From a virus: a stretch of 64,000 nt of DNA. Location of the stretch: positions 1-64,000 of the IMG/VR virus record IMGVR_UViG_3300025327_000717; one strand, 5' to 3'. Shown piece by piece: positions 1-64,000 of the stretch (position 1 is its first letter; every line of letters begins with the position of its first letter). Position numbers and translations under genes: made by a program. The notes below the pieces were generated by a model. That model saw only the letters and a list, made by a program, of their open reading frames with translations, did no database searches and was not told the origin of the DNA.

Positions 1-1192
1 AGTGGTCGAAGCGCTCGGCTGCGACGTCCCAGCGGAAGTTCTCCCGCACGTGCTTCAACCCGGCTTCGCCGAGTGACCTTCTGGCCCCTGCGCTCTCATA
101 GAGATACTCGAGCGCCTCAGTGAAAGCCTCGACGTCAGAGAGCCAGACATCCTCACCTGATGGGACGGTGATGAGACGTTGTGGTTCGATGAGCTTGCCG
201 CCGGGCCCGACGACCTCGGTGATGGCGCTGACATCCTGTGCGATGACCGGCACTCCGACCGCGAGACTCTCTGCCAACGTCAATCCGAAACCCTCGCCTC
301 GACTGGTCGAGATGAATAGGTCGGCTGCGTTGTACAAGCAGTTCAAATCCTCTTGCGCCCAACCCTCCCAGGAGTTGCTTAGCCCTGGCAAGAAGAACCG
401 CTTGTGGTCGATATCCGGCACCTTGCGGATGAGTTTCTCGATGGGTACGCCGCTGGTCTGCTGCTTGCTTTGTGTATGGAAGTGGACCTGTACGTTCGAG
501 TGCCGACGCATGAACGGAATCAGCGCCTGGAACGTCGCTCCGAAATCCTTCCGTCCGCTGTTCTTGTCGACCCGCAGGACAAGGAAGCCCTTGCGGTCGA
601 ACCCGAACATCTCCTTGCAGTCCTTCTTCGTCTTGCAGGTGATGCCCGTCGACGTCGTGATGGGCTTCTCGCTGACCGGCCAGAACTGGTCGGTGTCGAC
701 CCCGTGATAGACCATCTTCGAGCCCGGATACTGCGACTGTCCGAACTTGCTCATGGTCACGACGTTGGTGACCGTCAGGAGCCTCTGCCACTCGGCCGGC
801 AGGTTGTAGCCATCACACGGCAGATACGTGAGGATGGGTCGGAGTTGGAGCAACATGCGCGCCCGGTCGTACTGATTCTCATAGAGCATGTCGAGGAGGG
901 TGTCGGGGTCATGGAACTCGACCACCACCTCAGGCGCCACTCGTCCGAGCATCTCGACGACCCTCGAATAGCCGAACGTGTCGTGCCCCAGGAAGCGGGT
1001 CGGTCGATAGAGCTTGAGAGGCGTCGCTTGTGATGGATCAAGGAGCGATGGCCAATAGTCACCTTCATGGTTGACGGCAAGTACGGTGATGTCATGCCCA
1101 TAGTCGCGCACGAGGCGCTCAGCGAGAGAGTGGGTGACACGCCCGAAGCCCGTGTGGCAGCCAGCATCACCATGCCAGAGGATCTTGGCCAT
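1..1192 (-). CDS. GT4 (GT-B) glycosyltransferase, truncated by left window edge
   Basis: Not in ORF track. Manual translation from ATG 1192: MAKILWHGDAGCHTGFGRVTHSLAERL...; C-terminal LYNAADLFISTSRGEGFGLTLAESLAVGVP fits the GT4 E-x7-E motif. Confidence 0.9.
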   Translation of the reverse strand, partial: MAKILWHGDAGCHTGFGRVTHSLAERLVRDYGHDITVLAVNHEGDYWPSLLDPSQATPLKLYRPTRFLGHDTFGYSRVVEMLGRVAPEVVVEFHDPDTLLDMLYENQYDRARMLLQLRPILTYLPCDGYNLPAEWQRLLTVTNVVTMSKFGQSQYPGSKMVYHGVDTDQFWPVSEKPITTSTGITCKTKKDCKEMFGFDRKGFLVLRVDKNSGRKDFGATFQALIPFMRRHSNVQVHFHTQSKQQTSGVPIEKLIRKVPDIDHKRFFLPGLSNSWEGWAQEDLNCLYNAADLFISTSRGEGFGLTLAESLAVGVPVIAQDVSAITEVVGPGGKLIEPQRLITVPSGEDVWLSDVEAFTEALEYLYESAGARRSLGEAGLKHVRENFRWDVAAERFDH

Positions 1193-1225
1193 GAGCCCTC
1201 CCGAAAGGATGAGGCGTGATGTCGA

Positions 1226-4200
1226 CTACTGACGGTCGACGACGATGTCCTTCGCAGCGGTGGTGACGACCCTGCCGCCCGGATAGGTGACTTCCCAGCG
1301 ACCCTTGTAGGAGCCCTTCAGGTTGAGATCGTTCACTGACCACTGGTAGCGCACGGTCCCGGATGTCGCGTTGATGATGGTGGCGGATCCGTTGACTCGA
1401 TACGACTTGTCGTTGTCCTTGCGCATCTGGAAGCGGACCGTCGCCCCAGTCAACGTTTCAACGTCGGTGGCATCACCGAGAGCATGGATGGTGCCTGTGA
1501 GGTCCGGGCCGGTGTCACCCGTGATGAACGAGCCCATGTAACCGCTCCTTGTCCAGTCTAGGAACCGCGTCGAGTCGGCCCAGTCTAGGAACCGCGTCGT
1601 ATCCGCCCAATCGAGATACCGGGTCGTGTCTATCCAATCGAGATGGTCCGGCAGGAGCGGTGAGATCGAGGCATCGATCGAGAACGACCCGGTCTCTTGG
1701 GTCGCCAAGATGGCGTCTGCACTGAACCCGACCGTTCGGGTTGCACCGATCACCGCATCTACGGCGAAGGCTGCGACACCTGTCTTCGCGATGAACGCGT
1801 CCACTGTGAACGCATCGCCAGCGGTCGCTTCGATGACCGCGTTGAGCGTTACGGTAGCAGAACTCGTGCTGAGAAGTACAGCATCTGTGCTGAACGAGTC
1901 AACGATCGTGCGGACGATGTAGGCATCGACCGCGAACGAGGCGGTCTGTTGCCCTGCCATGACAGCGTCGGCTGAGAGTGATGCATCTCTCGTCGTGAGC
2001 AAGATAGCATCGACCGATAGCGCACCGAACACGACAGCACGGATGATCGCGTCCGTCGTGAACGAGCCAGCACGCGGGACACTCGCGAGAGCATCGATCG
2101 TGAAGGAACCCGTCCTGCCGGCCGCGATGACCGCATCGATAGTGAACGCCCCGACACCTGCTCCTTCGATCCAAGCGTTGACACTGAACGACGCGGACGA
2201 CGACCGTCTGACGATCGCGTCGATGACGAAGGAGTCGGTGATGGTCGGCAGAAGAAGCCATGCATCGATCGTGAACGAAGCCGTGTTCGTCTCGAAGAGG
2301 ACGGCGTCTGCGGTGAACGAAGCCGTCGCGCTCTTGGCGATGACAGCGTCGATGGTGATGACGCTGACCGCTGTCCGCTCGACGATGGCATCTACATCGA
2401 AGGTATCGGCCTGCCCCTTCGATATGATCGCATCGACCAGGAACCCATCTGGGGTCGTCTTCGATATGACGGCATCGATGGAGAACGCCCCGACACCCTC
2501 TCCCTCGATGAAGGCATCGACCGTGAACGCCCCGACCTGCGTCTTGCGAACGATGGCATCAGTCGTGAACGAAGCCGTCCGGGTCGCAAGAAGGTAGGCA
2601 TCGACGCTGAACGACGCTGCTTGAACTGCATGCAGGTCCGCGTCGATGAGGAAGGACCCGGTTTGGGTCCTCGCGAGGATGGCGTCCGTGCCGAACGACG
2701 CCGTGGTCGTCGCAGAGATGACCGCATCGATGGAGAACGACCCGCTGCGCGTGGCCAGCAGGATCGCATCGATGGTCGCCGAGTCAGTCCCCGCAGCACG
2801 GATGACCGCATCGATGGAGAGGCTGGCTGAAGATGTGCGCTGCAGCCACGCATCGACCGTGAGAGTCGCAAGGGCCGTCCTCGTGACGATCGCATCGATG
2901 CTGGCTGATGCCGCCCTGGTCGCGGCGATGATCGCGTCGATCGTGAAGGCCGCGATCCCGGTCCCCTCGACCCAAGCATCGATACTGAACGAGCCTGCCT
3001 GTGCCCTCAGGACGATGGCATCGGCGGCGAACGAGTCTGTGCGCGTCGCAAGGATGTAGGCATCGATGGAGAAAGACCCAGCCTGTGTCCTGCGCACGAC
3101 TGCATCGACCGTCGCAGAGCCTGTCCTAGCCGCCAGGATGGTCGCGTCGACGCTGAACGCGGCGACGTTCACTCCCTCGATGAAAGCGTCGACCGTGAAC
3201 GCACCACCGATAGTGGCTCGGGCGATCGCATCGACCGTCAGCGATCCTTGCCGAACAGCCAGGAGATAGGCGTCGACGGTGAGCGACCCTGCTCGCGAAG
3301 CCATGGCTACCGCGTCGATCAAGAAGGACGCTGACTGGACCTTCTTGACGATCGCATCTAGCGTGAAGCTCGATGTGACCGTCCGCTTCAGGCATGCATC
3401 AGCCGTGAACGCCCCGACTTGTGTCTTGCGCAAGACAGCATCGACGACCGTCGAGTCAGACCTCGTCGTCAGGATGATGGCGTCGACAGCGAAGCCCTCG
3501 ACGTTGATGCCCGCGACCCAGGCATCGATCGTGAACGAACCAGCGATGGTTCTTCGGATGACCGCATCTGCAGTGAGAGAGCCAGGGATCGTCGCGATGA
3601 TCACGGCATCGACCGTGAACCCGGCGGCCTCCACCACGACATCCCCAAGAGTCGTGTCGCCGAGCGTGATCTCACCCAACGCTGAGGTACGCGCTTGCAC
3701 ATCGCTAAAGACCCAGGTCCTCTTGCAGATGGCGTCGACAGAGAAGGACCCGACACTTGTCTTCTGCAGCGAAGCATCGACAGTGAGGGAACCAGACCGC
3801 GTCAGCGACAACCAGGCATCGATGGTGAGTGAGGCTGCCTGGGTCTTGCGAGCGACAGCATCGACCAGCAGTGACGCGATGGCGGTCTTTTCGATGACCG
3901 CGTCCGCGCTGAACGAGGCGATCCTCAGCGCACTTATGAACGCATCGACAGTGAAGGACGCAGTCTGTGTCTTCCTGAAGACGGCATCGCCAGAGAGGGA
4001 CCCAGTCTGAGTCCCCTTGATGATGGCGTCGGTGCCAAGCGATACCGACTGCGTCCTCTTGGTGATGGCATCGATCAAGAACGAGGTAGAGCTAGTCTTC
4101 TTGATGATCGCGTCGACCGTGAACGAACTCGCCTGGGTCTTTTTCAGGACCGCAGCCGACGTGAACGATGTCGGTGCCGCTCTCTTGATGACAGCATCCG

Positions 4201-5533
4201 AGAGGAACGACCCAGACCGCGCTCGCTTAATCGCAGCGTCCGCCGTGAGGGTCTTGGTGCCGCTACCAGCCTTGAGTACAGCGTTGACTGTGAACGACAA
4301 AGACCTGGTCTTCTTGATGACGGCGTTCGCAGTGAGAGAACCGGGGACGGTGGTGCCGCCCGCCGTCGTGCCGATGAGCGCGAAGCCCACGACGCCCCAG
4401 GCATCGGAGTCGGTGATCGAGCCCGTACCGCCGTCGATGGTGCCCGCAGCCGAGGCGCTCCCCACGGCGACCAGCATCGGATTGGTGGTCCCGATGGCGG
4501 ACCAACTGCCGCTGGTATAGACATAGGGTCCCGCCTCGGCCCCGATGGCGCCCCGCGAACAGCGGAAGTAGTTCGACGCGTCCAGCGAACCCGTCCGCCG
4601 CAGGACGACCCAATAGGGGGTGCCGCCGGTCAGCGATGCCGAGAGAGCGACGCTGAACAGGGTGATGCTGGTCGATATGGAGGCGTTGGGGATCGTGGCC
4701 GAGCCAAGGACGGTCCCCGAGGGCACGCCGCTGCTATCGGACTGGATCTCGACCACCACGTCATCAGCAGGAGAGCCGAACTTCTGTAGATAGACGAAGC
4801 CCCTAGCGACGGTCACGGCCCCGGACGGCGTGAAGGGCTGGGCCAGGCGCTCCGATGCCGTGGTCCCGAAGAGCTCCTCATCCTGTGACAGCCCTAGGAG
4901 CTCGAAGGCGTCACATAGATAGGACGCCTGCAGGTAGATAGCACCATCAGTGCCGGAACTCTCGGCATAGCCACCGAGCTGGTGCCACCATCGCCCGCCG
5001 GACTGACCCGTGAAGCGGGCCGCTGCGTTATCGTCGTTGATGGCCAAGAAATTGAGGACGAGCCGATCCGCCCCAAGTGTCTGGACGCTGGCATCGGCGG
5101 CCGTAGCACTCGTGCCCTTGCTGTTGACCGTGGCGCCCGCCGTGGCGTTCTCGATGACGGTCTCGATCGTCGTGCCGGTCGAGACATCGGTGAACTCGTA
5201 GAAGCGCCAATACAGGTCTTCCGAGGTGCTGTTGCCGCCCGTGAACGTCGGGGCGCTGGTGGAGAGCGAGCGGCCGATCCAAAGATGCTGGATGGCCTCG
5301 TTGCTGTCACCCACATCGAAGGCGCCGATGTAGGTCCAGGCGTTATCCGTGCCAGCGAGGTTCTCGATGTTGGTGGCGCTGGTGAAGGTGACCGCGCCAT
5401 CCGTCGTGCCATCCTGGAGGACTTGCAGGATGACGATGCGGCCCGCCGCACCGGGGGCGTGACAGGTAGCGGTCCACGCACCACCGGCATCAGTGGCGCC
5501 ACTACTTCTGTCTAGGTAGACCGGCGCAGCCAT
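1226..5533 (-). CDS. 1435-aa putative virion fibre protein: N-terminal beta domains, 62 x 14-aa repeats, C-terminal BppU-like domain
   Basis: ORF track; C-terminus (GDTGPDLTGTI...LTGATVRFQM...SGTVRYQW...GRWEVTYPGG) resembles BppU-type Ig-like adaptor domains. Confidence 0.75.
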   Translation of the reverse strand: MAAPVYLDRSSGATDAGGAWTATCHAPGAAGRIVILQVLQDGTTDGAVTFTSATNIENLAGTDNAWTYIGAFDVGDSNEAIQHLWIGRSLSTSAPTFTGGNSTSEDLYWRFYEFTDVSTGTTIETVIENATAGATVNSKGTSATAADASVQTLGADRLVLNFLAINDDNAAARFTGQSGGRWWHQLGGYAESSGTDGAIYLQASYLCDAFELLGLSQDEELFGTTASERLAQPFTPSGAVTVARGFVYLQKFGSPADDVVVEIQSDSSGVPSGTVLGSATIPNASISTSITLFSVALSASLTGGTPYWVVLRRTGSLDASNYFRCSRGAIGAEAGPYVYTSGSWSAIGTTNPMLVAVGSASAAGTIDGGTGSITDSDAWGVVGFALIGTTAGGTTVPGSLTANAVIKKTRSLSFTVNAVLKAGSGTKTLTADAAIKRARSGSFLSDAVIKRAAPTSFTSAAVLKKTQASSFTVDAIIKKTSSTSFLIDAITKRTQSVSLGTDAIIKGTQTGSLSGDAVFRKTQTASFTVDAFISALRIASFSADAVIEKTAIASLLVDAVARKTQAASLTIDAWLSLTRSGSLTVDASLQKTSVGSFSVDAICKRTWVFSDVQARTSALGEITLGDTTLGDVVVEAAGFTVDAVIIATIPGSLTADAVIRRTIAGSFTIDAWVAGINVEGFAVDAIILTTRSDSTVVDAVLRKTQVGAFTADACLKRTVTSSFTLDAIVKKVQSASFLIDAVAMASRAGSLTVDAYLLAVRQGSLTVDAIARATIGGAFTVDAFIEGVNVAAFSVDATILAARTGSATVDAVVRRTQAGSFSIDAYILATRTDSFAADAIVLRAQAGSFSIDAWVEGTGIAAFTIDAIIAATRAASASIDAIVTRTALATLTVDAWLQRTSSASLSIDAVIRAAGTDSATIDAILLATRSGSFSIDAVISATTTASFGTDAILARTQTGSFLIDADLHAVQAASFSVDAYLLATRTASFTTDAIVRKTQVGAFTVDAFIEGEGVGAFSIDAVISKTTPDGFLVDAIISKGQADTFDVDAIVERTAVSVITIDAVIAKSATASFTADAVLFETNTASFTIDAWLLLPTITDSFVIDAIVRRSSSASFSVNAWIEGAGVGAFTIDAVIAAGRTGSFTIDALASVPRAGSFTTDAIIRAVVFGALSVDAILLTTRDASLSADAVMAGQQTASFAVDAYIVRTIVDSFSTDAVLLSTSSATVTLNAVIEATAGDAFTVDAFIAKTGVAAFAVDAVIGATRTVGFSADAILATQETGSFSIDASISPLLPDHLDWIDTTRYLDWADTTRFLDWADSTRFLDWTRSGYMGSFITGDTGPDLTGTIHALGDATDVETLTGATVRFQMRKDNDKSYRVNGSATIINATSGTVRYQWSVNDLNLKGSYKGRWEVTYPGGRVVTTAAKDIVVDRQ
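1553..1642 (-). repeat. Coding 27-nt repeat, about 3.3 copies of LDW[AI]D[TS]TR[FY]
   Basis: LDWIDTTRY LDWADTTRF LDWADSTRF LDW. Confidence 0.9.
1664..4354 (-). repeat. Coding tandem repeat, 14 aa (42 nt), consensus xxTxxGSF[TS][VI]DA[VI][IL], 62 copies
   Basis: Counted by hand in the translation; one interruption (ARTSALGEITLGDTTLGD) after copy 15. Confidence 0.95.
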
Positions 5534-5760
5534 CAGCCGTAGTCGATGTCAGAGTCCCAGACGAGATCGCCCGAGCTGATGGTCTCGTTGCTGGACGTGT
5601 AGACGCGGATATGCTGGCCGGCATCCCATGTAGCCCGCGCCTCGGCGTAGGCCTCGGCGCGCTCGACCTGCGAATCGGTCAGGCTGGCGATGGGGATGTC
5701 ACGGATGCGCCGCTCCGTCCCGTTGGAGCGGACCTGCACGATACGGACGAACTCGGCCAT
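5533..5760 (-). CDS. hypothetical protein (75 aa)
   Basis: TGATG-coupled to the 1435-aa gene. Confidence 0.75.
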   Translation of the reverse strand: MAEFVRIVQVRSNGTERRIRDIPIASLTDSQVERAEAYAEARATWDAGQHIRVYTSSNETISSGDLVWDSDIDYG

Positions 5761-5798
5761 CAGTCAGCCATGTGCCAGTCGTGGTGCGTTGGACACAT

Positions 5799-5894
5799 GA
5801 AGACCCGGAGGGCCGCTTCATGGGCGACTCTCCGGGTCTTCCGTCCAAAAGGTGTCTTCTTCACGGGGTGGGATCCCCTATGATCTACCCCGTG
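5799..5894. other. Two strong intergenic hairpins (terminator or RNA-processing element)
   Basis: gaagacccggag...ctccgggtcttc and cacggggtgggatc-ccctat-gatctaccccgtg; no clear U-tract. Confidence 0.5.
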
Positions 5895-5914
5895 GGATCG
5901 GGGCTTCAGGGCGC

Positions 5915-6376
5915 TTAGAGCTGACCCTTCACCATATCGCTGCCTAGCTGGTAGACGTCTTCTCCGCCACAGGTCATACCGTTGGGCATGACCCAGAGCC
6001 GCTGCACCTGTCCACCAGGTAGCTTCTTGCCGATACCATAGCAGACCACTTCCTGGCTCTCCTCGTCGCTGAACGACATGACGCCCACATGCTTGGCCAC
6101 GTAGTACGGCTGGTCACCATCATCGACGGTCTGGATGAGTACCGGAACCAGGACGCCCTCTGCGTTCGAGCGCTCTTTGCTGCAAAGCATCCAGATGCCA
6201 GGCACACGCATGAGGCCCTGATGCTTCGCGATCCAGCCCCTCTCGTTGAGGTCGATGACCGTCGACGCTGCTGAGCGCTGACCATCTGACATGGCATACG
6301 TCCGGATGACAAGGAAGAAGGGATTGGGCCCCTGCCACTCATAGTCAGCCATGATGAAGGCGAAGGGCCATATCAC
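5915..6376 (-). CDS. hypothetical protein
   Basis: GTGA overlap with upstream GT. Confidence 0.7.
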   Translation of the reverse strand: MIWPFAFIMADYEWQGPNPFFLVIRTYAMSDGQRSAASTVIDLNERGWIAKHQGLMRVPGIWMLCSKERSNAEGVLVPVLIQTVDDGDQPYYVAKHVGVMSFSDEESQEVVCYGIGKKLPGGQVQRLWVMPNGMTCGGEDVYQLGSDMVKGQL

Positions 6377-7185
6377 AGGCCATCCAGCCCCTCCCGCCGT
6401 CTGGCCTCCTCTTGGGACAGGGTATGGAGCCCGACGGCATCGTTCATCTCCCGGACAGCGGTCTGCACCTCTTCGGGACGTCTGGCCACTTGATCGTAGA
6501 AGTCAGAGATACCGAGGACCTTCTGGCCGATATGCCCGATCTGGATACGCGTATCGACGAAGATGCGAACACCTGCCCTGCGTGCGTTCAGGCAGAAACG
6601 GAGGTCCTCCCCCATCGTGCCGGTCCACTCGTAGAACGGCCACGGATGCAGACCAGCACGGATCATCAGTGAGGGGAAAGGACCGCCCATGATGGCCGAG
6701 AAGACATCTGGCTCGATGAGATAGAACGCCGCGCCGGTCGCGTCCACCTCCACGTAATCCATGCCCTGCCAGTCTTCGATGAAGTTGAAGGGTCCCTCTG
6801 CCATGTCACGGGCCCGGAAGAGGGTCGGCTGATAGGGCGGATAGCGGCGGACACAGAGCCCGCCCACGATGATGGGCTCGCTGATCTGCGCCTTCAGCTC
6901 GTGGTACGAGGCCACAAGACTACCGACCGCCTCAGCCTCGAAGACCATGTCGTCATCGATGAAGAGCAGCCACTCGCCATCCATCATGCGGACAGCTTCG
7001 TTGCGCTGCAACGGCAACTGCGAGCCCTGGATGTAGATCCGGTTGACAGGCTTACCGGCGGCCCAGCGGTAGTCCGTCTTCATGTGTGAGACGTGGGTCT
7101 CGGCTGCGATGCGATCACGGAACGGTGTAGCGATCGTCCCGATGGGGTCCTGGTAGATCTCTTTGAAGATGGTGAGGTCGCTCAT
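6373..7185 (-). CDS. GT2-like (GT-A) glycosyltransferase
   Basis: QRNEAV, WLLFIDDDMVF (DxD), EVDATGAAFYLI, GEDLRFC, VDTRIQIGH. Confidence 0.9.
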   Translation of the reverse strand: MSDLTIFKEIYQDPIGTIATPFRDRIAAETHVSHMKTDYRWAAGKPVNRIYIQGSQLPLQRNEAVRMMDGEWLLFIDDDMVFEAEAVGSLVASYHELKAQISEPIIVGGLCVRRYPPYQPTLFRARDMAEGPFNFIEDWQGMDYVEVDATGAAFYLIEPDVFSAIMGGPFPSLMIRAGLHPWPFYEWTGTMGEDLRFCLNARRAGVRIFVDTRIQIGHIGQKVLGISDFYDQVARRPEEVQTAVREMNDAVGLHTLSQEEARRREGLDGL

Positions 7186-7220
7186 CTCCCTCTTCCTCGC
7201 CGGGGCATGCCCCTGAGCGT

Positions 7221-7505
7221 TTATGCGACGGTGACAGCCAAGTTCGCGACCGAAGCGTCGTCCGATACCTGACGCAGATGTAGCGTCCAGCTACCAGCGG
7301 CAGGGATGATCAGGCCTTCCCACTCATAGTCACCCGAGAAGACGGGGCTGGTCAGCGTGTCCTCTCCGGAGGCCTCGGCGGTCATGTAATACCTGATCTC
7401 AGCGTCCGTCGTCTCGTCGACCGAGTCGACGTCGTTCGCCAAGATGTGGAGCACGGTGACCTTCGCCGTGACATCGCCGGTCGTCCGGCGTGAGATCGTT
7501 GCCAT
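7221..7505 (-). CDS. small beta-rich (Ig-like) hypothetical protein
   Basis: 94 aa, PAAGSWTLHL...VANLAVTV. Confidence 0.7.
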   Translation of the reverse strand: MATISRRTTGDVTAKVTVLHILANDVDSVDETTDAEIRYYMTAEASGEDTLTSPVFSGDYEWEGLIIPAAGSWTLHLRQVSDDASVANLAVTVA

Positions 7506-7508
7506 CTC

Positions 7509-8207
7509 TCACTCCTTCCAAGACTGGCTGGCCAGCCTGGTGATATCCAGGGTCCAGTCACGAGGACTGCTGCCCTGGTCGAAAGGCGTCTTGTAGGTCT
7601 CTTGGCCTACCGGTCCGCCCCACTTCTCGACATAGTACCGGGCGTTCAGGGGGAACGTTCGTGCGTTCTCAGCTTTGTACCTATCGGAACGCAAGAGCGT
7701 CGAGCTCATCACATGCGTCCCAGCCATGTCGAGTTGGTAGATCGTGGAGCCCAGCAGCCCACAACGATAGTGGTAGTCGTTGTCCTCGAAGTAGCCAGGC
7801 ACGAAGTTCTCGTCGAACCAGCCGACGGTCTTGATCGTCGAAGCCCTGATGCCGAAGAGATGCATACCCTGGAAGGCCACGAGCCCGTAGCCAGCGATAT
7901 TCTCCTCGAGTCGCTCGAGATCGCCTTCACCGAGGATGAGATCGCTATTCGCGATGGCCCACCATGGTGCATCGGAGTGGAGTTTGATGAGGAGGTTCCA
8001 TGAAGCTGAGACACCGAGGTTGCGATGGCCACGCGTGACGAGCAGTCGTGGCTTCATGCGCACGCCCATGGGCAATACGAGCGGATCCTTCGTCGGGCTG
8101 TTGTCGATGATGTGGATGAAGCCATATTGGTCTTGAGAGATCGACTCGAGGCACTCGAATAGCAGGTCCGGGTTCGATAGGTAGGGGATGCCGATGACTG
8201 GGATCAC
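7509..8207 (-). CDS. GT2 glycosyltransferase
   Basis: IIDNS, NLGVSASWN, NSDL, VGWFDENFVPGYFEDNDY. Confidence 0.9.
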   Translation of the reverse strand: MIPVIGIPYLSNPDLLFECLESISQDQYGFIHIIDNSPTKDPLVLPMGVRMKPRLLVTRGHRNLGVSASWNLLIKLHSDAPWWAIANSDLILGEGDLERLEENIAGYGLVAFQGMHLFGIRASTIKTVGWFDENFVPGYFEDNDYHYRCGLLGSTIYQLDMAGTHVMSSTLLRSDRYKAENARTFPLNARYYVEKWGGPVGQETYKTPFDQGSSPRDWTLDITRLASQSWKE

Positions 8208-8347
8208 TTGACTCTACCGAGGAGCCATCGCAATACCAAGAAGCCCATGAGGACGACGAGTATCCCGATGATGATGGCCTCGAGCGGCTGGCCCTCGCAC
8301 TCGATCTGATCACACAACTCACCGAAGATGAACCATGACGCGATCAT
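8204..8347 (-). CDS. small membrane protein (47 aa)
   Basis: Coupled on both sides; hydrophobic AIIIGILVVLMGFLVL. Confidence 0.65.
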   Translation of the reverse strand: MIASWFIFGELCDQIECEGQPLEAIIIGILVVLMGFLVLRWLLGRVK

Positions 8348-8988
8348 GCCGATCCGCCCTCTGGATTCGGATAGTAGTGATGGACCACCTGCTCGACGAA
8401 GAAGAACCTCACGCCGCCAGCGATCATCCGCGTCCAGAGGTCGCCATCCTCTGGCATCCCTCGCTGCAAGCACTCCAGATCATATCGATAGCCAAGCGAA
8501 CGCTTCCAGATAGCGGCTCCATCACAGAAGGCCCCGAAGCCAGGTGGCCAGCGACCGTAGTGCTGGATGCGCCCGCCGCTCTTGAACGCGATGGACTTGC
8601 CATAGGCGAAGTCGACATCGTTCCACTCAAGACCCCTGACGAGCACCTCGACATGATCCGGCGTGAACTCATCGTCATCATCGAGTCCGCCGACGTAGTC
8701 CCCGGTAGCATGATCGTGGCCCCAGTTCCGAGCCTCGAGCCCGATGACACCCCAACGCACATGCGGGTCATCAGGGAGCGGCTGCTTAGGGAGGTTCCAG
8801 TAGTGGACCCTGGCGTCGTCTTCCGCGATGGCAAGCACGCCCTCCGTCGTCTCGTCATCGGTCCCGTCACCAACGACGAGGACCTCGAGCTCATGCTGTG
8901 TCTTCTGACGAAGGACAGAAGGAAGAGCGCGCTCAAGCAGTAGCCTGGGACGATGGTGCGTCGGGATGATGATGCTGACCCTAGCCAC
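8344..8988 (-). CDS. GT2 glycosyltransferase
   Basis: VSIIIPTHHR, VVGDGTDD, ARNWG, LDDDD, PEDGDLWTRM. Confidence 0.92.
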   Translation of the reverse strand: MARVSIIIPTHHRPRLLLERALPSVLRQKTQHELEVLVVGDGTDDETTEGVLAIAEDDARVHYWNLPKQPLPDDPHVRWGVIGLEARNWGHDHATGDYVGGLDDDDEFTPDHVEVLVRGLEWNDVDFAYGKSIAFKSGGRIQHYGRWPPGFGAFCDGAAIWKRSLGYRYDLECLQRGMPEDGDLWTRMIAGGVRFFFVEQVVHHYYPNPEGGSA

Positions 8989-9904
8989 GCAGCATCCTCG
9001 CCAGTCCCTCCTCGAGAGATATCTTCGGCTCGTAGTACGTCTTCATCAGCGTCGGGTCGCAATAACGTTGCATGACCCCGAACGGCTTGTCGGCAAGATT
9101 GACTATCTTGGGCTCGTAATCGACGATCGATGCCACCCGTAAGGCAAGTTCGTTGAAACTGACAGGCTCTCCGCACCCGATGTTCATGGCTACATAGCCG
9201 TCGATGCCGTTCTTGACCCGAGCGATGGTGGCCCCCACGACATCGTCGACATGGATGAAGTCACGTGTCTGTGTCCCCGGGCCCCAGACTATGAGTGGGT
9301 CCTCGCGCGCGCGCGCGCGAGCGACTATGGAAGGCACCGGATACTCAGGCGACTGGTCCTCACCATACCCGCTGAACGGACGGATACAGAGCGTCCTCAC
9401 GCCATACTTCGCGGCCTTCCAGGCGAGATATTCGCCAACGACCTTCGTGAAGCCATACATCTCATCAGCGCCAACCCAGAACTGTCCGTTCTTGGGGCTG
9501 AAGTCGGCTTCTTGGAGCGGCGCAGTACCCGCATCCTTCTGAAGAGACGTCGGGTAGACCGCTGACGAACTGGGGTAGACGATGACCCTCGGCTTGGCCT
9601 TAGCGGCCCAACGGAAGAGAGCCGCATCCAATCTTAGGGAGTCAGCGTTGAAAAGCGGGTCGCCCTCGATCTTCTCCCTGCCTCCGACGGGCGCTGCGAA
9701 GTGATAGACGATGTCATACCTCGGATGACCTGATCGCCCGAGAAAAGAGGCAGCATCATCCACCTGCAAACCAGGGCCATGGTCCCATCTGGCATATGGG
9801 CTGGACATGTCGTCCACCGCAGTCACACGATGGTCAAGATAGAGATGATGCTTGGCGAAGTGTCGCCCGAGAAATCCGGCGCCCCCGAGTACCAAGATGT
9901 TCAT
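8981..9904 (-). CDS. NAD-dependent NDP-sugar epimerase/dehydratase
   Basis: GGAGFLG, SSSAVY, YGFTK (YxxxK), GTQTRDFIHVDD. Confidence 0.95.
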   Translation of the reverse strand: MNILVLGGAGFLGRHFAKHHLYLDHRVTAVDDMSSPYARWDHGPGLQVDDAASFLGRSGHPRYDIVYHFAAPVGGREKIEGDPLFNADSLRLDAALFRWAAKAKPRVIVYPSSSAVYPTSLQKDAGTAPLQEADFSPKNGQFWVGADEMYGFTKVVGEYLAWKAAKYGVRTLCIRPFSGYGEDQSPEYPVPSIVARARAREDPLIVWGPGTQTRDFIHVDDVVGATIARVKNGIDGYVAMNIGCGEPVSFNELALRVASIVDYEPKIVNLADKPFGVMQRYCDPTLMKTYYEPKISLEEGLARMLRG

Positions 9905-10389
9905 AGCCCACCCTGCATGGCCCGTCTTCCAAACCTAGCCGTAGCTGCCCCGCGAGCGGCTCCAGAGTCATGACGACCATGGCACGGGCGACATAGGGCC
10001 ACCCAGTCACTGGGGTCACGTCGATACTCATGGCTCAGGTTGGCCCAATCCAACTTGCCCCGCTCGCCACATCCGACGCAGGTCTCAGGCTTAGTGCGTA
10101 CAGATGCTATCCAGAGATGGAGAGTGCGATAACCCACGGCGCCACCACGCCAGTGCGAGGATGCCTCGCCCTTCATCTCTACCCTCCCGGGCAAGAACCA
10201 GCCAGTGTTGACGACTCGCTTGGTGTAGTGACCGCGTTTCACCCCGATGTTCGAGTAGAGCGCTCGACACCGCTGACTACAATAACGTCCTCTACCTGCG
10301 GCGATACGCCCCTCAGTCACCCTGAACTTCTCGCCGCATAGACAAATCACTTCGACCTTCGGGACGCGCTCTCCCCAATAGCCCCTCAC
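9901..10389 (-). CDS. HNH-type endonuclease with zinc-finger N-terminus
   Basis: CLCG...YCSQRC; YRTLHLW...CVGCG...DWAN...LCRPCHGRHD. Confidence 0.75.
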   Translation of the reverse strand: MRGYWGERVPKVEVICLCGEKFRVTEGRIAAGRGRYCSQRCRALYSNIGVKRGHYTKRVVNTGWFLPGRVEMKGEASSHWRGGAVGYRTLHLWIASVRTKPETCVGCGERGKLDWANLSHEYRRDPSDWVALCRPCHGRHDSGAARGAATARFGRRAMQGGL

Positions 10390-10976
10390 TCCCGCTCCCC
10401 CCAGCCGATGACCATCTCATAACCCATCGGAAAGTTCCAAGCCTCTCCGAGCCTGTGCCCACCCATCGAGAACCATGCCTCGAAGTCTTCCGGATAGTAG
10501 GCCCAGATGTGCCCTTCTTCCGGGTCCCAGCCATCCCGCACGAGTGGATGACCGATGATCACAAACTTCGCCAGCGGCATCCATGCCTTCACGAGTCCCA
10601 CGGGGTCATGGATGTGTTCGAGGAACTCGCAGAGGACGAGGATGTCGCACTCGGCAGGCTCGATGTCCTCGATCTTCGCCTCTATCACCGCCATCTTCGG
10701 ATAGCGTTCCCGGGTCGCGGCCACGGCAGCAGGGACGACGTCGTAGCCCGTGACGATATGAGCAGGGGTGAACCAACCGCTGATATCACCCGCACTGCAT
10801 CCAGGCTCGATGATCCTAGCTGGCCCCGGGATGCGTGGCAGGAGACCCCTGATGATGTCTCTCGCTTTGTTCACTCGCTCCGTCTGGGTGTCGGCGAAGA
10901 TCGACACGGCCGTCCCGTCGTAACGGAGGTTGTAGGCGATTATCTGTTCTGGGGTCCATCCCTGGATACGCCTCAC
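10386..10976 (-). CDS. class I SAM-dependent methyltransferase
   Basis: IIEPGCSAG, GYD, DILVLCEFLEH; start set at GTGA overlap. Confidence 0.85.
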   Translation of the reverse strand: MRRIQGWTPEQIIAYNLRYDGTAVSIFADTQTERVNKARDIIRGLLPRIPGPARIIEPGCSAGDISGWFTPAHIVTGYDVVPAAVAATRERYPKMAVIEAKIEDIEPAECDILVLCEFLEHIHDPVGLVKAWMPLAKFVIIGHPLVRDGWDPEEGHIWAYYPEDFEAWFSMGGHRLGEAWNFPMGYEMVIGWGERE

Positions 10977-11557
10977 CGACAGACCCAGATCTGGAAGTCG
11001 TACTCGAGATGTAGGAAAGCTAGTCCGGTCTTCTGGATCGGTTCCCAACCTGCCTCGACGAGCATCTTCATGTACCCATCGCTATCGAACATCCAGAGGT
11101 GCTCAGGGTTCGTATCGACTTGTCCGACCCGCATCTCTGGCGACGAGGCTATCAACCTGCCCGCCTTCAAGCGAGCTAGCTTGAGGACATCATCTGGATA
11201 TTCGAGGTGTTCGAGGATCTCTGTGAGGACGACGACATCGAAGTATTCTTCGCGGTCGAGCGCCTCTTGGAGGCTCTCGCACCGGATATCGATACCGATC
11301 TCGCCCGCCATCTCCTGGAGCGAGAAGATGTTAGGGGTGCTGACATCAGAGAGCACGAGCCTAGGGATGGGCTGGATGGTCTCGGCAAGACAGACGATGC
11401 TGCCATCGCCACAAGCCGGATCGATGAGTGAGTCAGGCTTGAGCCAGGCGATGAGGCCGGCAGTGACGTTTGTCCTGGCGATGTGATCGCACCAGGCGCT
11501 GTTGTGGCGCTCGACCTGATAGTCGAAGCCGGGGGAGTTTCCGGTCCGCTGCCTCAC
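10973..11557 (-). CDS. class I SAM-dependent methyltransferase, paralogue of neighbour
   Basis: IDPACGDG, LSD, FDVVVLTEILEH, NPEHLW. Confidence 0.88.
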   Translation of the reverse strand: MRQRTGNSPGFDYQVERHNSAWCDHIARTNVTAGLIAWLKPDSLIDPACGDGSIVCLAETIQPIPRLVLSDVSTPNIFSLQEMAGEIGIDIRCESLQEALDREEYFDVVVLTEILEHLEYPDDVLKLARLKAGRLIASSPEMRVGQVDTNPEHLWMFDSDGYMKMLVEAGWEPIQKTGLAFLHLEYDFQIWVCR

Positions 11558-12216
11558 AGGACAGCCCTGATCGTCTCGATGTCCATGGCTGCTCTCCCAG
11601 ATGAGACCCACTCGTTGAAGACTCGGCTGTCATGCAGGTACATCGAGTGCGCGTTCACACGTGCGTAGCCCTCATCCATCTCGGCCGTACCGGCAATCGG
11701 ATGGCAGTGCTCGATGACGACATCCGGTAAGTAGAAGTACCGATCGACGCCCTGCGCGAGGACTCGCCACGCATCGTCGAGATAGAGATGCTTAGCGCCC
11801 GGCAGGCTCATCCACCCGAGGGTCCTGACGATGCCGCTGCTGATGAAGACCTGTGAAGGGATGTCGTGACGGATGCGATCATCGCCATAAGCGAAACCTG
11901 GCGTCTCGAGCGCCTTCGTGATGGCCGCATCCCAGGCCTGTGTCCGGAAGCGATGGTCATCACCGACGAAGCCGACGATGTCGTGAAGCTGTGAGTACTC
12001 TGCGGACGCGACGTTGAGCGGGGGCCCCATCCCGCCACCCTCATGCTTGTATGTCGCGACAGGGACTTGTTGCTTCACGTATCCGATGAACGTGTCGTCG
12101 TCGGCATCGACGACGAAGACCATCTTCGTGTCATCCAGCGATCTCGTCGCCTCGAAGGCGTCATACGCCTCTCGTGCCTTGATGGGTCGCCCCCTGGAAG
12201 GGCAGATGACGATCAT
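11554..12216 (-). CDS. GT2-like glycosyltransferase
   Basis: ICPSRGRP, FVVDADD, GDDHRF, HLYLDD, IEHCHP. Confidence 0.85.
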   Translation of the reverse strand: MIVICPSRGRPIKAREAYDAFEATRSLDDTKMVFVVDADDDTFIGYVKQQVPVATYKHEGGGMGPPLNVASAEYSQLHDIVGFVGDDHRFRTQAWDAAITKALETPGFAYGDDRIRHDIPSQVFISSGIVRTLGWMSLPGAKHLYLDDAWRVLAQGVDRYFYLPDVVIEHCHPIAGTAEMDEGYARVNAHSMYLHDSRVFNEWVSSGRAAMDIETIRAVL

Positions 12217-12240
12217 CGACATGATGCACGATTGTGACAC

Positions 12241-12285
12241 AAAGAAACGTCCCCGTGGAGGGGCTGAGGCTCCACGAGGACGTTT
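12241..12285 (-). terminator. intrinsic terminator
   Basis: minus strand AAACGTCCTCGTGGAG-loop-CTCCACGGGGACGTTT-CTTT. Confidence 0.75.
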
Positions 12286-12546
12286 GATGTTGTGCGACCG
12301 GGACGTGTCTCCGGGGTATCAACTCCCAGCCCGTCCGGACATGCTCGTCAGCTACCCGCTAGTCTCGGGTACGAGGGAGTCGGTGGTGCCTGATGGGGCC
12401 CCACGCCCTCGATGGTCTGAGCAGTCAGTTCTGCTTCGGCCGCACCAAGAGTCTACTCCACCCATGTTCGCATCACGGCCGCAGCGCGCCTTGCCTCGGA
12501 GGCAGTGGTCCTACCTTACAAGGCAAGAGTTAGTGTTTTGCTACCC
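12286..12546 (-). ncRNA. candidate structured non-coding RNA
   Basis: No credible ORF in a gene-dense operon; several hairpins; followed by a terminator. Confidence 0.4.
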
Positions 12547-13035
12547 TTAGGTCTCATCGAACGAGTAGCTGACGGTCTCCTGCCCCCAGTTGCCCGGGTT
12601 GGCATCGGCATCCACGACGAGCTGGAACACGAGGTAGCGGGTCGTGGCATCGGTAGCCGAGTACGACGAAGCATCCCATGCCAGCTTGTTGCCCGAGGTG
12701 TAGTTAGCGAACGTCGTGGTCGCGACGGAGGAGGTCGTGGCCACAGGCGTGACGCCTGTGATCTGGTTGGCGCCGACCATGAGGGTCGTCGATGAGCCGA
12801 CCGCGCCATCACCCCAGACCAGGAAGTTCGTGACGCCGTTGTCGGGTGCGGTGCTGAGCTTGAGCTTGAGCCACTTGTCATAGCTCTTGGTGCCGACGCT
12901 GATCGGGTTCGCCTGCCTGTTGGCAAGCGAGTTCGTGGCGTTGTCGGCACTGATCATGTCGATACCGGTGACCGTCGCTGATTCGGTCCCGGCGTTGGTT
13001 CCCGTGTACACACGGAGCGTGAGTGTCGCGACCAT
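12547..13035 (-). CDS. Ser/Thr-rich beta-sandwich virion-associated protein (162 aa)
   Basis: Directly after portal, SD present; YLVFQLVV...PGNW...SYSFDET. Confidence 0.75.
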   Translation of the reverse strand: MVATLTLRVYTGTNAGTESATVTGIDMISADNATNSLANRQANPISVGTKSYDKWLKLKLSTAPDNGVTNFLVWGDGAVGSSTTLMVGANQITGVTPVATTSSVATTTFANYTSGNKLAWDASSYSATDATTRYLVFQLVVDADANPGNWGQETVSYSFDET

Positions 13036-13041
13036 CTCTGG

Positions 13042-14454
13042 TTACTCCATCATGTCGCCCGCGTCATCCTCGAGGAGGGGGTCGCTCATCCATCCTGAGG
13101 ACGAGCTTCCACTCGGGAGCGCCGGCTTGCTGGCCTTCGACTCGAGGACCTCTCGAGCGGTCGGTACTTCACCCTCCATGAGCAGGACGGGTCCAGAAGG
13201 ACCCATCGCCAGGAGGGACGAGCCGAGCGTCCCACCAAGGGGCGGTCGGCCATCCTCACGCCGCGCTTCGTCGACGACCATCCAGGACATCCCTGCAAGC
13301 GCGTAACGGTTACGTTGGGCACGAGTGATCGATTCCTTCAGGTTCAGTGCTGCGAACTTGAAGATGAGGTTGTTGCGAGCACCACCGAAGGACTTGTCAT
13401 GGACGACGCCCTTCGTGACGTAGCGAGCCGTGAGATCGAGGAGCGGACGCAGGCCCCGGTCCTCGGTGTTCGCGTTGGTGACAGAGGCCGTAGCGCGGTT
13501 GGTATCGAGCGGGATACCGAGGTCCTGGAGTGACATCCCGAAGACCGCTGCCGTCTTGCGCGCGAGGTACATCTGGAACTCCAGGAACTGCATCTCCCGG
13601 TTGCCCATCCGGAAGGGCACGAACTTGCTGCCTTTCGTGCCGCCCAGGAAAGCCATGGCTCCCCTGCCGGCCACTTCGGCATCCCAATACCGTTTGAAGT
13701 CTTCGACCTGGTCGGGGCGCACCTGCTCGCCAAGATCGAGGATGCCGTCCGGAGCCGGTGACTTCATCTGGCGCACGTTGTAGCTCTGGCCCGTGAGTTC
13801 GGCATCCACGACGATGCGCAACGTCTCGAGCGGGGCCAATCCGACCACCCGATAGCTCATCGGGTTGGCACGCATGTAGATGAAGTCTTCGTTCTTGAAC
13901 TGGGCTCGTTCCTGGTAGTCGGGATACCAGAAGTAGCGTGGCTCTTCGGGGTCGCCATCCCAGTACTTGTTGACACGCATCGTCGATCCGTCAACGACAT
14001 GGAGATAAGCGATGTCACCTCGGAGGGTACGTTCCTTCTCGATCGACCCGGCATCGATGACGAGGGTGTCCTCGATGACCTGCTGGATGAAGGTCGTCCA
14101 CATCTCGTCGACCGGGTTGGGTTCTTTTAGGAGCCACGTGATCTCCTCGGCAGCCGAGCGACTCCATGGCTTCTTGTGGTCCTCGGCGTCGATGATCCAC
14201 TCGGCCTGGGCGACCTGGTCGCGACGGATGTTGAGGGCCGCGCGCACCCACTCCCCATGTTCGGCCCAGTGGCGGAAGAGCTTTGCGTTGGGCAGCCCGA
14301 CACGTCCACGGTCCTGCGTCGTGAGCGTCGCTGTCGGTGCGTTGGGGACGCGCTTGGGGCTCGTCACCATGGCGTTCTGGATGGCGGTACCGACTCCACG
14401 CAATCGCATGCGCATCTCGGCGCCCGATTGATCGCGCGCGAAGAGGGTCATCAT
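13042..14454 (-). CDS. portal protein (HK97-like)
   Basis: EPNP, GLAPLE, MQFLE...TAAVFG...LG...NRATA, DEARRE.G.PP; follows TerL. Confidence 0.93.
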   Translation of the reverse strand: MMTLFARDQSGAEMRMRLRGVGTAIQNAMVTSPKRVPNAPTATLTTQDRGRVGLPNAKLFRHWAEHGEWVRAALNIRRDQVAQAEWIIDAEDHKKPWSRSAAEEITWLLKEPNPVDEMWTTFIQQVIEDTLVIDAGSIEKERTLRGDIAYLHVVDGSTMRVNKYWDGDPEEPRYFWYPDYQERAQFKNEDFIYMRANPMSYRVVGLAPLETLRIVVDAELTGQSYNVRQMKSPAPDGILDLGEQVRPDQVEDFKRYWDAEVAGRGAMAFLGGTKGSKFVPFRMGNREMQFLEFQMYLARKTAAVFGMSLQDLGIPLDTNRATASVTNANTEDRGLRPLLDLTARYVTKGVVHDKSFGGARNNLIFKFAALNLKESITRAQRNRYALAGMSWMVVDEARREDGRPPLGGTLGSSLLAMGPSGPVLLMEGEVPTAREVLESKASKPALPSGSSSSGWMSDPLLEDDAGDMME

Positions 14455-14642
14455 CTGGAGGCCTCGAAGTGGGACCGCAGGAGCTCCTGCTGAGCCTTGT
14501 ACATGTGCTCATCGAGAAGCCGCTTCTCGGCGGCTTTGATGGCCTCTTCGTACGTCATCTTGTAGGTGTCGAGGCCGATCACCATGACCTCGACATGGTC
14601 GGGCACGGTGCGCCAGCCATCCCGGAACTCGATGTCCTTCAT
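14451..14642 (-). CDS. hypothetical protein (63 aa)
   Basis: SD GGAGG, ATGA-coupled to portal. Confidence 0.7.
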   Translation of the reverse strand: MKDIEFRDGWRTVPDHVEVMVIGLDTYKMTYEEAIKAAEKRLLDEHMYKAQQELLRSHFEASR

Positions 14643-14643
14643 G

Positions 14644-16077
14644 TCACCTCCGCAGTGACCCGAAGACGAACCCACCGCCACCGAAGTCCATGCTGAACCC
14701 GAGGGCATCGACGAGGTCGTCATGGCCCTTCGGGAAGGTCTTGAGCTGGGTCTCGAAGTCAGACTTCTCCAGCGAACGGTGATGGAACACCTTGTGCGCC
14801 TCGTACTTGGCGGCAACAGCCCTGGCTCGCGTCGTCTTGTCAGTGTCAGAGGCCTTCCCTTCGATGGGGATGTGCGGGTAATCCCGCATCACCTCCTGCA
14901 CGAGGGTCGACTGGAACTGCTGGCTCTCTACCACCACCAAGCCGGGATTGAAGGCGTTGTAACCATCACTGATGAACTTCGCATGTCCAGTCTCGCGCCT
15001 ATCCTGATAGTAGGCCCTGACGTAGTAGTTCCCCTGCTGGTCACGCGAGGTGGTCACGCGAGCGGTGTAATCGGCGCGTTCCTTCTCCGAGCTCGCGAGG
15101 TCGACTCCCATGACGGTGGTGTAGGCGCCTTCGGGCAAGGCGTCGTAATACTGGAAGTGGCGTGACTGAAAGACCGAACCCTCCATGAGCCCGCTGATGT
15201 CGTTCTGATACGCGCACATGAAGAGCGGCGTCCCCAGCTCCACCCTCTTCGCGAGCAACGTCTTCCGTGACCAGTGCTCCTCCCAATAGCTCTCGACCTC
15301 ATCATCCTTCCCAGTCGGACGAAGCGCGCTCACGACCTTGCTTCGCCAGCCTCGTCCGCCCTTCTCCACGGGGGTGATGAGTTTCTCGTACAGATCATCC
15401 TCGGCCCAGCGTGTGCCCAGGATGATGACCACGCCATCCGGTGTCAGGCACGGTAGGAGGGTCTGGAAGAACCACTTCTCGACCTTCTCGCGAGCCTCAG
15501 GGGTGAGGGTGTTCTCCTCGTCGAGGATGTCATCGCAGAGGATGATGTCGAAGCGCTTGCTGATGATGGCGCCACCGCAACCAGCGGCGTAGAGCGTGAC
15601 GTCCTTGCTGCCATGCCACTTCGACTGCCTGTGGAGCCACTCCATGTCGCGCCACTTCGAGGGACTGACGCAATCCCCGAAGATCTCACGGTGCTTCTCG
15701 TTGGACTCGAGCGTGAAGCGGATGGCCCTGGAGAAGTCAAGAGCCTGGGTCGCCGTGTTGCTGATGAGGCCGATACGGAGATCAGGGAACATCGACGTCA
15801 GCCATGAGGCTGAGATCGTGTTGCCCCATGTCGTCTTGGCTGCTCCTCGGGGTTCGAGCACGACCGCGTTCTGGCGTGCGTACATGGCCTCGAAGATGAA
15901 CTCGAGCATCTCTCGATGATGCTTCGCCGCCGAGTACCCGAAGACGTACTCCCCGTACGCCGTGACCCCCTCGATACCGTCAGTTGACCGAGCGAGCCCC
16001 CTCAAGGCGAGGGAGAGGACTTGATATGACTGGGCGGGTGTCAGCCCCTGCTTGTCGGGCTGCGTCGGCGAGGTCAC
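14644..16077 (-). CDS. terL: terminase large subunit
   Basis: PRGAAKTT Walker A, IILCDD Walker B, GTRW, GVDLA, HDDLVDA nuclease motif. Confidence 0.95.
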   Translation of the reverse strand: MTSPTQPDKQGLTPAQSYQVLSLALRGLARSTDGIEGVTAYGEYVFGYSAAKHHREMLEFIFEAMYARQNAVVLEPRGAAKTTWGNTISASWLTSMFPDLRIGLISNTATQALDFSRAIRFTLESNEKHREIFGDCVSPSKWRDMEWLHRQSKWHGSKDVTLYAAGCGGAIISKRFDIILCDDILDEENTLTPEAREKVEKWFFQTLLPCLTPDGVVIILGTRWAEDDLYEKLITPVEKGGRGWRSKVVSALRPTGKDDEVESYWEEHWSRKTLLAKRVELGTPLFMCAYQNDISGLMEGSVFQSRHFQYYDALPEGAYTTVMGVDLASSEKERADYTARVTTSRDQQGNYYVRAYYQDRRETGHAKFISDGYNAFNPGLVVVESQQFQSTLVQEVMRDYPHIPIEGKASDTDKTTRARAVAAKYEAHKVFHHRSLEKSDFETQLKTFPKGHDDLVDALGFSMDFGGGGFVFGSLRR

Positions 16078-16543
16078 GAAGCATCTCCATGGTGAGCTGG
16101 TCGGCGCTCACCTCCATGGAGAGATGCGCTTCGCGACTGCTGACTTGTCCGTTGAGGAGCATGATCTTCTCGAGGATCTTGACGAAGTCACCAGCGGCGA
16201 TCTGCTGTGCTGGGATGAGGACTGGCTCACTAGCGCCCGGTAGGCTGACCCAGCGATCCTTGAGCGAGTCGAGAAAGGTATAGACCGCTTGATTGGCGAC
16301 CATGATGGCGTCGTCTAACGCGCTGGCCAGTTTCGCAGCCCTGTTCTCGACCACGACACGCGACTCGGCTTCCCTCAGCTTCTGCTGGAACTCTTCGCGC
16401 TTCTCCAGCCAACCGTTGCGCTTGGCATAGACGCTCACGGTCGACCATGTGCTGATGCCGTTATCACGGCAGAGTTGTCGCATCGACATCGTGCCATGCA
16501 CGAACTGACGCTCGAGATCCTGATGATCGTACTTCTTGGCCAC
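15980..16543 (-). CDS. terS: putative terminase small subunit
   Basis: N-terminal HTH-like segment (SMRQLCRDNGIS...W), immediately upstream of and overlapping TerL. Confidence 0.7.
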   Translation of the reverse strand: MAKKYDHQDLERQFVHGTMSMRQLCRDNGISTWSTVSVYAKRNGWLEKREEFQQKLREAESRVVVENRAAKLASALDDAIMVANQAVYTFLDSLKDRWVSLPGASEPVLIPAQQIAAGDFVKILEKIMLLNGQVSSREAHLSMEVSADQLTMEMLRDLADAARQAGADTRPVISSPLPRLEGARSVN

Positions 16544-16661
16544 GATGTCCTCCTAGACACGGAAACGCGCCTCGGTCACTTAGCAGGAAACGAGAGGCGC
16601 GTTCCGTCGGGGCCCCAGTCGGCACTTGATGAGTCGCATCCGACGAGCGACACCACTGAAT

Positions 16662-17306
16662 CTAACTCAGGAAGTCGGCCGCGATGTACTCCAGTGCCCG
16701 CCAGTCCTGATCGATCTCTTCCTGTTCACGCACCTGCGTGATGGCCTGGTCGAGGACCTTCGCCGATGTCATCGGCATGCGAAAGACGCGCTCCACCCAG
16801 CGTTCCTCATCTCCCTGTGCCATCTTCTGGCGCTTCTTCTCGAGCTCATCCCAGTCGATCTCACGGCGCTCGAGGAGCTGCTCCATGCGCCCCCTGTCGT
16901 AAGGCAACAGGTTCGCCAATCGTGAAGCCTCGCGTCGAGATGCGAGATCCTTCACCAGCGCCGAGAGGCGGTCCTCCTGCATCGAGCCACGCGTATCGTT
17001 GAGGACGATGGTCAGCTCTCGCGCCTCATCATCATCGACATCGAGGACGATGCAGGGGAAGACATGGATGTCCTCGGCATAGCCAGCCCGCCAGCGGTGC
17101 TCGCCGTCGATGATCTCAAAGTCAGCACCGCCCAGGCTACGCACCGTGAGCGGATCGACGAAGCCGAACTCCCGGATGGATGCCCGCTCGCGTGCGAACA
17201 TCCCTTCACTCATCCTGTTGGGGTTCCACGTATTCGGCGTGAGCCGTTCGTAAGGGACCCAGATGATCTCGAGGCTACTTGATAGCTGTTCCGCGCTCGA
17301 ACTCAT
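16662..17306 (-). CDS. ParB/Srx N-terminal domain protein
   Basis: PNTWNPNRM, SIREFGFVDP, IIDGEHRW. Confidence 0.9.
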   Translation of the reverse strand: MSSSAEQLSSSLEIIWVPYERLTPNTWNPNRMSEGMFARERASIREFGFVDPLTVRSLGGADFEIIDGEHRWRAGYAEDIHVFPCIVLDVDDDEARELTIVLNDTRGSMQEDRLSALVKDLASRREASRLANLLPYDRGRMEQLLERREIDWDELEKKRQKMAQGDEERWVERVFRMPMTSAKVLDQAITQVREQEEIDQDWRALEYIAADFLS

Positions 17307-17622
17307 GCCACACATCCACTCTTGTGAGGCCCGGGAAGTGCGCCGCCAGCCGCTCGAAGAACCAGGCCGCGAGCCCGGTCGTGGTGGTCAGGATGCCAGG
17401 AAGCATCTCACTGAGATCACGGTAGTCGAGTTCATCAGTGATGATGCCGACGACTCGACGAAGGTCAGCCGAGCCCCTCGGCATGCCGCCGCTATCGATG
17501 TCCTCATGGATCACGGTCGCACGGATGTGGTATTCGTGACCGTGCGTCCGCGAACAGACCACTGGCTCATCGAGACGATGGGAGGAGTGGAACGGATGGG
17601 TCGTCGAAAGCTCGTACCGCAC
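17275..17622 (-). CDS. queD: QueD/PTPS-like 6-carboxytetrahydropterin synthase (divergent)
   Basis: FHSSHRL...CSRTHGHEY matches the CxxxHGH motif. Confidence 0.8.
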   Translation of the reverse strand: MRYELSTTHPFHSSHRLDEPVVCSRTHGHEYHIRATVIHEDIDSGGMPRGSADLRRVVGIITDELDYRDLSEMLPGILTTTTGLAAWFFERLAAHFPGLTRVDVWHEFERGTAIK

Positions 17623-17627
17623 GTGGG

Positions 17628-17846
17628 CTAGGTACCCTTCCCCGACCGTTCGGGTCCCGCGAGCGCGGCGTCCGGTTGCTCTGCAGGATAGCGCACGATC
17701 GTGCTGTCCGCACCTCGTTCTGCGGGATACCACGTTCCCAGGACCTCGACGCGACCACGCGAGCGGATGACTTGCACCGGCTCTGTGAGGCGTTGGAAGT
17801 TGGCGCGGAAGTCACGGACGATGAGGATGCGCTTAGCCTTCCTCAC
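17628..17846 (-). CDS. Phd/YefM-like small DNA-binding protein
   Basis: ILIVRDFRANFQRLTEPVQVIRSRG; SD AGGAG. Confidence 0.5.
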   Translation of the reverse strand: MRKAKRILIVRDFRANFQRLTEPVQVIRSRGRVEVLGTWYPAERGADSTIVRYPAEQPDAALAGPERSGKGT

Positions 17847-18087
17847 TCGTCGCTCCTGTCGCTTCTGGAGACACATCACGCCACTTACCATCGCGGAAAC
17901 GTGTATCGACGACGAAGCTGGAAAGGCTGATGGTCCGCAACTTGCCATCATCGTCGATGGCGACCCACTCGATAGCCGTAGGGCCCTGATACTCGCCGAC
18001 ACGCTCGACAGAGGAAACGGCACCGACGACGATCACTGGCAAACCGTCGACGGTGCCGTATAGGGGGTTGAAGAGCTCTGTGTACAT
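17833..18087 (-). CDS. hypothetical protein
   Basis: ORF with typical codon usage. Confidence 0.7.
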   Translation of the reverse strand: MYTELFNPLYGTVDGLPVIVVGAVSSVERVGEYQGPTAIEWVAIDDDGKLRTISLSSFVVDTRFRDGKWRDVSPEATGATSEEG

Positions 18088-18117
18088 GTGCCACGAAGGG
18101 TACACCATCGTGCCACG

Positions 18118-18351
18118 CTACTTCTTGGGCTTGTCCTTCGGTGCGGTGTCCTGCATGAAGTAGACGATCTGGTCGGCTGGGACGGCCACGCGCTCACTCG
18201 TGCGATTGCCGTTCTTGTCAAGCACCCAGGCCATCAGCCAAGGGATGTTCTTGTTGGGCTCGAGGACCTCGATGGATCCGCCCTGCCTCGCGACGATGAG
18301 TCCACAGGTGCCCTCCTTCGTGACGACCGTGAGTCGATCCCGGATGGCCAT
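18118..18351 (-). CDS. hypothetical protein
   Basis: TGATG-coupled. Confidence 0.65.
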   Translation of the reverse strand: MAIRDRLTVVTKEGTCGLIVARQGGSIEVLEPNKNIPWLMAWVLDKNGNRTSERVAVPADQIVYFMQDTAPKDKPKK

Positions 18352-18530
18352 CAGAGGCTCCAGCCCAAAGCCTCGGCGACCTGCCAACCGAACAAGAACG
18401 CGAGCATCAAGATGAACCAGTGATACCAGAGCCGTAGGGTATCCAGTTGGCTCATGATCTCCTCACGAGTCGTCCTGTCCACCATGAGGATCCTCGTATC
18501 CCTGCCTCGTTCTTCCATCTCTAGCGTCAT
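18351..18530 (-). CDS. small membrane protein (59 aa)
   Basis: SD AAAGGAG; hydrophobic C-terminus LWYHWFILMLAFLFGW. Confidence 0.6.
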   Translation of the reverse strand: MTLEMEERGRDTRILMVDRTTREEIMSQLDTLRLWYHWFILMLAFLFGWQVAEALGWSL

Positions 18531-18555
18531 GACTGCTCCTTTCGTGTGGTTCTAA

Positions 18556-18599
18556 ACTATACCGCAACGTGTCACCATCGTGCCACTTGCGTGGCACGA
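18556..18599 (-). promoter_or_regulatory. putative leftward promoter with GTGACAC site and inverted repeat
   Basis: minus strand GTGACAC-N7-TATAGT; tcgtgccac-ttgc-gtggcacga. Confidence 0.6.
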
Positions 18600-18888
18600 C
18601 ATGGAGTGCTAGGATGCCACTCGTGGACGCCAAGCTAGCGTTCACAGGAAGATGACGGAAACGGGGGGTCCACGCCCCTCAACGTATCCTCGGGTGCAGA
18701 GTAACGTGCCACGTCACAGGGCCGACCGGTGAGTGACGAGGCCGGAAGCCCAGCCAGGGCCGAAACACCAGGTGGCAACCAACGAGGAGTCGAGTCGCAC
18801 TCTTGAACGTAGTGATTACGTCTCGTGCGGGTATACGAGAGCCCCGCCTTCCGCAAGATGACCCCGGGATGACCGGGGTCTTCCTGTG

Positions 18889-19518
18889 TCAGGCGTCGAC
18901 TGGCAGTGGCATCGGATGCAGCATCGACTGCGGCACGATCCACTTCTCAAGATCGCCATCCCTTTTGTAGAGATGACGCAGCTTGCCGTGCTCGACGCGG
19001 ATCCAGCCACGTAAGACGAAGGGATCGATACCGGTCACGAGCAAGGCGACACGCTCATCGGGATCGTTGTCATAGAGGACGAGAGGTCCGGTGTGGTCCT
19101 TCGTGTTGCGGACCTCGACGTTCTTGCCGATGTCTGCTCTCTTGCGGCTGCGTCGGTAGCTGGACCGTAGGTAACCTTTGTTGTGCGGCAGGCCTGTCAG
19201 GCGCGATGCCACGAGTTCAGCGACGATGCCACGGGCTTTGGCTGCGAGCTCGCCCTCGCGTGGGATGTACTTGGACTTCCAGCCATGCTCGGTGTTGTCT
19301 TTGATGATCTTCACGGCACGTCGGAGAGCCTCCTCAGACTCTCTCGACTCGGCTCGAGTCGACCAACATCCATAGGCGTAGTCATCGTCGATGACATCGT
19401 GATGACAGGCATATGCCGGCTCGTTGCGGTATCGGTCGAAGTAGTGCGATGGCGGGGACCCGCAGGTATAGCAAGGACGCAGTGGGTCGAACGGCTCCCA
19501 GCCGTCTCGCCACTTCAT
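18889..19518 (-). CDS. phage hypothetical protein, possibly PD-(D/E)xK-like
   Basis: GIVAELV...ADIGKNVEVR...LRGWI. Confidence 0.6.
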   Translation of the reverse strand: MKWRDGWEPFDPLRPCYTCGSPPSHYFDRYRNEPAYACHHDVIDDDYAYGCWSTRAESRESEEALRRAVKIIKDNTEHGWKSKYIPREGELAAKARGIVAELVASRLTGLPHNKGYLRSSYRRSRKRADIGKNVEVRNTKDHTGPLVLYDNDPDERVALLVTGIDPFVLRGWIRVEHGKLRHLYKRDGDLEKWIVPQSMLHPMPLPVDA

Positions 19519-20036
19519 GCCGTCCTTCTCTTCACCAGTGGCAAGGGACTGATACCAGCAGCCTGGATGGGGCAGGTCGCGTCACGACACAGGCCCTCTG
19601 GCTCACACTCCTGACAGAACTTCGCGATGGTCTTCTTGTAGATATCCAGACGTGCATGCGCGAACACACCGAGGCTCCCACGCGTAGCTCTCTGTCGACG
19701 AGCCTCGGCCGCGAGCCGACAACGATTCCCGCAATACTTAGCGGTCATACAACTGCTGCCGTCGACGAAACCCGTTCCGCAGGTCGCGCAATCCTTGCTC
19801 CTGATGGCCACCACCATGGTCAAGATGGCATGGCACGAAAGCACCTCAGCCAAGATGCTGGCGTTCTCCAGCAACGGCAACCGAAAGCCTGTCCGCCATC
19901 GCCAGATGCGCTCTCGTTGGATACCGCTGAGTGATGCCAGGGCGACGTTGCTCAATCCGCGTTTCGTCATCTCACGGTCAAGAAGACGACTCCATCGCCG
20001 CGTCTCCTCTTTGTTGTCGCCGCTAGTCTCCCTCAT
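19515..20036 (-). CDS. XRE-type HTH regulator with zinc fingers
   Basis: GLSNVALASLSGIQRERIWRWRTGFRLP; CATCG...YCGNRC. Confidence 0.75.
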   Translation of the reverse strand: MRETSGDNKEETRRWSRLLDREMTKRGLSNVALASLSGIQRERIWRWRTGFRLPLLENASILAEVLSCHAILTMVVAIRSKDCATCGTGFVDGSSCMTAKYCGNRCRLAAEARRQRATRGSLGVFAHARLDIYKKTIAKFCQECEPEGLCRDATCPIQAAGISPLPLVKRRTA

Positions 20037-20284
20037 CCGAGACCGAAGTGGCGGCGCGATGGGATGGTCATGGGCGATCGCATCCATGGCGGAAGACGAG
20101 GCGTCGCCAATCCTTCAAGATGCAGGTCTGAGGTACCGATCTCCGGCGGTAGCGGCTCATCATCGCGCAGCCACGCGATGCACTCGTCGGCGTCCGCGAA
20201 GTGCAGCCAGCGGTGATCCCATCGATACCACGCCAGGTACGCGGCGGCGGCGATGAGGGCCAGCAGGATGGCGGCGCGGGTCAT
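20033..20284 (-). CDS. small membrane-anchored protein
   Basis: MTRAAILLALIAAAAYLAW; coupled. Confidence 0.6.
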   Translation of the reverse strand: MTRAAILLALIAAAAYLAWYRWDHRWLHFADADECIAWLRDDEPLPPEIGTSDLHLEGLATPRLPPWMRSPMTIPSRRHFGLG

Positions 20285-20553
20285 GGCACGCACCTTCGGC
20301 AGCGGCCCTTGCCCTCGACATAGGCGAACAGCTCGGCCCGTGTGATGGGACGAGCGTCCCTGGCGATGACGCTCGTGGGGGCTATCGCGCGCCACGTTCC
20401 CCAGGTCTTCAGCTCCACCTGGCCGCAGCCGCACTTGCGGACCGCGAACCAGACCAAGCTGCCCCACGCGCACTCCTGCCAGCGATGCAGGAACGGCAGC
20501 AGGCGATGGGCGAGCCTAGCGATGAGAGCCAGGAGGATGGCGGCGCGGATCAT
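20281..20553 (-). CDS. hypothetical protein
   Basis: MIRAAILLALIA; Cys motifs; coupled. Confidence 0.55.
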   Translation of the reverse strand: MIRAAILLALIARLAHRLLPFLHRWQECAWGSLVWFAVRKCGCGQVELKTWGTWRAIAPTSVIARDARPITRAELFAYVEGKGRCRRCVP

Positions 20554-20709
20554 GCCGCCACCAGCCTGTTCGTGTGATAGCACGTTCGTTCGTTGCACTC
20601 GCCATAGGTGCCGCGATGCTTGCTGACGCGGTGCCAACGCCGTCCCGCAGCTTCCAACTCCTGCTTGGCCTTCGCGATGCTGATGCCTGTCCTGGTCGGC
20701 GTCGTCGGG

Positions 20710-21030
20710 CTAGCCACGGCGCAGCGCCTCGATGTCGCTGGCGGCGAAGTCGAGCCACGTCTGCTGGTGATCGCAGCCGGCGAGGTCGTGCTCGCCAAGG
20801 TCGCTGATGCAGAAGCCCGGTCCCCAGCGGTCGTGCTGACGTACCGCCAGGCTCTCCACCGTGACCGCGGCACCCGTCTCTAGCAGCGCCTTGATGGCGC
20901 TGAGGTCGGGATCCAGCCGTTCCAAGGCAAGAGTCGCGTCGTGTAGCACTTCCCACGTCGAGGTGAGCCTGCGACGGTGATGCTCCATCGTGGCCTCCAG
21001 CACCGCCAGGGCGGCCTCGGCGGGGGTCAT
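20710..21030 (-). CDS. hypothetical protein
   Basis: ATGA-coupled. Confidence 0.6.
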   Translation of the reverse strand: MTPAEAALAVLEATMEHHRRRLTSTWEVLHDATLALERLDPDLSAIKALLETGAAVTVESLAVRQHDRWGPGFCISDLGEHDLAGCDHQQTWLDFAASDIEALRRG

Positions 21031-21380
21031 GGCTTCGTCCCCAGAGCTGCGTCGATGGCGGCGGCGACAGCGCCCTCCAGCGTCGCAGCCTTGCGCCGGA
21101 ACTCCAGTTGGTCGCCCGCATACAGCATCGCCTCGTAACCCGAGATGTTGTAACCAAGCACCCACCAGAAGTCCGACTCGATCAGCCGCTCCACCGCGGC
21201 GCCGATGGCAGCCTGTCGGGCGAGGTCGGAGGGGATGGCCTCCATGGCTCGTTCAGCACTGCAAGAGCACTCGCGAGCCTCAGCCTCGGGGTCGAGCATC
21301 GAACAGTCCGAGAAGTGACCGTGCTCGAAGTAGTACATCCAGTCGTATTCGACCTCGGCCAGCATCTCCTCGGGGGTCAT
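21027..21380 (-). CDS. hypothetical protein
   Basis: SD plus ATGA coupling. Confidence 0.7.
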   Translation of the reverse strand: MTPEEMLAEVEYDWMYYFEHGHFSDCSMLDPEAEARECSCSAERAMEAIPSDLARQAAIGAAVERLIESDFWWVLGYNISGYEAMLYAGDQLEFRRKAATLEGAVAAAIDAALGTKP

Positions 21381-21571
21381 GCTCCCTCCTTCTGGGCCTC
21401 GTGGGCGGCGAGGGCCTTACGAGCGTTAGCGATGCCGTCTGCATGCAGCGGGTTGTCGTCACAGGCACGGTGCTGCGTCCGATGCTCCAGTTCGTAGTCC
21501 CAGAGCGCCCGGTACAGCGCGTCGGCATCAGCGCGGGCAGCGTCACGCTCGGCTTGCAGCTCGGGGGTCAT
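21377..21571 (-). CDS. hypothetical protein, partial paralogue of 23972..24541
   Basis: Shares ERDAARA and AAHEAQKE. Confidence 0.65.
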   Translation of the reverse strand: MTPELQAERDAARADADALYRALWDYELEHRTQHRACDDNPLHADGIANARKALAAHEAQKEGA

Positions 21572-21795
21572 GGCACTCGCTCCACGTGGATGTTGGCTTT
21601 GTCTGACTGCCAGATATGCGTCTCGGGCTCGCCCTCCACGTCGTCCCTTGCCCGCCAGATGATGATGGCTGCCTCGATGGCGGCGAAGGGATCGAGGTGC
21701 TCGACCGTCACCACTTCGATGAACCGCCGCGGGGCGATGGACACGCCCGGGCTCAGGGCGACCATGTAGCGGTAGGACTCAGGCAACGGGCTCAT
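21568..21795 (-). CDS. hypothetical protein
   Basis: coupled. Confidence 0.6.
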   Translation of the reverse strand: MSPLPESYRYMVALSPGVSIAPRRFIEVVTVEHLDPFAAIEAAIIIWRARDDVEGEPETHIWQSDKANIHVERVP

Positions 21796-22076
21796 GGCTT
21801 CTCCAGCGCGAGGTAGGCATCCACGGCATCGTGCAGGTCATCGCCTTCGTCCTCGAGCCGCAACCGCATCCCGATACCCATCGTCGATATGGGGTCGTCC
21901 GGGTCGCTGAACATCACCAACTCGTTCTCGAGGAAGTCATCGATGCGCACTGCGGCTTCGACGAGCGCAGCCAGGACCTTGCCTCGTGAGTCCTCGAGGA
22001 TGCGCGAAGCCAGCACCGTCTGGCCCGCCTTCTCGAGGTCCCATATCACGTCAGCGAGCAGCGCGTGCAGTGTCAT
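21792..22076 (-). CDS. hypothetical protein
   Basis: coupled. Confidence 0.6.
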   Translation of the reverse strand: MTLHALLADVIWDLEKAGQTVLASRILEDSRGKVLAALVEAAVRIDDFLENELVMFSDPDDPISTMGIGMRLRLEDEGDDLHDAVDAYLALEKP

Positions 22077-22226
22077 GGACACGACGCCGTCGACACGGTC
22101 ATCGCCACGGCGGTGACCGTGAGGCAGATGATGATGACCAGAAGCAGGATCAGCCAGCGTGTCTGGTCGCTCATCGGATCACCGGTCTCGGTAGCCTGAT
22201 GTTGACCCTACCCATGTGTCATCTCC

Positions 22227-22667
22227 CTATCGACTCCCGCCTGGCCCGATACGAGCCAGGCCGCCATCTTCGACGAACTCACCGAGCGTCCTGCCGTTCG
22301 GCATGAGCAGGTAGGGCATGAACTCCTGCTCGAGGCTGGTATCCCCACCATCGATGAACTCGAGTTTGGCTTTGATGAGCAGGACGTGGGCACGCCAGCG
22401 TCGGCGCCACTCTTGCTCGGCTTTCGTCTTCCAGTCGACGTTATGCGAATAGACGTAGTCACCGGAGTCACGCTTTCGAATCTCATCAGCCGTAGGCCTC
22501 ATGATGCGGAACCGGAAGCGCTGGTCCCCGAGTTCGAACTGAAGCGTGTCGCCGACCGGCTCCGTACCCCAGGCCATGCGCTCACAGCCATGCTTGGCGA
22601 GGATGCCACTGATCTCGCCTCGGCTGCTCTCGACCGAGACCTTCGTGCCATCCGCGAACCGCTTCAT
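22227..22667 (-). CDS. phage hypothetical protein
   Basis: FADGTKVSVESSRGEI...QEWRRRWRA...IKAKLE...EFMPYLL. Confidence 0.8.
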   Translation of the reverse strand: MKRFADGTKVSVESSRGEISGILAKHGCERMAWGTEPVGDTLQFELGDQRFRFRIMRPTADEIRKRDSGDYVYSHNVDWKTKAEQEWRRRWRAHVLLIKAKLEFIDGGDTSLEQEFMPYLLMPNGRTLGEFVEDGGLARIGPGGSR

Positions 22668-22810
22668 CGACGCGTCTCCTCCTGTCGCTTCCCCGGGCAG
22701 ACCTTCGTAGCAGTCAAGTTCGTCTGTCCGCAGTCCATGCAGACCTTCCGCACACCGGTGATCCTCGTGAACGCGGTGTTACTGATCCAGACATGACGAC
22801 GCTCGATCAC
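22664..22810 (-). CDS. small zinc-ribbon protein (48 aa)
   Basis: HVW...CMDCG...CPG; coupled both sides. Confidence 0.55.
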   Translation of the reverse strand: MIERRHVWISNTAFTRITGVRKVCMDCGQTNLTATKVCPGKRQEETRR

Positions 22811-23001
22811 TTCGCTCCCTCCTTCTGGGCCTCGGTGTAGAACTCCAATAAGCCATCGCTTCGCCTCACGACGACAAAGGGGTGGCCGACTAGCCGGAAG
22901 CGGTAGGGTCGATCGTCATCCATCTTGGTCGGGTCCAACCTAGCGACGGTGCCGTACTCGTGGATGGCATCCCTGTCACGACGCAAACGAAGGAACCTCA
23001 C
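22807..23001 (-). CDS. hypothetical protein
   Basis: SD; flanked by junction repeats. Confidence 0.6.
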   Translation of the reverse strand: MRFLRLRRDRDAIHEYGTVARLDPTKMDDDRPYRFRLVGHPFVVVRRSDGLLEFYTEAQKEGAK

Positions 23002-23029
23002 TTCGCTCCTTCCCCCTAGGCCTCGGCGA

Positions 23030-23416
23030 TCACTGGAGATCGATCTCGGGGACGATCACGGACGGTTTGAAGATGACCCGGTACTGCTGCGTGCTCGCGT
23101 CGGCCGCGTCGAGCTGCTCCACGAAGTAGGTCACGTTGTCGGACAGGCCCAGGAAGTGCTTCTTGAACTGCCCTTCCGGGGTCTTGCAAGTGACCTCCAG
23201 TGAGCCACCGAGCGCCGCGTGCTCTGTCTCGACCGAGCAGCGGCCCTCGATCACCAGGAGGTACTTGTCGGTGATGCCGTTCATGAAGATGACCCGGCGC
23301 TGGATCTCGAACTGCTCCGCGGCCACGGACAGGTTCTGGGAGGCCACGTCGGCATCAGAGCTGCAAGCTGCGATCGCGAAGGCGGACAGCGCCAACGCTA
23401 CGATGGACTTCTTCAT
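23030..23416 (-). CDS. phage lipoprotein
   Basis: MKK, hydrophobic stretch, IAAC lipobox, SDADVASQNLS. Confidence 0.85.
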   Translation of the reverse strand: MKKSIVALALSAFAIAACSSDADVASQNLSVAAEQFEIQRRVIFMNGITDKYLLVIEGRCSVETEHAALGGSLEVTCKTPEGQFKKHFLGLSDNVTYFVEQLDAADASTQQYRVIFKPSVIVPEIDLQ

Positions 23417-23742
23417 CTGGACTCCTCCTTCTGTGGCTCGTAGGTCAGCATGTCTTCGACACGCTCCTGTAGTTCAGCGATGCGTCGGGCCTCGTGGACG
23501 AGAGCTGCGTATGGAGCTGCCATCCGGGCGAGGTCATCGAGTGCGGCCACAAGGCTGTGATCAGACGTAGCCGCGAGTACGGGGCCCTCTTCCATCGGCG
23601 GCGCCAGCCCGCCGTCAGCGCCGAGCAGGCGAGCCGTCCAGCACCCGCGTGGCTTCCCACTCGGGTTCCACCAGACGTCCATGCGCCAACCGCGGGCCTT
23701 CATCACAGCCGCCGTGGCCTGCCAGCGACGCGGCTCACTCAT
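23413..23742 (-). CDS. hypothetical protein
   Basis: coupled. Confidence 0.65.
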   Translation of the reverse strand: MSEPRRWQATAAVMKARGWRMDVWWNPSGKPRGCWTARLLGADGGLAPPMEEGPVLAATSDHSLVAALDDLARMAAPYAALVHEARRIAELQERVEDMLTYEPQKEESR

Positions 23743-23975
23743 ACTCCCTCCTTCTGGACGACGATGCGGTCCATCTCGCTGATGGCCCAGTCGAGTGCTG
23801 CCTGCCACGCCTTGCCCTCAGTCCCGAAGGGACGCCATCCGACATCCTTGACGTTCTCGACGGCCCGTCTCATCTGCTCGACCTCCTCGGCCAAGAGGGA
23901 CCGCGATGGTGGCCGCTTGCGCCGGGCGGGCGGGGTCCAGTCGTCCGGGGAACTGCCGACGACGTAGATGCTCAT
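23739..23975 (-). CDS. hypothetical protein
   Basis: coupled. Confidence 0.65.
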   Translation of the reverse strand: MSIYVVGSSPDDWTPPARRKRPPSRSLLAEEVEQMRRAVENVKDVGWRPFGTEGKAWQAALDWAISEMDRIVVQKEGV

Positions 23976-24541
23976 GCTTTCTCCTTCTGGGCCTCGTGGG
24001 CGGCGATGGCGGGTCCCCAATCGCAAGCGCAGAGGCCATACAGCATCCGGCCAGCCTCGTCGTACCCGACCGCAGAGCGCGACTTGCAGGCCGGGTCGTG
24101 TTGCCCAGCTTCGGCCAGCGCCTCGGCATCGGCGCGGGCAGCGTCACACTCAAGGCTGCGTTGCCGCTCGGCCCGTTGCAGTGTCTTGGTCGTCTCGATG
24201 TAAGCATCTCGGGAAGCGGTCATCCGGTCCAGCGCGGCGCGGGCAGCGTCACGCTCAGCCTCGTACTCCTGGGCCGTGTCGCCCCAGCCGTTACGTTCGG
24301 TGGTCATCGCGTCCAGCGCTATGAGGAGGGCCCGGCGATCCTGGGCGGCACGGTGATACCAACGCCAGAGATTCGCATCCTTGGGCGTCTCTGGAGGCTT
24401 ACCGGACCCATCCCAAGCCTCGATGGCCTCGATGAAGAACAACATCGGGGAGTCATCTGAAACACCGGGGTAGGCGCGAGCCCGCTCTCGGATGGCCTCG
24501 ATGTCAGCCACGCTCATGCTCTCTCCCGGCATGAGCCTCAT
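23972..24541 (-). CDS. coiled-coil hypothetical protein
   Basis: heptad-like segments; C-terminal HxxxC...CxC. Confidence 0.65.
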   Translation of the reverse strand: MRLMPGESMSVADIEAIRERARAYPGVSDDSPMLFFIEAIEAWDGSGKPPETPKDANLWRWYHRAAQDRRALLIALDAMTTERNGWGDTAQEYEAERDAARAALDRMTASRDAYIETTKTLQRAERQRSLECDAARADAEALAEAGQHDPACKSRSAVGYDEAGRMLYGLCACDWGPAIAAHEAQKEKA

Positions 24542-24543
24542 GA

Positions 24544-24777
24544 CTAGTCCACGATGGGCAGGGAGTCATAGAGATCGAACTCCTCGATGAAACGTTCATC
24601 TGGATACCACCGAGCGATGGTCTCCATGGGCACCCCGGGATGAAGCTCACGCCAGCGCTCCCGCGCCTTTTCGAAGAACGCAGCACTGTACTGCTCGGCC
24701 AGCTCACGAGTCTCGAAGAGCGCCTCGACCTGGTAGTCCGAATAGCTGCCTGACGAGACCGAGTAGACCGTCCTCAT
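24544..24777 (-). CDS. small phage hypothetical protein
   Basis: VYSVSSGSYSDYQVEALFETRELAE. Confidence 0.7.
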   Translation of the reverse strand: MRTVYSVSSGSYSDYQVEALFETRELAEQYSAAFFEKARERWRELHPGVPMETIARWYPDERFIEEFDLYDSLPIVD

Positions 24778-25106
24778 GCGATCTCCGAAGCCAACTCGGA
24801 TAGAGCGGCGAGCAAGACGGGTGTCTCGCGTCGTCGCGTCTCGGTGTGGTACTGCATGGCGTCGTTCGTGTCGATACCGGTCATGTCCACACGGGTCGGA
24901 TGACCCACTCGTTCGTGAAGCACTCCCTGGAGGATGTCGCGCATCGTGGTCTCCCAACTGGCGACGAGCGAACCGCCGCCCCAAGGCTTGGGACCAACGA
25001 TGCGAAGACCGTTGAGATAGACGCTCGGGCCCTCCACACCACTGACATGTTGGATGACGATCGGACGGTCGAGTCCATCGACCGCGAAGGCTGGGTTGTT
25101 ACTCAT
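24774..25106 (-). CDS. hypothetical protein
   Basis: GPSVYLNGLRIVGPKPWGGG. Confidence 0.7.
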   Translation of the reverse strand: MSNNPAFAVDGLDRPIVIQHVSGVEGPSVYLNGLRIVGPKPWGGGSLVASWETTMRDILQGVLHERVGHPTRVDMTGIDTNDAMQYHTETRRRETPVLLAALSELASEIA

Positions 25107-25399
25107 GCTCCTTCCTTCTGGGCCGCGAGAGCGGCGAGGGCGGTCACCGCGTCCCATCCGACGACGTAGCCGTGCTCGAAGGCACGGATGACACCGCAAG
25201 GGTAGCGACGCAGGCAGCGCCAGCAGACGCCCAGCCGCTTCCGGTGGTGCCTATGGAAGATGGCTGCACGATCGATGGTGACCATATCCGTCTCCTTCAC
25301 TAGTGATATGTCCTCTTCGAGTCGCTCGTAAGCCCGGCCCATGTCGATGCCATCGAGGAAGGCCTGATAACACGGAGCACCGGGACGATAGCCGGACAT
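25103..25399 (-). CDS. hypothetical protein
   Basis: CWRC...YPC motif. Confidence 0.6.
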   Translation of the reverse strand: MSGYRPGAPCYQAFLDGIDMGRAYERLEEDISLVKETDMVTIDRAAIFHRHHRKRLGVCWRCLRRYPCGVIRAFEHGYVVGWDAVTALAALAAQKEGA

Positions 25400-25521
25400 C
25401 TAGTCGTGACCCATCTCGAACGTGATGTCCCGATGGCCCTGCAGATATGCCATCAGGGTGATCCTCAGGATGGTCCAAGCGATCGCGAAGCCCCTTCGTC
25501 GGGGGACCTCGAAGCTCCCTT

Positions 25522-25815
25522 TCATCGCCTCATCTTGCCCTTCACCTGAGCTTCCTTGGAGAAGTCAGGCAACGGTCGCTTGGCGGTGCTCCGTCCCACC
25601 GTCGTCTTGGCGATGGCCTCCACGAGCTCCTTTCGGATGAGGGGCCTGGATGGAGCGTCCTTGACGACGGGGATGAGCGGGCCCATCGTCCCGCCTTCCG
25701 CGATGGCCATGAGCTCGGCTGTCGCTTCAGGGAACCAGATGCCCTCTCCGACCAGGACCGGCTCATCGAGTCTCTGGAAGCGCTTCTGGAACTCTCTAGC
25801 CGTGACCCTACGCAT
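25522..25815 (-). CDS. Phd/YefM-like DNA-binding protein, first gene of the leftward unit
   Basis: MRRVTAREFQKRFQRLDEPVLV; SD GGAGG. Confidence 0.55.
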   Translation of the reverse strand: MRRVTAREFQKRFQRLDEPVLVGEGIWFPEATAELMAIAEGGTMGPLIPVVKDAPSRPLIRKELVEAIAKTTVGRSTAKRPLPDFSKEAQVKGKMRR

Positions 25816-25825
25816 GGGCACCTCC

Positions 25826-26100
25826 GTAAGTACGATGTAGATACACCTGTGGGCAGGATATCATGGCGTACCTACGATGTCCATACGATGACCGTACGTC
25901 GTCTATACGCTGAGCACGTGTGTCCTCGCGATGTATATACATCGTAGGGCAGCTTGCTATGTGGATGCGAGGGGAGAACGGGTGTGCGGCGGGTGTCTCT
26001 GCACATCACTCGAGCATCCCCAAGCACGCTTGGTTTGGGACCCACCCCCGGCGGCCTATAGTCTTCTCAGCGGGGCGAACCCTGCCCCGGACAGCATCAG
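25826..26100. promoter_or_regulatory. divergent control region with operator-like repeats
   Basis: TACGATG at 25831, 25873, 25884; perfect palindrome CGATGTATATACATCG at 25929-25944. Confidence 0.7.
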
Positions 26101-26109
26101 GAGGGCATC

Positions 26110-26355
26110 ATGCCCACGCTCACACAAGCGCAGTACGACGCGCTGATAGCGCTCATCGACGCGCCCACGTCACGCCCACACAAGGCCAAGGCCAAGTCCA
26201 CGGTGCGCACGTTCCGCACGCTCGTCGAGCGTGAGGCCGGCCAAGGCTTCCCATGCACGGCACCCGAGCCATGCACGCGTACGGATCTGCGCACGGCATC
26301 GGGCGCAGGCTCGCATGAGCAGAGCACCGAGCACGGTTGGCACATCGCCAAGTAG
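26110..26355 (+). CDS. hypothetical early protein
   Basis: SD AGGAGG; followed by a hairpin. Confidence 0.7.
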   Translation: MPTLTQAQYDALIALIDAPTSRPHKAKAKSTVRTFRTLVEREAGQGFPCTAPEPCTRTDLRTASGAGSHEQSTEHGWHIAK

Positions 26356-26425
26356 CCCACGCACGAGAGAGCCGGCCTACGGGTCGGCTCTCGTCATGTC
26401 TGCCCGAAGCACACAAGGAGCCACC

Positions 26426-26686
26426 ATGTCACTGCAGCTAGCCCGCGACACATACGCACGTTCGGTCGTTCGTGATGGAGGCGCGATGGAAGCACGCTCA
26501 CAGCGACCCCTCATCGCCGTGTCTGCCCCGGTCACGGCGCACACACACAACACAGCCACAGGCTTCGTCCGCGTCCCGCACGTCGGTGCATGGCCCACCA
26601 CCACCGGTTGTCTCTGCGACTGTCACGGTGACCCTTCCTCTCCATGTGATGTCGCATCGTGTATCGACCTTCCGTTGACGTTCTAG
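26426..26686 (+). CDS. hypothetical protein with CxCxCH motif
   Basis: SD AAGGAG; followed by a hairpin. Confidence 0.6.
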   Translation: MSLQLARDTYARSVVRDGGAMEARSQRPLIAVSAPVTAHTHNTATGFVRVPHVGAWPTTTGCLCDCHGDPSSPCDVASCIDLPLTF

Positions 26687-27019
26687 GACGACAGGGAGGC
26701 GGCGAGAGCCTGCCTCCCTTCTCCGTGCGTGGGCATGTGCCAGGGTCCGAGGGCACACTCGGAGTACATGCTCACGCATGGACGACGTTCGTCCGCCGTG
26801 CGCGCCTCGTTCATCGATGCCGCACGTGTCATGTATCCCATAGCAGGGGAGAGCACAGCATGAGGCAACGCCTCGCGTGGATCATGTGGCGATGGTTGCG
26901 CCATCCGTTGATCAGCGGCTCTGATCTCAAGGCCCGCACCACGCCCAGGTAGGGCGCGTGCAGGCTCGTACCGTACTGGCAGCAGCCGCTCGTTGGCGGC
27001 CTAGCATGAGGAGTGTCTG

Positions 27020-27253
27020 ATGACACACATCGGGAACGGCGTGGGCCGCATCCAGCTCATCCGCGCGGATGGTTCGTTGCGGGCCATCGAGGATGAGCTG
27101 GCATCGTTGGGCTACGACGGTATCGACTTCGAGCCGCTCGGGCGCGAGGTACGAGCCACCTCGTACAACGCTCGTGGGCAGAAGGTCGAAGCGCTCGGCC
27201 GTAACGAAGTGCTCGCGGCACAGTCGCTCGTGCGCGTGCTCCGTCGGCCATGA
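27020..27253 (+). CDS. hypothetical protein
   Basis: SD GAGGAG. Confidence 0.7.
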   Translation: MTHIGNGVGRIQLIRADGSLRAIEDELASLGYDGIDFEPLGREVRATSYNARGQKVEALGRNEVLAAQSLVRVLRRP

Positions 27254-27531
27254 CCATCCTGGAGTTCGTCGTCGCGATCAACGCCGGCATCACGGACCGG
27301 TCGCGTCGCTTCTACGTCGATCTCGTCAGCTCGGCTGGCGGGAGGCTCACGGCAACGCTCATGACCAGGACCCTCGACGCGAACGGGCTAGTCTTAGAGA
27401 GGCAGGAACTCGGGTCGGTCCAACTCTACGCAGATGACGGCTTGGTCCAATCGGTCATCCTGCTGCAGAGCGCACCAGTGAGGGTACTACGTCATCTGGA
27501 ACGTCACGTACCAGAGGTCCCAGTCAAGTGA
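27250..27531 (+). CDS. hypothetical protein
   Basis: coupled. Confidence 0.65.
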   Translation: MTILEFVVAINAGITDRSRRFYVDLVSSAGGRLTATLMTRTLDANGLVLERQELGSVQLYADDGLVQSVILLQSAPVRVLRHLERHVPEVPVK

Positions 27532-27758
27532 GGATCAATCGCGAGTACGAGGCATCCGACATCGACTTTGCTGATCCTCGCAACAGCGTATTGCTCGCAG
27601 TATCACTCATCGCGGTGCTGACGCAACCTCGTCCGGACGAGTCAGGCGAGGATCTGGCCAAACGTACCGTCGCCGCCATGCGCACGGTGCTTGAGTCGAG
27701 CGGCTTCACCATCACCAAGATCGAAGTGCCCGACATGATCCGACGGTCGTTCGAGTGA
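27528..27758 (+). CDS. hypothetical protein
   Basis: coupled. Confidence 0.65.
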   Translation: MRINREYEASDIDFADPRNSVLLAVSLIAVLTQPRPDESGEDLAKRTVAAMRTVLESSGFTITKIEVPDMIRRSFE

Positions 27759-27855
27759 ACGACCGTCAACATGAGCGCATGGCGTTCATGCGAGGCTTCA
27801 TCACAGGTGTCGGGGTGTCACTCATCATCACGCTCATCTTTCGAGGGGCGCCGGT

Positions 27856-28122
27856 ATGAGCCGGCGGGTGTGGAAGTTCCCGCTGGATCTTGAAGCGGGG
27901 TCGCAGTCACTGCGGTTGCCTCAGGAAACGCGCATCGTCCACGTCGCCATGCAGGCCGGCGCACCGACGCTCTGGGCGCTCATCGACACGGGAGCCCCCA
28001 CGGTCCAGCGCGACTTCGTCATCCGGGCTACTGGCGAGCCTGTCTGCGACGACGAGATGTACATCGGGACCATGTTCACAGAGATATTCGTCTGGCATGT
28101 GTTCGAGGTGGCGCCGGTATGA
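27856..28122 (+). CDS. phage hypothetical protein
   Basis: VWKFPL...Q...LWAL...TG...YIGT...VWHVFE. Confidence 0.8.
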   Translation: MSRRVWKFPLDLEAGSQSLRLPQETRIVHVAMQAGAPTLWALIDTGAPTVQRDFVIRATGEPVCDDEMYIGTMFTEIFVWHVFEVAPV

Positions 28123-28313
28123 GCTACAAGGTCGTCAGGTTCTACTTCGACCGTCCGGGCTATAGGCGGACCATCATCGAACGCTGCACGTTGGCCGAGG
28201 CGCAAGCTCACTGCAACGATCCAGAGACATCGAGCAGCACGGCCACGGGTGCCGCGGCACGAGCACGGACTCGTCGCATGGGCCCGTGGTTCGATGGATA
28301 CCAAGAACGATGA
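28119..28313 (+). CDS. small phage hypothetical protein
   Basis: YKVVRFY...TLAEAQAHCNDPETSS...WFDGY. Confidence 0.75.
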   Translation: MSYKVVRFYFDRPGYRRTIIERCTLAEAQAHCNDPETSSSTATGAAARARTRRMGPWFDGYQER

Positions 28314-28621
28314 TCACGTTCGAACAAGCCATGACCGAGGATCGCTTCCACCAAGGAGCGTGCTCGGTGTCGTACGGCAAGACAGGCAAGGCGAATCCCA
28401 CGGTAACCATGATGGGGTGGCGACGCAACGGCCGGACCAAGACGTGGAAGACCCGCCCAGATCAGTTCAGCATCCCGGTCAAATACGGGCTGCACTCGTA
28501 CGGCCGCATCGATCACACCAACGCATGGGCCTTCCACCTCGCGAACGAGTGCAAAGCACTCGCCGAAGTCGAGCGATGGTGGGCAGCATACGAAGCAGGC
28601 GCACACACAGGGAGGCTTTGA
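28310..28621 (+). CDS. phage hypothetical protein
   Basis: WRRNGRTKTWKTRPDQFSIPVKYGL. Confidence 0.75.
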   Translation: MITFEQAMTEDRFHQGACSVSYGKTGKANPTVTMMGWRRNGRTKTWKTRPDQFSIPVKYGLHSYGRIDHTNAWAFHLANECKALAEVERWWAAYEAGAHTGRL

Positions 28622-28791
28622 TGACGACGTACATCGTGAACGTGACGCTAGACGATGAGTTCTGGCTTGTGCACGTGGAAGGTATCGGCATGACACAGGC
28701 CAAGACTCGGGATGAGGTCGAAGCGATGGCTCGTGATCTCATCGAGGTCATGACAGGCGGGCTCGAGTTCGAGATGACGATCCGTGGCTAA
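28621..28791 (+). CDS. HicB-like antitoxin-fold protein
   Basis: WLVHVEGIGMTQAKTRDEVEAMARDLI. Confidence 0.6.
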   Translation: MTTYIVNVTLDDEFWLVHVEGIGMTQAKTRDEVEAMARDLIEVMTGGLEFEMTIRG

Positions 28792-29089
28792 TCCGATGGG
28801 CAAGACACGTCCCGCTGACAAGCCGTATCTCATCGTCGTGCACGGCAGTTGGGAATACCGTGTGTTGAAGGCGAACACCCAAAACCCCGGCAAGGTCGGC
28901 GGCTCGTGGTTCTGTCTCGTCACGACACCCTTCACGGGCCCGAGTGGCGACATGGGTGACACGTACATCTCTGATGTGCAGGGCACCGTCACGTTCCGCG
29001 ATCCAGTCGTCACCGACGACCTGCTGCCACGCCACTTGGGTGGCACGGTGCAGGTCGCTAAGAACCCGATGGACGCGTGGGGCTTCTGA
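28784..29089 (+). CDS. phage hypothetical protein
   Basis: NPMGKTR...PY...WEYRVLK...WFC...GDTY. Confidence 0.75.
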   Translation: MANPMGKTRPADKPYLIVVHGSWEYRVLKANTQNPGKVGGSWFCLVTTPFTGPSGDMGDTYISDVQGTVTFRDPVVTDDLLPRHLGGTVQVAKNPMDAWGF

Positions 29090-29427
29090 TGGGCTACGGG
29101 ATCACGCGCATCGAACTCGACGATGGCAAGGTGTTCTTCGTCGACTCATCCGAACTCGAGACATGGCGTGAACGATCACATGATGTCACCGAGAGTGTCA
29201 TCGACTACGACGAGACGGGACTCGGAGAAGCAGCCAGCGAGCTGACCGCGGATACGTTCGACACCGCGCTCCCTCAGACGTGGGTCGATGAGGTCGTCGC
29301 AAAGACGGGGCACTGGCCGTATGGCTTCGTGTGGGTGTATCCCGGTCGCAGCATCTTCGGACTGCCGCTCCCTATCACGGTAGCGGCACATCAGCATATG
29401 GCTTCCATACGTGAAGCAGGGCTCTGA
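29089..29427 (+). CDS. hypothetical protein
   Basis: TGATG-coupled. Confidence 0.65.
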   Translation: MGYGITRIELDDGKVFFVDSSELETWRERSHDVTESVIDYDETGLGEAASELTADTFDTALPQTWVDEVVAKTGHWPYGFVWVYPGRSIFGLPLPITVAAHQHMASIREAGL

Positions 29428-29440
29428 TAGCACAAGGATC

Positions 29441-29480
29441 GAAGGATGGCGCGTGGGCTTCGGCTCATGCGCCATCCTTC
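29441..29480 (+). other. long UUCG-capped hairpin (terminator or processing site)
   Basis: gaaggatggcgcgtgggc-ttcg-gctcatgcgccatccttc. Confidence 0.6.
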
Positions 29481-29741
29481 ATGCCCCACGCACCAGCGCA
29501 CGTGGCTCGTACTGTACTGACCGGCGAGCGACTCGTTGACGACTAGAGAGGGTCATGCGGGCATCCCGTTCGAGTGCGATTGCTGCGGCGGCCTAGCGGG
29601 GCAGCGCAGCGGTTACGCGATCATCGGGGACAAGGCAGTCAGGGTGTGCCTGGGCTGCCTCGAGCCCGCCCACCGGAACGGAACCCCACAGAAGAGAGAG
29701 GCCGACCATGAGGATGTCGAGTGGGTCGGCAGGAGGAACGG

Positions 29742-29972
29742 ATGACCACGCTCAAGACCACATACACCGGCAAGACCGTGAACATCATGCCCAAGTGGCG
29801 TGCCCTCGTCCTGCACATGCTCGAGCTCTACAGGCTCGGTGGTGCTGAGGATCAGTCGTTCATCCGTGAGCAGTTCTTACGTATGGCCCATGCGGCCGAC
29901 CTGTACATCGCTCTACCTGACACCGGGCTCGTCGAAACGAGCATCCTGTCTGCCGAAGGGTTGCGTCCATGA
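29742..29972 (+). CDS. hypothetical protein
   Basis: SD AGGAGG. Confidence 0.65.
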   Translation: MTTLKTTYTGKTVNIMPKWRALVLHMLELYRLGGAEDQSFIREQFLRMAHAADLYIALPDTGLVETSILSAEGLRP

Positions 29973-30117
29973 ATATCTTGGTCGTGGCTCGCGACATCCC
30001 AAGCGATGAGTCCTTGGAGCTAGGCGTCTTCGCAAGCGTCCAACTGACCTACAGAGTCTTGCGCTCTGACGACGATCTCATCATCGCCACGATGGTGGAT
30101 CGAGAGGAAGGCGTCAT

Positions 30118-30528
30118 GTGGGAAGCTCAAGGCATCTTTACCTCGAGGAGATGAAGCGCGAGCACGGCGAAGCTGCAGACTTTGGGGTATCGCCGCCCTG
30201 TCCCGAGTGCGGCGGACCGGCCGACACCGGGGCTGGCCATGACTGCGAGGTAGATCGTGACGCCATATCGCTCGCCCGGGTCCTGAGCAGCGAGCAGGTG
30301 CGGGTCGATGAGGTCAGCACCATCTACGTGGCCGACCTCGACCGCTACATCGTGTCGCTCATCGTCGGCTATGCCAAGGATGACGAGGTGACGAGCCCCC
30401 GTGACGCTGCCTACTTCGCGTTACGGCTCACGACGGACGAGGGCAGCACGGATACGGTCTGGCGCGTCTATGACCGCCTGACCGAGAAGACGTACGAGTT
30501 CACTCAACGGGAGATGGAGTGGAGATGA
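30118..30528 (+). CDS. hypothetical protein
   Basis: CPECG motif; typical codon usage. Confidence 0.6.
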   Translation: MGSSRHLYLEEMKREHGEAADFGVSPPCPECGGPADTGAGHDCEVDRDAISLARVLSSEQVRVDEVSTIYVADLDRYIVSLIVGYAKDDEVTSPRDAAYFALRLTTDEGSTDTVWRVYDRLTEKTYEFTQREMEWR

Positions 30529-30749
30529 GCGCATGGGAGCGCGCAGCACAGATGTACTTCGACCCACCCAGCCCGGTGCCCACCTGCGACATCTGCGATG
30601 AGCCTGAGTCGTTCGAGTGGGGCGAAGAGGACGACTGGAACGGTGAGATGGGTAATCACCTGTCTTGCGAAGAACGACGTTCTCAGGATGATGTGATGTC
30701 CATCATCGAAGAACGGCTCCTCGAACATGTGATGTACGGAGATCAGTGA
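30525..30749 (+). CDS. hypothetical zinc-binding protein
   Basis: CDIC...HLSC. Confidence 0.6.
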   Translation: MSAWERAAQMYFDPPSPVPTCDICDEPESFEWGEEDDWNGEMGNHLSCEERRSQDDVMSIIEERLLEHVMYGDQ

Positions 30750-30811
30750 TCGATCACGTTCGTCCGTGAGCTCGACAGCCAGGTAAGCACGACGCACACA
30801 GGAGGACACAC

Positions 30812-31315
30812 ATGTCCACGCGCGCGACCATCCACTTCGAAGAGATTCAGACACGACGTTGGGACGCCAAGAGACAGAAGCTCATCACGTTACGCAAACC
30901 CAAGGTGAGCACAGACGCGATCATCTACCGTCATAACGACGGCTACCCCGAAGGGCTCGGGCAAGAACTTGTGCGCTTCATCCAAGAAGTGAGGCAGTTA
31001 CAGGACTCACGCCTTGACGACCCGTCATATCTGGCAGCCAAGTGGGTCGTGTTCGATGTGCTCTTACACCAGGCCTACCATGCCGCATCGAACGAACAGC
31101 GCAAGGCCGTCGGTCAAGAACCCTATTACCCAGATCCGATCCCGCGCCTCGACTTCCTGTCGATCGGCATCGTCATGGAAGACCCCGGAGACATCGAGTA
31201 CCGCTACCACGTCATCGCCGATGGCAGGGTCGAGCAGGTCACGTGGGACGGTGGATACGGTGAGGCGTTCGATGAGCACGGAGAGATCAGCACACTGGAA
31301 GGAGAGGTTGCCTAG
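30812..31315 (+). CDS. phage protein of the STR...YxHxDGYP type
   Basis: MSTRATI...IYRHNDGYPEGLG...DIEYRY; SD AGGAGG. Confidence 0.8.
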   Translation: MSTRATIHFEEIQTRRWDAKRQKLITLRKPKVSTDAIIYRHNDGYPEGLGQELVRFIQEVRQLQDSRLDDPSYLAAKWVVFDVLLHQAYHAASNEQRKAVGQEPYYPDPIPRLDFLSIGIVMEDPGDIEYRYHVIADGRVEQVTWDGGYGEAFDEHGEISTLEGEVA

Positions 31316-31697
31316 CGCGGAACGCTTCGGGCACCCAAGGTTGTGACTTGTGGCCCTGCAACCTGACTCCACGAGCAGCCGCACGTTCCAAGATAGGGCG
31401 CGCCTGTTCGCGTCGCCTGTCTCCGAGAAGGGGCCACATACGACGGATGAGTCGAGCAGCATCGTAAGTGCGCGACAGCCTCCACCTCCACAACGGCTTC
31501 ACGCTGTTCTTTTGGTGATAAGGACCATCGATCGCCCCGATACCCACGATGGCAGCGAAACGCCGAACGGTCTGCTCGTCAGACATGACCAAGGCCATGG
31601 TCGTGATCTTACCGGTAGCACCGTTCCCAAACACCCCCATCGTGCCCTCGCCCTCGAACAAACCCGTGGCCCAAGCGATGTCGATACGCGGCGTCAT
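31287..31697 (-). mobile_element. free-standing single-motif LAGLIDADG homing endonuclease-like gene, antisense to the operon
   Basis: IAWATGLFEGEGT, MSD, WRWRL. Confidence 0.7.
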
Positions 31698-31732
31698 ATG
31701 GGTCCCCACTGACGAAAGGTAGGTAAGATACC

Positions 31733-32359
31733 ATCGGACAATATCACGTCATCGTGAATCTCGATAAGCACGAGTTCCTGAACCCGTGGGACATGGGCGA
31801 GGGTGCCAAGTTGCTGGAGTGGGGCTACGGCTCTGGCACGATGCTGACCGCTCTCGCGATCCTGCTCGCAGTGAGCAACGGCCGAGGGGGCGGTGACTAC
31901 CATGCGAACGAGAAAGACCCTTCGCTCAACGAGTGGGTCGGGCGCTGGGGCGGCGATCGCATCGCTGTCATCGGTGACTATGCCGAGGATGGCGACCTCC
32001 CGGCTGAGTTCAGTGCAGGCGCCATCTGGCACGCCTGCAGTCTGGCCCGCAAGGGACTGAAGTGGGTGCCACTCAAGAAGCGCATCGCTGAGAACGAGAA
32101 GTCGCGTACGTCCTATGGCGATTACGTCGACGAGTGGAACGCGCGAGATCGCGTGGTCGAGACCATGCCCAGGTTCACGAACATCAGCGCCCCGATGCGA
32201 CGGGTCATCGAGGCTGATGGAGTCGTCCACTTCACGAGCGAGATATGGAAGTCGAGAGAGATGGACGGCACGGTGACGGAAGACGAGCACATCCGAGTCA
32301 AGAGGAGTGACGACGAGGGGCCGTCACAGATGTTGCGGCCCGACATGGTCGTCGACTGA
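31733..32359 (+). CDS. phage hypothetical protein (GQYxxxVNLDKxE type), possible ATC start
   Basis: ATC-GQYHVIVNLDKHEFL...GRWGGDRIAVIGDY. Confidence 0.75.
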   Translation: MGQYHVIVNLDKHEFLNPWDMGEGAKLLEWGYGSGTMLTALAILLAVSNGRGGGDYHANEKDPSLNEWVGRWGGDRIAVIGDYAEDGDLPAEFSAGAIWHACSLARKGLKWVPLKKRIAENEKSRTSYGDYVDEWNARDRVVETMPRFTNISAPMRRVIEADGVVHFTSEIWKSREMDGTVTEDEHIRVKRSDDEGPSQMLRPDMVVD

Positions 32360-32715
32360 TGGGCTACAGCACATATATCAACGGCGATCTGACCATCGCG
32401 CCACCACTCTCCGAGGATGACCACGAGACACTCGACGGCATCTTCGATGACCTGTGTCGCGAGGATCCGAACCTGATGATCGCCTTTGAGGATGACGCAA
32501 CTAGGTTGACGTTCGACTCTGAGGTCAAGTACTACGACGACGCCCTCGAGCTCATCGACAGCGTCATCGAGTTCGCAGGCTCACGTGGGCGCGTGCTCAG
32601 CGGCCATGTCATCGGCCAAGGCGAAGATGCTGGCGGCGATTACTGGAAGGTGGTCATCACGGACAACGCTCGTAAGACAGCGTGGGGAGAGATCACGTAC
32701 GGGGAGCCTGAGTGA
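32359..32715 (+). CDS. phage hypothetical protein
   Basis: MGYSTYINGDLTIAPPL...KYY...LSG...QGED. Confidence 0.75.
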   Translation: MGYSTYINGDLTIAPPLSEDDHETLDGIFDDLCREDPNLMIAFEDDATRLTFDSEVKYYDDALELIDSVIEFAGSRGRVLSGHVIGQGEDAGGDYWKVVITDNARKTAWGEITYGEPE

Positions 32716-32779
32716 TGGGCTGGACATGCACACACCGCGATCGCGGTGAGATGACGAACCACGGAAGGATGATGTACAG

Positions 32780-33076
32780 ATGACACTCGCGGAGGCGCTG
32801 TCGCCAGCTCGCATCAAGACAAGCGGCAAGTTCACGGCCATGCTGGCCTATATCCTTGGCCAGCATGGCTGGACCGAGCCGGAGATCGTGGACATGAGGA
32901 TCACCAGCGACGACGTGCTGCTGGTCGGTGACGAGGACGACCCGCTGCTCGACCAGATCGCAGGCTCGGGCAGCGACCTGTTCCGCAACCTGCAAGGGGT
33001 GGCCGAGGTCGCAGGCCTGACGAAGGCCCAGGCCACGGAACTCATCCGTCTCGCTGAGGCGAGGACCCGCATCTGA
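32780..33076 (+). CDS. hypothetical protein
   Basis: typical codon usage. Confidence 0.7.
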   Translation: MTLAEALSPARIKTSGKFTAMLAYILGQHGWTEPEIVDMRITSDDVLLVGDEDDPLLDQIAGSGSDLFRNLQGVAEVAGLTKAQATELIRLAEARTRI

Positions 33077-33351
33077 TGGGCCTCATCGACGACGCCATCG
33101 CACGCAAGATGGATACCCATACCGGTCGGCGCATCGACTACGAGCGCATGAGTCGTGAGCATCCCAAGCAGAAGGCCGCTCTCACACGGGCCATCAAGAC
33201 GGACGACTCGGAGGTCATCGCACAAGTCTGCAAGGCCGCCATCAAGTCTTGGGATGAGTGCGGGGCGTGGCCGGACGACTGGCACCGATGGCAAGCTGCC
33301 CTCGACGCCACCCTACCGTGGACCCAGCACATCGACCTGCGGGACCTGTGA
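33076..33351 (+). CDS. phage hypothetical protein
   Basis: KQKAALTRA...AWPDDWHRWQ. Confidence 0.7.
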   Translation: MGLIDDAIARKMDTHTGRRIDYERMSREHPKQKAALTRAIKTDDSEVIAQVCKAAIKSWDECGAWPDDWHRWQAALDATLPWTQHIDLRDL

Positions 33352-33406
33352 GGATCTACCGCCGACCTGTCGGCTGGGCCCGGCGTGAATACGCGGTGTT
33401 GGCACC

Positions 33407-33622
33407 GTGAGACGGTTCGGACCGAAGGAAGCCGGACATCCAAGCATCGGCGATGAGTGTCCGGCATGTCACCTTCCCTTCGTGGAAGGTGACTACACGA
33501 CACTCGTGGCCCTCGGCCCGGGTGATGACGAAGAGGGTCGACGACGACGCGATGAGGGACGGTACTACAACGCGGTAGCCGTCGAGGTCCACTGGGACTG
33601 CTCGAGCCAAGAAGAAGGATGA
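33407..33622 (+). CDS. small zinc-binding protein
   Basis: CPAC...HWDC. Confidence 0.6.
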   Translation: MRRFGPKEAGHPSIGDECPACHLPFVEGDYTTLVALGPGDDEEGRRRRDEGRYYNAVAVEVHWDCSSQEEG

Positions 33623-33800
33623 CGATGATCGAGCCACGCAGATCACAGGATGGGTACTTCGAGTGCCCACTCTGTGGCATCCGTGGTCGGCGGTGGGCCA
33701 TCGTTGACCATATCAACCGCGACCACTGGCCCCATAGCGCAAGGCCTCGGCCTGACCTGACTAGCGCGCCGCTCGTTGGCGGTCACACGAAGGAGGACCC

Positions 33801-34442
33801 ATGGGTCTAGACGTCTATCTGCAAGATGGTTCCACTGAGATCGACCGCTGGGGTGACGATGCCCCAAAGAGCCCGACGCACCCAGACCACCTCTGCACGC
33901 CGTTCTACCTGCGCAGCTCGTACAACAGTAACGGCTTCGACGGGGTGGTCGGCAACATCATCCCGGGAGGCACGCTCTGGGACATCTTCGCTCCCTGCGG
34001 CGACCTCGAGAGCGGCAGGGTGAGGCCGACCAAGAGGGCGCTCCGTGCATCTCGGGAGAGGGCGATCGCCATCGTCGAAGCGCTGGCCGACGCAGAGGCC
34101 ATCGGTGCCGAGTTCTACGCCGACAATCCGTTTCGAGCCGAGCCTTCAGTAGTCGATAGTGATGAGGCCGCGATCGCCGTCTATCGCAAGCAAAAGCATG
34201 ACGAGAAGCGCCCGGCGGGCCCAGCCCTCGACAGCTTCTCCAACATCGACGGAGCGTTCTTCTTCGGAGAGCCGCTCGAGGTGATCGCCGCTATCCCAGG
34301 CAGGGGCTTCGGTGGCAGGGGCGTCTACCTGGTCTACAAGATGACCGACCTCGCGTGGTATCAAGCCGCCGCAGATGTCGTGGTCGAGTTCATCGACAAC
34401 GCCCTGTCGATGAAGCGCCCGGTGATCTCGTGGTCATATTGA
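33801..34442 (+). CDS. phage hypothetical protein (MGLD start)
   Basis: SD AAGGAGG; MGLDVYL...YLRSSYN...ISWS. Confidence 0.75.
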   Translation: MGLDVYLQDGSTEIDRWGDDAPKSPTHPDHLCTPFYLRSSYNSNGFDGVVGNIIPGGTLWDIFAPCGDLESGRVRPTKRALRASRERAIAIVEALADAEAIGAEFYADNPFRAEPSVVDSDEAAIAVYRKQKHDEKRPAGPALDSFSNIDGAFFFGEPLEVIAAIPGRGFGGRGVYLVYKMTDLAWYQAAADVVVEFIDNALSMKRPVISWSY

Positions 34443-34631
34443 TGACCTGCACCTACAACGTCGGCGGCCCAGACGGCCCCGACAGGGAGTGTGGACGAGA
34501 AGCTGTCTGCAAGTGGGTACGACTCGTCGATCAGAGCGTCAGTGTCGTGACTTGTGGGCGCCATGAGCGCATCGTCGCTCGCGCGCTTGGTATCGCCCTG
34601 CCGATCGCCAAGGCACTCTACCGGAAAGAAG

Positions 34632-35048
34632 ATGTCTAGGCCACAGGGAGTGGCAGAGGCGTTCGCGCGTCTCTGCCCAGACGTCCCCCCCGAACTCTCT
34701 CCAGACGTGAGGCTTGCGATATCAAACCCCTACATCTCGCTACAAGACATCGTGATCACCGGGCTCGAGGGTGGCTATGGCTGGTTCCTGGTCGAGTCCT
34801 ACAAGCCCGAAGCCACGGGCGCTGACATGGAACCATGGGCCGTCGTCTCCGAGTATCCGGATGACCCCAACCGCCACTACGCCCTCGATCGCGTCAGCGT
34901 TCGGATCGGGCTCATACGATGGATCGACCACATGCTCGATCAGGGCCTCGAGCCTGTGCATATCGTGAGCAGCCTGGAAGACATGGACCTGAACATGGCG
35001 GACTGCGTCCTGCAGTTCGCCACATGGGGAGAGCTTCGATATGGTTGA
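34632..35048 (+). CDS. phage hypothetical protein
   Basis: TGLEGGYGW...ADCVLQFATWGELRYG. Confidence 0.7.
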   Translation: MSRPQGVAEAFARLCPDVPPELSPDVRLAISNPYISLQDIVITGLEGGYGWFLVESYKPEATGADMEPWAVVSEYPDDPNRHYALDRVSVRIGLIRWIDHMLDQGLEPVHIVSSLEDMDLNMADCVLQFATWGELRYG

Positions 35049-35328
35049 ACGTTGTGCCGACTACGGGCACGAAGAGATGATCCACGGGACCAAGCTCGCC
35101 GCTGCGGTCGCAGCCGACCTCGTGACCGAGAGTGTGGCCTTCACGTTGGACCCGTTCCCGCATGACGGCTACCGGTTCTCCTTCGGACCGGAGTGGGCGC
35201 GGCTATTCCGGGCCATCGTGGGAGACCGCCAGGATGGCGAGATCACGCATGGCAGCGATAGCGGCGGCGATGACCCCGTCTATCGCAAGCAGATGACCGA
35301 TGCGGGCAGGGGAGCGTTGCTTCGATGA
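35041..35328 (+). CDS. hypothetical protein
   Basis: coupled. Confidence 0.55.
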   Translation: MVERCADYGHEEMIHGTKLAAAVAADLVTESVAFTLDPFPHDGYRFSFGPEWARLFRAIVGDRQDGEITHGSDSGGDDPVYRKQMTDAGRGALLR

Positions 35329-35621
35329 GCAAGCCACCCATCGCCTATACCAACGTGACCCACGACGACTGGGTGGCGACCGATTCGAACGAGATAAGAA
35401 CGCTCCAAGAAACGAGTGTCGTCTTAGACATATGCCCCGTCTTGATCATCGACGACGATGGTGGAGACTTCAGGCGCTGTGGTCTACCGCTCCATGTCGT
35501 GCATACACGAACGATCCGTGGAGATGATTACGGATCCTGGCCCGTCCACGACGCCTATCTCGAGTGTGGTCACACGCTCGATGACATACGGTCGTCGCTT
35601 CGGGTGGAGGAGTACCTGTGA
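35325..35621 (+). CDS. hypothetical protein
   Basis: coupled. Confidence 0.6.
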   Translation: MSKPPIAYTNVTHDDWVATDSNEIRTLQETSVVLDICPVLIIDDDGGDFRRCGLPLHVVHTRTIRGDDYGSWPVHDAYLECGHTLDDIRSSLRVEEYL

Positions 35622-35793
35622 AAGACGACGACCCCCCCGTGCATGTGACTTACCAAGACCCGAAGGCCAAAGTCGTCCCACATGATCCCATCATGGACGT
35701 AGAGGTGGTGACAAAGGACAAAGAAGGGCGGCCCTCGTTGGTGCGGCATGTATGTCGCATCTGCGGGCGCCTCATCAGCAGCGGAAGACACGT

Positions 35794-36465
35794 GTGAGCA
35801 TCCGTACCCTCATGGTGCGGCGGACGGCAAACAGCAAGACCGGGCCGGTGGACCTGGCGACATACAGGACGCAGGACTCTTGCCCGGTCACCTGCCCGCT
35901 CATGGGGGCAGGCTGCTACGCCGAGAACAACGGCCCACGCGGACGCCCCACGCTCTTCGCCACAGCGGAACGGGGCACCATCGTGGGCACAGACTATGGC
36001 CCGCTCGTCGAGGCACTCGACTCGCTCTCGCAGTGGTCGATCGTCCGCTTCAACGTAGCCGGTGACTATCTTCTCGAAGATGGATCCCCGGACATGGCCT
36101 ACATCGAAGCCACGAACCATGCGAAAGGCGACGTCCTCTCGTACACGCATGCCTGGCGCACGTTGGACCCAGCATGGTTCACCGACAAAGCCAGACCGAA
36201 CGCATCCTGTGACACACCGCAGGGCGTCTTCGATGCCAAGGCGGCTGGCTGGGCCACTGTCATCGTGGACCCGGATGGGAGCTACGGCCAGGGCACGAGC
36301 ATCGGCGCGTCCCGGTGTGTCACGTGCCCATATGAGGTGAACAAGAGGCAGTGCATCGACTGCCGTCTGTGCGCACGCGGCAACCGACCATCGGTGGTCG
36401 TCTTCCCAGTGCATGGACAACGACGCATGCTTGCCGCGACAGCGCTACAGGAGATCACGACATGA
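35794..36465 (+). CDS. Cys-rich Gp88/DUF7227-like protein (possible Fe-S or radical-SAM-like fold)
   Basis: NSKTG, SCPVTCP...GCYA, RFNVAGD, SYTH, CP...CIDCRLC, HG. Confidence 0.7.
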   Translation: MSIRTLMVRRTANSKTGPVDLATYRTQDSCPVTCPLMGAGCYAENNGPRGRPTLFATAERGTIVGTDYGPLVEALDSLSQWSIVRFNVAGDYLLEDGSPDMAYIEATNHAKGDVLSYTHAWRTLDPAWFTDKARPNASCDTPQGVFDAKAAGWATVIVDPDGSYGQGTSIGASRCVTCPYEVNKRQCIDCRLCARGNRPSVVVFPVHGQRRMLAATALQEITT

Positions 36466-36695
36466 TCGATGTCTCGATCCACACCTACCCCAAGACGACG
36501 TTCGAACCACGAAAGATCGAGCCCGACGATGGTTCGGCGCCCTTCACGTGCCTCGACATCCGTTTTGAGGAAGGTGGGATGAACGTGACTATCTACACCG
36601 AGAAAGAGGATGTCGAGTCCGTCGACCGCATCATCAGAGCCCTGGTGCGGATCAGGGCATGGAGAGAGGATGCGGCCGAGCGATTGGCTCACTGA
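36462..36695 (+). CDS. hypothetical protein
   Basis: SD plus coupling. Confidence 0.65.
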   Translation: MIDVSIHTYPKTTFEPRKIEPDDGSAPFTCLDIRFEEGGMNVTIYTEKEDVESVDRIIRALVRIRAWREDAAERLAH

Positions 36696-37062
36696 GCTTG
36701 GTGCCATCGATTTCTACCCGGAAGCCAAGCTGCACGAACTCGAACCATATGGCGTGGGATACGACGATGGACTGCTCGTGAGCCACATCGAGATAGGCCT
36801 CCCGTACAGCACATACGGCAGGCTGACTCGGGTCCCGCTGTTGACCGAGCGTGAGCTCATGCGAGAGGTACGACTGCTGGGGTTCGATCCTGTCTTCGAG
36901 AGACACGGAGCAGACAAGCTGGTGATCGGCTTCCAGGTCATCACCAGTGTGTGGACCCTGGTGCGCCCCATCACGATCGAGCGACCACCGTCCACGTTCG
37001 AGTCTGATCCTATGGCGAAGGCTCGGCTAGACCTAGCAGCGATCAGAAGGTATGGCTACTGA
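36670..37062 (+). CDS. hypothetical protein
   Basis: ORF, coupled downstream. Confidence 0.6.
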   Translation: MRPSDWLTELGAIDFYPEAKLHELEPYGVGYDDGLLVSHIEIGLPYSTYGRLTRVPLLTERELMREVRLLGFDPVFERHGADKLVIGFQVITSVWTLVRPITIERPPSTFESDPMAKARLDLAAIRRYGY

Positions 37063-37313
37063 TGGGAGCGCCAGAAGAGGTCGGCCTGCCGCCAACGCGG
37101 CTGCGCCACTTCGCCAATCGTGACTTGGAGATGATCGTGGTATGGACGTCACCGCGCGGAAAGGTCCCGTGGGGCGGCGTGCCTGCTGTCGCCACAGTCG
37201 ATGGCCAAGGGTTCTATGCAGGAGAAATCGTCGGTGACGAGCTGATGGCGGTCGACCTGCTGACCAGCCTCGAAGATGCACGGGCCAACGCCAGGCGTCG
37301 GGACTGGCGATGA
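37062..37313 (+). CDS. hypothetical protein
   Basis: coupled. Confidence 0.6.
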   Translation: MGAPEEVGLPPTRLRHFANRDLEMIVVWTSPRGKVPWGGVPAVATVDGQGFYAGEIVGDELMAVDLLTSLEDARANARRRDWR

Positions 37314-37588
37314 CCGCCCCGCTCCGCATCTTCCGGGTGACGTACACAGCCCGGCGACCAGGCCCCCATGGATATCGCAAGGGACGAGTATTCGTGAAGG
37401 TGCCCTATGGGGGCTCCTTCGCGATGACCGAACTCCTGACCAGGATGGTCGCCATCGGGCAGGTAGAACGCTTCGAGGTCGCCATGGCGACAAAGCGTGA
37501 GATCGCATCATGGCGCCCGTTCCTGCGGCGCTGGCTACCGGCACTGACAGCCTCGAGCAACCTCACAGGAGTGGACTGGACAGCATGA
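37310..37588 (+). CDS. hypothetical protein
   Basis: coupled. Confidence 0.6.
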   Translation: MTAPLRIFRVTYTARRPGPHGYRKGRVFVKVPYGGSFAMTELLTRMVAIGQVERFEVAMATKREIASWRPFLRRWLPALTASSNLTGVDWTA

Positions 37589-37815
37589 AGACCAAGGCCG
37601 TCGAGGTCGGCGAACGCATCATCATCGAACTTGAGGTCAGGATCGCAAACACTTGCGACGACAAGACTGGCGGGAGGTGGTACTGCACGACCCACCGCAA
37701 GATGCTCCTGAACAACCTTGAGAAAGATGTCCACACCTATGACAGGCGCAGCCACAGATTGGCGTGGTTCTGCTTAGAGCACAGCGCCTATGAGGCACCG
37801 GGGCCACAGAAGTGA
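37585..37815 (+). CDS. small zinc-binding protein
   Basis: WYCTTH...WFCLEH. Confidence 0.65.
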   Translation: MKTKAVEVGERIIIELEVRIANTCDDKTGGRWYCTTHRKMLLNNLEKDVHTYDRRSHRLAWFCLEHSAYEAPGPQK

Positions 37816-38024
37816 AGACCGTGAAGGTCTTGCGCACCTATATCTGCGACAGATGCGGTGCGACCCTCGAGGTTTGGGACGAGGCCGGAAGGGGCGTCGC
37901 AGTCGGTCTACCGGCAGGCTGGACGATCATCGAACACCATCTGCGCTCGCTCCTTTTCACCCATGAACTCTGCGAGATGTGTACGCAGAGTTTCGACAGA
38001 TGGCTCAAAGATGTACTATCGTGA
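37812..38024 (+). CDS. small zinc-ribbon protein
   Basis: CDRCG...PAGW...LCEMC. Confidence 0.7.
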   Translation: MKTVKVLRTYICDRCGATLEVWDEAGRGVAVGLPAGWTIIEHHLRSLLFTHELCEMCTQSFDRWLKDVLS

Positions 38025-38052
38025 CACGAACCCGCACACGACAGGAGACTAG

Positions 38053-38541
38053 ATGGCAGGAGTGAACCGCTGGTACGGGATCGGCAACATGACGGCCGAC
38101 CCCAAGATGAGCCAGGGCGACAACGTAGACAAGGATCGCTGCGAGTTCTCGATAGCGATCAACAAGCCTGGGCAGGATAGCGAGCCCACATACCTCGACT
38201 TCGTGACATGGGGCAAGCTGGCCGGGCAGGTCGCCGATTTCGGCCGCAAGGGACGGCTGGTGTTCTGTGATGGCGAGCTCGAGGTCCGCAAGTGGCAGAC
38301 CAGCGAGGGTGAGAACCGCAAGCAGTTCCGCATCAAAGCCTACGTGGTGCGGTTCCTCGACCGACGGGATGATCGGGACGAAGACGATGGGCGCAGGCGC
38401 AGTCGTGACGACGAGCCCCGGCGCCAGCGTCGCGACCGAGACGATGAGCCACGTCGACGTGATCGTAACGATGAGCCAAGAGAAGAGGCACCACGTCGAC
38501 CACGCGACCAAGCCTCTGACTTCGACGACCTACCGTTCTAG
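38053..38541 (+). CDS. ssb: single-stranded DNA-binding protein
   Basis: VNRWYGIGNMTADP, WGKLA, KGRLV, acidic tail DFDDLPF. Confidence 0.95.
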   Translation: MAGVNRWYGIGNMTADPKMSQGDNVDKDRCEFSIAINKPGQDSEPTYLDFVTWGKLAGQVADFGRKGRLVFCDGELEVRKWQTSEGENRKQFRIKAYVVRFLDRRDDRDEDDGRRRSRDDEPRRQRRDRDDEPRRRDRNDEPREEAPRRPRDQASDFDDLPF

Positions 38542-39032
38542 TGACCACGCCTAGTCGGCGCGCAGAGCTGAGACTGCATGTCATCCACGAGGAAGACCTA
38601 CCCGGGGCGTTCCACGACGTCCCGACACTCTTCCAGAAGTGGGGACTGCACCAAGAACCGCAGGAGTGCGTCTGGGTCGTCGCCTACGACGCCAACATGA
38701 CGGTGAGGACGGTCATGGAGGTGGCGCGTGGCTCGCATGTGCGAGCCGAGGTCCACATCCCGACGCTCCTAGCGTCCGTCCTGACGACCGGGTGCGAGCG
38801 ATTCATGCTGGTCCACAACCATCCATCGAGACGTCTCGTCCCGAGCCTGGGTGATCGTGAGCTGACCATCGAGATCATGGATGCCGCGAACGCCTGCGGA
38901 CTGTACTTCGAGGACCACGTGATCCTCACGCCGAACGGCAAGTGGTACAGCTTCGAGGAGCACGGACTCCTGAAACGAGCCGACTACATCGAGCACTCCG
39001 GGGCAGCCAGGAAAGCTGCCTCTGACCGATGA
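38541..39032 (+). CDS. RadC-like JAB domain protein
   Basis: QE...LVHNHPS...PS.GD...DHVI. Confidence 0.88.
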   Translation: MTTPSRRAELRLHVIHEEDLPGAFHDVPTLFQKWGLHQEPQECVWVVAYDANMTVRTVMEVARGSHVRAEVHIPTLLASVLTTGCERFMLVHNHPSRRLVPSLGDRELTIEIMDAANACGLYFEDHVILTPNGKWYSFEEHGLLKRADYIEHSGAARKAASDR

Positions 39033-39415
39033 CCAGATACGAACGACTAGCAGAGGCAGCGGGCGTTCGCCTCTGCACCGACTTCGAGTGTTTCTGGAAG
39101 GGTGGCATGGAGCCTGGCGTCGTCCACTTCGGGTACGTCAGGTACACGAGCAGGAGAGCGCTTTGGTTCCTGAAGGAAGCGCACTGGGCGACCATGATCA
39201 AGAAGCCCGAAGGACTGCCCCGATATGAACGAGCGATGTGGATCAACGCCACCGCCAAGAAAGCTGGCATCAGGATACCGAGATCGGTCTGGGAAGAGGA
39301 GCGAGCCAGGATGCGAGAAGACCTCTCGCGCTATGCGCGACATATCCCGCCCAGGTCGCGATCACTCGAGTACGAGAAGGCTGTCCGATGGGCAGAACGA
39401 AAGGAGGATCGATGA
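39029..39415 (+). CDS. hypothetical protein
   Basis: coupled; LKEAHW resembles a degenerate HExxH. Confidence 0.6.
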   Translation: MTRYERLAEAAGVRLCTDFECFWKGGMEPGVVHFGYVRYTSRRALWFLKEAHWATMIKKPEGLPRYERAMWINATAKKAGIRIPRSVWEEERARMREDLSRYARHIPPRSRSLEYEKAVRWAERKEDR

Positions 39416-40284
39416 CCAAGTCCGATCCAGTGAAGGAGTGGCATCCCGCCCTCCTCGATGACAGGGGGCTGAAGTTCGAGACGATCCGGATCGCCGACAT
39501 CAACGTCGACCCGGCCTATCAACGCCCCCTCAGGGAGACGAAGATCAGCATGATGTGGCAAGCGTTCGACCCCGCTGAGCTCACGGCTATCGTCGTCTCA
39601 CGCCGAGACGACGGCAGCCTCTGGGTCCTCGACGGGCAGCACCGCATCGAGCTCCTGACCCGCCTAGGAAAGGCGGTGGTGCTAGCTGACGTGCGAGAAG
39701 GACTGACGAGAGAACAAGAGGCTCATCTCTTCTACCGGCTCAACGAGGGCCAGACGAAGGTCGGGTCATGGGACAAGTTCAGAGCCCGCATGGCCGCCAA
39801 GGAGCCAGTGGCCATGCGCATCACGGAGATCATAGGGAAGCACGGTTTCCATATCGGACGCTCCGATGAGGACCACGCCATCCAGGCCGTCTCTGCACTG
39901 GAGGACATCTATAGCATCGGGCGCCTCGACAAGACGTTGGTCATCATCTCGACGGTCTGGCCGAACGACAAGACTGCACGCGAAGCCGTCATCCTCCAGG
40001 GCATGGGCGCGTTCCTACAGACGTTCGATGGGCAGATGGGCTGGGACGACGGGCGCATCCTCGAAGTGCTCGACAAGATCGGTCCATCCGCCATCCAGCG
40101 ACGAGCCAGGGAGATCCAGCTCGAGACCGGGCGCTCTTACCAAAGGGGCGCCACTTTGGCCATCGCGTTTCGTGATGCCTACAACGGCCTGATGACACGC
40201 GGCTCCAAGCCGAAGGTCCAGCTTTACGGTATGCCACTCATCAACTGGAACGGCGTGAGAGCACGGACCCAGCACCGAGGATGA
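39412..40284 (+). CDS. ParB-like (DGQHR, DUF6551-type) protein
   Basis: VDPAYQR, VLDGQHR, EAHLFYRLN; SD AAGGAGG. Confidence 0.85.
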   Translation: MTKSDPVKEWHPALLDDRGLKFETIRIADINVDPAYQRPLRETKISMMWQAFDPAELTAIVVSRRDDGSLWVLDGQHRIELLTRLGKAVVLADVREGLTREQEAHLFYRLNEGQTKVGSWDKFRARMAAKEPVAMRITEIIGKHGFHIGRSDEDHAIQAVSALEDIYSIGRLDKTLVIISTVWPNDKTAREAVILQGMGAFLQTFDGQMGWDDGRILEVLDKIGPSAIQRRAREIQLETGRSYQRGATLAIAFRDAYNGLMTRGSKPKVQLYGMPLINWNGVRARTQHRG

Positions 40285-40709
40285 GACGACTCCCTCAGCG
40301 CTTGCTCGCCATCGAACTCCGCACGGAGATCGACCGCGCACTGCTGGGGGACACCAGGGCCACACGCCGAGCACTGGACTTGGCGTGCGACCCTGGCGCA
40401 CGATCATCGCACGTACGGCACAACCTCCGTGCGTGGCGAGTGGCCTGGCTGGAGGGCGCGCGCCTGCGCGCCCTCAGTCAGGTCGACCCGAAGCCACTCG
40501 TTGGTGATATGGAGGACAAGATGGTCAGGAAGAACGAAGAGCTACTCCCGAAAGACATAGATGAGCGCATCCCTCCCGGGGAATACCTTCCCGACTGGGA
40601 TAGTGACGGCAAACTCATCGGTGTCGTCCACGTTCCGGCCGACAGTGTCGCCACCAGCGATGACTTCTACCCGATCCGTGGCGACGCTGAGCCAGAAGTG
40701 AAGAAGTGA
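40281..40709 (+). CDS. hypothetical protein, possibly two fused genes
   Basis: Internal GGAGG and in-frame ATG at 40521. Confidence 0.5.
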   Translation: MRRLPQRLLAIELRTEIDRALLGDTRATRRALDLACDPGARSSHVRHNLRAWRVAWLEGARLRALSQVDPKPLVGDMEDKMVRKNEELLPKDIDERIPPGEYLPDWDSDGKLIGVVHVPADSVATSDDFYPIRGDAEPEVKK

Positions 40710-41422
40710 GTGACTGGAACCTGAGGTGGGCACACACAACCAGGCTCATGAGAAAGCCACCACCACACTCCATGCCAGGACGCATGGTGGTCAGACTGGT
40801 CAGTGGGTCATATGCCTATGGAACGGACGCCGATGACAGCGACTGTGATTACCGCATGGTCTTCCAATTGCCGAACTCTGAGTTCCTGAGCCTCGGTACC
40901 CCGAACTCCACGCACACCGACCCGCTCGACCAGGTCGGCCATGAGCTAGCCCACTATCTCCGTCTGCTCCTGAAGGGCAACCCCAACCTCGTGGAGATGC
41001 CCTTCATCCGCCCGGAGTGGTGGATTGAATCATCGGACACTTGGGAGGCCATCGTGGACGTCCGCGAGAGGTGGATCACGCGAGCCATGGCCTCCGCATA
41101 TCGGGGCTGGATCTTCGGGGAACTGGCGAAGATCGGCCACAGCCCGACCATGACCCCAAAGCGCATCAGCCACTGCGTCCGCCTCGCCTACGAACTCCGA
41201 GGAGCTCTGAACGACGGCATCATCCAGCCCCATCTGACCGGCTGGCAGCAGCACAAGGTCATGGACTTCAAGGAGGACCGGCTCGACGGCTCGACCGCGA
41301 TCCTCGAGGTCGAGGCGATCATGGAAGAGATCAGTGATGCCACTCTTCAGGCCCTACCGGAACCCCCCACGGAACTCGCGTCCGCCATCCTCAAAGAAGC
41401 TCGTCGGACTCACGGGGGGTGA
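40706..41422 (+). CDS. Pol-beta superfamily nucleotidyltransferase (RlaP/YcgL-like)
   Basis: GSYAYGT...SDCDYR, LLLKGNPNLVE, K..SH..RL. Confidence 0.88.
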   Translation: MSDWNLRWAHTTRLMRKPPPHSMPGRMVVRLVSGSYAYGTDADDSDCDYRMVFQLPNSEFLSLGTPNSTHTDPLDQVGHELAHYLRLLLKGNPNLVEMPFIRPEWWIESSDTWEAIVDVRERWITRAMASAYRGWIFGELAKIGHSPTMTPKRISHCVRLAYELRGALNDGIIQPHLTGWQQHKVMDFKEDRLDGSTAILEVEAIMEEISDATLQALPEPPTELASAILKEARRTHGG

Positions 41423-41554
41423 ACCGGGCCCACCCGTCGGAGAGCGCCCCATCGACCGACTTCTCTACTGGGATGGTGGGAGATGGGGCATGGTCTTCGG
41501 TGAGCCCGGTCTGTTCCCGTACGGACGGCCCATGATCATCGAACGTCGCCGACC

Positions 41555-41920
41555 ATGAGCCACCGTACTCGTCGGAAGCGCAAAGAGGGAGGCAATCTCC
41601 AGTCCATCAGGATCCGCGATAAGACGAAGTGTCATCTGTGCGGTCAGGGCGTCTCTGCTATCGAGGCCTCGCGAGACCATCTCCATCCTCGCTCTTCCGG
41701 TGGCTACGACAAGAGCCGCAACTACAAGCTAGCCCACCGCGACTGCAACACGGCCAGGGGGGCGATGCCCATGGATGTGGCGCGCGCCGCCATCGAGGAA
41801 CACCGGATATCTGGTGGACGCATGACCCGTCCGGTCATCGTCACGGTCCTGCGACGAGCCCATGGACGCTGGGTCAAAGCCGACAAAGAGACCTCACCCC
41901 TCCGGGCGGACCCGAAGTGA
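41555..41920 (+). CDS. HNH endonuclease
   Basis: RD...CHLCG...DHLHPRSSGG...N...AHRDCN. Confidence 0.85.
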   Translation: MSHRTRRKRKEGGNLQSIRIRDKTKCHLCGQGVSAIEASRDHLHPRSSGGYDKSRNYKLAHRDCNTARGAMPMDVARAAIEEHRISGGRMTRPVIVTVLRRAHGRWVKADKETSPLRADPK

Positions 41921-42010
41921 TGAGGTCATCCTGCCCCTCGGTCGCTACTTCCGAGAGTTGCCGCCCGGGTTGCGAACCCTACGACGACTGAACAAGGAGT
42001 GTAACACATC

Positions 42011-42403
42011 TTGTCCCGCCCACGGGTGGCCATCTCTGGCAGTCGCACGTTCACGGACCGCGCCCTCGTCGAGCTAGTCGTCGACCGCCTCATCGAACGC
42101 CAGGCCAGGATCCTCGTACCCTGCAGTGACAGTGGCTGCACTGCTGGTGTCGACACCTTCGTCCATGAGCGTGTCGCCCAGCGCGACGCAGACTATGACC
42201 TCTTCATCGCCCAGTGGAAGAGATACGGCAAGCGCGCCGGGTTCATGCGCAACGAGACGATGATCAAGGAAGCCACCGAGTTGGTCGCCATCATGGCGAC
42301 CGGGCCATCACCTGGCACATCCCATGCCCTACTCTGTGCCCAGCGTCTCGGGATCACGATGCACGTCTTCTATGACGGCAAGTGGACCTCACTGACAGCC
42401 TAA
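42011..42403 (+). CDS. SLOG (DUF2493-like) protein
   Basis: VAISGSRTF, GVD, W.RYGKRAGFMRN.TM, SPGT. Confidence 0.85.
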   Translation: MSRPRVAISGSRTFTDRALVELVVDRLIERQARILVPCSDSGCTAGVDTFVHERVAQRDADYDLFIAQWKRYGKRAGFMRNETMIKEATELVAIMATGPSPGTSHALLCAQRLGITMHVFYDGKWTSLTA

Positions 42404-42416
42404 AGGAGCCACGTCC

Positions 42417-42596
42417 ATGGATCCTATCTGCGACAACTGCCCCCACCTGGAACGAGACCACTACGTGAAGAAGGACGAGTCCATGACGGGCTGCATGTTC
42501 TGCATCTGTCACGCTTACAGGAGTGCTGTCGTCCCTGAGTTCACCGTCGATGCCGAGGTCTCAAGGGATGCCGAAGAGAAGCCCGAAAGAGAGTGA
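42417..42596 (+). CDS. small Cys/His-rich protein (59 aa)
   Basis: SD AAAGGAG; CDNCPH...H...CMFCIC. Confidence 0.65.
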   Translation: MDPICDNCPHLERDHYVKKDESMTGCMFCICHAYRSAVVPEFTVDAEVSRDAEEKPERE

Positions 42597-42737
42597 GCGT
42601 CAGGTCCTCTCCCCGCGAGTAGCAAAGCGAGCCGCACCGAAGCTGGAGCGCACGCCATGCTGTGGCGCTCTTGTGCTCTGGTGCCGTCCCTTCCAGTGCG
42701 TCCACGAGTGGGAGGCTCGAAGCCAAGGAGGGTCGGT

Positions 42738-42905
42738 CTACTGACTCTTCCTGGGCTTAGGGGGGCCCGGGGGTCCATGCATCTCGCCCTGGCGGATGCG
42801 AGCGAGCCTCGCGAATATCTGCATGTGGCTCTCGTCGGCGATGGTCCACTTCTGATGTTCCCCGAACGGGGGGACCACATCCTGACGCCTGATCTTCGGT
42901 TCCAT
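42738..42905 (-). CDS. hypothetical protein (55 aa)
   Basis: SD GAGGA; MEPKIRRQDVVPPFGEHQKW. Confidence 0.4.
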   Translation of the reverse strand: MEPKIRRQDVVPPFGEHQKWTIADESHMQIFARLARIRQGEMHGPPGPPKPRKSQ

Positions 42906-43027
42906 GACGTTCCTCGTTCTCGAGGCCCTTCGTGGGCCTCTATAGGATCGTCATGTGATGAACCTCCTTATCAGCCTGCTCTGTGCGGCGATCTAGCCGT
43001 TTCCTAGATTACTCGAAAGGATGACTG

Positions 43028-43225
43028 ATGAAACCATCATGGTGGAGCAGCGCCCCAAGATGGCTCAAGGATGAACTCGGCGGGGATGACTACCACCTTC
43101 CGGGAACAACGCCCAAGCCACGACTCGAGAGGAGGCCTTTTGGAGGAGGCCGTCGCAAGATGACTTTCAGAGACATGGATGCCATCTCGCCAGACGATAT
43201 CGTCCAGAGGCTAGACCGGTCTTGA
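43028..43225 (+). CDS. hypothetical protein
   Basis: SD AAAGGA. Confidence 0.55.
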   Translation: MKPSWWSSAPRWLKDELGGDDYHLPGTTPKPRLERRPFGGGRRKMTFRDMDAISPDDIVQRLDRS

Positions 43226-43545
43226 TCTGCCGGAGATCAGAGTGAGAGAGGCAGACCCTCCCCCTTTCAGGGGAGGTCTTGGTTCTGCCGTATGACCATC
43301 GGTCGGTCGGCTGGACCACACATGCTCATAGCGAGGTCGGCTACCCGTCATAGCCTCTGGCATGTGCCCCCACGGGCGGGTCGGGAGTGTCTATGGTTGA
43401 TTCATAGCCGAGCACGGCGCAGGGGCCCAAGAACGACGCAAGGGACATCCGCCGTGCGATCCGAGCCTTTCGCTCGGCTCCCCGTTGCCTGGGGGAAGCA
43501 CCACTTCGGCTTACGCCTATCCTGGGTATTTGCGGATGGGACACG
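43226..43545 (-). ncRNA. candidate large structured RNA
   Basis: Several GNRA-capped hairpins on the minus strand; no credible ORF. Confidence 0.5.
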
Positions 43546-43604
43546 TTTGTGTCACGATGTGTTCGCTTCTGGAGGGCAAAAACCTTACGCAAGGCAGAAG
43601 CGTC

Positions 43605-43636
43605 GAACCCCCGGCTCATGGCCGGGGGTTCTTTTT
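43605..43636 (+). terminator. intrinsic terminator
   Basis: gaacccccggc-tcatg-gccgggggttc-ttttt. Confidence 0.85.
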
Positions 43637-43726
43637 GGTCGATGATCTACGCGAGCGTTCGACAGGAACGTGGTGTCCTTGCCCTGTTCGGATGGCGCTC
43701 GCATAGGAGCGTCATCCTACACCTTG

Positions 43727-44362
43727 TCAGAGGCTTGTCACTGGGTCATCTTGCGAAGTGTCGTGGTCAGGCATGTCCACCGCGCTTGAGGCGCCTGACG
43801 TGTAGGAGGCGGCGGCCGTGGATACGTTGCCCCAGGCGGCCCGTGTGCCGATAGCGGAGTTGACATAGCCGTAAGTCGAGCCAGCGGCCATGCCAAGACT
43901 GTCACTCTCGGCGTAAGCGTCGATGTCAGCGCCCATGAAGACGAACTGCCAGCCCTTCTTGCGCATCTTAGCGATGAGCTCGCGGACTCGTTCCCTGCTC
44001 CACTCCCGGCTGGCGTTCTCCAGCCCATCGGTGACGATGAGGACGATGACCTTGCCCTTCGGCTTGCGATCACGGAGACGGCTGACCACGGACCCGACGG
44101 CGTCCATCAACGGTGTCATCCCTCGGGGCCGGTAATCGGCCGAGCGGATGGTGGCCTCCTTCGTTGGTCTCTGCTCGAAGACGTCTTGGACGGTCGGCTC
44201 GCCGGACACAGCATCGAACTGCGACAGTGAGATGAGCGTCCCGGGTGGTTGCTCTTTCACGAACTTGTTGAAGCCCTTCACCGTCTCGTCGGCCACGACG
44301 CCCATCGAGCCTGAACGGTCGAGGATGACAGCCACCTCGGTGGGCTGCTCCTGTTTGGTCAT
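43727..44362 (-). CDS. vWA domain protein
   Basis: MIDAS motif DRSGS, TPLMDA, TDGLENAS, FMGA. Confidence 0.93.
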   Translation of the reverse strand: MTKQEQPTEVAVILDRSGSMGVVADETVKGFNKFVKEQPPGTLISLSQFDAVSGEPTVQDVFEQRPTKEATIRSADYRPRGMTPLMDAVGSVVSRLRDRKPKGKVIVLIVTDGLENASREWSRERVRELIAKMRKKGWQFVFMGADIDAYAESDSLGMAAGSTYGYVNSAIGTRAAWGNVSTAAASYTSGASSAVDMPDHDTSQDDPVTSL

Positions 44363-44559
44363 GGTGCTCCTTTCTTGAGCCATATCGGTTCCTCATCCGA
44401 CCAGACGAAGTCGGTCGTGATGCGTCCTGGGATGACGGTGAACACGGTCCTCCCGCTCTGGTTGGTGACCATCGTGGGGGCCTTGATGTGCTGATAGCCA
44501 CCACGCAGGAACGACCGCAGGCCCATGGTCTCTTGAGCAGCCCTGTGGTAACTGGTCAT
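44359..44559 (-). CDS. Phd/YefM-like small protein
   Basis: ETMGLRSFLRG...PTMVTNQSGRTVFTVIP; upstream TTGACG-N17-CAATCT. Confidence 0.5.
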   Translation of the reverse strand: MTSYHRAAQETMGLRSFLRGGYQHIKAPTMVTNQSGRTVFTVIPGRITTDFVWSDEEPIWLKKGAP

Positions 44560-44714
44560 GTCAGCAGATTGACAGACTCCATGGCATACGTCAAGAGTGA
44601 AAGAGGGCCCCCCGGCTTGCGCTCCGAGCCGGGGGGCTGAGTAGAGGAGGAACCACAGTCTACCTTATCCGTAAGTACCCGGATGCTCCGAGCAAAGCTC
44701 CCGGGTACGGGATA

Positions 44715-44746
44715 GAGCATACCATCGTGTCACCATCGTGTATGCT
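44715..44746. promoter_or_regulatory. overlapping divergent promoters
   Basis: AGCATA-CCATCGTGTCACCATCGTG-TATGCT; TATGCT -10 box on both strands; rtcB appears leaderless. Confidence 0.6.
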
Positions 44747-44752
44747 TTCGTC

Positions 44753-45934
44753 ATGACGACCACAGCACAGGAGGTCTTCCAGGATGGCGGAAGGCCAGTG
44801 AGGTCCTGGGCCATCGACCTCGATGACGGAGCGCGACAGCAGGCTCTTAACGTATCTCGGTTGCCCTTCGTGATGGGCCATGTCGCGCTGATGCCAGATG
44901 CCCACCAGGGCTATGGGATGCCGGTCGGCGGGGTCTTCATGGCGGACAGCGCCATCGTCCCCTACGCCATCGGCGTGGACATCGGCTGCGGTGTGAGTCT
45001 CATCCAGACCGGCAGACCAGCAGAAAAGTTGACCCCAGCGGAGGTCCGCCGCTTCCTGGGTCAGGTGGCTCGTGACATACCGGTCGGCAACGGTCCACAG
45101 GCCCAGCACCGAACGCAAGGCGACCCCGTAAGCCCATGGATCGGTGCGTCTGACCGAGTCTCTGCGTTCGTCGAGGCAGCCGAGGTCCAGCTTGGTACGC
45201 TCGGTGGTGGGAACCACTTCCTCGAGCTCCAGCGTGGCGACGATGACGGGATGCTCTACTTCATGATCCACTCGGGGTCGCGCTCGTTGGGCAAGAAGAC
45301 CTGCGATCTTCACCATAAGCGAGCCCTGGCTCTGGACCGCATGTGGCATAGCGCGCTGCCTCATGACGAGGTCGCATGGCTTCCTTTCCGCTCACAAGAA
45401 GGCGCTGAATACTTCGACGACATGGACACGGTTCTTCAGTGGGCTGAGGAGAACCGCAAGCGCATGGCGGTGAAGGTCATCGAGGCGTTCAGCACCGTGC
45501 TTGGCATCGAGGCTGCGATGACCCATGACATCCATCACAACTATGCAGCATGGGAGCAGCACGGCGGCAAGAACGGCATCGTCCATCGCAAGGGCGCGGT
45601 GCGTGCTCGAGAGGGCGAGAGGGTCCTCGTCCCAGGCTCCATGTCCACGGGCTCCTACATCGCCGAGGGCCTGGGTAATCCCGAGAGCTTCTCCACTTGT
45701 CAGCATGGTGCTGGTCGAGCACGTAGTCGTGCCGCGACCCGAAAGATGCTCTCGCTGGAGCAGATGGACCAGATGCTGGTCGACGCCGGAGTCCAGCTCG
45801 TGACGCCGAAGCGAGCCGACGTCATCGATGAGGCCGCCCTAGCCTACAAGGACATCGAGTCTGTGATGGCAGCGTCAGCCGATCTCGTGCGTCCGGTCCA
45901 ACGGCTTTCGCCGATAGGGGTCGTTAAAGGCTAG
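44753..45934 (+). CDS. rtcB: RtcB RNA ligase
   Basis: MPDAH, GVDIGCG, GTLGGGNHFLE, HSGSR, HHNYA, HRKGA, HGAGR, DE..LAYK. Confidence 0.97.
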   Translation: MTTTAQEVFQDGGRPVRSWAIDLDDGARQQALNVSRLPFVMGHVALMPDAHQGYGMPVGGVFMADSAIVPYAIGVDIGCGVSLIQTGRPAEKLTPAEVRRFLGQVARDIPVGNGPQAQHRTQGDPVSPWIGASDRVSAFVEAAEVQLGTLGGGNHFLELQRGDDDGMLYFMIHSGSRSLGKKTCDLHHKRALALDRMWHSALPHDEVAWLPFRSQEGAEYFDDMDTVLQWAEENRKRMAVKVIEAFSTVLGIEAAMTHDIHHNYAAWEQHGGKNGIVHRKGAVRAREGERVLVPGSMSTGSYIAEGLGNPESFSTCQHGAGRARSRAATRKMLSLEQMDQMLVDAGVQLVTPKRADVIDEAALAYKDIESVMAASADLVRPVQRLSPIGVVKG

Positions 45935-45937
45935 TCC

Positions 45938-45966
45938 GTGTCACCATCGTGTCACGATGGTATGAT
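45938..45966 (+). promoter_or_regulatory. promoter with palindromic operator
   Basis: ACCATCGTG-T-CACGATGGT (45943-45961) abutting TATGAT. Confidence 0.65.
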
Positions 45967-46079
45967 GGTGATGCTCGGGGACCGGGCTTCGACATCTGGG
46001 GAAGGTGTGGTTTGCTCCTGAACACGGTCCCTGAGCAACGTGCCATACAGGTGACACGGACGGAGCGCAGACTGGACGC

Positions 46080-46841
46080 ATGGCAGACCCACTGGTCCTC
46101 TCAGGTTCTTCCCTCAACACCTTTTTGAACTGTGGTCGCCAGTGGGAATATGCCTACGTACAGCGCATCAAGCGACCGCCCAGGCTGAAGATGGTCCTCG
46201 GCAGCGCTGCCCATCGGGCCGTCGAACTCGACCTCGTGAACAAGATGGAGACCGGTGAGGATCTTCCTCGGGCCCAGGTCCAAGAGACGTTCCGCGATGA
46301 GTTCGTCCGGGGAGCGAACGATACTGACGATGACACCGACGACGTCGGCAAACTGACCGACTCAGGTATCAGCACGGTGGGCGTCTGGCATGATGTCGTC
46401 GCCCCCAAGACTCACCCCAGACTCATCGAGCAGCACGTCCAGTACAAGCTGAACGGCACCGTCATCGATGGCACGATCGACATCGTCCACGAGGATGGCC
46501 GCATCGGGGACTGGAAGTTCACCGCCAAGACCCCCGACAAACGGGGCGGAACCTATCTCATCCCCATGGTCGGCTATGCCATCGGCTACCGGCGTATGAG
46601 TGGAGAGGTCGAATCGGGCGTCGTGCTCGACTTCATGGTCAGGCTCAAGCAGCCCAAGCATCATCCTGTGTCCAGCGGCCCCGTCCCCGACGAGTCCATC
46701 GTGGCCTATGCCGGCATCGTGGATGACGTGGTCCGCTCCATCGATGCAGGGCTGTTCCCGCCGACTGGATTGAAGTCGGGTGCCTGCTCTTGGTGCGGGT
46801 ATAAATCGATTTGTCCAGCCTTCCGTGCTGCTAGCATCTAG
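46080..46841 (+). CDS. RecB/Cas4-like PD-(D/E)xK exonuclease
   Basis: SGSSL...C, GSAAH, E, GTIDI...DWK, CSWCGYKSICP. Confidence 0.92.
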   Translation: MADPLVLSGSSLNTFLNCGRQWEYAYVQRIKRPPRLKMVLGSAAHRAVELDLVNKMETGEDLPRAQVQETFRDEFVRGANDTDDDTDDVGKLTDSGISTVGVWHDVVAPKTHPRLIEQHVQYKLNGTVIDGTIDIVHEDGRIGDWKFTAKTPDKRGGTYLIPMVGYAIGYRRMSGEVESGVVLDFMVRLKQPKHHPVSSGPVPDESIVAYAGIVDDVVRSIDAGLFPPTGLKSGACSWCGYKSICPAFRAASI

Positions 46842-47342
46842 ATGATATATGCTATTGGCATGGACAGGTTCAAAAGGACAGAAGACCCCGCCACCTTCTT
46901 TTCACTCATAAGCCCTGACGGGTGCTGGGAGTGGTCGGGGGCCAGGGACAAAAACGGCTATGGACAGACCAAGATTGGGATGCGTTCTGTGAAGGCTCAT
47001 CGCAAAATCTGGGCCATGCTCTATGGGGGTATCCCCGAAGGTCTTATGATCCTCCATCACTGTGACAACCCGCCATGCGTCAGGCCTAACCACCTGTTCT
47101 TGGGGACTGCGAAGACCAATCGGCAGGACGCAGCATCCAAAGGACACATCCCACCCCCTATACATCTCCGTCAAGTCGGCGAGAACAACCCAAGCGCCAA
47201 ACTAACGGCTGATGATGTCAGGGACATCAGGGCACGCTATGCGACGGGGACCATCAGTCAAAAAACACTTGGTGAAGAGTTCGGTCTAGAACAAGCCTCT
47301 GTCTCACACATCATCCATCGCAAGTCATGGAAGCATATCTAG
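46842..47342 (+). CDS. HNH homing endonuclease with C-terminal HTH
   Basis: CWEW...GYG...AHR...HHCDNPPCVRPNHL...GE.N..AKLT; lower GC than neighbours. Confidence 0.92.
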   Translation: MIYAIGMDRFKRTEDPATFFSLISPDGCWEWSGARDKNGYGQTKIGMRSVKAHRKIWAMLYGGIPEGLMILHHCDNPPCVRPNHLFLGTAKTNRQDAASKGHIPPPIHLRQVGENNPSAKLTADDVRDIRARYATGTISQKTLGEEFGLEQASVSHIIHRKSWKHI

Positions 47343-47350
47343 GAGGACAG

Positions 47351-48142
47351 ATGAGTCCAGCGAAAGAAGTCATCACGGATGCTCGGTCGCTCGTCTCCAA
47401 GCTCGCTAGGATCGCGAACGCTATCGGTGACAAGGAGCCCATCAGGCACAGCCGAGACATCAAGTTCCCGTATCACGCCGCGCGTGACGTCTACGGCTGG
47501 TGGAGACCGCTCTTGCAGGATGAGGGCATCATCTTGATACCCGATGTGACGAGATGTGATGTGATGCAAGCCACGCTGCCACGCTCCGGTGGGGGGACCC
47601 GCGTCACCTTCCTCACCACCATCCAGGCCTCGTTCACCATCATCGATGGAGCGACGGGAGAGAAGGTCGAGGGGTCTGCTGTCGGTCAGGGCGAGGATCC
47701 TAGCGACAAAGGTGCCGGAAAGGCCATGACCTACGCCGAGAAGGCGTTCTTGCTCGGGATGGGCATGAACGGCTCCGAAAGCGACGTGGAGGCCTACGCC
47801 GACTACGAAGACATCCGCACCTCACGTGAAACACGCGACGTCGTCGTCGAAGACTCCAACATCGAGGGCATCGCCCGGGGTGGGCGCTCTACGAACGCCA
47901 CAGACGTCCAAGTGAAGAGGGTCCGCAATCTTGCAGGCGAACTCGGGTATGGCGTCAACAAGAGTGTGGGGCTCGTGAAGGACGTCCTCGACCTCTCGCC
48001 TCGCCTTCCTGAAGAGCCTGATGATCAGGGTCCCGCGTTCGTCCGCTTCCTCGAGGGCCTGAGCGCAGACGAGATCGGCCGACTCATCCAGTACATGGAG
48101 AAGATGCTGGAGCCCACGCCACGTGACGACAGCGGCTACTAG
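47351..48142 (+). CDS. ERF-family ssDNA annealing protein
   Basis: GQGEDPSDKGAGKAMTYAEK; near exonuclease. Confidence 0.85.
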   Translation: MSPAKEVITDARSLVSKLARIANAIGDKEPIRHSRDIKFPYHAARDVYGWWRPLLQDEGIILIPDVTRCDVMQATLPRSGGGTRVTFLTTIQASFTIIDGATGEKVEGSAVGQGEDPSDKGAGKAMTYAEKAFLLGMGMNGSESDVEAYADYEDIRTSRETRDVVVEDSNIEGIARGGRSTNATDVQVKRVRNLAGELGYGVNKSVGLVKDVLDLSPRLPEEPDDQGPAFVRFLEGLSADEIGRLIQYMEKMLEPTPRDDSGY

Positions 48143-48404
48143 GCATGAGCATGCTTGGGACCGTGTAGACAGCGACACCCTCGAGTGCCTCTGTGGGTTC
48201 CGACGCAAGCCTCGTCTTTTCATCATCGAAGAAGCAGCGCCAGTCCTGCATGATGCCATCTCGAACCACATCCGTTTCCTCTGGGAGGAGCGCGATATGG
48301 TCATCGAGCGCGGTGAGAGCACTCATGAAGCCAACCGTCAGATCAAGATGGCCAGGGCGATGTTGCATCAACTCATCGAGATAGAGGAGGAGTTCGCGTG
48401 GTGA
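48123..48404 (+). CDS. hypothetical protein
   Basis: coupled. Confidence 0.6.
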   Translation: MTTAATRHEHAWDRVDSDTLECLCGFRRKPRLFIIEEAAPVLHDAISNHIRFLWEERDMVIERGESTHEANRQIKMARAMLHQLIEIEEEFAW

Positions 48405-48568
48405 TCACACAGCCGGTCTTCGGTGAGATCGTCTGGTGCCCACGCTGCAAGGGCAAGGGCACCATCCCCAACATCCATCCCGACAAGCCGCGCGTCCCTT
48501 GTGGACGATGCAAGGGCACGGGCACCGTGAAGAACGAGGGGCCCATCGCCCCCATCAAGAAGCCATGA
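48401..48568 (+). CDS. DnaJ-type zinc-finger mini-protein
   Basis: CPRCKGKG...CGRCKGTG. Confidence 0.7.
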   Translation: MITQPVFGEIVWCPRCKGKGTIPNIHPDKPRVPCGRCKGTGTVKNEGPIAPIKKP

Positions 48569-48768
48569 CGACACAGGAGACCCTGGTCGAGGCTTTCATC
48601 GAGGCGCTTCTTGAAGAAGGCTATATCGACGTCAGTTCAGGTTCGTTCTGGGAGCGCGATGAAAAGACGGAAGAGTATGTCCGTCGCACGGATGAAGACG
48701 ACTACTTCACAGAAGACGTCGAGAGGTTCTGTGCGGCCATGGCGAAGCACTTGCCAGATCGACCATGA
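48565..48768 (+). CDS. acidic hypothetical protein
   Basis: coupled. Confidence 0.6.
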   Translation: MTTQETLVEAFIEALLEEGYIDVSSGSFWERDEKTEEYVRRTDEDDYFTEDVERFCAAMAKHLPDRP

Positions 48769-48891
48769 GCGTCTTCGATGGGTACGGTCCCACGTTTTCC
48801 CAGGTCGAGTACACGGCGGAACGGGTCATGAGTAGGCGAGTCCTCGAACCGATTTTCGAGGAAGTGGTACGAGGAAAGCGAGGAGCAGGCC

Positions 48892-49191
48892 ATGAAGGAG
48901 GGCTGCTTCAGGTTCGCCATGAAGTCCGATGGTGTCATCGTTCCTGACACTTGGGAGACACGGGTCGACAGTGACATCGACATGTGTCCCTATCCGGTCG
49001 TCTTGGGCCCGGTCGTGGCATGGCAGTGGGAGCCTCGCCGTACGGATGTCATGGTCGTCACCGCATGGGTATGGCCGAACGTCCGTCAAGAGCACCGCAG
49101 CCAGCTTCTAGGTTGGCGCCATCCACACTTCATGCATGTCCGCATGTTGGTAGCAGAGCACTTCGACCTCTCGAAGATGGCTTATGAGTGA
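48892..49191 (+). CDS. hypothetical protein
   Basis: SD AGGAG. Confidence 0.6.
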   Translation: MKEGCFRFAMKSDGVIVPDTWETRVDSDIDMCPYPVVLGPVVAWQWEPRRTDVMVVTAWVWPNVRQEHRSQLLGWRHPHFMHVRMLVAEHFDLSKMAYE

Positions 49192-49396
49192 ACGGCTCAC
49201 CTGCATGCTTTGCGGGAAGACCGGCTACGACAAGGACGTGGCCAACGCGATGGCTGTGTGGAAGACAGGGGAGTTCGGCTGGGGACCACGTTGCCGTGAC
49301 GTCTGGGATTGCTATAAGACCGTGATCGTGATCGATGAGGAGTGGCAGCTCAAGAGTGTCCCCCGGCGACCAGAGGGAGAGGATCTGCCATGGTGA
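49184..49396 (+). CDS. small zinc-binding protein
   Basis: CMLCG...RCRD..DC. Confidence 0.6.
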   Translation: MSERLTCMLCGKTGYDKDVANAMAVWKTGEFGWGPRCRDVWDCYKTVIVIDEEWQLKSVPRRPEGEDLPW

Positions 49397-49920
49397 AGAG
49401 AGAACAGGTCCCCTGCGTGTTCAGGACCTCGTTCGTTCGTGAGGAGATCGACCCGCGCATCAAAGCGGCATGGCCAGGACGAGCGCCATGGGGCGACCTT
49501 CGGAAGACGTGGAAGACGGAGTACTGCCTGCGCGTGAACCCGACGGGCTATCCTGAGGATTGTCCGTTCAGCGAGGAGGACTGTGCTCTGACGTTCTTGC
49601 AGGCAGTCCTCATCGTGACCGAGGCAGAGAGGCCTGGGGCCCTGTTCAGACGAGTCGCAGCGACCAGAGGTATGGAACGTGCCGATCAGCGCCCACTTGC
49701 GAGAGACCGTGTTCCTCAGAGACGCCAGAGCGATCTGGCGAGCCAGCGAGGAGCATATTCATCATCATCTGTCGTTCAAGCGCTTCATGGCCCAGAAACG
49801 GTCACGCCCACTATGTCTCGTCGAGGTGCTCGACCCATCAGCATCGGTGAAGTGCTCGGGGCGCTGGACTTTGGAGCACGTCAAGGATCAGCTCAGGATG
49901 GGGAAGAGGGCCCCGGATGA
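49390..49920 (+). CDS. hypothetical protein
   Basis: SD GGAGAGG; C-terminus overlaps next gene. Confidence 0.55.
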   Translation: MVKREQVPCVFRTSFVREEIDPRIKAAWPGRAPWGDLRKTWKTEYCLRVNPTGYPEDCPFSEEDCALTFLQAVLIVTEAERPGALFRRVAATRGMERADQRPLARDRVPQRRQSDLASQRGAYSSSSVVQALHGPETVTPTMSRRGARPISIGEVLGALDFGARQGSAQDGEEGPG

Positions 49921-50098
49921 TGAGTGGCATCTGGTAGTGCTCTGTGAGTTTCACAACGTCTGGTCGCCCCCGAGCAAGCGGCTTCGCGAGAGCATCAGAG
50001 CGTACCTCGCAGACGCCTACCCAGAGGCGCCTCTCGAAGGTGGCAGCAGCCCTGAACCAGGCATGGCGCTGGACGGCGACCAAGAAGCCGGGACGTAA
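49679..50098 (+). CDS. divergent HNH-like protein
   Basis: LRETVFLRD...C...CSG...LEHV...HLVVLCEFHN. Confidence 0.65.
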   Translation: MPISAHLRETVFLRDARAIWRASEEHIHHHLSFKRFMAQKRSRPLCLVEVLDPSASVKCSGRWTLEHVKDQLRMGKRAPDDEWHLVVLCEFHNVWSPPSKRLRESIRAYLADAYPEAPLEGGSSPEPGMALDGDQEAGT

Positions 50099-50447
50099 CG
50101 AGGGTAGAAGGCTCACAGCCGAGGACCTCGCCAAGGTTTGGCTAGATGACGCCGGACGATGCCGCTACTGCGATATCGATATCCCGCTGATGACCGCTTC
50201 GTTCGATCACGTCGTCCCCCTCTCGAAGCAGGGCCCCCATCTGCCACAAAACCTCGCGGCATGTTGTATCACCTGTCAGCGTTCTAAGTACACCAAGACA
50301 TCCGATGCTTATCAAGAGTTCATGAGACTTCAGGTAGTATGCCCTTGTGGGACCGTCTTCCGACCACGATGGGCTGATTGGGTCAGGGGGTACGGCCACT
50401 ATTGCTCTCGCTCGTGCTCGGGCAGGGCGGGCGGGGGGCTCTCTTGA
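49944..50447 (+). CDS. HNH endonuclease with C-terminal zinc finger
   Basis: CRYC...DHVVPLSKQG...NL..CC.TC; CPCG...YCSRSC. Confidence 0.8.
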   Translation: MSFTTSGRPRASGFARASERTSQTPTQRRLSKVAAALNQAWRWTATKKPGRNEGRRLTAEDLAKVWLDDAGRCRYCDIDIPLMTASFDHVVPLSKQGPHLPQNLAACCITCQRSKYTKTSDAYQEFMRLQVVCPCGTVFRPRWADWVRGYGHYCSRSCSGRAGGGLS

Positions 50448-50884
50448 ACCACGCTTCTGGTCCAAGGTCGTCTGTGACGTCAGGACGAGGTGCTGGAACT
50501 GGACAGGGACTCGGGACCCCAGCGGGTACGGCATCGTCACGATGTACTACCGGAACGTGTGAGCGCATCGAGTCAGCGGACCGCCTAGATGAGAAGCTCC
50601 TCGTCTGCCATCACTGTGATAACCCATCGTGCGTCTCGCCGGACCATCTCTTTCAAGGGACAGATGGAGACAACATGGCCGACCGTGACGTCAAGGGTCG
50701 CGTCGCGCACGGAGAGACACACTACGCAGCCAAGCTCACGAACTCACAGGTCGCCGAGATACGGGGACGCTTCAGGTTTCGCGACCAGGGCCCCGATAGT
50801 GGAGTTGCCCTTGCTCGGGAGTTCAAGGTGACGAAGGCTGCCATATCGAACATCATCCGGGACCGTAGGCGTCTTCATGGCTGA
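50442..50884 (+). pseudogene. frameshifted, internally deleted HNH homing endonuclease
   Basis: RFWSKV...CWNWTG...GYG stops at 50562; VCHHCDNPSCVSPDHL...AKLT continues in another frame; AHR segment missing. Confidence 0.75.
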
Positions 50885-51296
50885 TCGACGGACGAAACGC
50901 CAGAAACTTGAGGCCATGGCGCAACAGCACGTCTCGCCCAACGAGGCCCGCATCGCCCAGCGTCTTCTCACCGAGCAGGACAGCGGACCCATCCCTGATA
51001 ACCCCCATGGTGGGGTCCACTTCACGAAGTGGCGTGGCAGGTGGATACCCTTGTTCACGAGCAACCACTTCGCTGACGATGACGTTCCGCAGGAGCGCAC
51101 AGTCGATGCACGGTCATCGCCCGATACCGTCGTCATCAAGCTCGATGGCGTCGACATCACCTCGGATGTGGTCTTTGCCCAACCCAGATCGCTAGGCCGC
51201 AAGACGAGTCCGAAGAAGGCTTACGACCAGATGACGTTCGAGGAGTTCTGGTATCAGGAGACCGGACACTACCCAGAGTGGAAGATAGACGAGTGA
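50877..51296 (+). CDS. hypothetical protein carrying a 20-aa copy of the tail-protein N-terminus
   Basis: KLEAMAQQHVSPNEARIA; TVVIKLDGVDITSDVVFAQP. Confidence 0.7.
   Translation: MADRRTKRQKLEAMAQQHVSPNEARIAQRLLTEQDSGPIPDNPHGGVHFTKWRGRWIPLFTSNHFADDDVPQERTVDARSSPDTVVIKLDGVDITSDVVFAQPRSLGRKTSPKKAYDQMTFEEFWYQETGHYPEWKIDE
51125..51186 (+). repeat. perfect 62-bp inverted repeat, arm 1
   Basis: Exact reverse complement of 62072-62133. Confidence 0.97.
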
Positions 51297-51802
51297 AGTG
51301 GGGTTTCACGCTCCCTGGACAACCGCCAAGCTGGAACACGGCCTATCGCATCATCACGATGCATGGTCGGCGCGGTGGCTATCAGGCACTCGGCAAGACG
51401 CCAGATGCGAAGCGTTACCAGATCGGCGCCGCCAACATCATCCGTAGCGCCAAGCCATCACGTTGGAAGCCGATCGGGCAACTGCGTATCCACTACTGGC
51501 TCTATCTGGCCCGCGATATGGACTGCGACAACGTCCTGAAGCTCATCAACGATGTCATCCAGACGGCCACAGGAGTCGACGACAAGTGGTTCCTACCGAC
51601 AGTCGAGGAGAAGACGACAGGATGGGGCAAGAAGGCGCGAGTGGAGGTCGTCATCGAGGACCACGAATCGCCCTATGCGGGTCGACCGGCCTCGAGCACT
51701 ACCCCGACTCCCTCCTCGAGTTCATCGGCAGTCTCCCCGCCAACACCGTCCTCTGTCTCAGGGCTCCCGAGAAGCGAGATCCAGGCCTCTTCGAACAGGT
51801 GA
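51293..51802 (+). CDS. rusA: RusA-like Holliday junction resolvase
   Basis: PPSWN, DCDNVLKLINDV, DDKW, RVEV. Confidence 0.85.
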   Translation: MKWGFTLPGQPPSWNTAYRIITMHGRRGGYQALGKTPDAKRYQIGAANIIRSAKPSRWKPIGQLRIHYWLYLARDMDCDNVLKLINDVIQTATGVDDKWFLPTVEEKTTGWGKKARVEVVIEDHESPYAGRPASSTTPTPSSSSSAVSPPTPSSVSGLPRSEIQASSNR

Positions 51803-52089
51803 TGGCCAAGCTGGCCATCAGTCTGTGGCTTGACGTGGAGTGGTTTCGTCCTGACCCGATAGGGGGGAAGGGGGCGACGTTCCTTCGAGATATCGAGTTG
51901 GTGCGCTCGGTCGATCTGGTGTTGGCATACTTCTCCACCACCACGCTGATCGGCGGGACAGCACACGTCGTCGAGAAGGCGATGGACTTGGAGACACCGG
52001 TCTATGCATATGGCTTCACCGGAGATGGCTTTATGCGTGTCGGTGAGCATGATTCGCATGACGCATGGGGTCGATCAGTCCCAGGATAG
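51622..52089 (+). CDS. second SLOG-like protein
   Basis: RIALCGS...RD.ELV...DLVLAYF...GGT.H...A; start uncertain. Confidence 0.7.
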   Translation: MGQEGASGGRHRGPRIALCGSTGLEHYPDSLLEFIGSLPANTVLCLRAPEKRDPGLFEQVMAKLAISLWLDVEWFRPDPIGGKGATFLRDIELVRSVDLVLAYFSTTTLIGGTAHVVEKAMDLETPVYAYGFTGDGFMRVGEHDSHDAWGRSVPG

Positions 52090-52091
52090 AG

Positions 52092-52139
52092 CGCCGGGGG
52101 GCTGACCCGACAAAGGCACTGCTCTATCGCCCCCCGGCG
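52092..52139. terminator. hairpin between convergent transcription units
   Basis: cgccggggggc...gccccccggcg. Confidence 0.5.
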
Positions 52140-52498
52140 GACTTGGTCCTACCATCCGGCCCCCCTGTGTCGAGGGTCGAAATAGACCGCTGTGATTGTC
52201 GCGCATCTGAGAGCATGTTGGCTAGTCGCACCATCTGCTTTGATCGCCAGCCACGTGGATACTTCAGGAAGGCTCGTTTGACCGCTCCATCACGCAGGCG
52301 TCGTACCGGAGCGGTCCATGATGGATCGGAGCGACGGAGCTCATAGCGCCTCTGGCGATCACGTTGGCAGGCTCGACAGACCGGCCACTGCTGACCTGCC
52401 ACATAAAGACCGACGATCTCTGTGGGATGACCCTTTGGGCAAAGGTCCTCATGGACGCTGACGTCATGGGGTGTCCAGTTGCAATACTGGCACCGCAT
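52124..52498 (-). CDS. zinc-finger protein with HNH-associated CxxGH...CRxC module
   Basis: CPKGH...VCRACQRDRQRRY. Confidence 0.6.
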   Translation of the reverse strand: MRCQYCNWTPHDVSVHEDLCPKGHPTEIVGLYVAGQQWPVCRACQRDRQRRYELRRSDPSWTAPVRRLRDGAVKRAFLKYPRGWRSKQMVRLANMLSDARQSQRSISTLDTGGPDGRTKSAGGR

Positions 52499-52501
52499 CT
52501 A

Positions 52502-52891
52502 TCAATACCAAGCGAGCAACTTATCTACGGCCGACACGATGATCGTTCTGGTGTCGGTGACCGAATAACGTTCTGGCTTGGCGTTACGGATGGCTCGGTC
52601 GTTGAGCCATGCCGTCGTATGATCTATCGGCTCAGACAGGATGATCATCCTGTAGGCGACCTCGAACTCCCTCACCGACACTCGGCGTAAACGCCGCATG
52701 GCTTTGGTCATCCGATAGCGCGGCCCGTCTTTATCAGCAAGCCATGACTTGAGCTCCGGACTCCACTGAGGTGCCCCACCAGCATCGAGTGCGACCGAGT
52801 GCATCCGGATCGGGATGTCCTTCGTCCAGTCATCACGAAGGATGACCATCCACTTGGCGGTGTGTTCGACGACATCTGGAGTGATCGGCAT
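52502..52891 (-). CDS. possible transcription regulator (sigma region 4 or antiterminator-like)
   Basis: Helical C-terminus KAMRRL...EFEVAYR...SAVDKL; weak. Confidence 0.4.
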   Translation of the reverse strand: MPITPDVVEHTAKWMVILRDDWTKDIPIRMHSVALDAGGAPQWSPELKSWLADKDGPRYRMTKAMRRLRRVSVREFEVAYRMIILSEPIDHTTAWLNDRAIRNAKPERYSVTDTRTIIVSAVDKLLAWY

Positions 52892-52903
52892 CGATACACG
52901 GTA

Positions 52904-53092
52904 TCAAGTCTGCGGACCATGGTGGCTCTTCTCCTCCCATGCCGCTCGCCGTATAGGATCGGTCGGCACGAGGAGCGCACCACAATCAGGACACTTGGGA
53001 ACCTTGATGCGGGGTGTCTTGAGAGCCCGATGAGCCGTCTCTCGTGGACATCGAGGACAGATGAGGGGGATCCCATATCCCCCGACGGTCAT
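52904..53092 (-). CDS. zinc-ribbon protein
   Basis: CPRC...CPDCG. Confidence 0.6.
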   Translation of the reverse strand: MTVGGYGIPLICPRCPRETAHRALKTPRIKVPKCPDCGALLVPTDPIRRAAWEEKSHHGPQT

Positions 53093-53128
53093 GGCCCCCC
53101 GTTATGGCCGTCCCAGTCCTCCATGCTC

Positions 53129-53512
53129 TTAGCCCTCCGGGACAGGTTGCTGTGGATCTCGCGTCAGAAGCCGCGGGCCACTCTGGGGCCCCCACGATCT
53201 AAGTATCGAGCCTGCGGTCTCGACCACGTAGAGGCCTGCCGCTGCGACACCGATCGAGAGCAGGGCTGGCACGTTGGCGACTGGGATGACGATATTGTCA
53301 GCGAAGTAGCCCGCGAAGAGCAACAGCCAGATGGGGATGACGCGACCCATGATGTGGGTGCGCAAGAAGGCGGCTACGACGTCGAGTTCGAGGGTCTGAT
53401 CGCGGATAGCTGCCGCGACTCCTAGGGCGAAGTCCAAGAGTGGAAGGACGATGACCCAGATAGCCAGTTGCCCCGCTTCTGAGTCGAAGAACGCCTTGAT
53501 GGCTTCCGGCAT
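53129..53512 (-). CDS. holin-like membrane protein
   Basis: About 3 TM segments, LDFALGVAAA; follows lysin. Confidence 0.75.
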   Translation of the reverse strand: MPEAIKAFFDSEAGQLAIWVIVLPLLDFALGVAAAIRDQTLELDVVAAFLRTHIMGRVIPIWLLLFAGYFADNIVIPVANVPALLSIGVAAAGLYVVETAGSILRSWGPQSGPRLLTRDPQQPVPEG

Positions 53513-53524
53513 GACGATATCTCC

Positions 53525-54280
53525 CTATGTACGGCGCACGACGCTCGAGTGGACATATCCCACTTGGCTAGCTGAAGGGACCCAGACACGGAACCATGTC
53601 TTGTTCCCTCCGATGGCCTCGCCTTGTTCGGTGCCACCAGATGTGAGTCGTTGGCGCCCTGCGATCGTGGCGATGACGAACGCCGTGCGGTCAGGATGGA
53701 GTCGTACGTTGGCCTTGATCCTGGCCTCCACCCTCTGGACGCGCATGACCACGGCATAGATGCCACCTGAGAACTGACTCGCGAAGCGCTCGACATACTG
53801 TTCGGCTTCATGGATCGGCCAAGTGATCCAACCTTTGGGGATACCAGGACGTCTGCCATCGTTGAGTGGGTCGCCGACGCGCACTTTGTCCGGCTGGACA
53901 GCCTGATACATGACGCTGTGCAGCCCCTTGAAGTCCTTGTCGCCCTTGAGGTTCTGTGGCAGTGAGTCGTAATCACCGCTCACGACCGCGAAGCGTCCTG
54001 CCTTCAGCATCGAGAGCAGTGCGGGCCAGTGGAGGGCATCGGTGAAGTCGAAGGATTCGACGGGGACACCCAGTCTCTCCATGGCGTTGGTGATGCCGCT
54101 GATCGTCAGCCCACCCTCCATGTCGCCTGTGAGTCGACGGAAGTGCTCTGGGGTGGGGTCCTTCAGGCCTAGCGTGGCCTGGTCGGTAAGCATGGCTCCC
54201 GAAGCGGCACCGCAGTTGGTGGACTGCAGCGGACTGCCAGTGAGTTGCTTCTCGAAGTGCGGCAAGTAAAAACGCATCAC
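53525..54280 (-). CDS. endolysin: C39-like cysteine peptidase plus SH3-like domain
   Basis: Q...NCGAAS (Cys), GLHSV (His), VGDP (Asp); ANVR...WFRV...GYVHSS. Confidence 0.8.
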   Translation of the reverse strand: MMRFYLPHFEKQLTGSPLQSTNCGAASGAMLTDQATLGLKDPTPEHFRRLTGDMEGGLTISGITNAMERLGVPVESFDFTDALHWPALLSMLKAGRFAVVSGDYDSLPQNLKGDKDFKGLHSVMYQAVQPDKVRVGDPLNDGRRPGIPKGWITWPIHEAEQYVERFASQFSGGIYAVVMRVQRVEARIKANVRLHPDRTAFVIATIAGRQRLTSGGTEQGEAIGGNKTWFRVWVPSASQVGYVHSSVVRRT

Positions 54281-54286
54281 ATCCTC

Positions 54287-54415
54287 CTAGCCCATCGGGC
54301 CCGCTGGCCAGCGCCACACCGTGGCGTTCCCGGCAAGCACGGGCGCCACCGCCAGCGCGCCGACGAAGGCCAAGAGGGTGCCGGCGACGCGCGGACCACC
54401 ATAGAATCTCGTCAC
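54287..54415 (-). CDS. small membrane peptide (42 aa)
   Basis: GTGA-coupled; hydrophobic. Confidence 0.45.
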   Translation of the reverse strand: MTRFYGGPRVAGTLLAFVGALAVAPVLAGNATVWRWPAGPMG

Positions 54416-54723
54416 GCTGTCCTCCGTAGCGTCAACTCATCCCACGCCCATGCCGTCACGATGATCGCTGACGCCACCCTCAGGGAGAGGGACACGAACG
54501 ACACCATCACCTCTATGACCGCACCATCCAACGTGAGGAGATGTCGAGCGAAAAGCGTCCAGAGGCCGAGGATCGCGAACATGACCAAAGCCATCTTGGC
54601 TGCGAGTATGTTCGACCGTCCATCCCAGAATCTGACCACCAAGATGACCATCAAGATGATGTGGATGGCGACGAGGATGTTGAGAGACATCAACCCATCG
54701 TTGATCGTGATCAGGTCATCCAT
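54412..54723 (-). CDS. membrane protein
   Basis: About 3 TM segments. Confidence 0.7.
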   Translation of the reverse strand: MDDLITINDGLMSLNILVAIHIILMVILVVRFWDGRSNILAAKMALVMFAILGLWTLFARHLLTLDGAVIEVMVSFVSLSLRVASAIIVTAWAWDELTLRRTA

Positions 54724-54955
54724 CTTTCAGTCTCGCGACCCCGGCTAGCGTGAGAGCGGATGTCGTCAGTGTGGCCAGGAGTGCCACCAAAGTCCCTTCG
54801 CTCAGAGCATAGTCCTTCTGGATGAGCGGAAGCAACACGACCGCGACGATGACGAAGACCATGGTCCCGACGATGACGGCGACCGAGACAGCCCTGATCT
54901 TGGCGAGTAGGCGCTGTTCCTCTGGCGTCGGCTTCGACATGCGTGCTCCGTTCAT
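54716..54955 (-). CDS. membrane protein
   Basis: 2 TM segments. Confidence 0.65.
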   Translation of the reverse strand: MNGARMSKPTPEEQRLLAKIRAVSVAVIVGTMVFVIVAVVLLPLIQKDYALSEGTLVALLATLTTSALTLAGVARLKDG

Positions 54956-55060
54956 GGTCTTGTCTGCGAGCGGCGCACTGCACCTCACCCATATCGATGA
55001 CAACCCCCGGTCTTGGTGGCCGACCTCCTGCTTTCTATCTATACCAGCCATCCAGCCGAT

Positions 55061-55744
55061 CTAGGCTTTGATGATACGGATGTATCCGGGCATGTAGTTA
55101 CCCGCCCCGCCTGCCCCGGCCTGGATAGTTCCGTTGGAGTCCGCTCGCCATGCGCGCCATGAGTAGGTGTGCGCCGCAGCCGATGGTGTCAGGCGCACCG
55201 TGATGAGCCCCGCGGTGCGCCCGCTCGACTGAGTAAGCTGCGCCGTGATGCCAAGAGCAGTCGAGCCGTCGAACAGGTCGATGAGCACACTGGCGGTGCC
55301 GCTGCCCGTCACGATGTAAGGCGCCCACAACTCGACGATGATTGCGGTGCTGCCGTTGAACGTGATCTCTGCCGCCGTGACGATCACGTCGGCCCCCGCC
55401 TCGGTCGTCGCCGAGACGGCGACTGGCGAAGTGAACTCGACGTAGCTGTATTCACGGCCTGGCGCGATCTCCGCGATCGCCTGTGCCAGCCCAGCCGCCG
55501 TGAGGACCGCGTCGATGGCGGCTCCGTCGTCATGGGTGGCAGGTGTCGTTCCCTCTGCTCCTCGTTGGACCGTCAGGGTATTCGTAGCTCGTGAGGTAAC
55601 GAGCATGAGTTCGTCGTCAACCTTGACGCGGAAGTTACCTGACGATGGGAAGACAGCACCAGAGGCGACATCCACCCCTGTCTCGTTGTCATCGAGAGGC
55701 TCCGCGAGTGTCGTGTGGCCAAAGTTAGCGAGCTGCTCTGTCAT
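55061..55744 (-). CDS. minor tail or fibre protein
   Basis: TTL...VASGAVFP...DDE...LTVQRGAEGT...H; beta-rich C-terminus. Confidence 0.75.
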   Translation of the reverse strand: MTEQLANFGHTTLAEPLDDNETGVDVASGAVFPSSGNFRVKVDDELMLVTSRATNTLTVQRGAEGTTPATHDDGAAIDAVLTAAGLAQAIAEIAPGREYSYVEFTSPVAVSATTEAGADVIVTAAEITFNGSTAIIVELWAPYIVTGSGTASVLIDLFDGSTALGITAQLTQSSGRTAGLITVRLTPSAAAHTYSWRAWRADSNGTIQAGAGGAGNYMPGYIRIIKA

Positions 55745-56355
55745 GTCGTATCTCCGAGGGTATCGTCACCCAGTGTGATCTCGCCGAGGTTGCTTCGTGC
55801 CTCACTATCGCCTATCACAGCATCGATCGTGAAGGAACCCATCAAGGTATCAGTGAGGATGGCTTCGATGCTGAAACTCTTGCCCAAAAGCCAAGCATCG
55901 ACCGTCAGTGAACCACTTGTAAGAGCGCGGATGATCGCATCCGCGGAAGCCGACCCACTGATCACTCTCTTGGCGATGGCATCTACTGTGAGGAGGCCTG
56001 ACAGCGTCCTCTTCGCGACGGCACTGGCTGTGAAAGAACCTATCTGGCCGATCCTGATGATGCTGTCGACCGTGAAGGATCCAGGCACGGTGTCACTTTC
56101 AAGCCACGCGTCGATGACCCAAGATTCCAGGCGGGTACGCATGATGATGGCGCTCGCCGAGAACGAGCCGCTGATCCGGTAGGTGTTCTCAAGTACGGAC
56201 AGTCTGGAGTCGAGGATCGTGAGAAGGGCTTCGACCGTCGAGCCGGCAGGTAGGGCTCCGATAGCCTCTGTGAGCTCCACGAACGTCGTTGATAGATCGC
56301 CGAAGTGATGCTCTGTCCCGCGCTCATGTCGATTGCGGTAGGTCGTATGGCTCAT
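55741..56355 (-). CDS. virion protein with 14-aa SFTVDA repeats
   Basis: About 9 repeats, ends LGEITLGDDTLGD. Confidence 0.8.
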   Translation of the reverse strand: MSHTTYRNRHERGTEHHFGDLSTTFVELTEAIGALPAGSTVEALLTILDSRLSVLENTYRISGSFSASAIIMRTRLESWVIDAWLESDTVPGSFTVDSIIRIGQIGSFTASAVAKRTLSGLLTVDAIAKRVISGSASADAIIRALTSGSLTVDAWLLGKSFSIEAILTDTLMGSFTIDAVIGDSEARSNLGEITLGDDTLGDTT

Positions 56356-56810
56356 ACGATGAAGGCGTTGATGGTGAAGATGCCAGCGATGCAGGCATCG
56401 ACAGTGAAGATGCCACCCTTGCTGAGCACAGCATCGACCAGGAACGACCCGGAGAACGTCCTCTTGATGACAGCATCCATGACGATGACCTGGTCGCTGA
56501 TCCACGCGTCGACCGCGAACGTCGCCTTCGTGCGCGTGTAGTCCTCGAGATAGACCAGACGCTGGGCCATGTCTGCCAGCACCCAGTGGATCGGTGTGAA
56601 CGCTTCGTACTTCCCGACCTTCTCCGAGAGGACTACGTAGAGATCGCTCTCTGGTCCGAAGTGATCCCTGACGCGATGATGCTTCCAGCGCTCACCGATG
56701 ATCCATGCGTCGATGGTGAACGAGCGAGCAGTGATGACGGCATCGATGGCGAAGGCGGGCAGCGCCGTCTTGAAGATGACAGCGTCGACGACGAACGAGG
56801 AGGCTGGCAT
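56352..56810 (-). CDS. virion protein with shortened FTVDA repeats
   Basis: Repeats flank an HFG plus coiled-coil segment shared with neighbour. Confidence 0.8.
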   Translation of the reverse strand: MPASSFVVDAVIFKTALPAFAIDAVITARSFTIDAWIIGERWKHHRVRDHFGPESDLYVVLSEKVGKYEAFTPIHWVLADMAQRLVYLEDYTRTKATFAVDAWISDQVIVMDAVIKRTFSGSFLVDAVLSKGGIFTVDACIAGIFTINAFIV

Positions 56811-56811
56811 C

Positions 56812-58401
56812 TCACTCGCTCACGTATCCGATGGCCCACATCTGATCACCCGTTCCTGGCGCGGTGATGAACGTCACCTGCTTGCTCGTCGGGTCATAGG
56901 TGTAATCGATGGTCGGACGCTGGAAGAGGCCGTTGAGGAAGAGGTCGAACTGACCCTGATAGAACGTGTATGGGAACGTGAACGAGGTTCGCGTCCCGTT
57001 GGCGGTCTCATCTGGATAGACGGTCGCGAACGACCCTGCAGGCACGCCAGCGCTTGAGTTATCCACCAAGACGGTCGTTTGGCCGATGGTGCCCTTCTGT
57101 CGCCGCAACGCCCTCCAGAGATGCCGAGAGTCCGAGAACGAGGTCCCGAACTCACCCTCAAAGCGGACATACGTCTGGCCACCAGGATTTTCGGTCGGCA
57201 GGGTCGGGAACGAGACACGGATGCTGCGGCATGGCAGCGTCGTGACCAGTGGGACTCCTGGACTCGGTCCTTGGGTGTAGAGGATGAAGTTCATGAGCAT
57301 ACCCGGGACGACATGTGCGCCGCCAGGGACATCATGGGCGAACCACACTACGTTCATCGTCTCGGTGGGTCGTGAGAGTCCGCCCTCGATGCCTTGTGTC
57401 GGGACAGTCCCTGGCGGGCCGTTGATGATGACGAAGGCGCGGTTTTTCACCGATCCCTGGGTCAGGTAGTTCTCCTGCCCAGCCCGTTCCTCGGCATACT
57501 GCCAGCGCCCATACAGGTTGCGACGGTCGATGGCGGCCTGCTCTCGGTCAGCGGGCTGTAGCCTTCCGTGCCATGTCGCATCCACGGCTGGCGGGTCAGG
57601 ATAGCGAGCGAAGACGATGTCGCCTGCTGGTCCACCGGGATTGCGGATCGAAGAGCCACCCCAGACGAGCGCATCGGTCACGACCTGCTCGAAGTTCTCT
57701 GAGTACTCGCCCTCACGGAAGCCGATGGTCGTGACGCCGTTGGGGTTCGAGTCTGTGAACGCCCACGGCGATAGCAGCGTCTCGTATTCATGGAGATGGA
57801 CCCTGAAGTCGGCGTCGATGTAGTAGATGACCCCACCGTTGTCTGAGAAGTCGTCCATCTGTTCGCGCCATGTCTTGCCCTGTCCGACGAAGAGTCCACC
57901 GTTCTCCTCTGTCCCATACGAGGTCGTGATGACATCACGGAACGTCGCGAAGTCGAGTCCGGCAGGGACGTCGATGAAGTTCTCCATCAGGTACTTGAAG
58001 GCCTCGCTGATGGTGCGCGAGCCAGAGGGCACCTCGAGCGCGCTCGTGGGGTCCGCTGAGTCGTAGAGCACACGCTTATCGAAGAGGATGTTGAAGTCTG
58101 GCCCTGTCAGGATCCACTTCCTCGAACGGACCGCGGACGGCACGGATGTGTCATCTGCGGCGAGGAAGTTGCCACGTCCGATGCGCATGAGATAGCCACC
58201 GAAGAGCGGCATGCTATCGAGATGGAACGCCAGCTTTTCGCCCGCTGTCGGCGAGAAGTTCTGAGAGAGGTCCCGAGCAGCTAGCTTGAACGAACCCTGG
58301 ACAGGGTTGGCCTGACTCGTGAACATCGTCTCCTGATAGACGACACGGTCGCTGATCTCTGTCCCGTCGAGCGTGATGGAGATGTCGGATGGTGTCGCCA
58401 T
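56812..58401 (-). CDS. minor tail (hub-like) protein
   Basis: ITLDG start, YYIDAD, VWG, LFLNGLFQRPTIDY; paralogue of N-terminal half of next gene. Confidence 0.8.
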   Translation of the reverse strand: MATPSDISITLDGTEISDRVVYQETMFTSQANPVQGSFKLAARDLSQNFSPTAGEKLAFHLDSMPLFGGYLMRIGRGNFLAADDTSVPSAVRSRKWILTGPDFNILFDKRVLYDSADPTSALEVPSGSRTISEAFKYLMENFIDVPAGLDFATFRDVITTSYGTEENGGLFVGQGKTWREQMDDFSDNGGVIYYIDADFRVHLHEYETLLSPWAFTDSNPNGVTTIGFREGEYSENFEQVVTDALVWGGSSIRNPGGPAGDIVFARYPDPPAVDATWHGRLQPADREQAAIDRRNLYGRWQYAEERAGQENYLTQGSVKNRAFVIINGPPGTVPTQGIEGGLSRPTETMNVVWFAHDVPGGAHVVPGMLMNFILYTQGPSPGVPLVTTLPCRSIRVSFPTLPTENPGGQTYVRFEGEFGTSFSDSRHLWRALRRQKGTIGQTTVLVDNSSAGVPAGSFATVYPDETANGTRTSFTFPYTFYQGQFDLFLNGLFQRPTIDYTYDPTSKQVTFITAPGTGDQMWAIGYVSE

Positions 58402-61400
58402 CAGGTCACCTTCGTGTAGCCAGCGCTGACCGACCCGTAGCCCACCGTGTCGGCTCCGATGACGATGCCAGCGGCATACGCTTTCAACTCATCGGTGGTG
58501 TAGAGAGTGGGGTAACGATAGAGCGGATCGATGCCCCAGAAGTTGCCGTTCGCGAAGCGTTCGTTGATGTAGATGGCATGAGCGCCTGTGAAGTTGCTGA
58601 GTCGCTTCGAGGCAGGCAGGTTGCTGTAGATGCCTTGCAGGACGGCTCCCTGCCTGGCGTCGATATGCGTGACGAACGCGCTCCAACTCTGGATGCCCCA
58701 GCCATAGAACGTCTCGCCCCAGCCGGCAGACCATGCAGTCTCGACATCGTCCAATCCGCCTCCAGTCGACTGGTCGGACTGGAAGCCACGATGATTGGGT
58801 GGCGTGTTGCGAGGGGTTCCCGCGAACGCCGTGTTCGCTCCTAGCGTATGCCGGTCAAGGGCCATCGCCGAGCAAGCGAAGATCGCGTTGTAGCCGTCCA
58901 TCGGCGTGCCCCAGCCGTACTGGAGTTGTGGAGCCGGGCGATAGACCTCACCACCAGATGAAGTCGGGACACTCCCTGCTCGCGTGTACTTCACGAGCAA
59001 CGATGATGAGATGTCCCTGTCACCAAGGATGCGAAACTCACCGGTCGTCGGGTCTGTCTCGATATAGTCGACGTTCGGTCGCAAGCGGATGCCCTGGAAA
59101 TAGACCACCAGCGAACCCGCAGCGTATGGGTACTGAGTGATGTAGTACTGCGCCCCAGCATGCTCAGCGTTGTCATAGATAGGGATGTTGGTGACAAGTT
59201 GTCCCGTCCCACCGCCACCACTGGATGAGGCCACGGCGGTCGGAAGGGCGTCCCAGACAGCATCAGCAGCCCAGCCGCGAGGCGCCACGATGACGCCACC
59301 CGTGGCTCCGTCGATCTCCAGCAGCACGGGTGAGTCGAAGAAATCGGGACTTCCATGGAACTCAGACCCAGCTACGGAGGCCTTCCCAGAGAAGGCTGCC
59401 ATCGAAGCCCCGGTATACGTGAAGGCCGGCGCCAGCGTCCAAAGAGCGGCGCCATCAGGACTATAACCACCGTACTGACCGGAGCCCGAATACACGATGA
59501 TGTTGCCTGTGGACTCATCGACACCGACACCATCGGCGATGGCCTGAGAAGCACCAGACGTCTTGGTGACGATATTCTTGATGAACGTCATGGTCGACCC
59601 GTCCCACTCGTCCAAGTACCACGTCGATGCTTCCCGTCGGATTAAGTAGAACTTTCCTCGGTCCGGATGGGTGACAAGCCGAAACGATCGGGTGGAGGTC
59701 GAGAACACCGAAACGTCAGCCGTAGCTTGTGGTCCACCAGTCGGTCCGTATCGGTGGACTTGATAGAAACCAGTGACCGTTACGCCGGTCCGGGCTATCG
59801 GGCGCGACACCATGTAGTACGTGTCACCTGGCCCCTTGGCGAGCCCAGCATAGAAACTGCGATCGTGGAAGAACTCCTCTGTAGTGATCAGCCACTCAGT
59901 AGTCGGATCATCGAGATCTTCCCAGATCGCGCTCGCAGCAGTCGTGTGATCGACGGTGATGCCGCCAGGAGACGCCATCCTTATGTTCGAGTCATCCGAG
60001 ATGTCGAACCACTCGCCACTCGCATGCTGTCCGACCAAGGATGCGTCAGCGCCCTCTATCGGACAGTCGACGGAATAGGCAGGGATAGAACCACTGCCTG
60101 TATATCCAGGAAGGGTAGTGAAGTCGAAGATTTGGACAGTGTCGGCGTTTCCGAACTCGATCTTCGCTCGGATCCCATACTGGTCGAGCCTGGGCCCGAC
60201 CCCCACCCACTCACGTTGTTCGAAACCGTTCACACCAGCGCTAGGATCCCACAACCATAAGGGCCATACGCCAACGGTGAACCCGTAATACCGCCAGGGG
60301 CTCTCGTTGTAGGCGTTGATGCGATAACCGCTACCAACTAGATAGTTGTATGGAGAAGCTGGCGGCGTGTTCGGCCAATAACCATAACTTGTTTCCACGT
60401 GCCCAAGCCCGGAATCCGGACCCGTCAAGAGTTCACGGAAGAACATGACAGAGCCGGTCCCGGGATCCAACTGGAGCAGGTTGCCATCCCCACCCCAGAA
60501 CAGGTAAAGGTATCCGTCAGCGAGCACCATCTGCCCATCGCCAGAGAAGAAACTTTGGCTCATGAACGTGGTCCAGAGTGGAGTCCCATCGGGAGAATAC
60601 TTATGGATACCTACCCATGAACTATCCCAACCCGCTGAGGCGACCTGGGCAAAAGAGTTGACGTATAAGCCAGTGGCGTCAGCCGCCGCGCTCCACACCT
60701 CCAGCTCCTCTGTCGCAGGGAACGGTCCCGAAGGATAGGGATCATCGTCAGGGTGTCGATAAGTGCCGACCGCACCAAGCATGTCGTCGTTCATCAACAG
60801 ATTCCATGTGGGCGGTCCATCGTCTGCAAAGGCGGAGATGAAGGCCCTGTCTCCAGCGGACTGGGCATAGAGCCCCTCGAACGTTGGTCCGTTCGCCCCA
60901 TCGCTGAAGAACGTGCCCAAGACATAGGTCATCGGTGACGCCCCACCGATGCCACCAGGCCCCTCGGGCGGGATGGTCTCTGAGATATCGAAGGGGGACG
61001 GAAAAGCGAACTTCCACAGGTCGGGAACGCCGAAGGGTGTATCGACCCGAAGCGTCAGTTCGATGTCCCAGCGCGGTTCTGTCGGGGTGAGGAACGTGAT
61101 GGTCGATGAACGGACGGGCAAGTCCTCTTGGTAGTCGAACGTCGTCATGCGAAAGTCGACGACGTGCCCGACCCGGATGCCCGGGGTGAAGAGACTGCAG
61201 GTCACGACCGGGACTGGATCGTTATGACCACGCCGATGGCTTGGTGAGCCCTCGACATACGTGCGAGCACGGCGGTTGACAGTCTGTTGCTTCCACGCAC
61301 CGACGTAGACCTCTCCGTACTGCCAGAGTCCATGCAGTGCCACGCGATCGGTGTCGGTGTACTTCGCGAAGACAGGGTCCGCAGAACCCAACCCGGCGCC

Positions 61401-62138
61401 CCAGATGAGGGCTTCGTTGCCAGCGTCGGTGTAGTCTCTCGCGGCCTCAGCCTCGCGGTAGCCGACCTGACCTGCAGTGGGGGCATCGGAGAGGACGAAC
61501 GGCGCTGTGACGGTCCTGTCATCGATGTAGCGGAGGACGCGGTCCGGGTCGATGTAGAAGACGGCTCCCGTGATCTTCGCGGCGTCATCGAAGAGCACTC
61601 CTAGCGGGGCGCTGACGTACCCCAGCGTGAACTCCTCGAAAGGGCCCGGAGAGGCGACTTGCTCGATGCCTGACTCGATGTCCAAATCATCGCCAGAGAG
61701 ATCGACGTAGTTGTTCAGGGCGAAGTCGATGGCCTGCTTGTCAGACGTGTCCGTGGGCCAGATCGTGAAGCCCTCGTTATTGGCAGGGTCGTCGATCCGA
61801 TACATGAAACGCTTCTGGAAGAGGATGTTCCGGTCGTAACCCTCGATGATCCAGAAGCGCGGCACGGTGACTGGCTGTGAGGTGTCGTCGACCGGCAGCG
61901 GCCATGCACGCCGGACCTTGAACGCCCAGCCATCCCACTCGCGCTGTCCATCGATGAACAGCTCGAGCGTCATCCCGGTTCGGATGTCGTCAGGGGTGTA
62001 AGCCTGCTGCTCATCATCGATGAGGACGACAGCCGTCCCGGGCTGCCCGTCAGCAAGACCCCTGAAGTTGGTGGGTTGGGCAAAGACCACATCCGAGGTG
62101 ATGTCGACGCCATCGAGCTTGATGACGACGGTAGCCAT
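58401..62138 (-). CDS. large tail protein: hub domain, beta-propeller-like middle, C39-like C-terminal domain
   Basis: Follows tape measure; FYIDPD, IWG; C-terminus aligns with endolysin. Confidence 0.85.
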   Translation of the reverse strand: MATVVIKLDGVDITSDVVFAQPTNFRGLADGQPGTAVVLIDDEQQAYTPDDIRTGMTLELFIDGQREWDGWAFKVRRAWPLPVDDTSQPVTVPRFWIIEGYDRNILFQKRFMYRIDDPANNEGFTIWPTDTSDKQAIDFALNNYVDLSGDDLDIESGIEQVASPGPFEEFTLGYVSAPLGVLFDDAAKITGAVFYIDPDRVLRYIDDRTVTAPFVLSDAPTAGQVGYREAEAARDYTDAGNEALIWGAGLGSADPVFAKYTDTDRVALHGLWQYGEVYVGAWKQQTVNRRARTYVEGSPSHRRGHNDPVPVVTCSLFTPGIRVGHVVDFRMTTFDYQEDLPVRSSTITFLTPTEPRWDIELTLRVDTPFGVPDLWKFAFPSPFDISETIPPEGPGGIGGASPMTYVLGTFFSDGANGPTFEGLYAQSAGDRAFISAFADDGPPTWNLLMNDDMLGAVGTYRHPDDDPYPSGPFPATEELEVWSAAADATGLYVNSFAQVASAGWDSSWVGIHKYSPDGTPLWTTFMSQSFFSGDGQMVLADGYLYLFWGGDGNLLQLDPGTGSVMFFRELLTGPDSGLGHVETSYGYWPNTPPASPYNYLVGSGYRINAYNESPWRYYGFTVGVWPLWLWDPSAGVNGFEQREWVGVGPRLDQYGIRAKIEFGNADTVQIFDFTTLPGYTGSGSIPAYSVDCPIEGADASLVGQHASGEWFDISDDSNIRMASPGGITVDHTTAASAIWEDLDDPTTEWLITTEEFFHDRSFYAGLAKGPGDTYYMVSRPIARTGVTVTGFYQVHRYGPTGGPQATADVSVFSTSTRSFRLVTHPDRGKFYLIRREASTWYLDEWDGSTMTFIKNIVTKTSGASQAIADGVGVDESTGNIIVYSGSGQYGGYSPDGAALWTLAPAFTYTGASMAAFSGKASVAGSEFHGSPDFFDSPVLLEIDGATGGVIVAPRGWAADAVWDALPTAVASSSGGGGTGQLVTNIPIYDNAEHAGAQYYITQYPYAAGSLVVYFQGIRLRPNVDYIETDPTTGEFRILGDRDISSSLLVKYTRAGSVPTSSGGEVYRPAPQLQYGWGTPMDGYNAIFACSAMALDRHTLGANTAFAGTPRNTPPNHRGFQSDQSTGGGLDDVETAWSAGWGETFYGWGIQSWSAFVTHIDARQGAVLQGIYSNLPASKRLSNFTGAHAIYINERFANGNFWGIDPLYRYPTLYTTDELKAYAAGIVIGADTVGYGSVSAGYTKVT
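62072..62133 (-). repeat. perfect 62-bp inverted repeat, arm 2
   Basis: Exact reverse complement of 51125-51186. Confidence 0.97.
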
Positions 62139-64000
62139 CAGCCCACCAGCATCGCGACTTCGTCGTGAAGCGCTCGCACCACCTTGCGGACCATACGGTC
62201 CTCGTCAGCCTCGCCGCGTACATCGGCCTTCACGTTGACGTTGATGTTGATGGGACTGCCACCACCACGTCCGAGACCACCAGGGGCTCCGTTCATACGT
62301 GGGTTGCGCATGACGACGACAGCCTCGTTCCCGATCTCACCTGCGAGGAAGCTGGTCGGTCGAGAGACCAGGTCGATCCCGCCAGAAGCACGACGCTTCC
62401 CTCTCTCGACGAATAGCGGCAGATCTTCATCTAGCGTGCCTCGTCCGACGTTGCTGCCAGTACGCGGTTGTGCTGTCCCTTGCTTCTCTGCGAGCCCCAC
62501 GATGGGCAAGACAGGCTCGAGTCCGTGTAGCCATCCAGTGACGTAGGTATCGAGCGCCTTGAGGCTGATCTCGGTGACCCTTCCAAGACGCTGCTCGAGT
62601 GTCTCGGCGATACGGATGGACCCTTGACGTGCAGCCACGCCCATGTCACGAGCGAGGTCGAGGGCAGCCTGCTTGACCTGCAGCAACTGCTCTTTCGCTT
62701 CGATGACCTTCTGGATGCCTCTGACCTCGATGGTCACAGCACGTGCCCGCTGGAGCAGTCCGAGCTGCTTCACAGCATCAGTCAACTGACGACCGAACCC
62801 GATGTCTTCGATGCGGAAGCCACGCTGAGCCGTGCGTTTACCGATGTCGAGTTCACGCTGCTGCTCGCGCACGAGCAACTCGGCCTCACGTCGGCGGACT
62901 GCCCGCTCTTCTGGCGTCTCACCCGGAGAGCGCAGTCGAGACAGGGAGAGTTGCAGGTTCAACTCGCGCTGTGAGCGCGCCAACTGGATACGCGTGAGTT
63001 CGCGGCCATCGTTGATCTGGGCACGCTGCAGTTCACCAAGCTGTGTGGCCCCGACGACTTGGTCGCCGATCGATACGGCCTGTCGCTGGTTCAGAGCGAC
63101 GAGGTCTCCGATGGAGCGGACGCTGATGCGGATCTGCTCGTTGTACTGAGCTTGCTCGAGGCCGAGTTGCAAGTCTTCAGCATCCGTTCGCAAGGCCGTG
63201 ATGGATGCACCCAACTTGGCGACACTCTGGATAGCAACATCGGGGACACCAAGATTCCGGAGTTCGGTCAGGCCTTCATCTCGGATGTCGGCGAGCGCAT
63301 CGCGCGAGCGCGTGATGGCGCCTTCGTACTTGCCAGCGGCCGCAGCGGCAATCGGGTCGACACCACTCGTGGCCGTGATGCCTGTCATAGCGTTGGTCGG
63401 GAAGGGGCGCGCGATGAGTTGCTCTGCTGCAGCCGCAGGGATGAGTTCGCGCTGCAACTCGAACTGGCGGGCCTGGGCCCGGAAGGATGCTTCCATCTGT
63501 CGACGACTCACTGTCAACAACTGGTTGACATCTGGCGTGGTCGCCCCTCGGCCACCCAACTCAAGCAGACGATTCAACTCCATGCCAGTGAGTTGACGGT
63601 CACCGGGACCAAGCGCCGCGACACCAGCACCAGCCCAAGCCTCCCGGACCTCCCGACTGGCTCCGATGTCGCTCAACGCCTTCGTCGATCTCTCGATGAG
63701 ACTCGCATCTGTGGTCGTGATCAGTCGTCCGGGACTCAACTCACCGTTGAACTTGACCCAACGATCGACACCCTCGTTGAACGAAGCAACAGCCTTGCCT
63801 GTCAGGGCGTTTGCTGAGGCAGCAGCCCGCTGCTGCCTTTCGATCATGTCTGTCAGGCCAAGGAGTTGCTCGTTCCGTGGAGCGCGGCCGAAAGCGATGT
63901 CCTCAGCGTTCTGGACTGTCTCAAGCCACTGCGTCAGGGGGTCCTTGACAGCAGGCGCGATCGTCGTGGCTGCGACCGCTGAAACAGGATTACCGAACGT
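62138..64000 (-). CDS. tape measure protein, C-terminal part (open to right edge)
   Basis: Frame open from 64000; coiled-coil; ASGG...PT..LAGE.G.EAV and ININVNV tail motifs. Confidence 0.85.
   Translation of the reverse strand, partial: TFGNPVSAVAATTIAPAVKDPLTQWLETVQNAEDIAFGRAPRNEQLLGLTDMIERQQRAAASANALTGKAVASFNEGVDRWVKFNGELSPGRLITTTDASLIERSTKALSDIGASREVREAWAGAGVAALGPGDRQLTGMELNRLLELGGRGATTPDVNQLLTVSRRQMEASFRAQARQFELQRELIPAAAAEQLIARPFPTNAMTGITATSGVDPIAAAAAGKYEGAITRSRDALADIRDEGLTELRNLGVPDVAIQSVAKLGASITALRTDAEDLQLGLEQAQYNEQIRISVRSIGDLVALNQRQAVSIGDQVVGATQLGELQRAQINDGRELTRIQLARSQRELNLQLSLSRLRSPGETPEERAVRRREAELLVREQQRELDIGKRTAQRGFRIEDIGFGRQLTDAVKQLGLLQRARAVTIEVRGIQKVIEAKEQLLQVKQAALDLARDMGVAARQGSIRIAETLEQRLGRVTEISLKALDTYVTGWLHGLEPVLPIVGLAEKQGTAQPRTGSNVGRGTLDEDLPLFVERGKRRASGGIDLVSRPTSFLAGEIGNEAVVVMRNPRMNGAPGGLGRGGGSPININVNVKADVRGEADEDRMVRKVVRALHDEVAMLVG

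Follow-up and report, generated by a model that had tools for sequence, protein, structure and literature searches.

A perfect 62-base inverted repeat shared by a baseplate-hub gene and a small accessory gene in an uncultured soil phage

The repeat and its gene neighbourhood

The window analysed here consists of the first 64,000 bases of a 72,953-base record from an uncultured soil phage (IMG/VR record IMGVR_UViG_3300025327_000717), a metagenome-assembled contig with an estimated completeness of 88%. Positions 51125-51186 on the plus strand are the exact reverse complement of positions 62072-62133 (62 of 62 bases), and the bases directly bordering the two arms mismatch (A versus C before, G versus C after), as a preliminary description of this DNA had reported. 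This is the longest of 39 inverted pairs in the window, the next being 31 nt long and matching at 74%, and the 62-mer is present in the whole record only at these two positions. The arms lie in two genes at opposite ends of a block that includes a point of operon convergence, and the features of the region are as follows.

38053..38541, SSB gene
46080..48142, plus strand, recombination module (nuclease, HNH_3 endonuclease and ERF)
46080..46841, plus strand, PD-(D/E)XK nuclease of the recombination module
46842..47342, plus strand, HNH_3 endonuclease of the recombination module
47327..48142, plus strand, ERF single-strand annealing protein (24.6 bits against a cut-off of 25)
49944..50447, plus strand, another HNH endonuclease gene, upstream of the next one and in tandem with it (above the Pfam cut-offs for HNH_5 and HNH; PHROG 2118, E 2e-15)
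50378..50884, plus strand, putative HNH (His-Me finger) endonuclease gene, which shares 8 bases with the start of P0001 (PHROG 59, E 4e-16)
50877..51296, plus strand, P0001, the recipient gene (139 aa; N-terminal part basic and conserved, C-terminal linker hypervariable)
51125..51186, plus strand, arm 1, the inserted copy (20 codons at 51126-51185, flanked on either side by a single base compatible with donor and recipient)
51187..62071, no strand, inter-arm block of 10,885 bases that recombination would invert, delimited from the repeat positions
51213..51230, plus strand, four base differences, including a 3-base insertion, from a related gene at locus L003 whose 3' end is otherwise identical (DNA comparison)
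51278..51802, plus strand, RusA-like Holliday-junction resolvase, overlapping the end of P0001 (Pfam RusA, 29.5 bits; PHROG 34, E 3e-11)
52124..52498, minus strand, HNH-like gene at the operon convergence point (PHROG 826, E 5e-9; no Pfam match)
56812..58401, minus strand, paralogue of the hub N-terminal domain, 529 aa (BLASTP 27% identity, E 1e-26)
58401..62138, minus strand, P0002, gp27-like baseplate hub/tail-associated protein, 1245 aa (AlphaFold2 and Foldseek; 52 homologues)
62072..62133, minus strand, arm 2, the native donor, codons 3-22 of P0002 (N-terminal motif conserved in the hub family)
62138..64000 (62138..66901 in the full record), minus strand, 3' part of a 1587-aa gene, presumed from its length and position to be the tape measure

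Both arms are read in sense with the codon phase of the donor kept, and residues 84-103 of the 139-aa P0001 are identical to residues 3-22 of the 1245-aa P0002, which bears out the earlier report that the two proteins share this stretch in frame. The repeat is made up of one ambiguous base, 20 whole codons, and one ambiguous base. Between the arms lie the RusA gene, the operon convergence point, and the HNH-like gene. The block also takes in a weak candidate for a holin, genes resembling those of tail fibres, the paralogue of the hub, and codon 23 onwards of the hub gene itself. The RNA structure of the arms and of both their contexts is unremarkable (z -0.9 to -1.6), and a promoter and terminator scan of positions 50000-53000 returned 0 sites.

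The predicted structure of P0002 confirms that its N-terminal ~380 residues carry the hub fold. The AlphaFold2 model of residues 1-380 has a pLDDT of 90.5, and Foldseek matches it to gp27, Mu gp44, and VgrG-type hubs with E values down to 4e-17; 74 PDB chains match at E<=0.001, with the hubs of contractile injection systems, Mu gp44, and T4 gp27 at the top. The start of P0002 overlaps the stop of the upstream 1587-aa gene, which has no family match, by one base. The N-terminal motif was seen in the family homologues compared, 35 of which were used to build a motif model, and this sequence conservation identifies the arm at 62 kb as the native copy. The same motif heads two tail proteins, here and in relatives, since the 529-aa paralogue bears its own diverged version (39 bits with the motif model). 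Some hub homologues have N-terminal extensions (e.g. P0033, P0034, P0051, P0056, and P0072).

The neighbourhood of the recipient gene is rich in genes for DNA cleavage and recombination. Four HNH-type genes are found within 6 kb, in addition to the nuclease, ERF, SSB, and RusA genes, in agreement with the earlier remark that ERF and a RecB-like nuclease are nearby; no Ku was found. The putative HNH gene that overlaps P0001 scores 22.5 bits against Pfam HNH_3, below the cut-off of 24.8. At the equivalent position, the related locus L003 has different HNH types.

The copy in the small gene and the empty site in its relatives

P0001 has a GC3 of 0.74 and matches no Pfam or PHROG family. Its Atlas model is of low confidence (pLDDT 0.51), and an Atlas search with residues 1-83 gave no usable feature match, all structural neighbours having a TM below 0.5. 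Arm 1 adds exactly 20 codons to the part of the gene that encodes the variable linker. Outside the differences, the closest allele, P0003, has the same residue as P0001 at each of the 113 matched positions, and precisely the 20 inserted residues are missing from it. None of the four near-length homologues (P0003, P0004, P0005, and P0006) has the insert, so that the empty site is known at the protein level, and none of five IMG/VR genes of the family carries the 20 residues. The preliminary description had asked whether homologues of this gene are free of the insert, and all of these are. Further searches added little: the phage GenBank collection contained no DNA match to positions 49900-52200 or 61000-63000, IMG/VR scans with P0001, the 62-mer, and P0020 (a protein of another lineage, discussed below) yielded no usable locus in a set from which records close to the window may be missing, a metagenome scan gave L003 alone, and none of the proteins longer than 244 aa that share words with P0001 reached a score.

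The sequence around the insertion site is also changed. P0001 and P0003 differ by five substitutions and a one-residue indel, all within 13 codons of the site (a zone of 26 codons); the chance of such clustering is estimated at (26/118)^5, or ~5e-4, for a window that was picked after the data had been seen. Similarly, the comparison with the related gene at L003 shows four changes within 18 bases, followed by more than 100 identical bases. P0004 to P0006 also differ in the linker around this site, and the clustered changes may merely reflect a linker that varies freely. No further templated patch of at least 14 bases was found near the insertion site besides the repeat itself.

The copy carries Ser15 of the hub protein, and the two nearest hub alleles, P0029 (identical at 1243 of 1245 residues) and P0031 (96%), carry Ala15. 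The copy, or its last homogenisation, is therefore younger than the substitution that separates Ser15 from Ala15. A long-range inverted repeat was found at none of the 18 hub loci of relatives, nor in one syntenic relative in which the operons converge in the same way and 14.3 kb separates the two genes.

Since the record is a metagenome-assembled contig and repeats do confuse assemblers, we considered whether the copy at 51 kb could have arisen during assembly or library construction. P0001 is present letter for letter on nine contigs from three sources (JGI/IMG, ENA, and MetaClust). Among the 20 sequencing runs listed for the phage, none of which is an RNA run, the Logan k=31 contigs of runs X1 and X2 extend from 50400 to 51154 with no mismatch and include the left junction. 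They end 30 bases inside the arm because a k=31 graph must stop within a 62-base repeat. A k=31 contig from run X4 carries the right junction. The insertion is a clean one of 20 codons with correct sequence on both flanks, and an error in the graph would need real k-mers across the junctions. Although the runs that match the phage best may themselves come from the sample behind the record, these independent contigs, together with the identical protein in three sources, make an artefact, the last of the options first listed, very unlikely for the insertion, to the point of being nearly negligible. The 60-base empty site is present in no X1-X4 contig, which is no evidence of its absence, as such contigs drop rare variants. 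A contig from X3 was briefly a candidate for a third copy and was dropped; it matches 33 bases of the arm only and has unrelated flanks, and its in-frame reading may be that of a cellular ATPase gene.

Inversion of the inter-arm block

The preliminary description had proposed, as one option, that recombination between the arms works as a switch that needs no dedicated invertase. In the form considered here, the nuclease, ERF, SSB, and RusA of the phage, or the machinery of the host, would invert the 10.9-kb block, and both isomers would be kept as a form of bet-hedging or timing. The arms are situated in two convergent operons, and inversion would swap the distal ends of these operons; given the convergent layout, every gene would stay in sense. 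The hub gene would gain the first 83 codons of the small gene as its new start and be read from the early/middle operon, while a 58-aa chimaera and RusA would join the late operon. The reading frame is kept in both chimaeras, the phage has the recombination genes, and the N-terminal extensions of hub homologues suggest that an extended hub need not be dead. One of the two predicted products exists in public data. P0007, encoded on a single 1773-base JGI/IMG contig, is exactly the predicted 58-aa chimaera (Met-Ala, the 20 residues, and the end of the small protein), suggesting that inversion may occur. If this recombinant form is real, a 62-base repeat suffices for genome isomers in the wild without an invertase.

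However, the contig that encodes P0007 is short and may represent an assembly path through the repeat, and searches of proteins of 76-2179 aa did not turn up the reciprocal chimaera. In addition, inversion would separate the hub gene from its overlapping neighbour and put the likely lysis genes behind early genes, which would probably be harmful. The repeat is also confined to this lineage among the loci compared, including the syntenic one. A joint in X4 between 51187 and 62072, on opposite strands, was rejected as a sign of inversion. Inversion through a 62-base repeat makes no new 31-mers, so the k=31 graph is identical for both orientations. A contig that crosses the repeat shows only which branches dropped out at a depth of ~3.6, and the joint carries no information; the k=31 contigs as a whole cannot separate the orientations. 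Of the original proposal, the in-frame chimaeras hold and one of them matches a public protein; we consider a maintained, recombinase-free switch unlikely.

Large inversions in other tailed phages provide a basis for comparison. In Anabaena cyanophages of the A-1(L) group, the available part of one report describes a ~30-kb block between inverted repeats of which both isomers occur in stocks, with inversion possibly by general recombination (10.64898/2026.02.14.705889). The resemblance lies in the large block, here likewise of several kilobases, bounded by inverted repeats in a tailed phage. The cyanophage repeats, as described in the same part of that source, are 400-700 nt long, occur at the same conserved position across nine related phages, and have been confirmed with PCR and with mapped reads. 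In contrast, the repeat described here is 62 nt long, is found in one lineage rather than at the same place in related phages (0 of 18), and is known from sequence only. The tail-fibre segments of Mu (G/Gin) and P1 (C/Cin) are invertible, as are those of related serine-invertase switches, according to the portion of this report that covers them (10.64898/2026.02.14.705889). As in those segments, inverted repeats flank a block of tail genes here, and inversion would give alternative in-frame fusions. Unlike them, one arm is in a non-tail gene, the arrangement is not conserved, and it is the N-terminus of the hub that is involved rather than the C-terminal receptor-binding part of a fibre. The layout also departs from that of serine-invertase systems in that the arms are at hub codons 3-22 and in a non-structural small gene and do not border alternative 3' parts of a tail-fibre gene.

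Recombinase genes of the corresponding kinds were not found in the 72,953-base record (an estimated 88% of the genome). Serine recombinases (Pfam Resolvase, PF00239) gave 0 matches, with the control positive in 12 of 14 genomes, and tyrosine recombinases (Phage_integrase, PF00589), the enzymes of tyrosine-recombinase invertons and shufflons, likewise gave 0, with the control positive in all 14. No reverse transcriptase (RVT_1, PF00078) was detected in these 72,953 bases, and the arms are 100% identical rather than a template/variable repeat pair that differs at adenines, both of which distinguish the locus from a diversity-generating retroelement.

Origin of the copy

The combined evidence is best explained by ectopic copying that happened very recently, in the course of break repair or of template switching. 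The repeat is most likely a scar left by that repair not long ago, and we consider this explanation probable. Of the options originally proposed, a template-switching scar or ectopic copy has the strongest support, as P0003 lacks exactly the 20 residues, the hub copy is native, and no relative has the repeat. The data show the direction of copying, from the hub gene to the small gene. A piece of 60 bases, or 20 whole codons, at the 5' end of the hub gene was copied into the linker of the small gene, inverted on the DNA, with the consequence that the copy reads in sense on the coding strand of the recipient. Most likely, a break or a stalled fork at the site was followed by synthesis of a short stretch on a template elsewhere in the phage genome, or by capture of such a stretch, with only one possible base of homology at each junction. 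One base is the level expected by chance, so the sequence favours no particular repair route. The insert would presumably be tolerated by the small protein, at a site that varies freely in the family, and may well be neutral. An origin of the duplication in two inversions, there and back, was also considered and set aside, as it would not leave an arm at both ends.

The 62-base perfect inverted repeat would then be a by-product that is long enough for the annealing and recombination enzymes of the phage. Now and then, the 10.9-kb block would accordingly be expected to invert and yield the two in-frame chimaeras, a side effect rather than a switch by design. Two observations fit a silent scar less well. 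The sense orientation together with the codon phase of the donor has a chance of ~1 in 6, which is mildly unexpected for a pure scar, and the presence of P0007 in a public assembly is not predicted by such a scar, except as an assembly path or as a recombinant that arises now and then. Copying of this kind could plausibly give rise to new inverted repeats in phages, from which large inversions and gene fusions may later follow.

Templated or captured insertions, described in connection with microhomology-mediated break-induced replication and 'filler DNA', are known mostly from yeast and human cells in the parts of the literature available to us (PMC8421209, PMC11724301, PMC3678771). Such insertions consist of tens of bases identical to a donor in the same genome, may be inverted, and have zero to a few bases of junction homology and point changes nearby. 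The locus shares these properties, with an identical and native donor elsewhere, an empty site in close relatives (at the protein level), one base of homology per side, and changes within 13 codons, for which the freely varying linker is an alternative cause. It differs in being in a phage genome, in the distance to the donor (10.9 kb), and in the insertion of an exact in-frame piece of 20 codons beside HNH genes, by a route that we infer. The roles of phage recombinases and homing endonucleases in driving phage mosaicism, as presented in the accessible sections of earlier work (PMC2327257, PMC10055350), are also relevant. This phage has its own pair of nuclease and annealing protein, many HNH genes, and a sharp patchwork of identical and diverged sequence around P0001. 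In contrast to mosaicism between phages, the event took place within one genome, from the hub gene to an accessory gene. The locus is a clean natural example of a short ectopic copy in a phage genome. Public data are enough to identify its donor and its recipient, to recognise the empty site, and to place the copy in relative time.

The HNH genes raise the question of whether the allele confers immunity to a neighbouring endonuclease. A neighbouring HNH enzyme would cut the empty site, and the insertion and its flanking substitutions would come from mutagenic repair and be kept because they destroy the site. Two HNH genes lie directly upstream and one lies 0.9 kb downstream, the differences from P0003 cluster tightly at the site, and the different HNH types at the same position in L003 are as expected of mobile endonuclease genes. 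Homing endonuclease genes have also been reported at phage recombination boundaries, in the part of that work that was available (PMC10055350). Yet no cleavage site is known, and nothing ties these HNH proteins to this target, which leaves this reading with a small probability. It amounts to a selected version of the repair-scar explanation.

A role for the 20 residues in the protein itself was also raised at the outset, in the form of a tail-assembly decoy. The small protein would have gained the first beta-strand and turn of the hub, enabling it to bind whatever recognises the hub N-terminus while the tail tip is assembled. It could then be a decoy, could assist in the manner of a chaperone, or could be directed against relatives that co-infect the cell. 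In favour of this, the copy keeps the sense orientation and the frame of the donor, and the motif heads both the hub and its paralogue. The one further hint, a weak one, comes from P0020, a protein of another lineage, which ends in a motif-like stretch at a different position in the protein. Its end scores 8.8 bits with the hub motif model (E 0.002 among 27 sequences), a score reached by 0 of 4261 background ORFs (hub genes, paralogues, and the P0001 ORF left out), and hhalign gives an E value of 0.0013 with a probability of only 19%. On the other hand, no such stretch is present in 24 of the 25 sequences scanned (P0001 and P0007 left out) or in any of the five IMG/VR genes. In the P0002 model, residues 4-8 are built into the folded hub domain as its first strand and are not a free docking peptide, and the low-confidence model of P0001 lends no help. 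The perfect DNA identity points to recency rather than to a long-selected mimic. We give mimicry only a slim chance.

If P0020 is a truly independent capture, pure accident becomes less likely. A broader view that joins these observations is that a working, recombinase-free flip-flop, run by the nuclease, ERF, and RusA of the phage on the 62-base repeat, would swap the distal ends of the convergent operons, extend the hub N-terminally, and re-time the tail-tip and lysis genes, and that this family would repeatedly capture hub starts (P0001 and P0020) as links or mimics; we regard it as improbable. For annotation, the match of the 139-aa protein to a tail protein is to be read as a pasted fragment and not as homology.

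The repeat and its donor

The two arms of the repeat, 51125-51186 (+) and 62072-62133, are reverse complements over 62 of 62 bases, and the flanking bases differ directly outside them on both sides, as the preliminary description stated. This is the longest of 39 inverted pairs in the window (the runner-up has 31 nt at 74%), and the arms are the only two copies of the 62-mer in the full 72,953-base IMG/VR virus record, which is classed as linear and 88% complete and of which the window comprises bases 1-64000. The G+C content of the window is about 60%. The 20 listed sequencing runs in which the phage occurs are from soil, sediment, and groundwater, and three of them contain at least half of the sampled words. 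Arm 2 covers codons 3-22 of the baseplate hub gene (58401..62138, -, 1245 aa; P0002) and arm 1 codons 84-103 of a small accessory ORF (50877..51296, +, 139 aa; P0001). The repeat consists of one base that fits both contexts, 20 whole codons, and one more ambiguous base; thus both copies are sense-oriented and share one codon phase, confirming the earlier observation that hub residues 3-22 also occur in the small ORF.

The first 380 residues of P0002 were modeled confidently by AlphaFold2 (pLDDT 90.5, 35 aligned sequences). The model matches baseplate hubs with E values down to 4e-17 (74 chains at E<=0.001), among them contractile-injection-system hubs, Mu gp44, T4 gp27, VgrG, and siphophage tail-associated proteins, and the copied residues form the first strand (4-8), turn, and short helix of the hub fold. 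Most of 52 homologues of this region carry the N-terminal motif at their start or after a short extension, and a 31-position model built from 35 of the hub homologues recovers the hub gene and the following gene in the loci of relatives. In three homologues (P0033, P0034, and P0051) a predicted hydrophobic, signal-peptide-like extension of 25-40 residues precedes the conserved motif, and longer extensions occur in P0055, P0056, P0062, P0065, P0066, P0071, P0072, and P0080; these may be start-codon miscalls or genuine additions.

The suggested comparison with homologues of the small protein showed that all four near-length matches (P0003-P0006) are without the 20 residues; P0003 (118 aa) lacks exactly these and has five mismatches to P0001 among aligned residues. 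The motif model was also run against 27 sequences (P0001, P0006, two cluster mates, and 23 of 25 exhaustive-search matches, the two longest being excluded). It scored P0001, the 58-aa protein P0007 and, weakly, the family member P0020 (8.8 bits, E 0.002), while the other 24 of the 27 gave at most 1 bit; the stretch was found in none of five IMG/VR members of the small-gene family. Since the motif is family-wide in hubs and absent from the small-gene family, the hub gene is the donor, and the 51-kb arm a 60-base insertion in the small gene. The insertion site lies in a linker that differs in length and sequence across the family and connects the conserved N-terminal part to a short basic motif, also conserved, close to the C-terminus.

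P0020, a 64-aa protein encoded on a JGI contig of 10,702 bases, has the family N-terminus and basic motif, and its terminal ~15 residues align to hub profile positions 6-20 (hhalign E 0.0013, probability 19%); the stretch differs in residues from the P0001 insert and sits elsewhere in the protein. The motif model was also compared with 4261 stop-to-stop ORFs taken from the genome and 19 loci. Its top 30 scores (at least 11.5 bits) fell, as judged by position, at the hub gene, the next ORF, or the window's own three (hub, paralogue, and P0001 ORF), and the next best score was 7.0 bits. P0020 may be a second, independent capture, which would imply a preferred donor and recipient in the process, or a useful stretch. 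This lead keeps alive both a switch between the arms and the proposed tail-assembly decoy, a small protein that mimics the hub N-terminus; the decoy is nonetheless quite unlikely, since outside this weak match and the insert-bearing proteins the motif is missing from the scanned family members.

Reality, age, and origin of the insertion

Insert-bearing P0001 occurs letter for letter on nine contigs from three sources. In the public runs X1 and X2, Logan k=31 contigs follow the window from 50400 to 51154 with no mismatch and end 30 bases into arm 1; at arm 2, one contig ends at 62101 and the next starts at 62104, again 30 bases inside. Such ends are forced for a k=31 graph at a 62-base repeat, and these junctions are therefore present in reads. 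X1 and X2 are possibly the source samples, making the assembler independent but not the sample; the right junction of arm 1 lies on a contig from X4. The suspicion that misassembly had created the 51-kb copy was not borne out: the junctions recur in independent contigs of X1, X2, and X4, a graph error is unable to make a clean insert of 20 codons whose two flanks are both correct, and an artefact is very improbable. In a further run, X3, one Logan contig matches only 33 arm bases (62099-62131), flanked by 64 unrelated bases on one side and 77 on the other; the stretch is open in the hub frame with high third-position G+C, and the match is too long for chance.

The nearest public hub alleles, P0029 (1243 of 1245 residues identical to P0002) and P0031 (96% over the N-terminal part), have Ala15 and Ser27 where the window has Ser15 and Gly27. 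Because arm 1 carries the window's Ser15 codon, the copy was made, or last homogenised, after a substitution that separates two 99.8%-identical hub alleles. The sole differences between P0002 and the 1245-aa P0029 are at position 15, within the arm, and position 27, five codons beyond it, and the other 1218 residues are identical; the two differences, in the 62058-62096 region, could reflect a small conversion patch or local selection at the hub N-terminus. No long-range inverted repeat of at least 28 nt was found in 18 IMG/VR hub loci (31-58% identity), where the only two inverted matches are local palindromes. One relative has the same convergent layout, with 14.3 kb (from coordinates) from small gene to hub start, and its best match between the two is only 12 bases. 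The pattern across relatives looks like a recent event, not a maintained device.

At the junctions, homology to the donor context is one base per side, and homologous recombination was therefore rejected as the origin. P0001 and P0003 are identical over residues 1-70 and the last 22, and their five substitutions and a one-residue indel are all found no more than 13 codons from the insertion point; the chance of such clustering is (26/118)^5, about 5e-4, for a region chosen after the data were seen. At DNA level, the gene and the related locus L003 agree at their 3' end over more than 100 bases, apart from four changes in 18 bases (51213-51230). A freely varying linker may be another cause of these changes. 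Scant homology at the junctions of a short ectopic copy, together with surrounding point changes, has been described as the signature of template switching or fragment capture in break repair, and arm 1 fits this pattern.

The genes 5' of P0001 (+) encode SSB, RadC, a ParB-like protein, RlaP, and RtcB, followed by nuclease, HNH, and ERF genes; the claimed nearby nuclease and ERF genes were both recovered.

Recombination-related genes around P0001
46080..46841, +, PD-(D/E)XK nuclease
46842..47342, +, HNH_3 endonuclease
47327..48142, +, ERF (slightly below the Pfam cut-off)
49944..50447, +, HNH-type gene
50378..50884, +, HNH-type gene, overlapping the P0001 start
51278..51802, +, RusA, 3' of P0001 and overlapping its end
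52124..52498, -, HNH-like gene, at the point of head-on convergence of the early/recombination and late structural operons

With four HNH-type genes in a 6-kb stretch, two immediately 5' of P0001, breaks here are plausible, and the HNH products would be possible break makers. Homing endonuclease genes have been reported at phage recombination boundaries (PMC10055350). A break in this HNH-rich, recombination-rich stretch would then have been repaired by template switching or fragment capture. Searches of the contig for a reverse transcriptase, for Ku, and for serine and tyrosine recombinases were negative. With relatives free of the 20 residues, a native hub donor, and no repeat in relatives, the scar of template switching raised in the preliminary description is the best supported of its readings. 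The feature is real and unusually clean, and it is probably a recent ectopic copy, located in a soil phage genome where breaks are likely and recombination genes are dense; such copying is an already known kind of event.

The four HNH-type genes comprise at least two domain types, and the corresponding position of L003 (1987..2472) carries another HNH type. In X1 and X2, contigs of a co-occurring relative agree with the window only across the final ~100 bases of the HNH gene and the first 67 of P0001 (50780-50943) and then diverge; a second break at 51227 is the point where the L003-type allele turns identical to the window. Multiple mosaic alleles of the P0001 gene seem to coexist within one sample. 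RlaP, of the RNA-repair-pathway polymerase-beta family (40706-41422, +), and an RtcB-type RNA ligase (44738-45934, +) are encoded in the early region and may form a phage RNA-repair pair, possibly countering host tRNA or mRNA cleavage.

Predicted inversion of the 10.9-kb block

If the arms recombined, the block 51187-62071 would be inverted. With one arm in each of two operons converging near 52.1 kb, every gene would keep its sense orientation. The early/middle operon would then include a fusion in which P0001 residues 1-83 and the 20 residues precede the hub from residue 23 onward, and would continue into the tail and lysis genes; the late operon would lead into an ORF of 58 aa, composed of Met-Ala, the 20 residues, and the final 36 of P0001, followed by RusA. 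Phage annealing-protein systems are likely to permit rare recombination at 62 identical bases. An exhaustive protein search returned exactly this 58-aa chimaera, P0007, which is 100% identical over P0001 residues 84-139 and whose Met-Ala start can come only from the hub gene context. However, its single JGI/IMG contig is short (1773 bases), making it a candidate recombinant and no proof of inversion, and searches of proteins with 76-244, 245-2000, or 684-2179 residues gave no reciprocal fusion. The inverted form also looks costly, as it would uncouple the hub from its overlapping gene and place the lysis genes behind early genes. The chimaeras predicted for the proposed invertase-free switch would be in frame, and one candidate product of a possible recombinase-free inversion is on record; the reciprocal product was not found among the proteins searched, none of the relatives examined has the repeat, and a switch is unlikely.

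An X4 contig joins 51187 to 62072 on opposite strands through 62 shared letters at a depth of ~3.6. Inversion at a 62-base repeat makes no new 31-mers, so at k=31 the two orientations give one and the same graph; the joint shows only which branches dropped out and was rejected as evidence of inversion. A preprint reports phage genome isomers, validated by PCR and reads, for inverted repeats that are 400-700 nt long and occupy a conserved position (10.64898/2026.02.14.705889); the repeat here, in contrast, is 62 nt, unconserved, and known from sequence only.

The late operon and other genes

The late operon (-) runs from terminase and portal, across the contig ends, through major head protein, adaptor, and a 1587-aa gene to the hub, and then to the hub paralogue, fibre-like genes, and a weak holin candidate.

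Late-operon genes
14644..16077, -, terminase
13042..14454, -, portal
56812..58401, -, hub-domain paralogue (529 aa), next gene 3' of the hub, 27% identity, E 1e-26

The hub gene start overlaps the stop of the 1587-aa gene (62138..66901) by one base; we take the latter, which has no family match, as a putative tape measure from size and place only. The paralogue bears its own version of the hub N-terminal motif, and the pair recurs in relatives, with the second ORF 3-4 kb past the hub start in L005, L007, L010-L015, L017, and L018, indicating two tandem gp27-like proteins in these phages. A glycosyltransferase-like gene and a nucleotide-sugar epimerase gene (6373-7185 and 8981-9904, -) lie in the late operon between portal and a 1435-aa protein (1226-5533, -) with dozens of diverged 42-base (14-residue) repeats. 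The repeat protein has a single family match, at its C-terminus, to a PHROG of unknown function, and that match is weak. A like 42-base periodicity occurs in the fibre-like genes at 55.8-56.8 kb. A motif of 23-49 bases, with six or seven copies at the starts of small - strand genes, contains on that strand a strong ribosome-binding-like GGAGG core and may be a common translation-start or regulatory element.

Copies of the start-site motif
21369-21417
22807-22837
22998-23028
23744-23766
23964-24012
25095-25143
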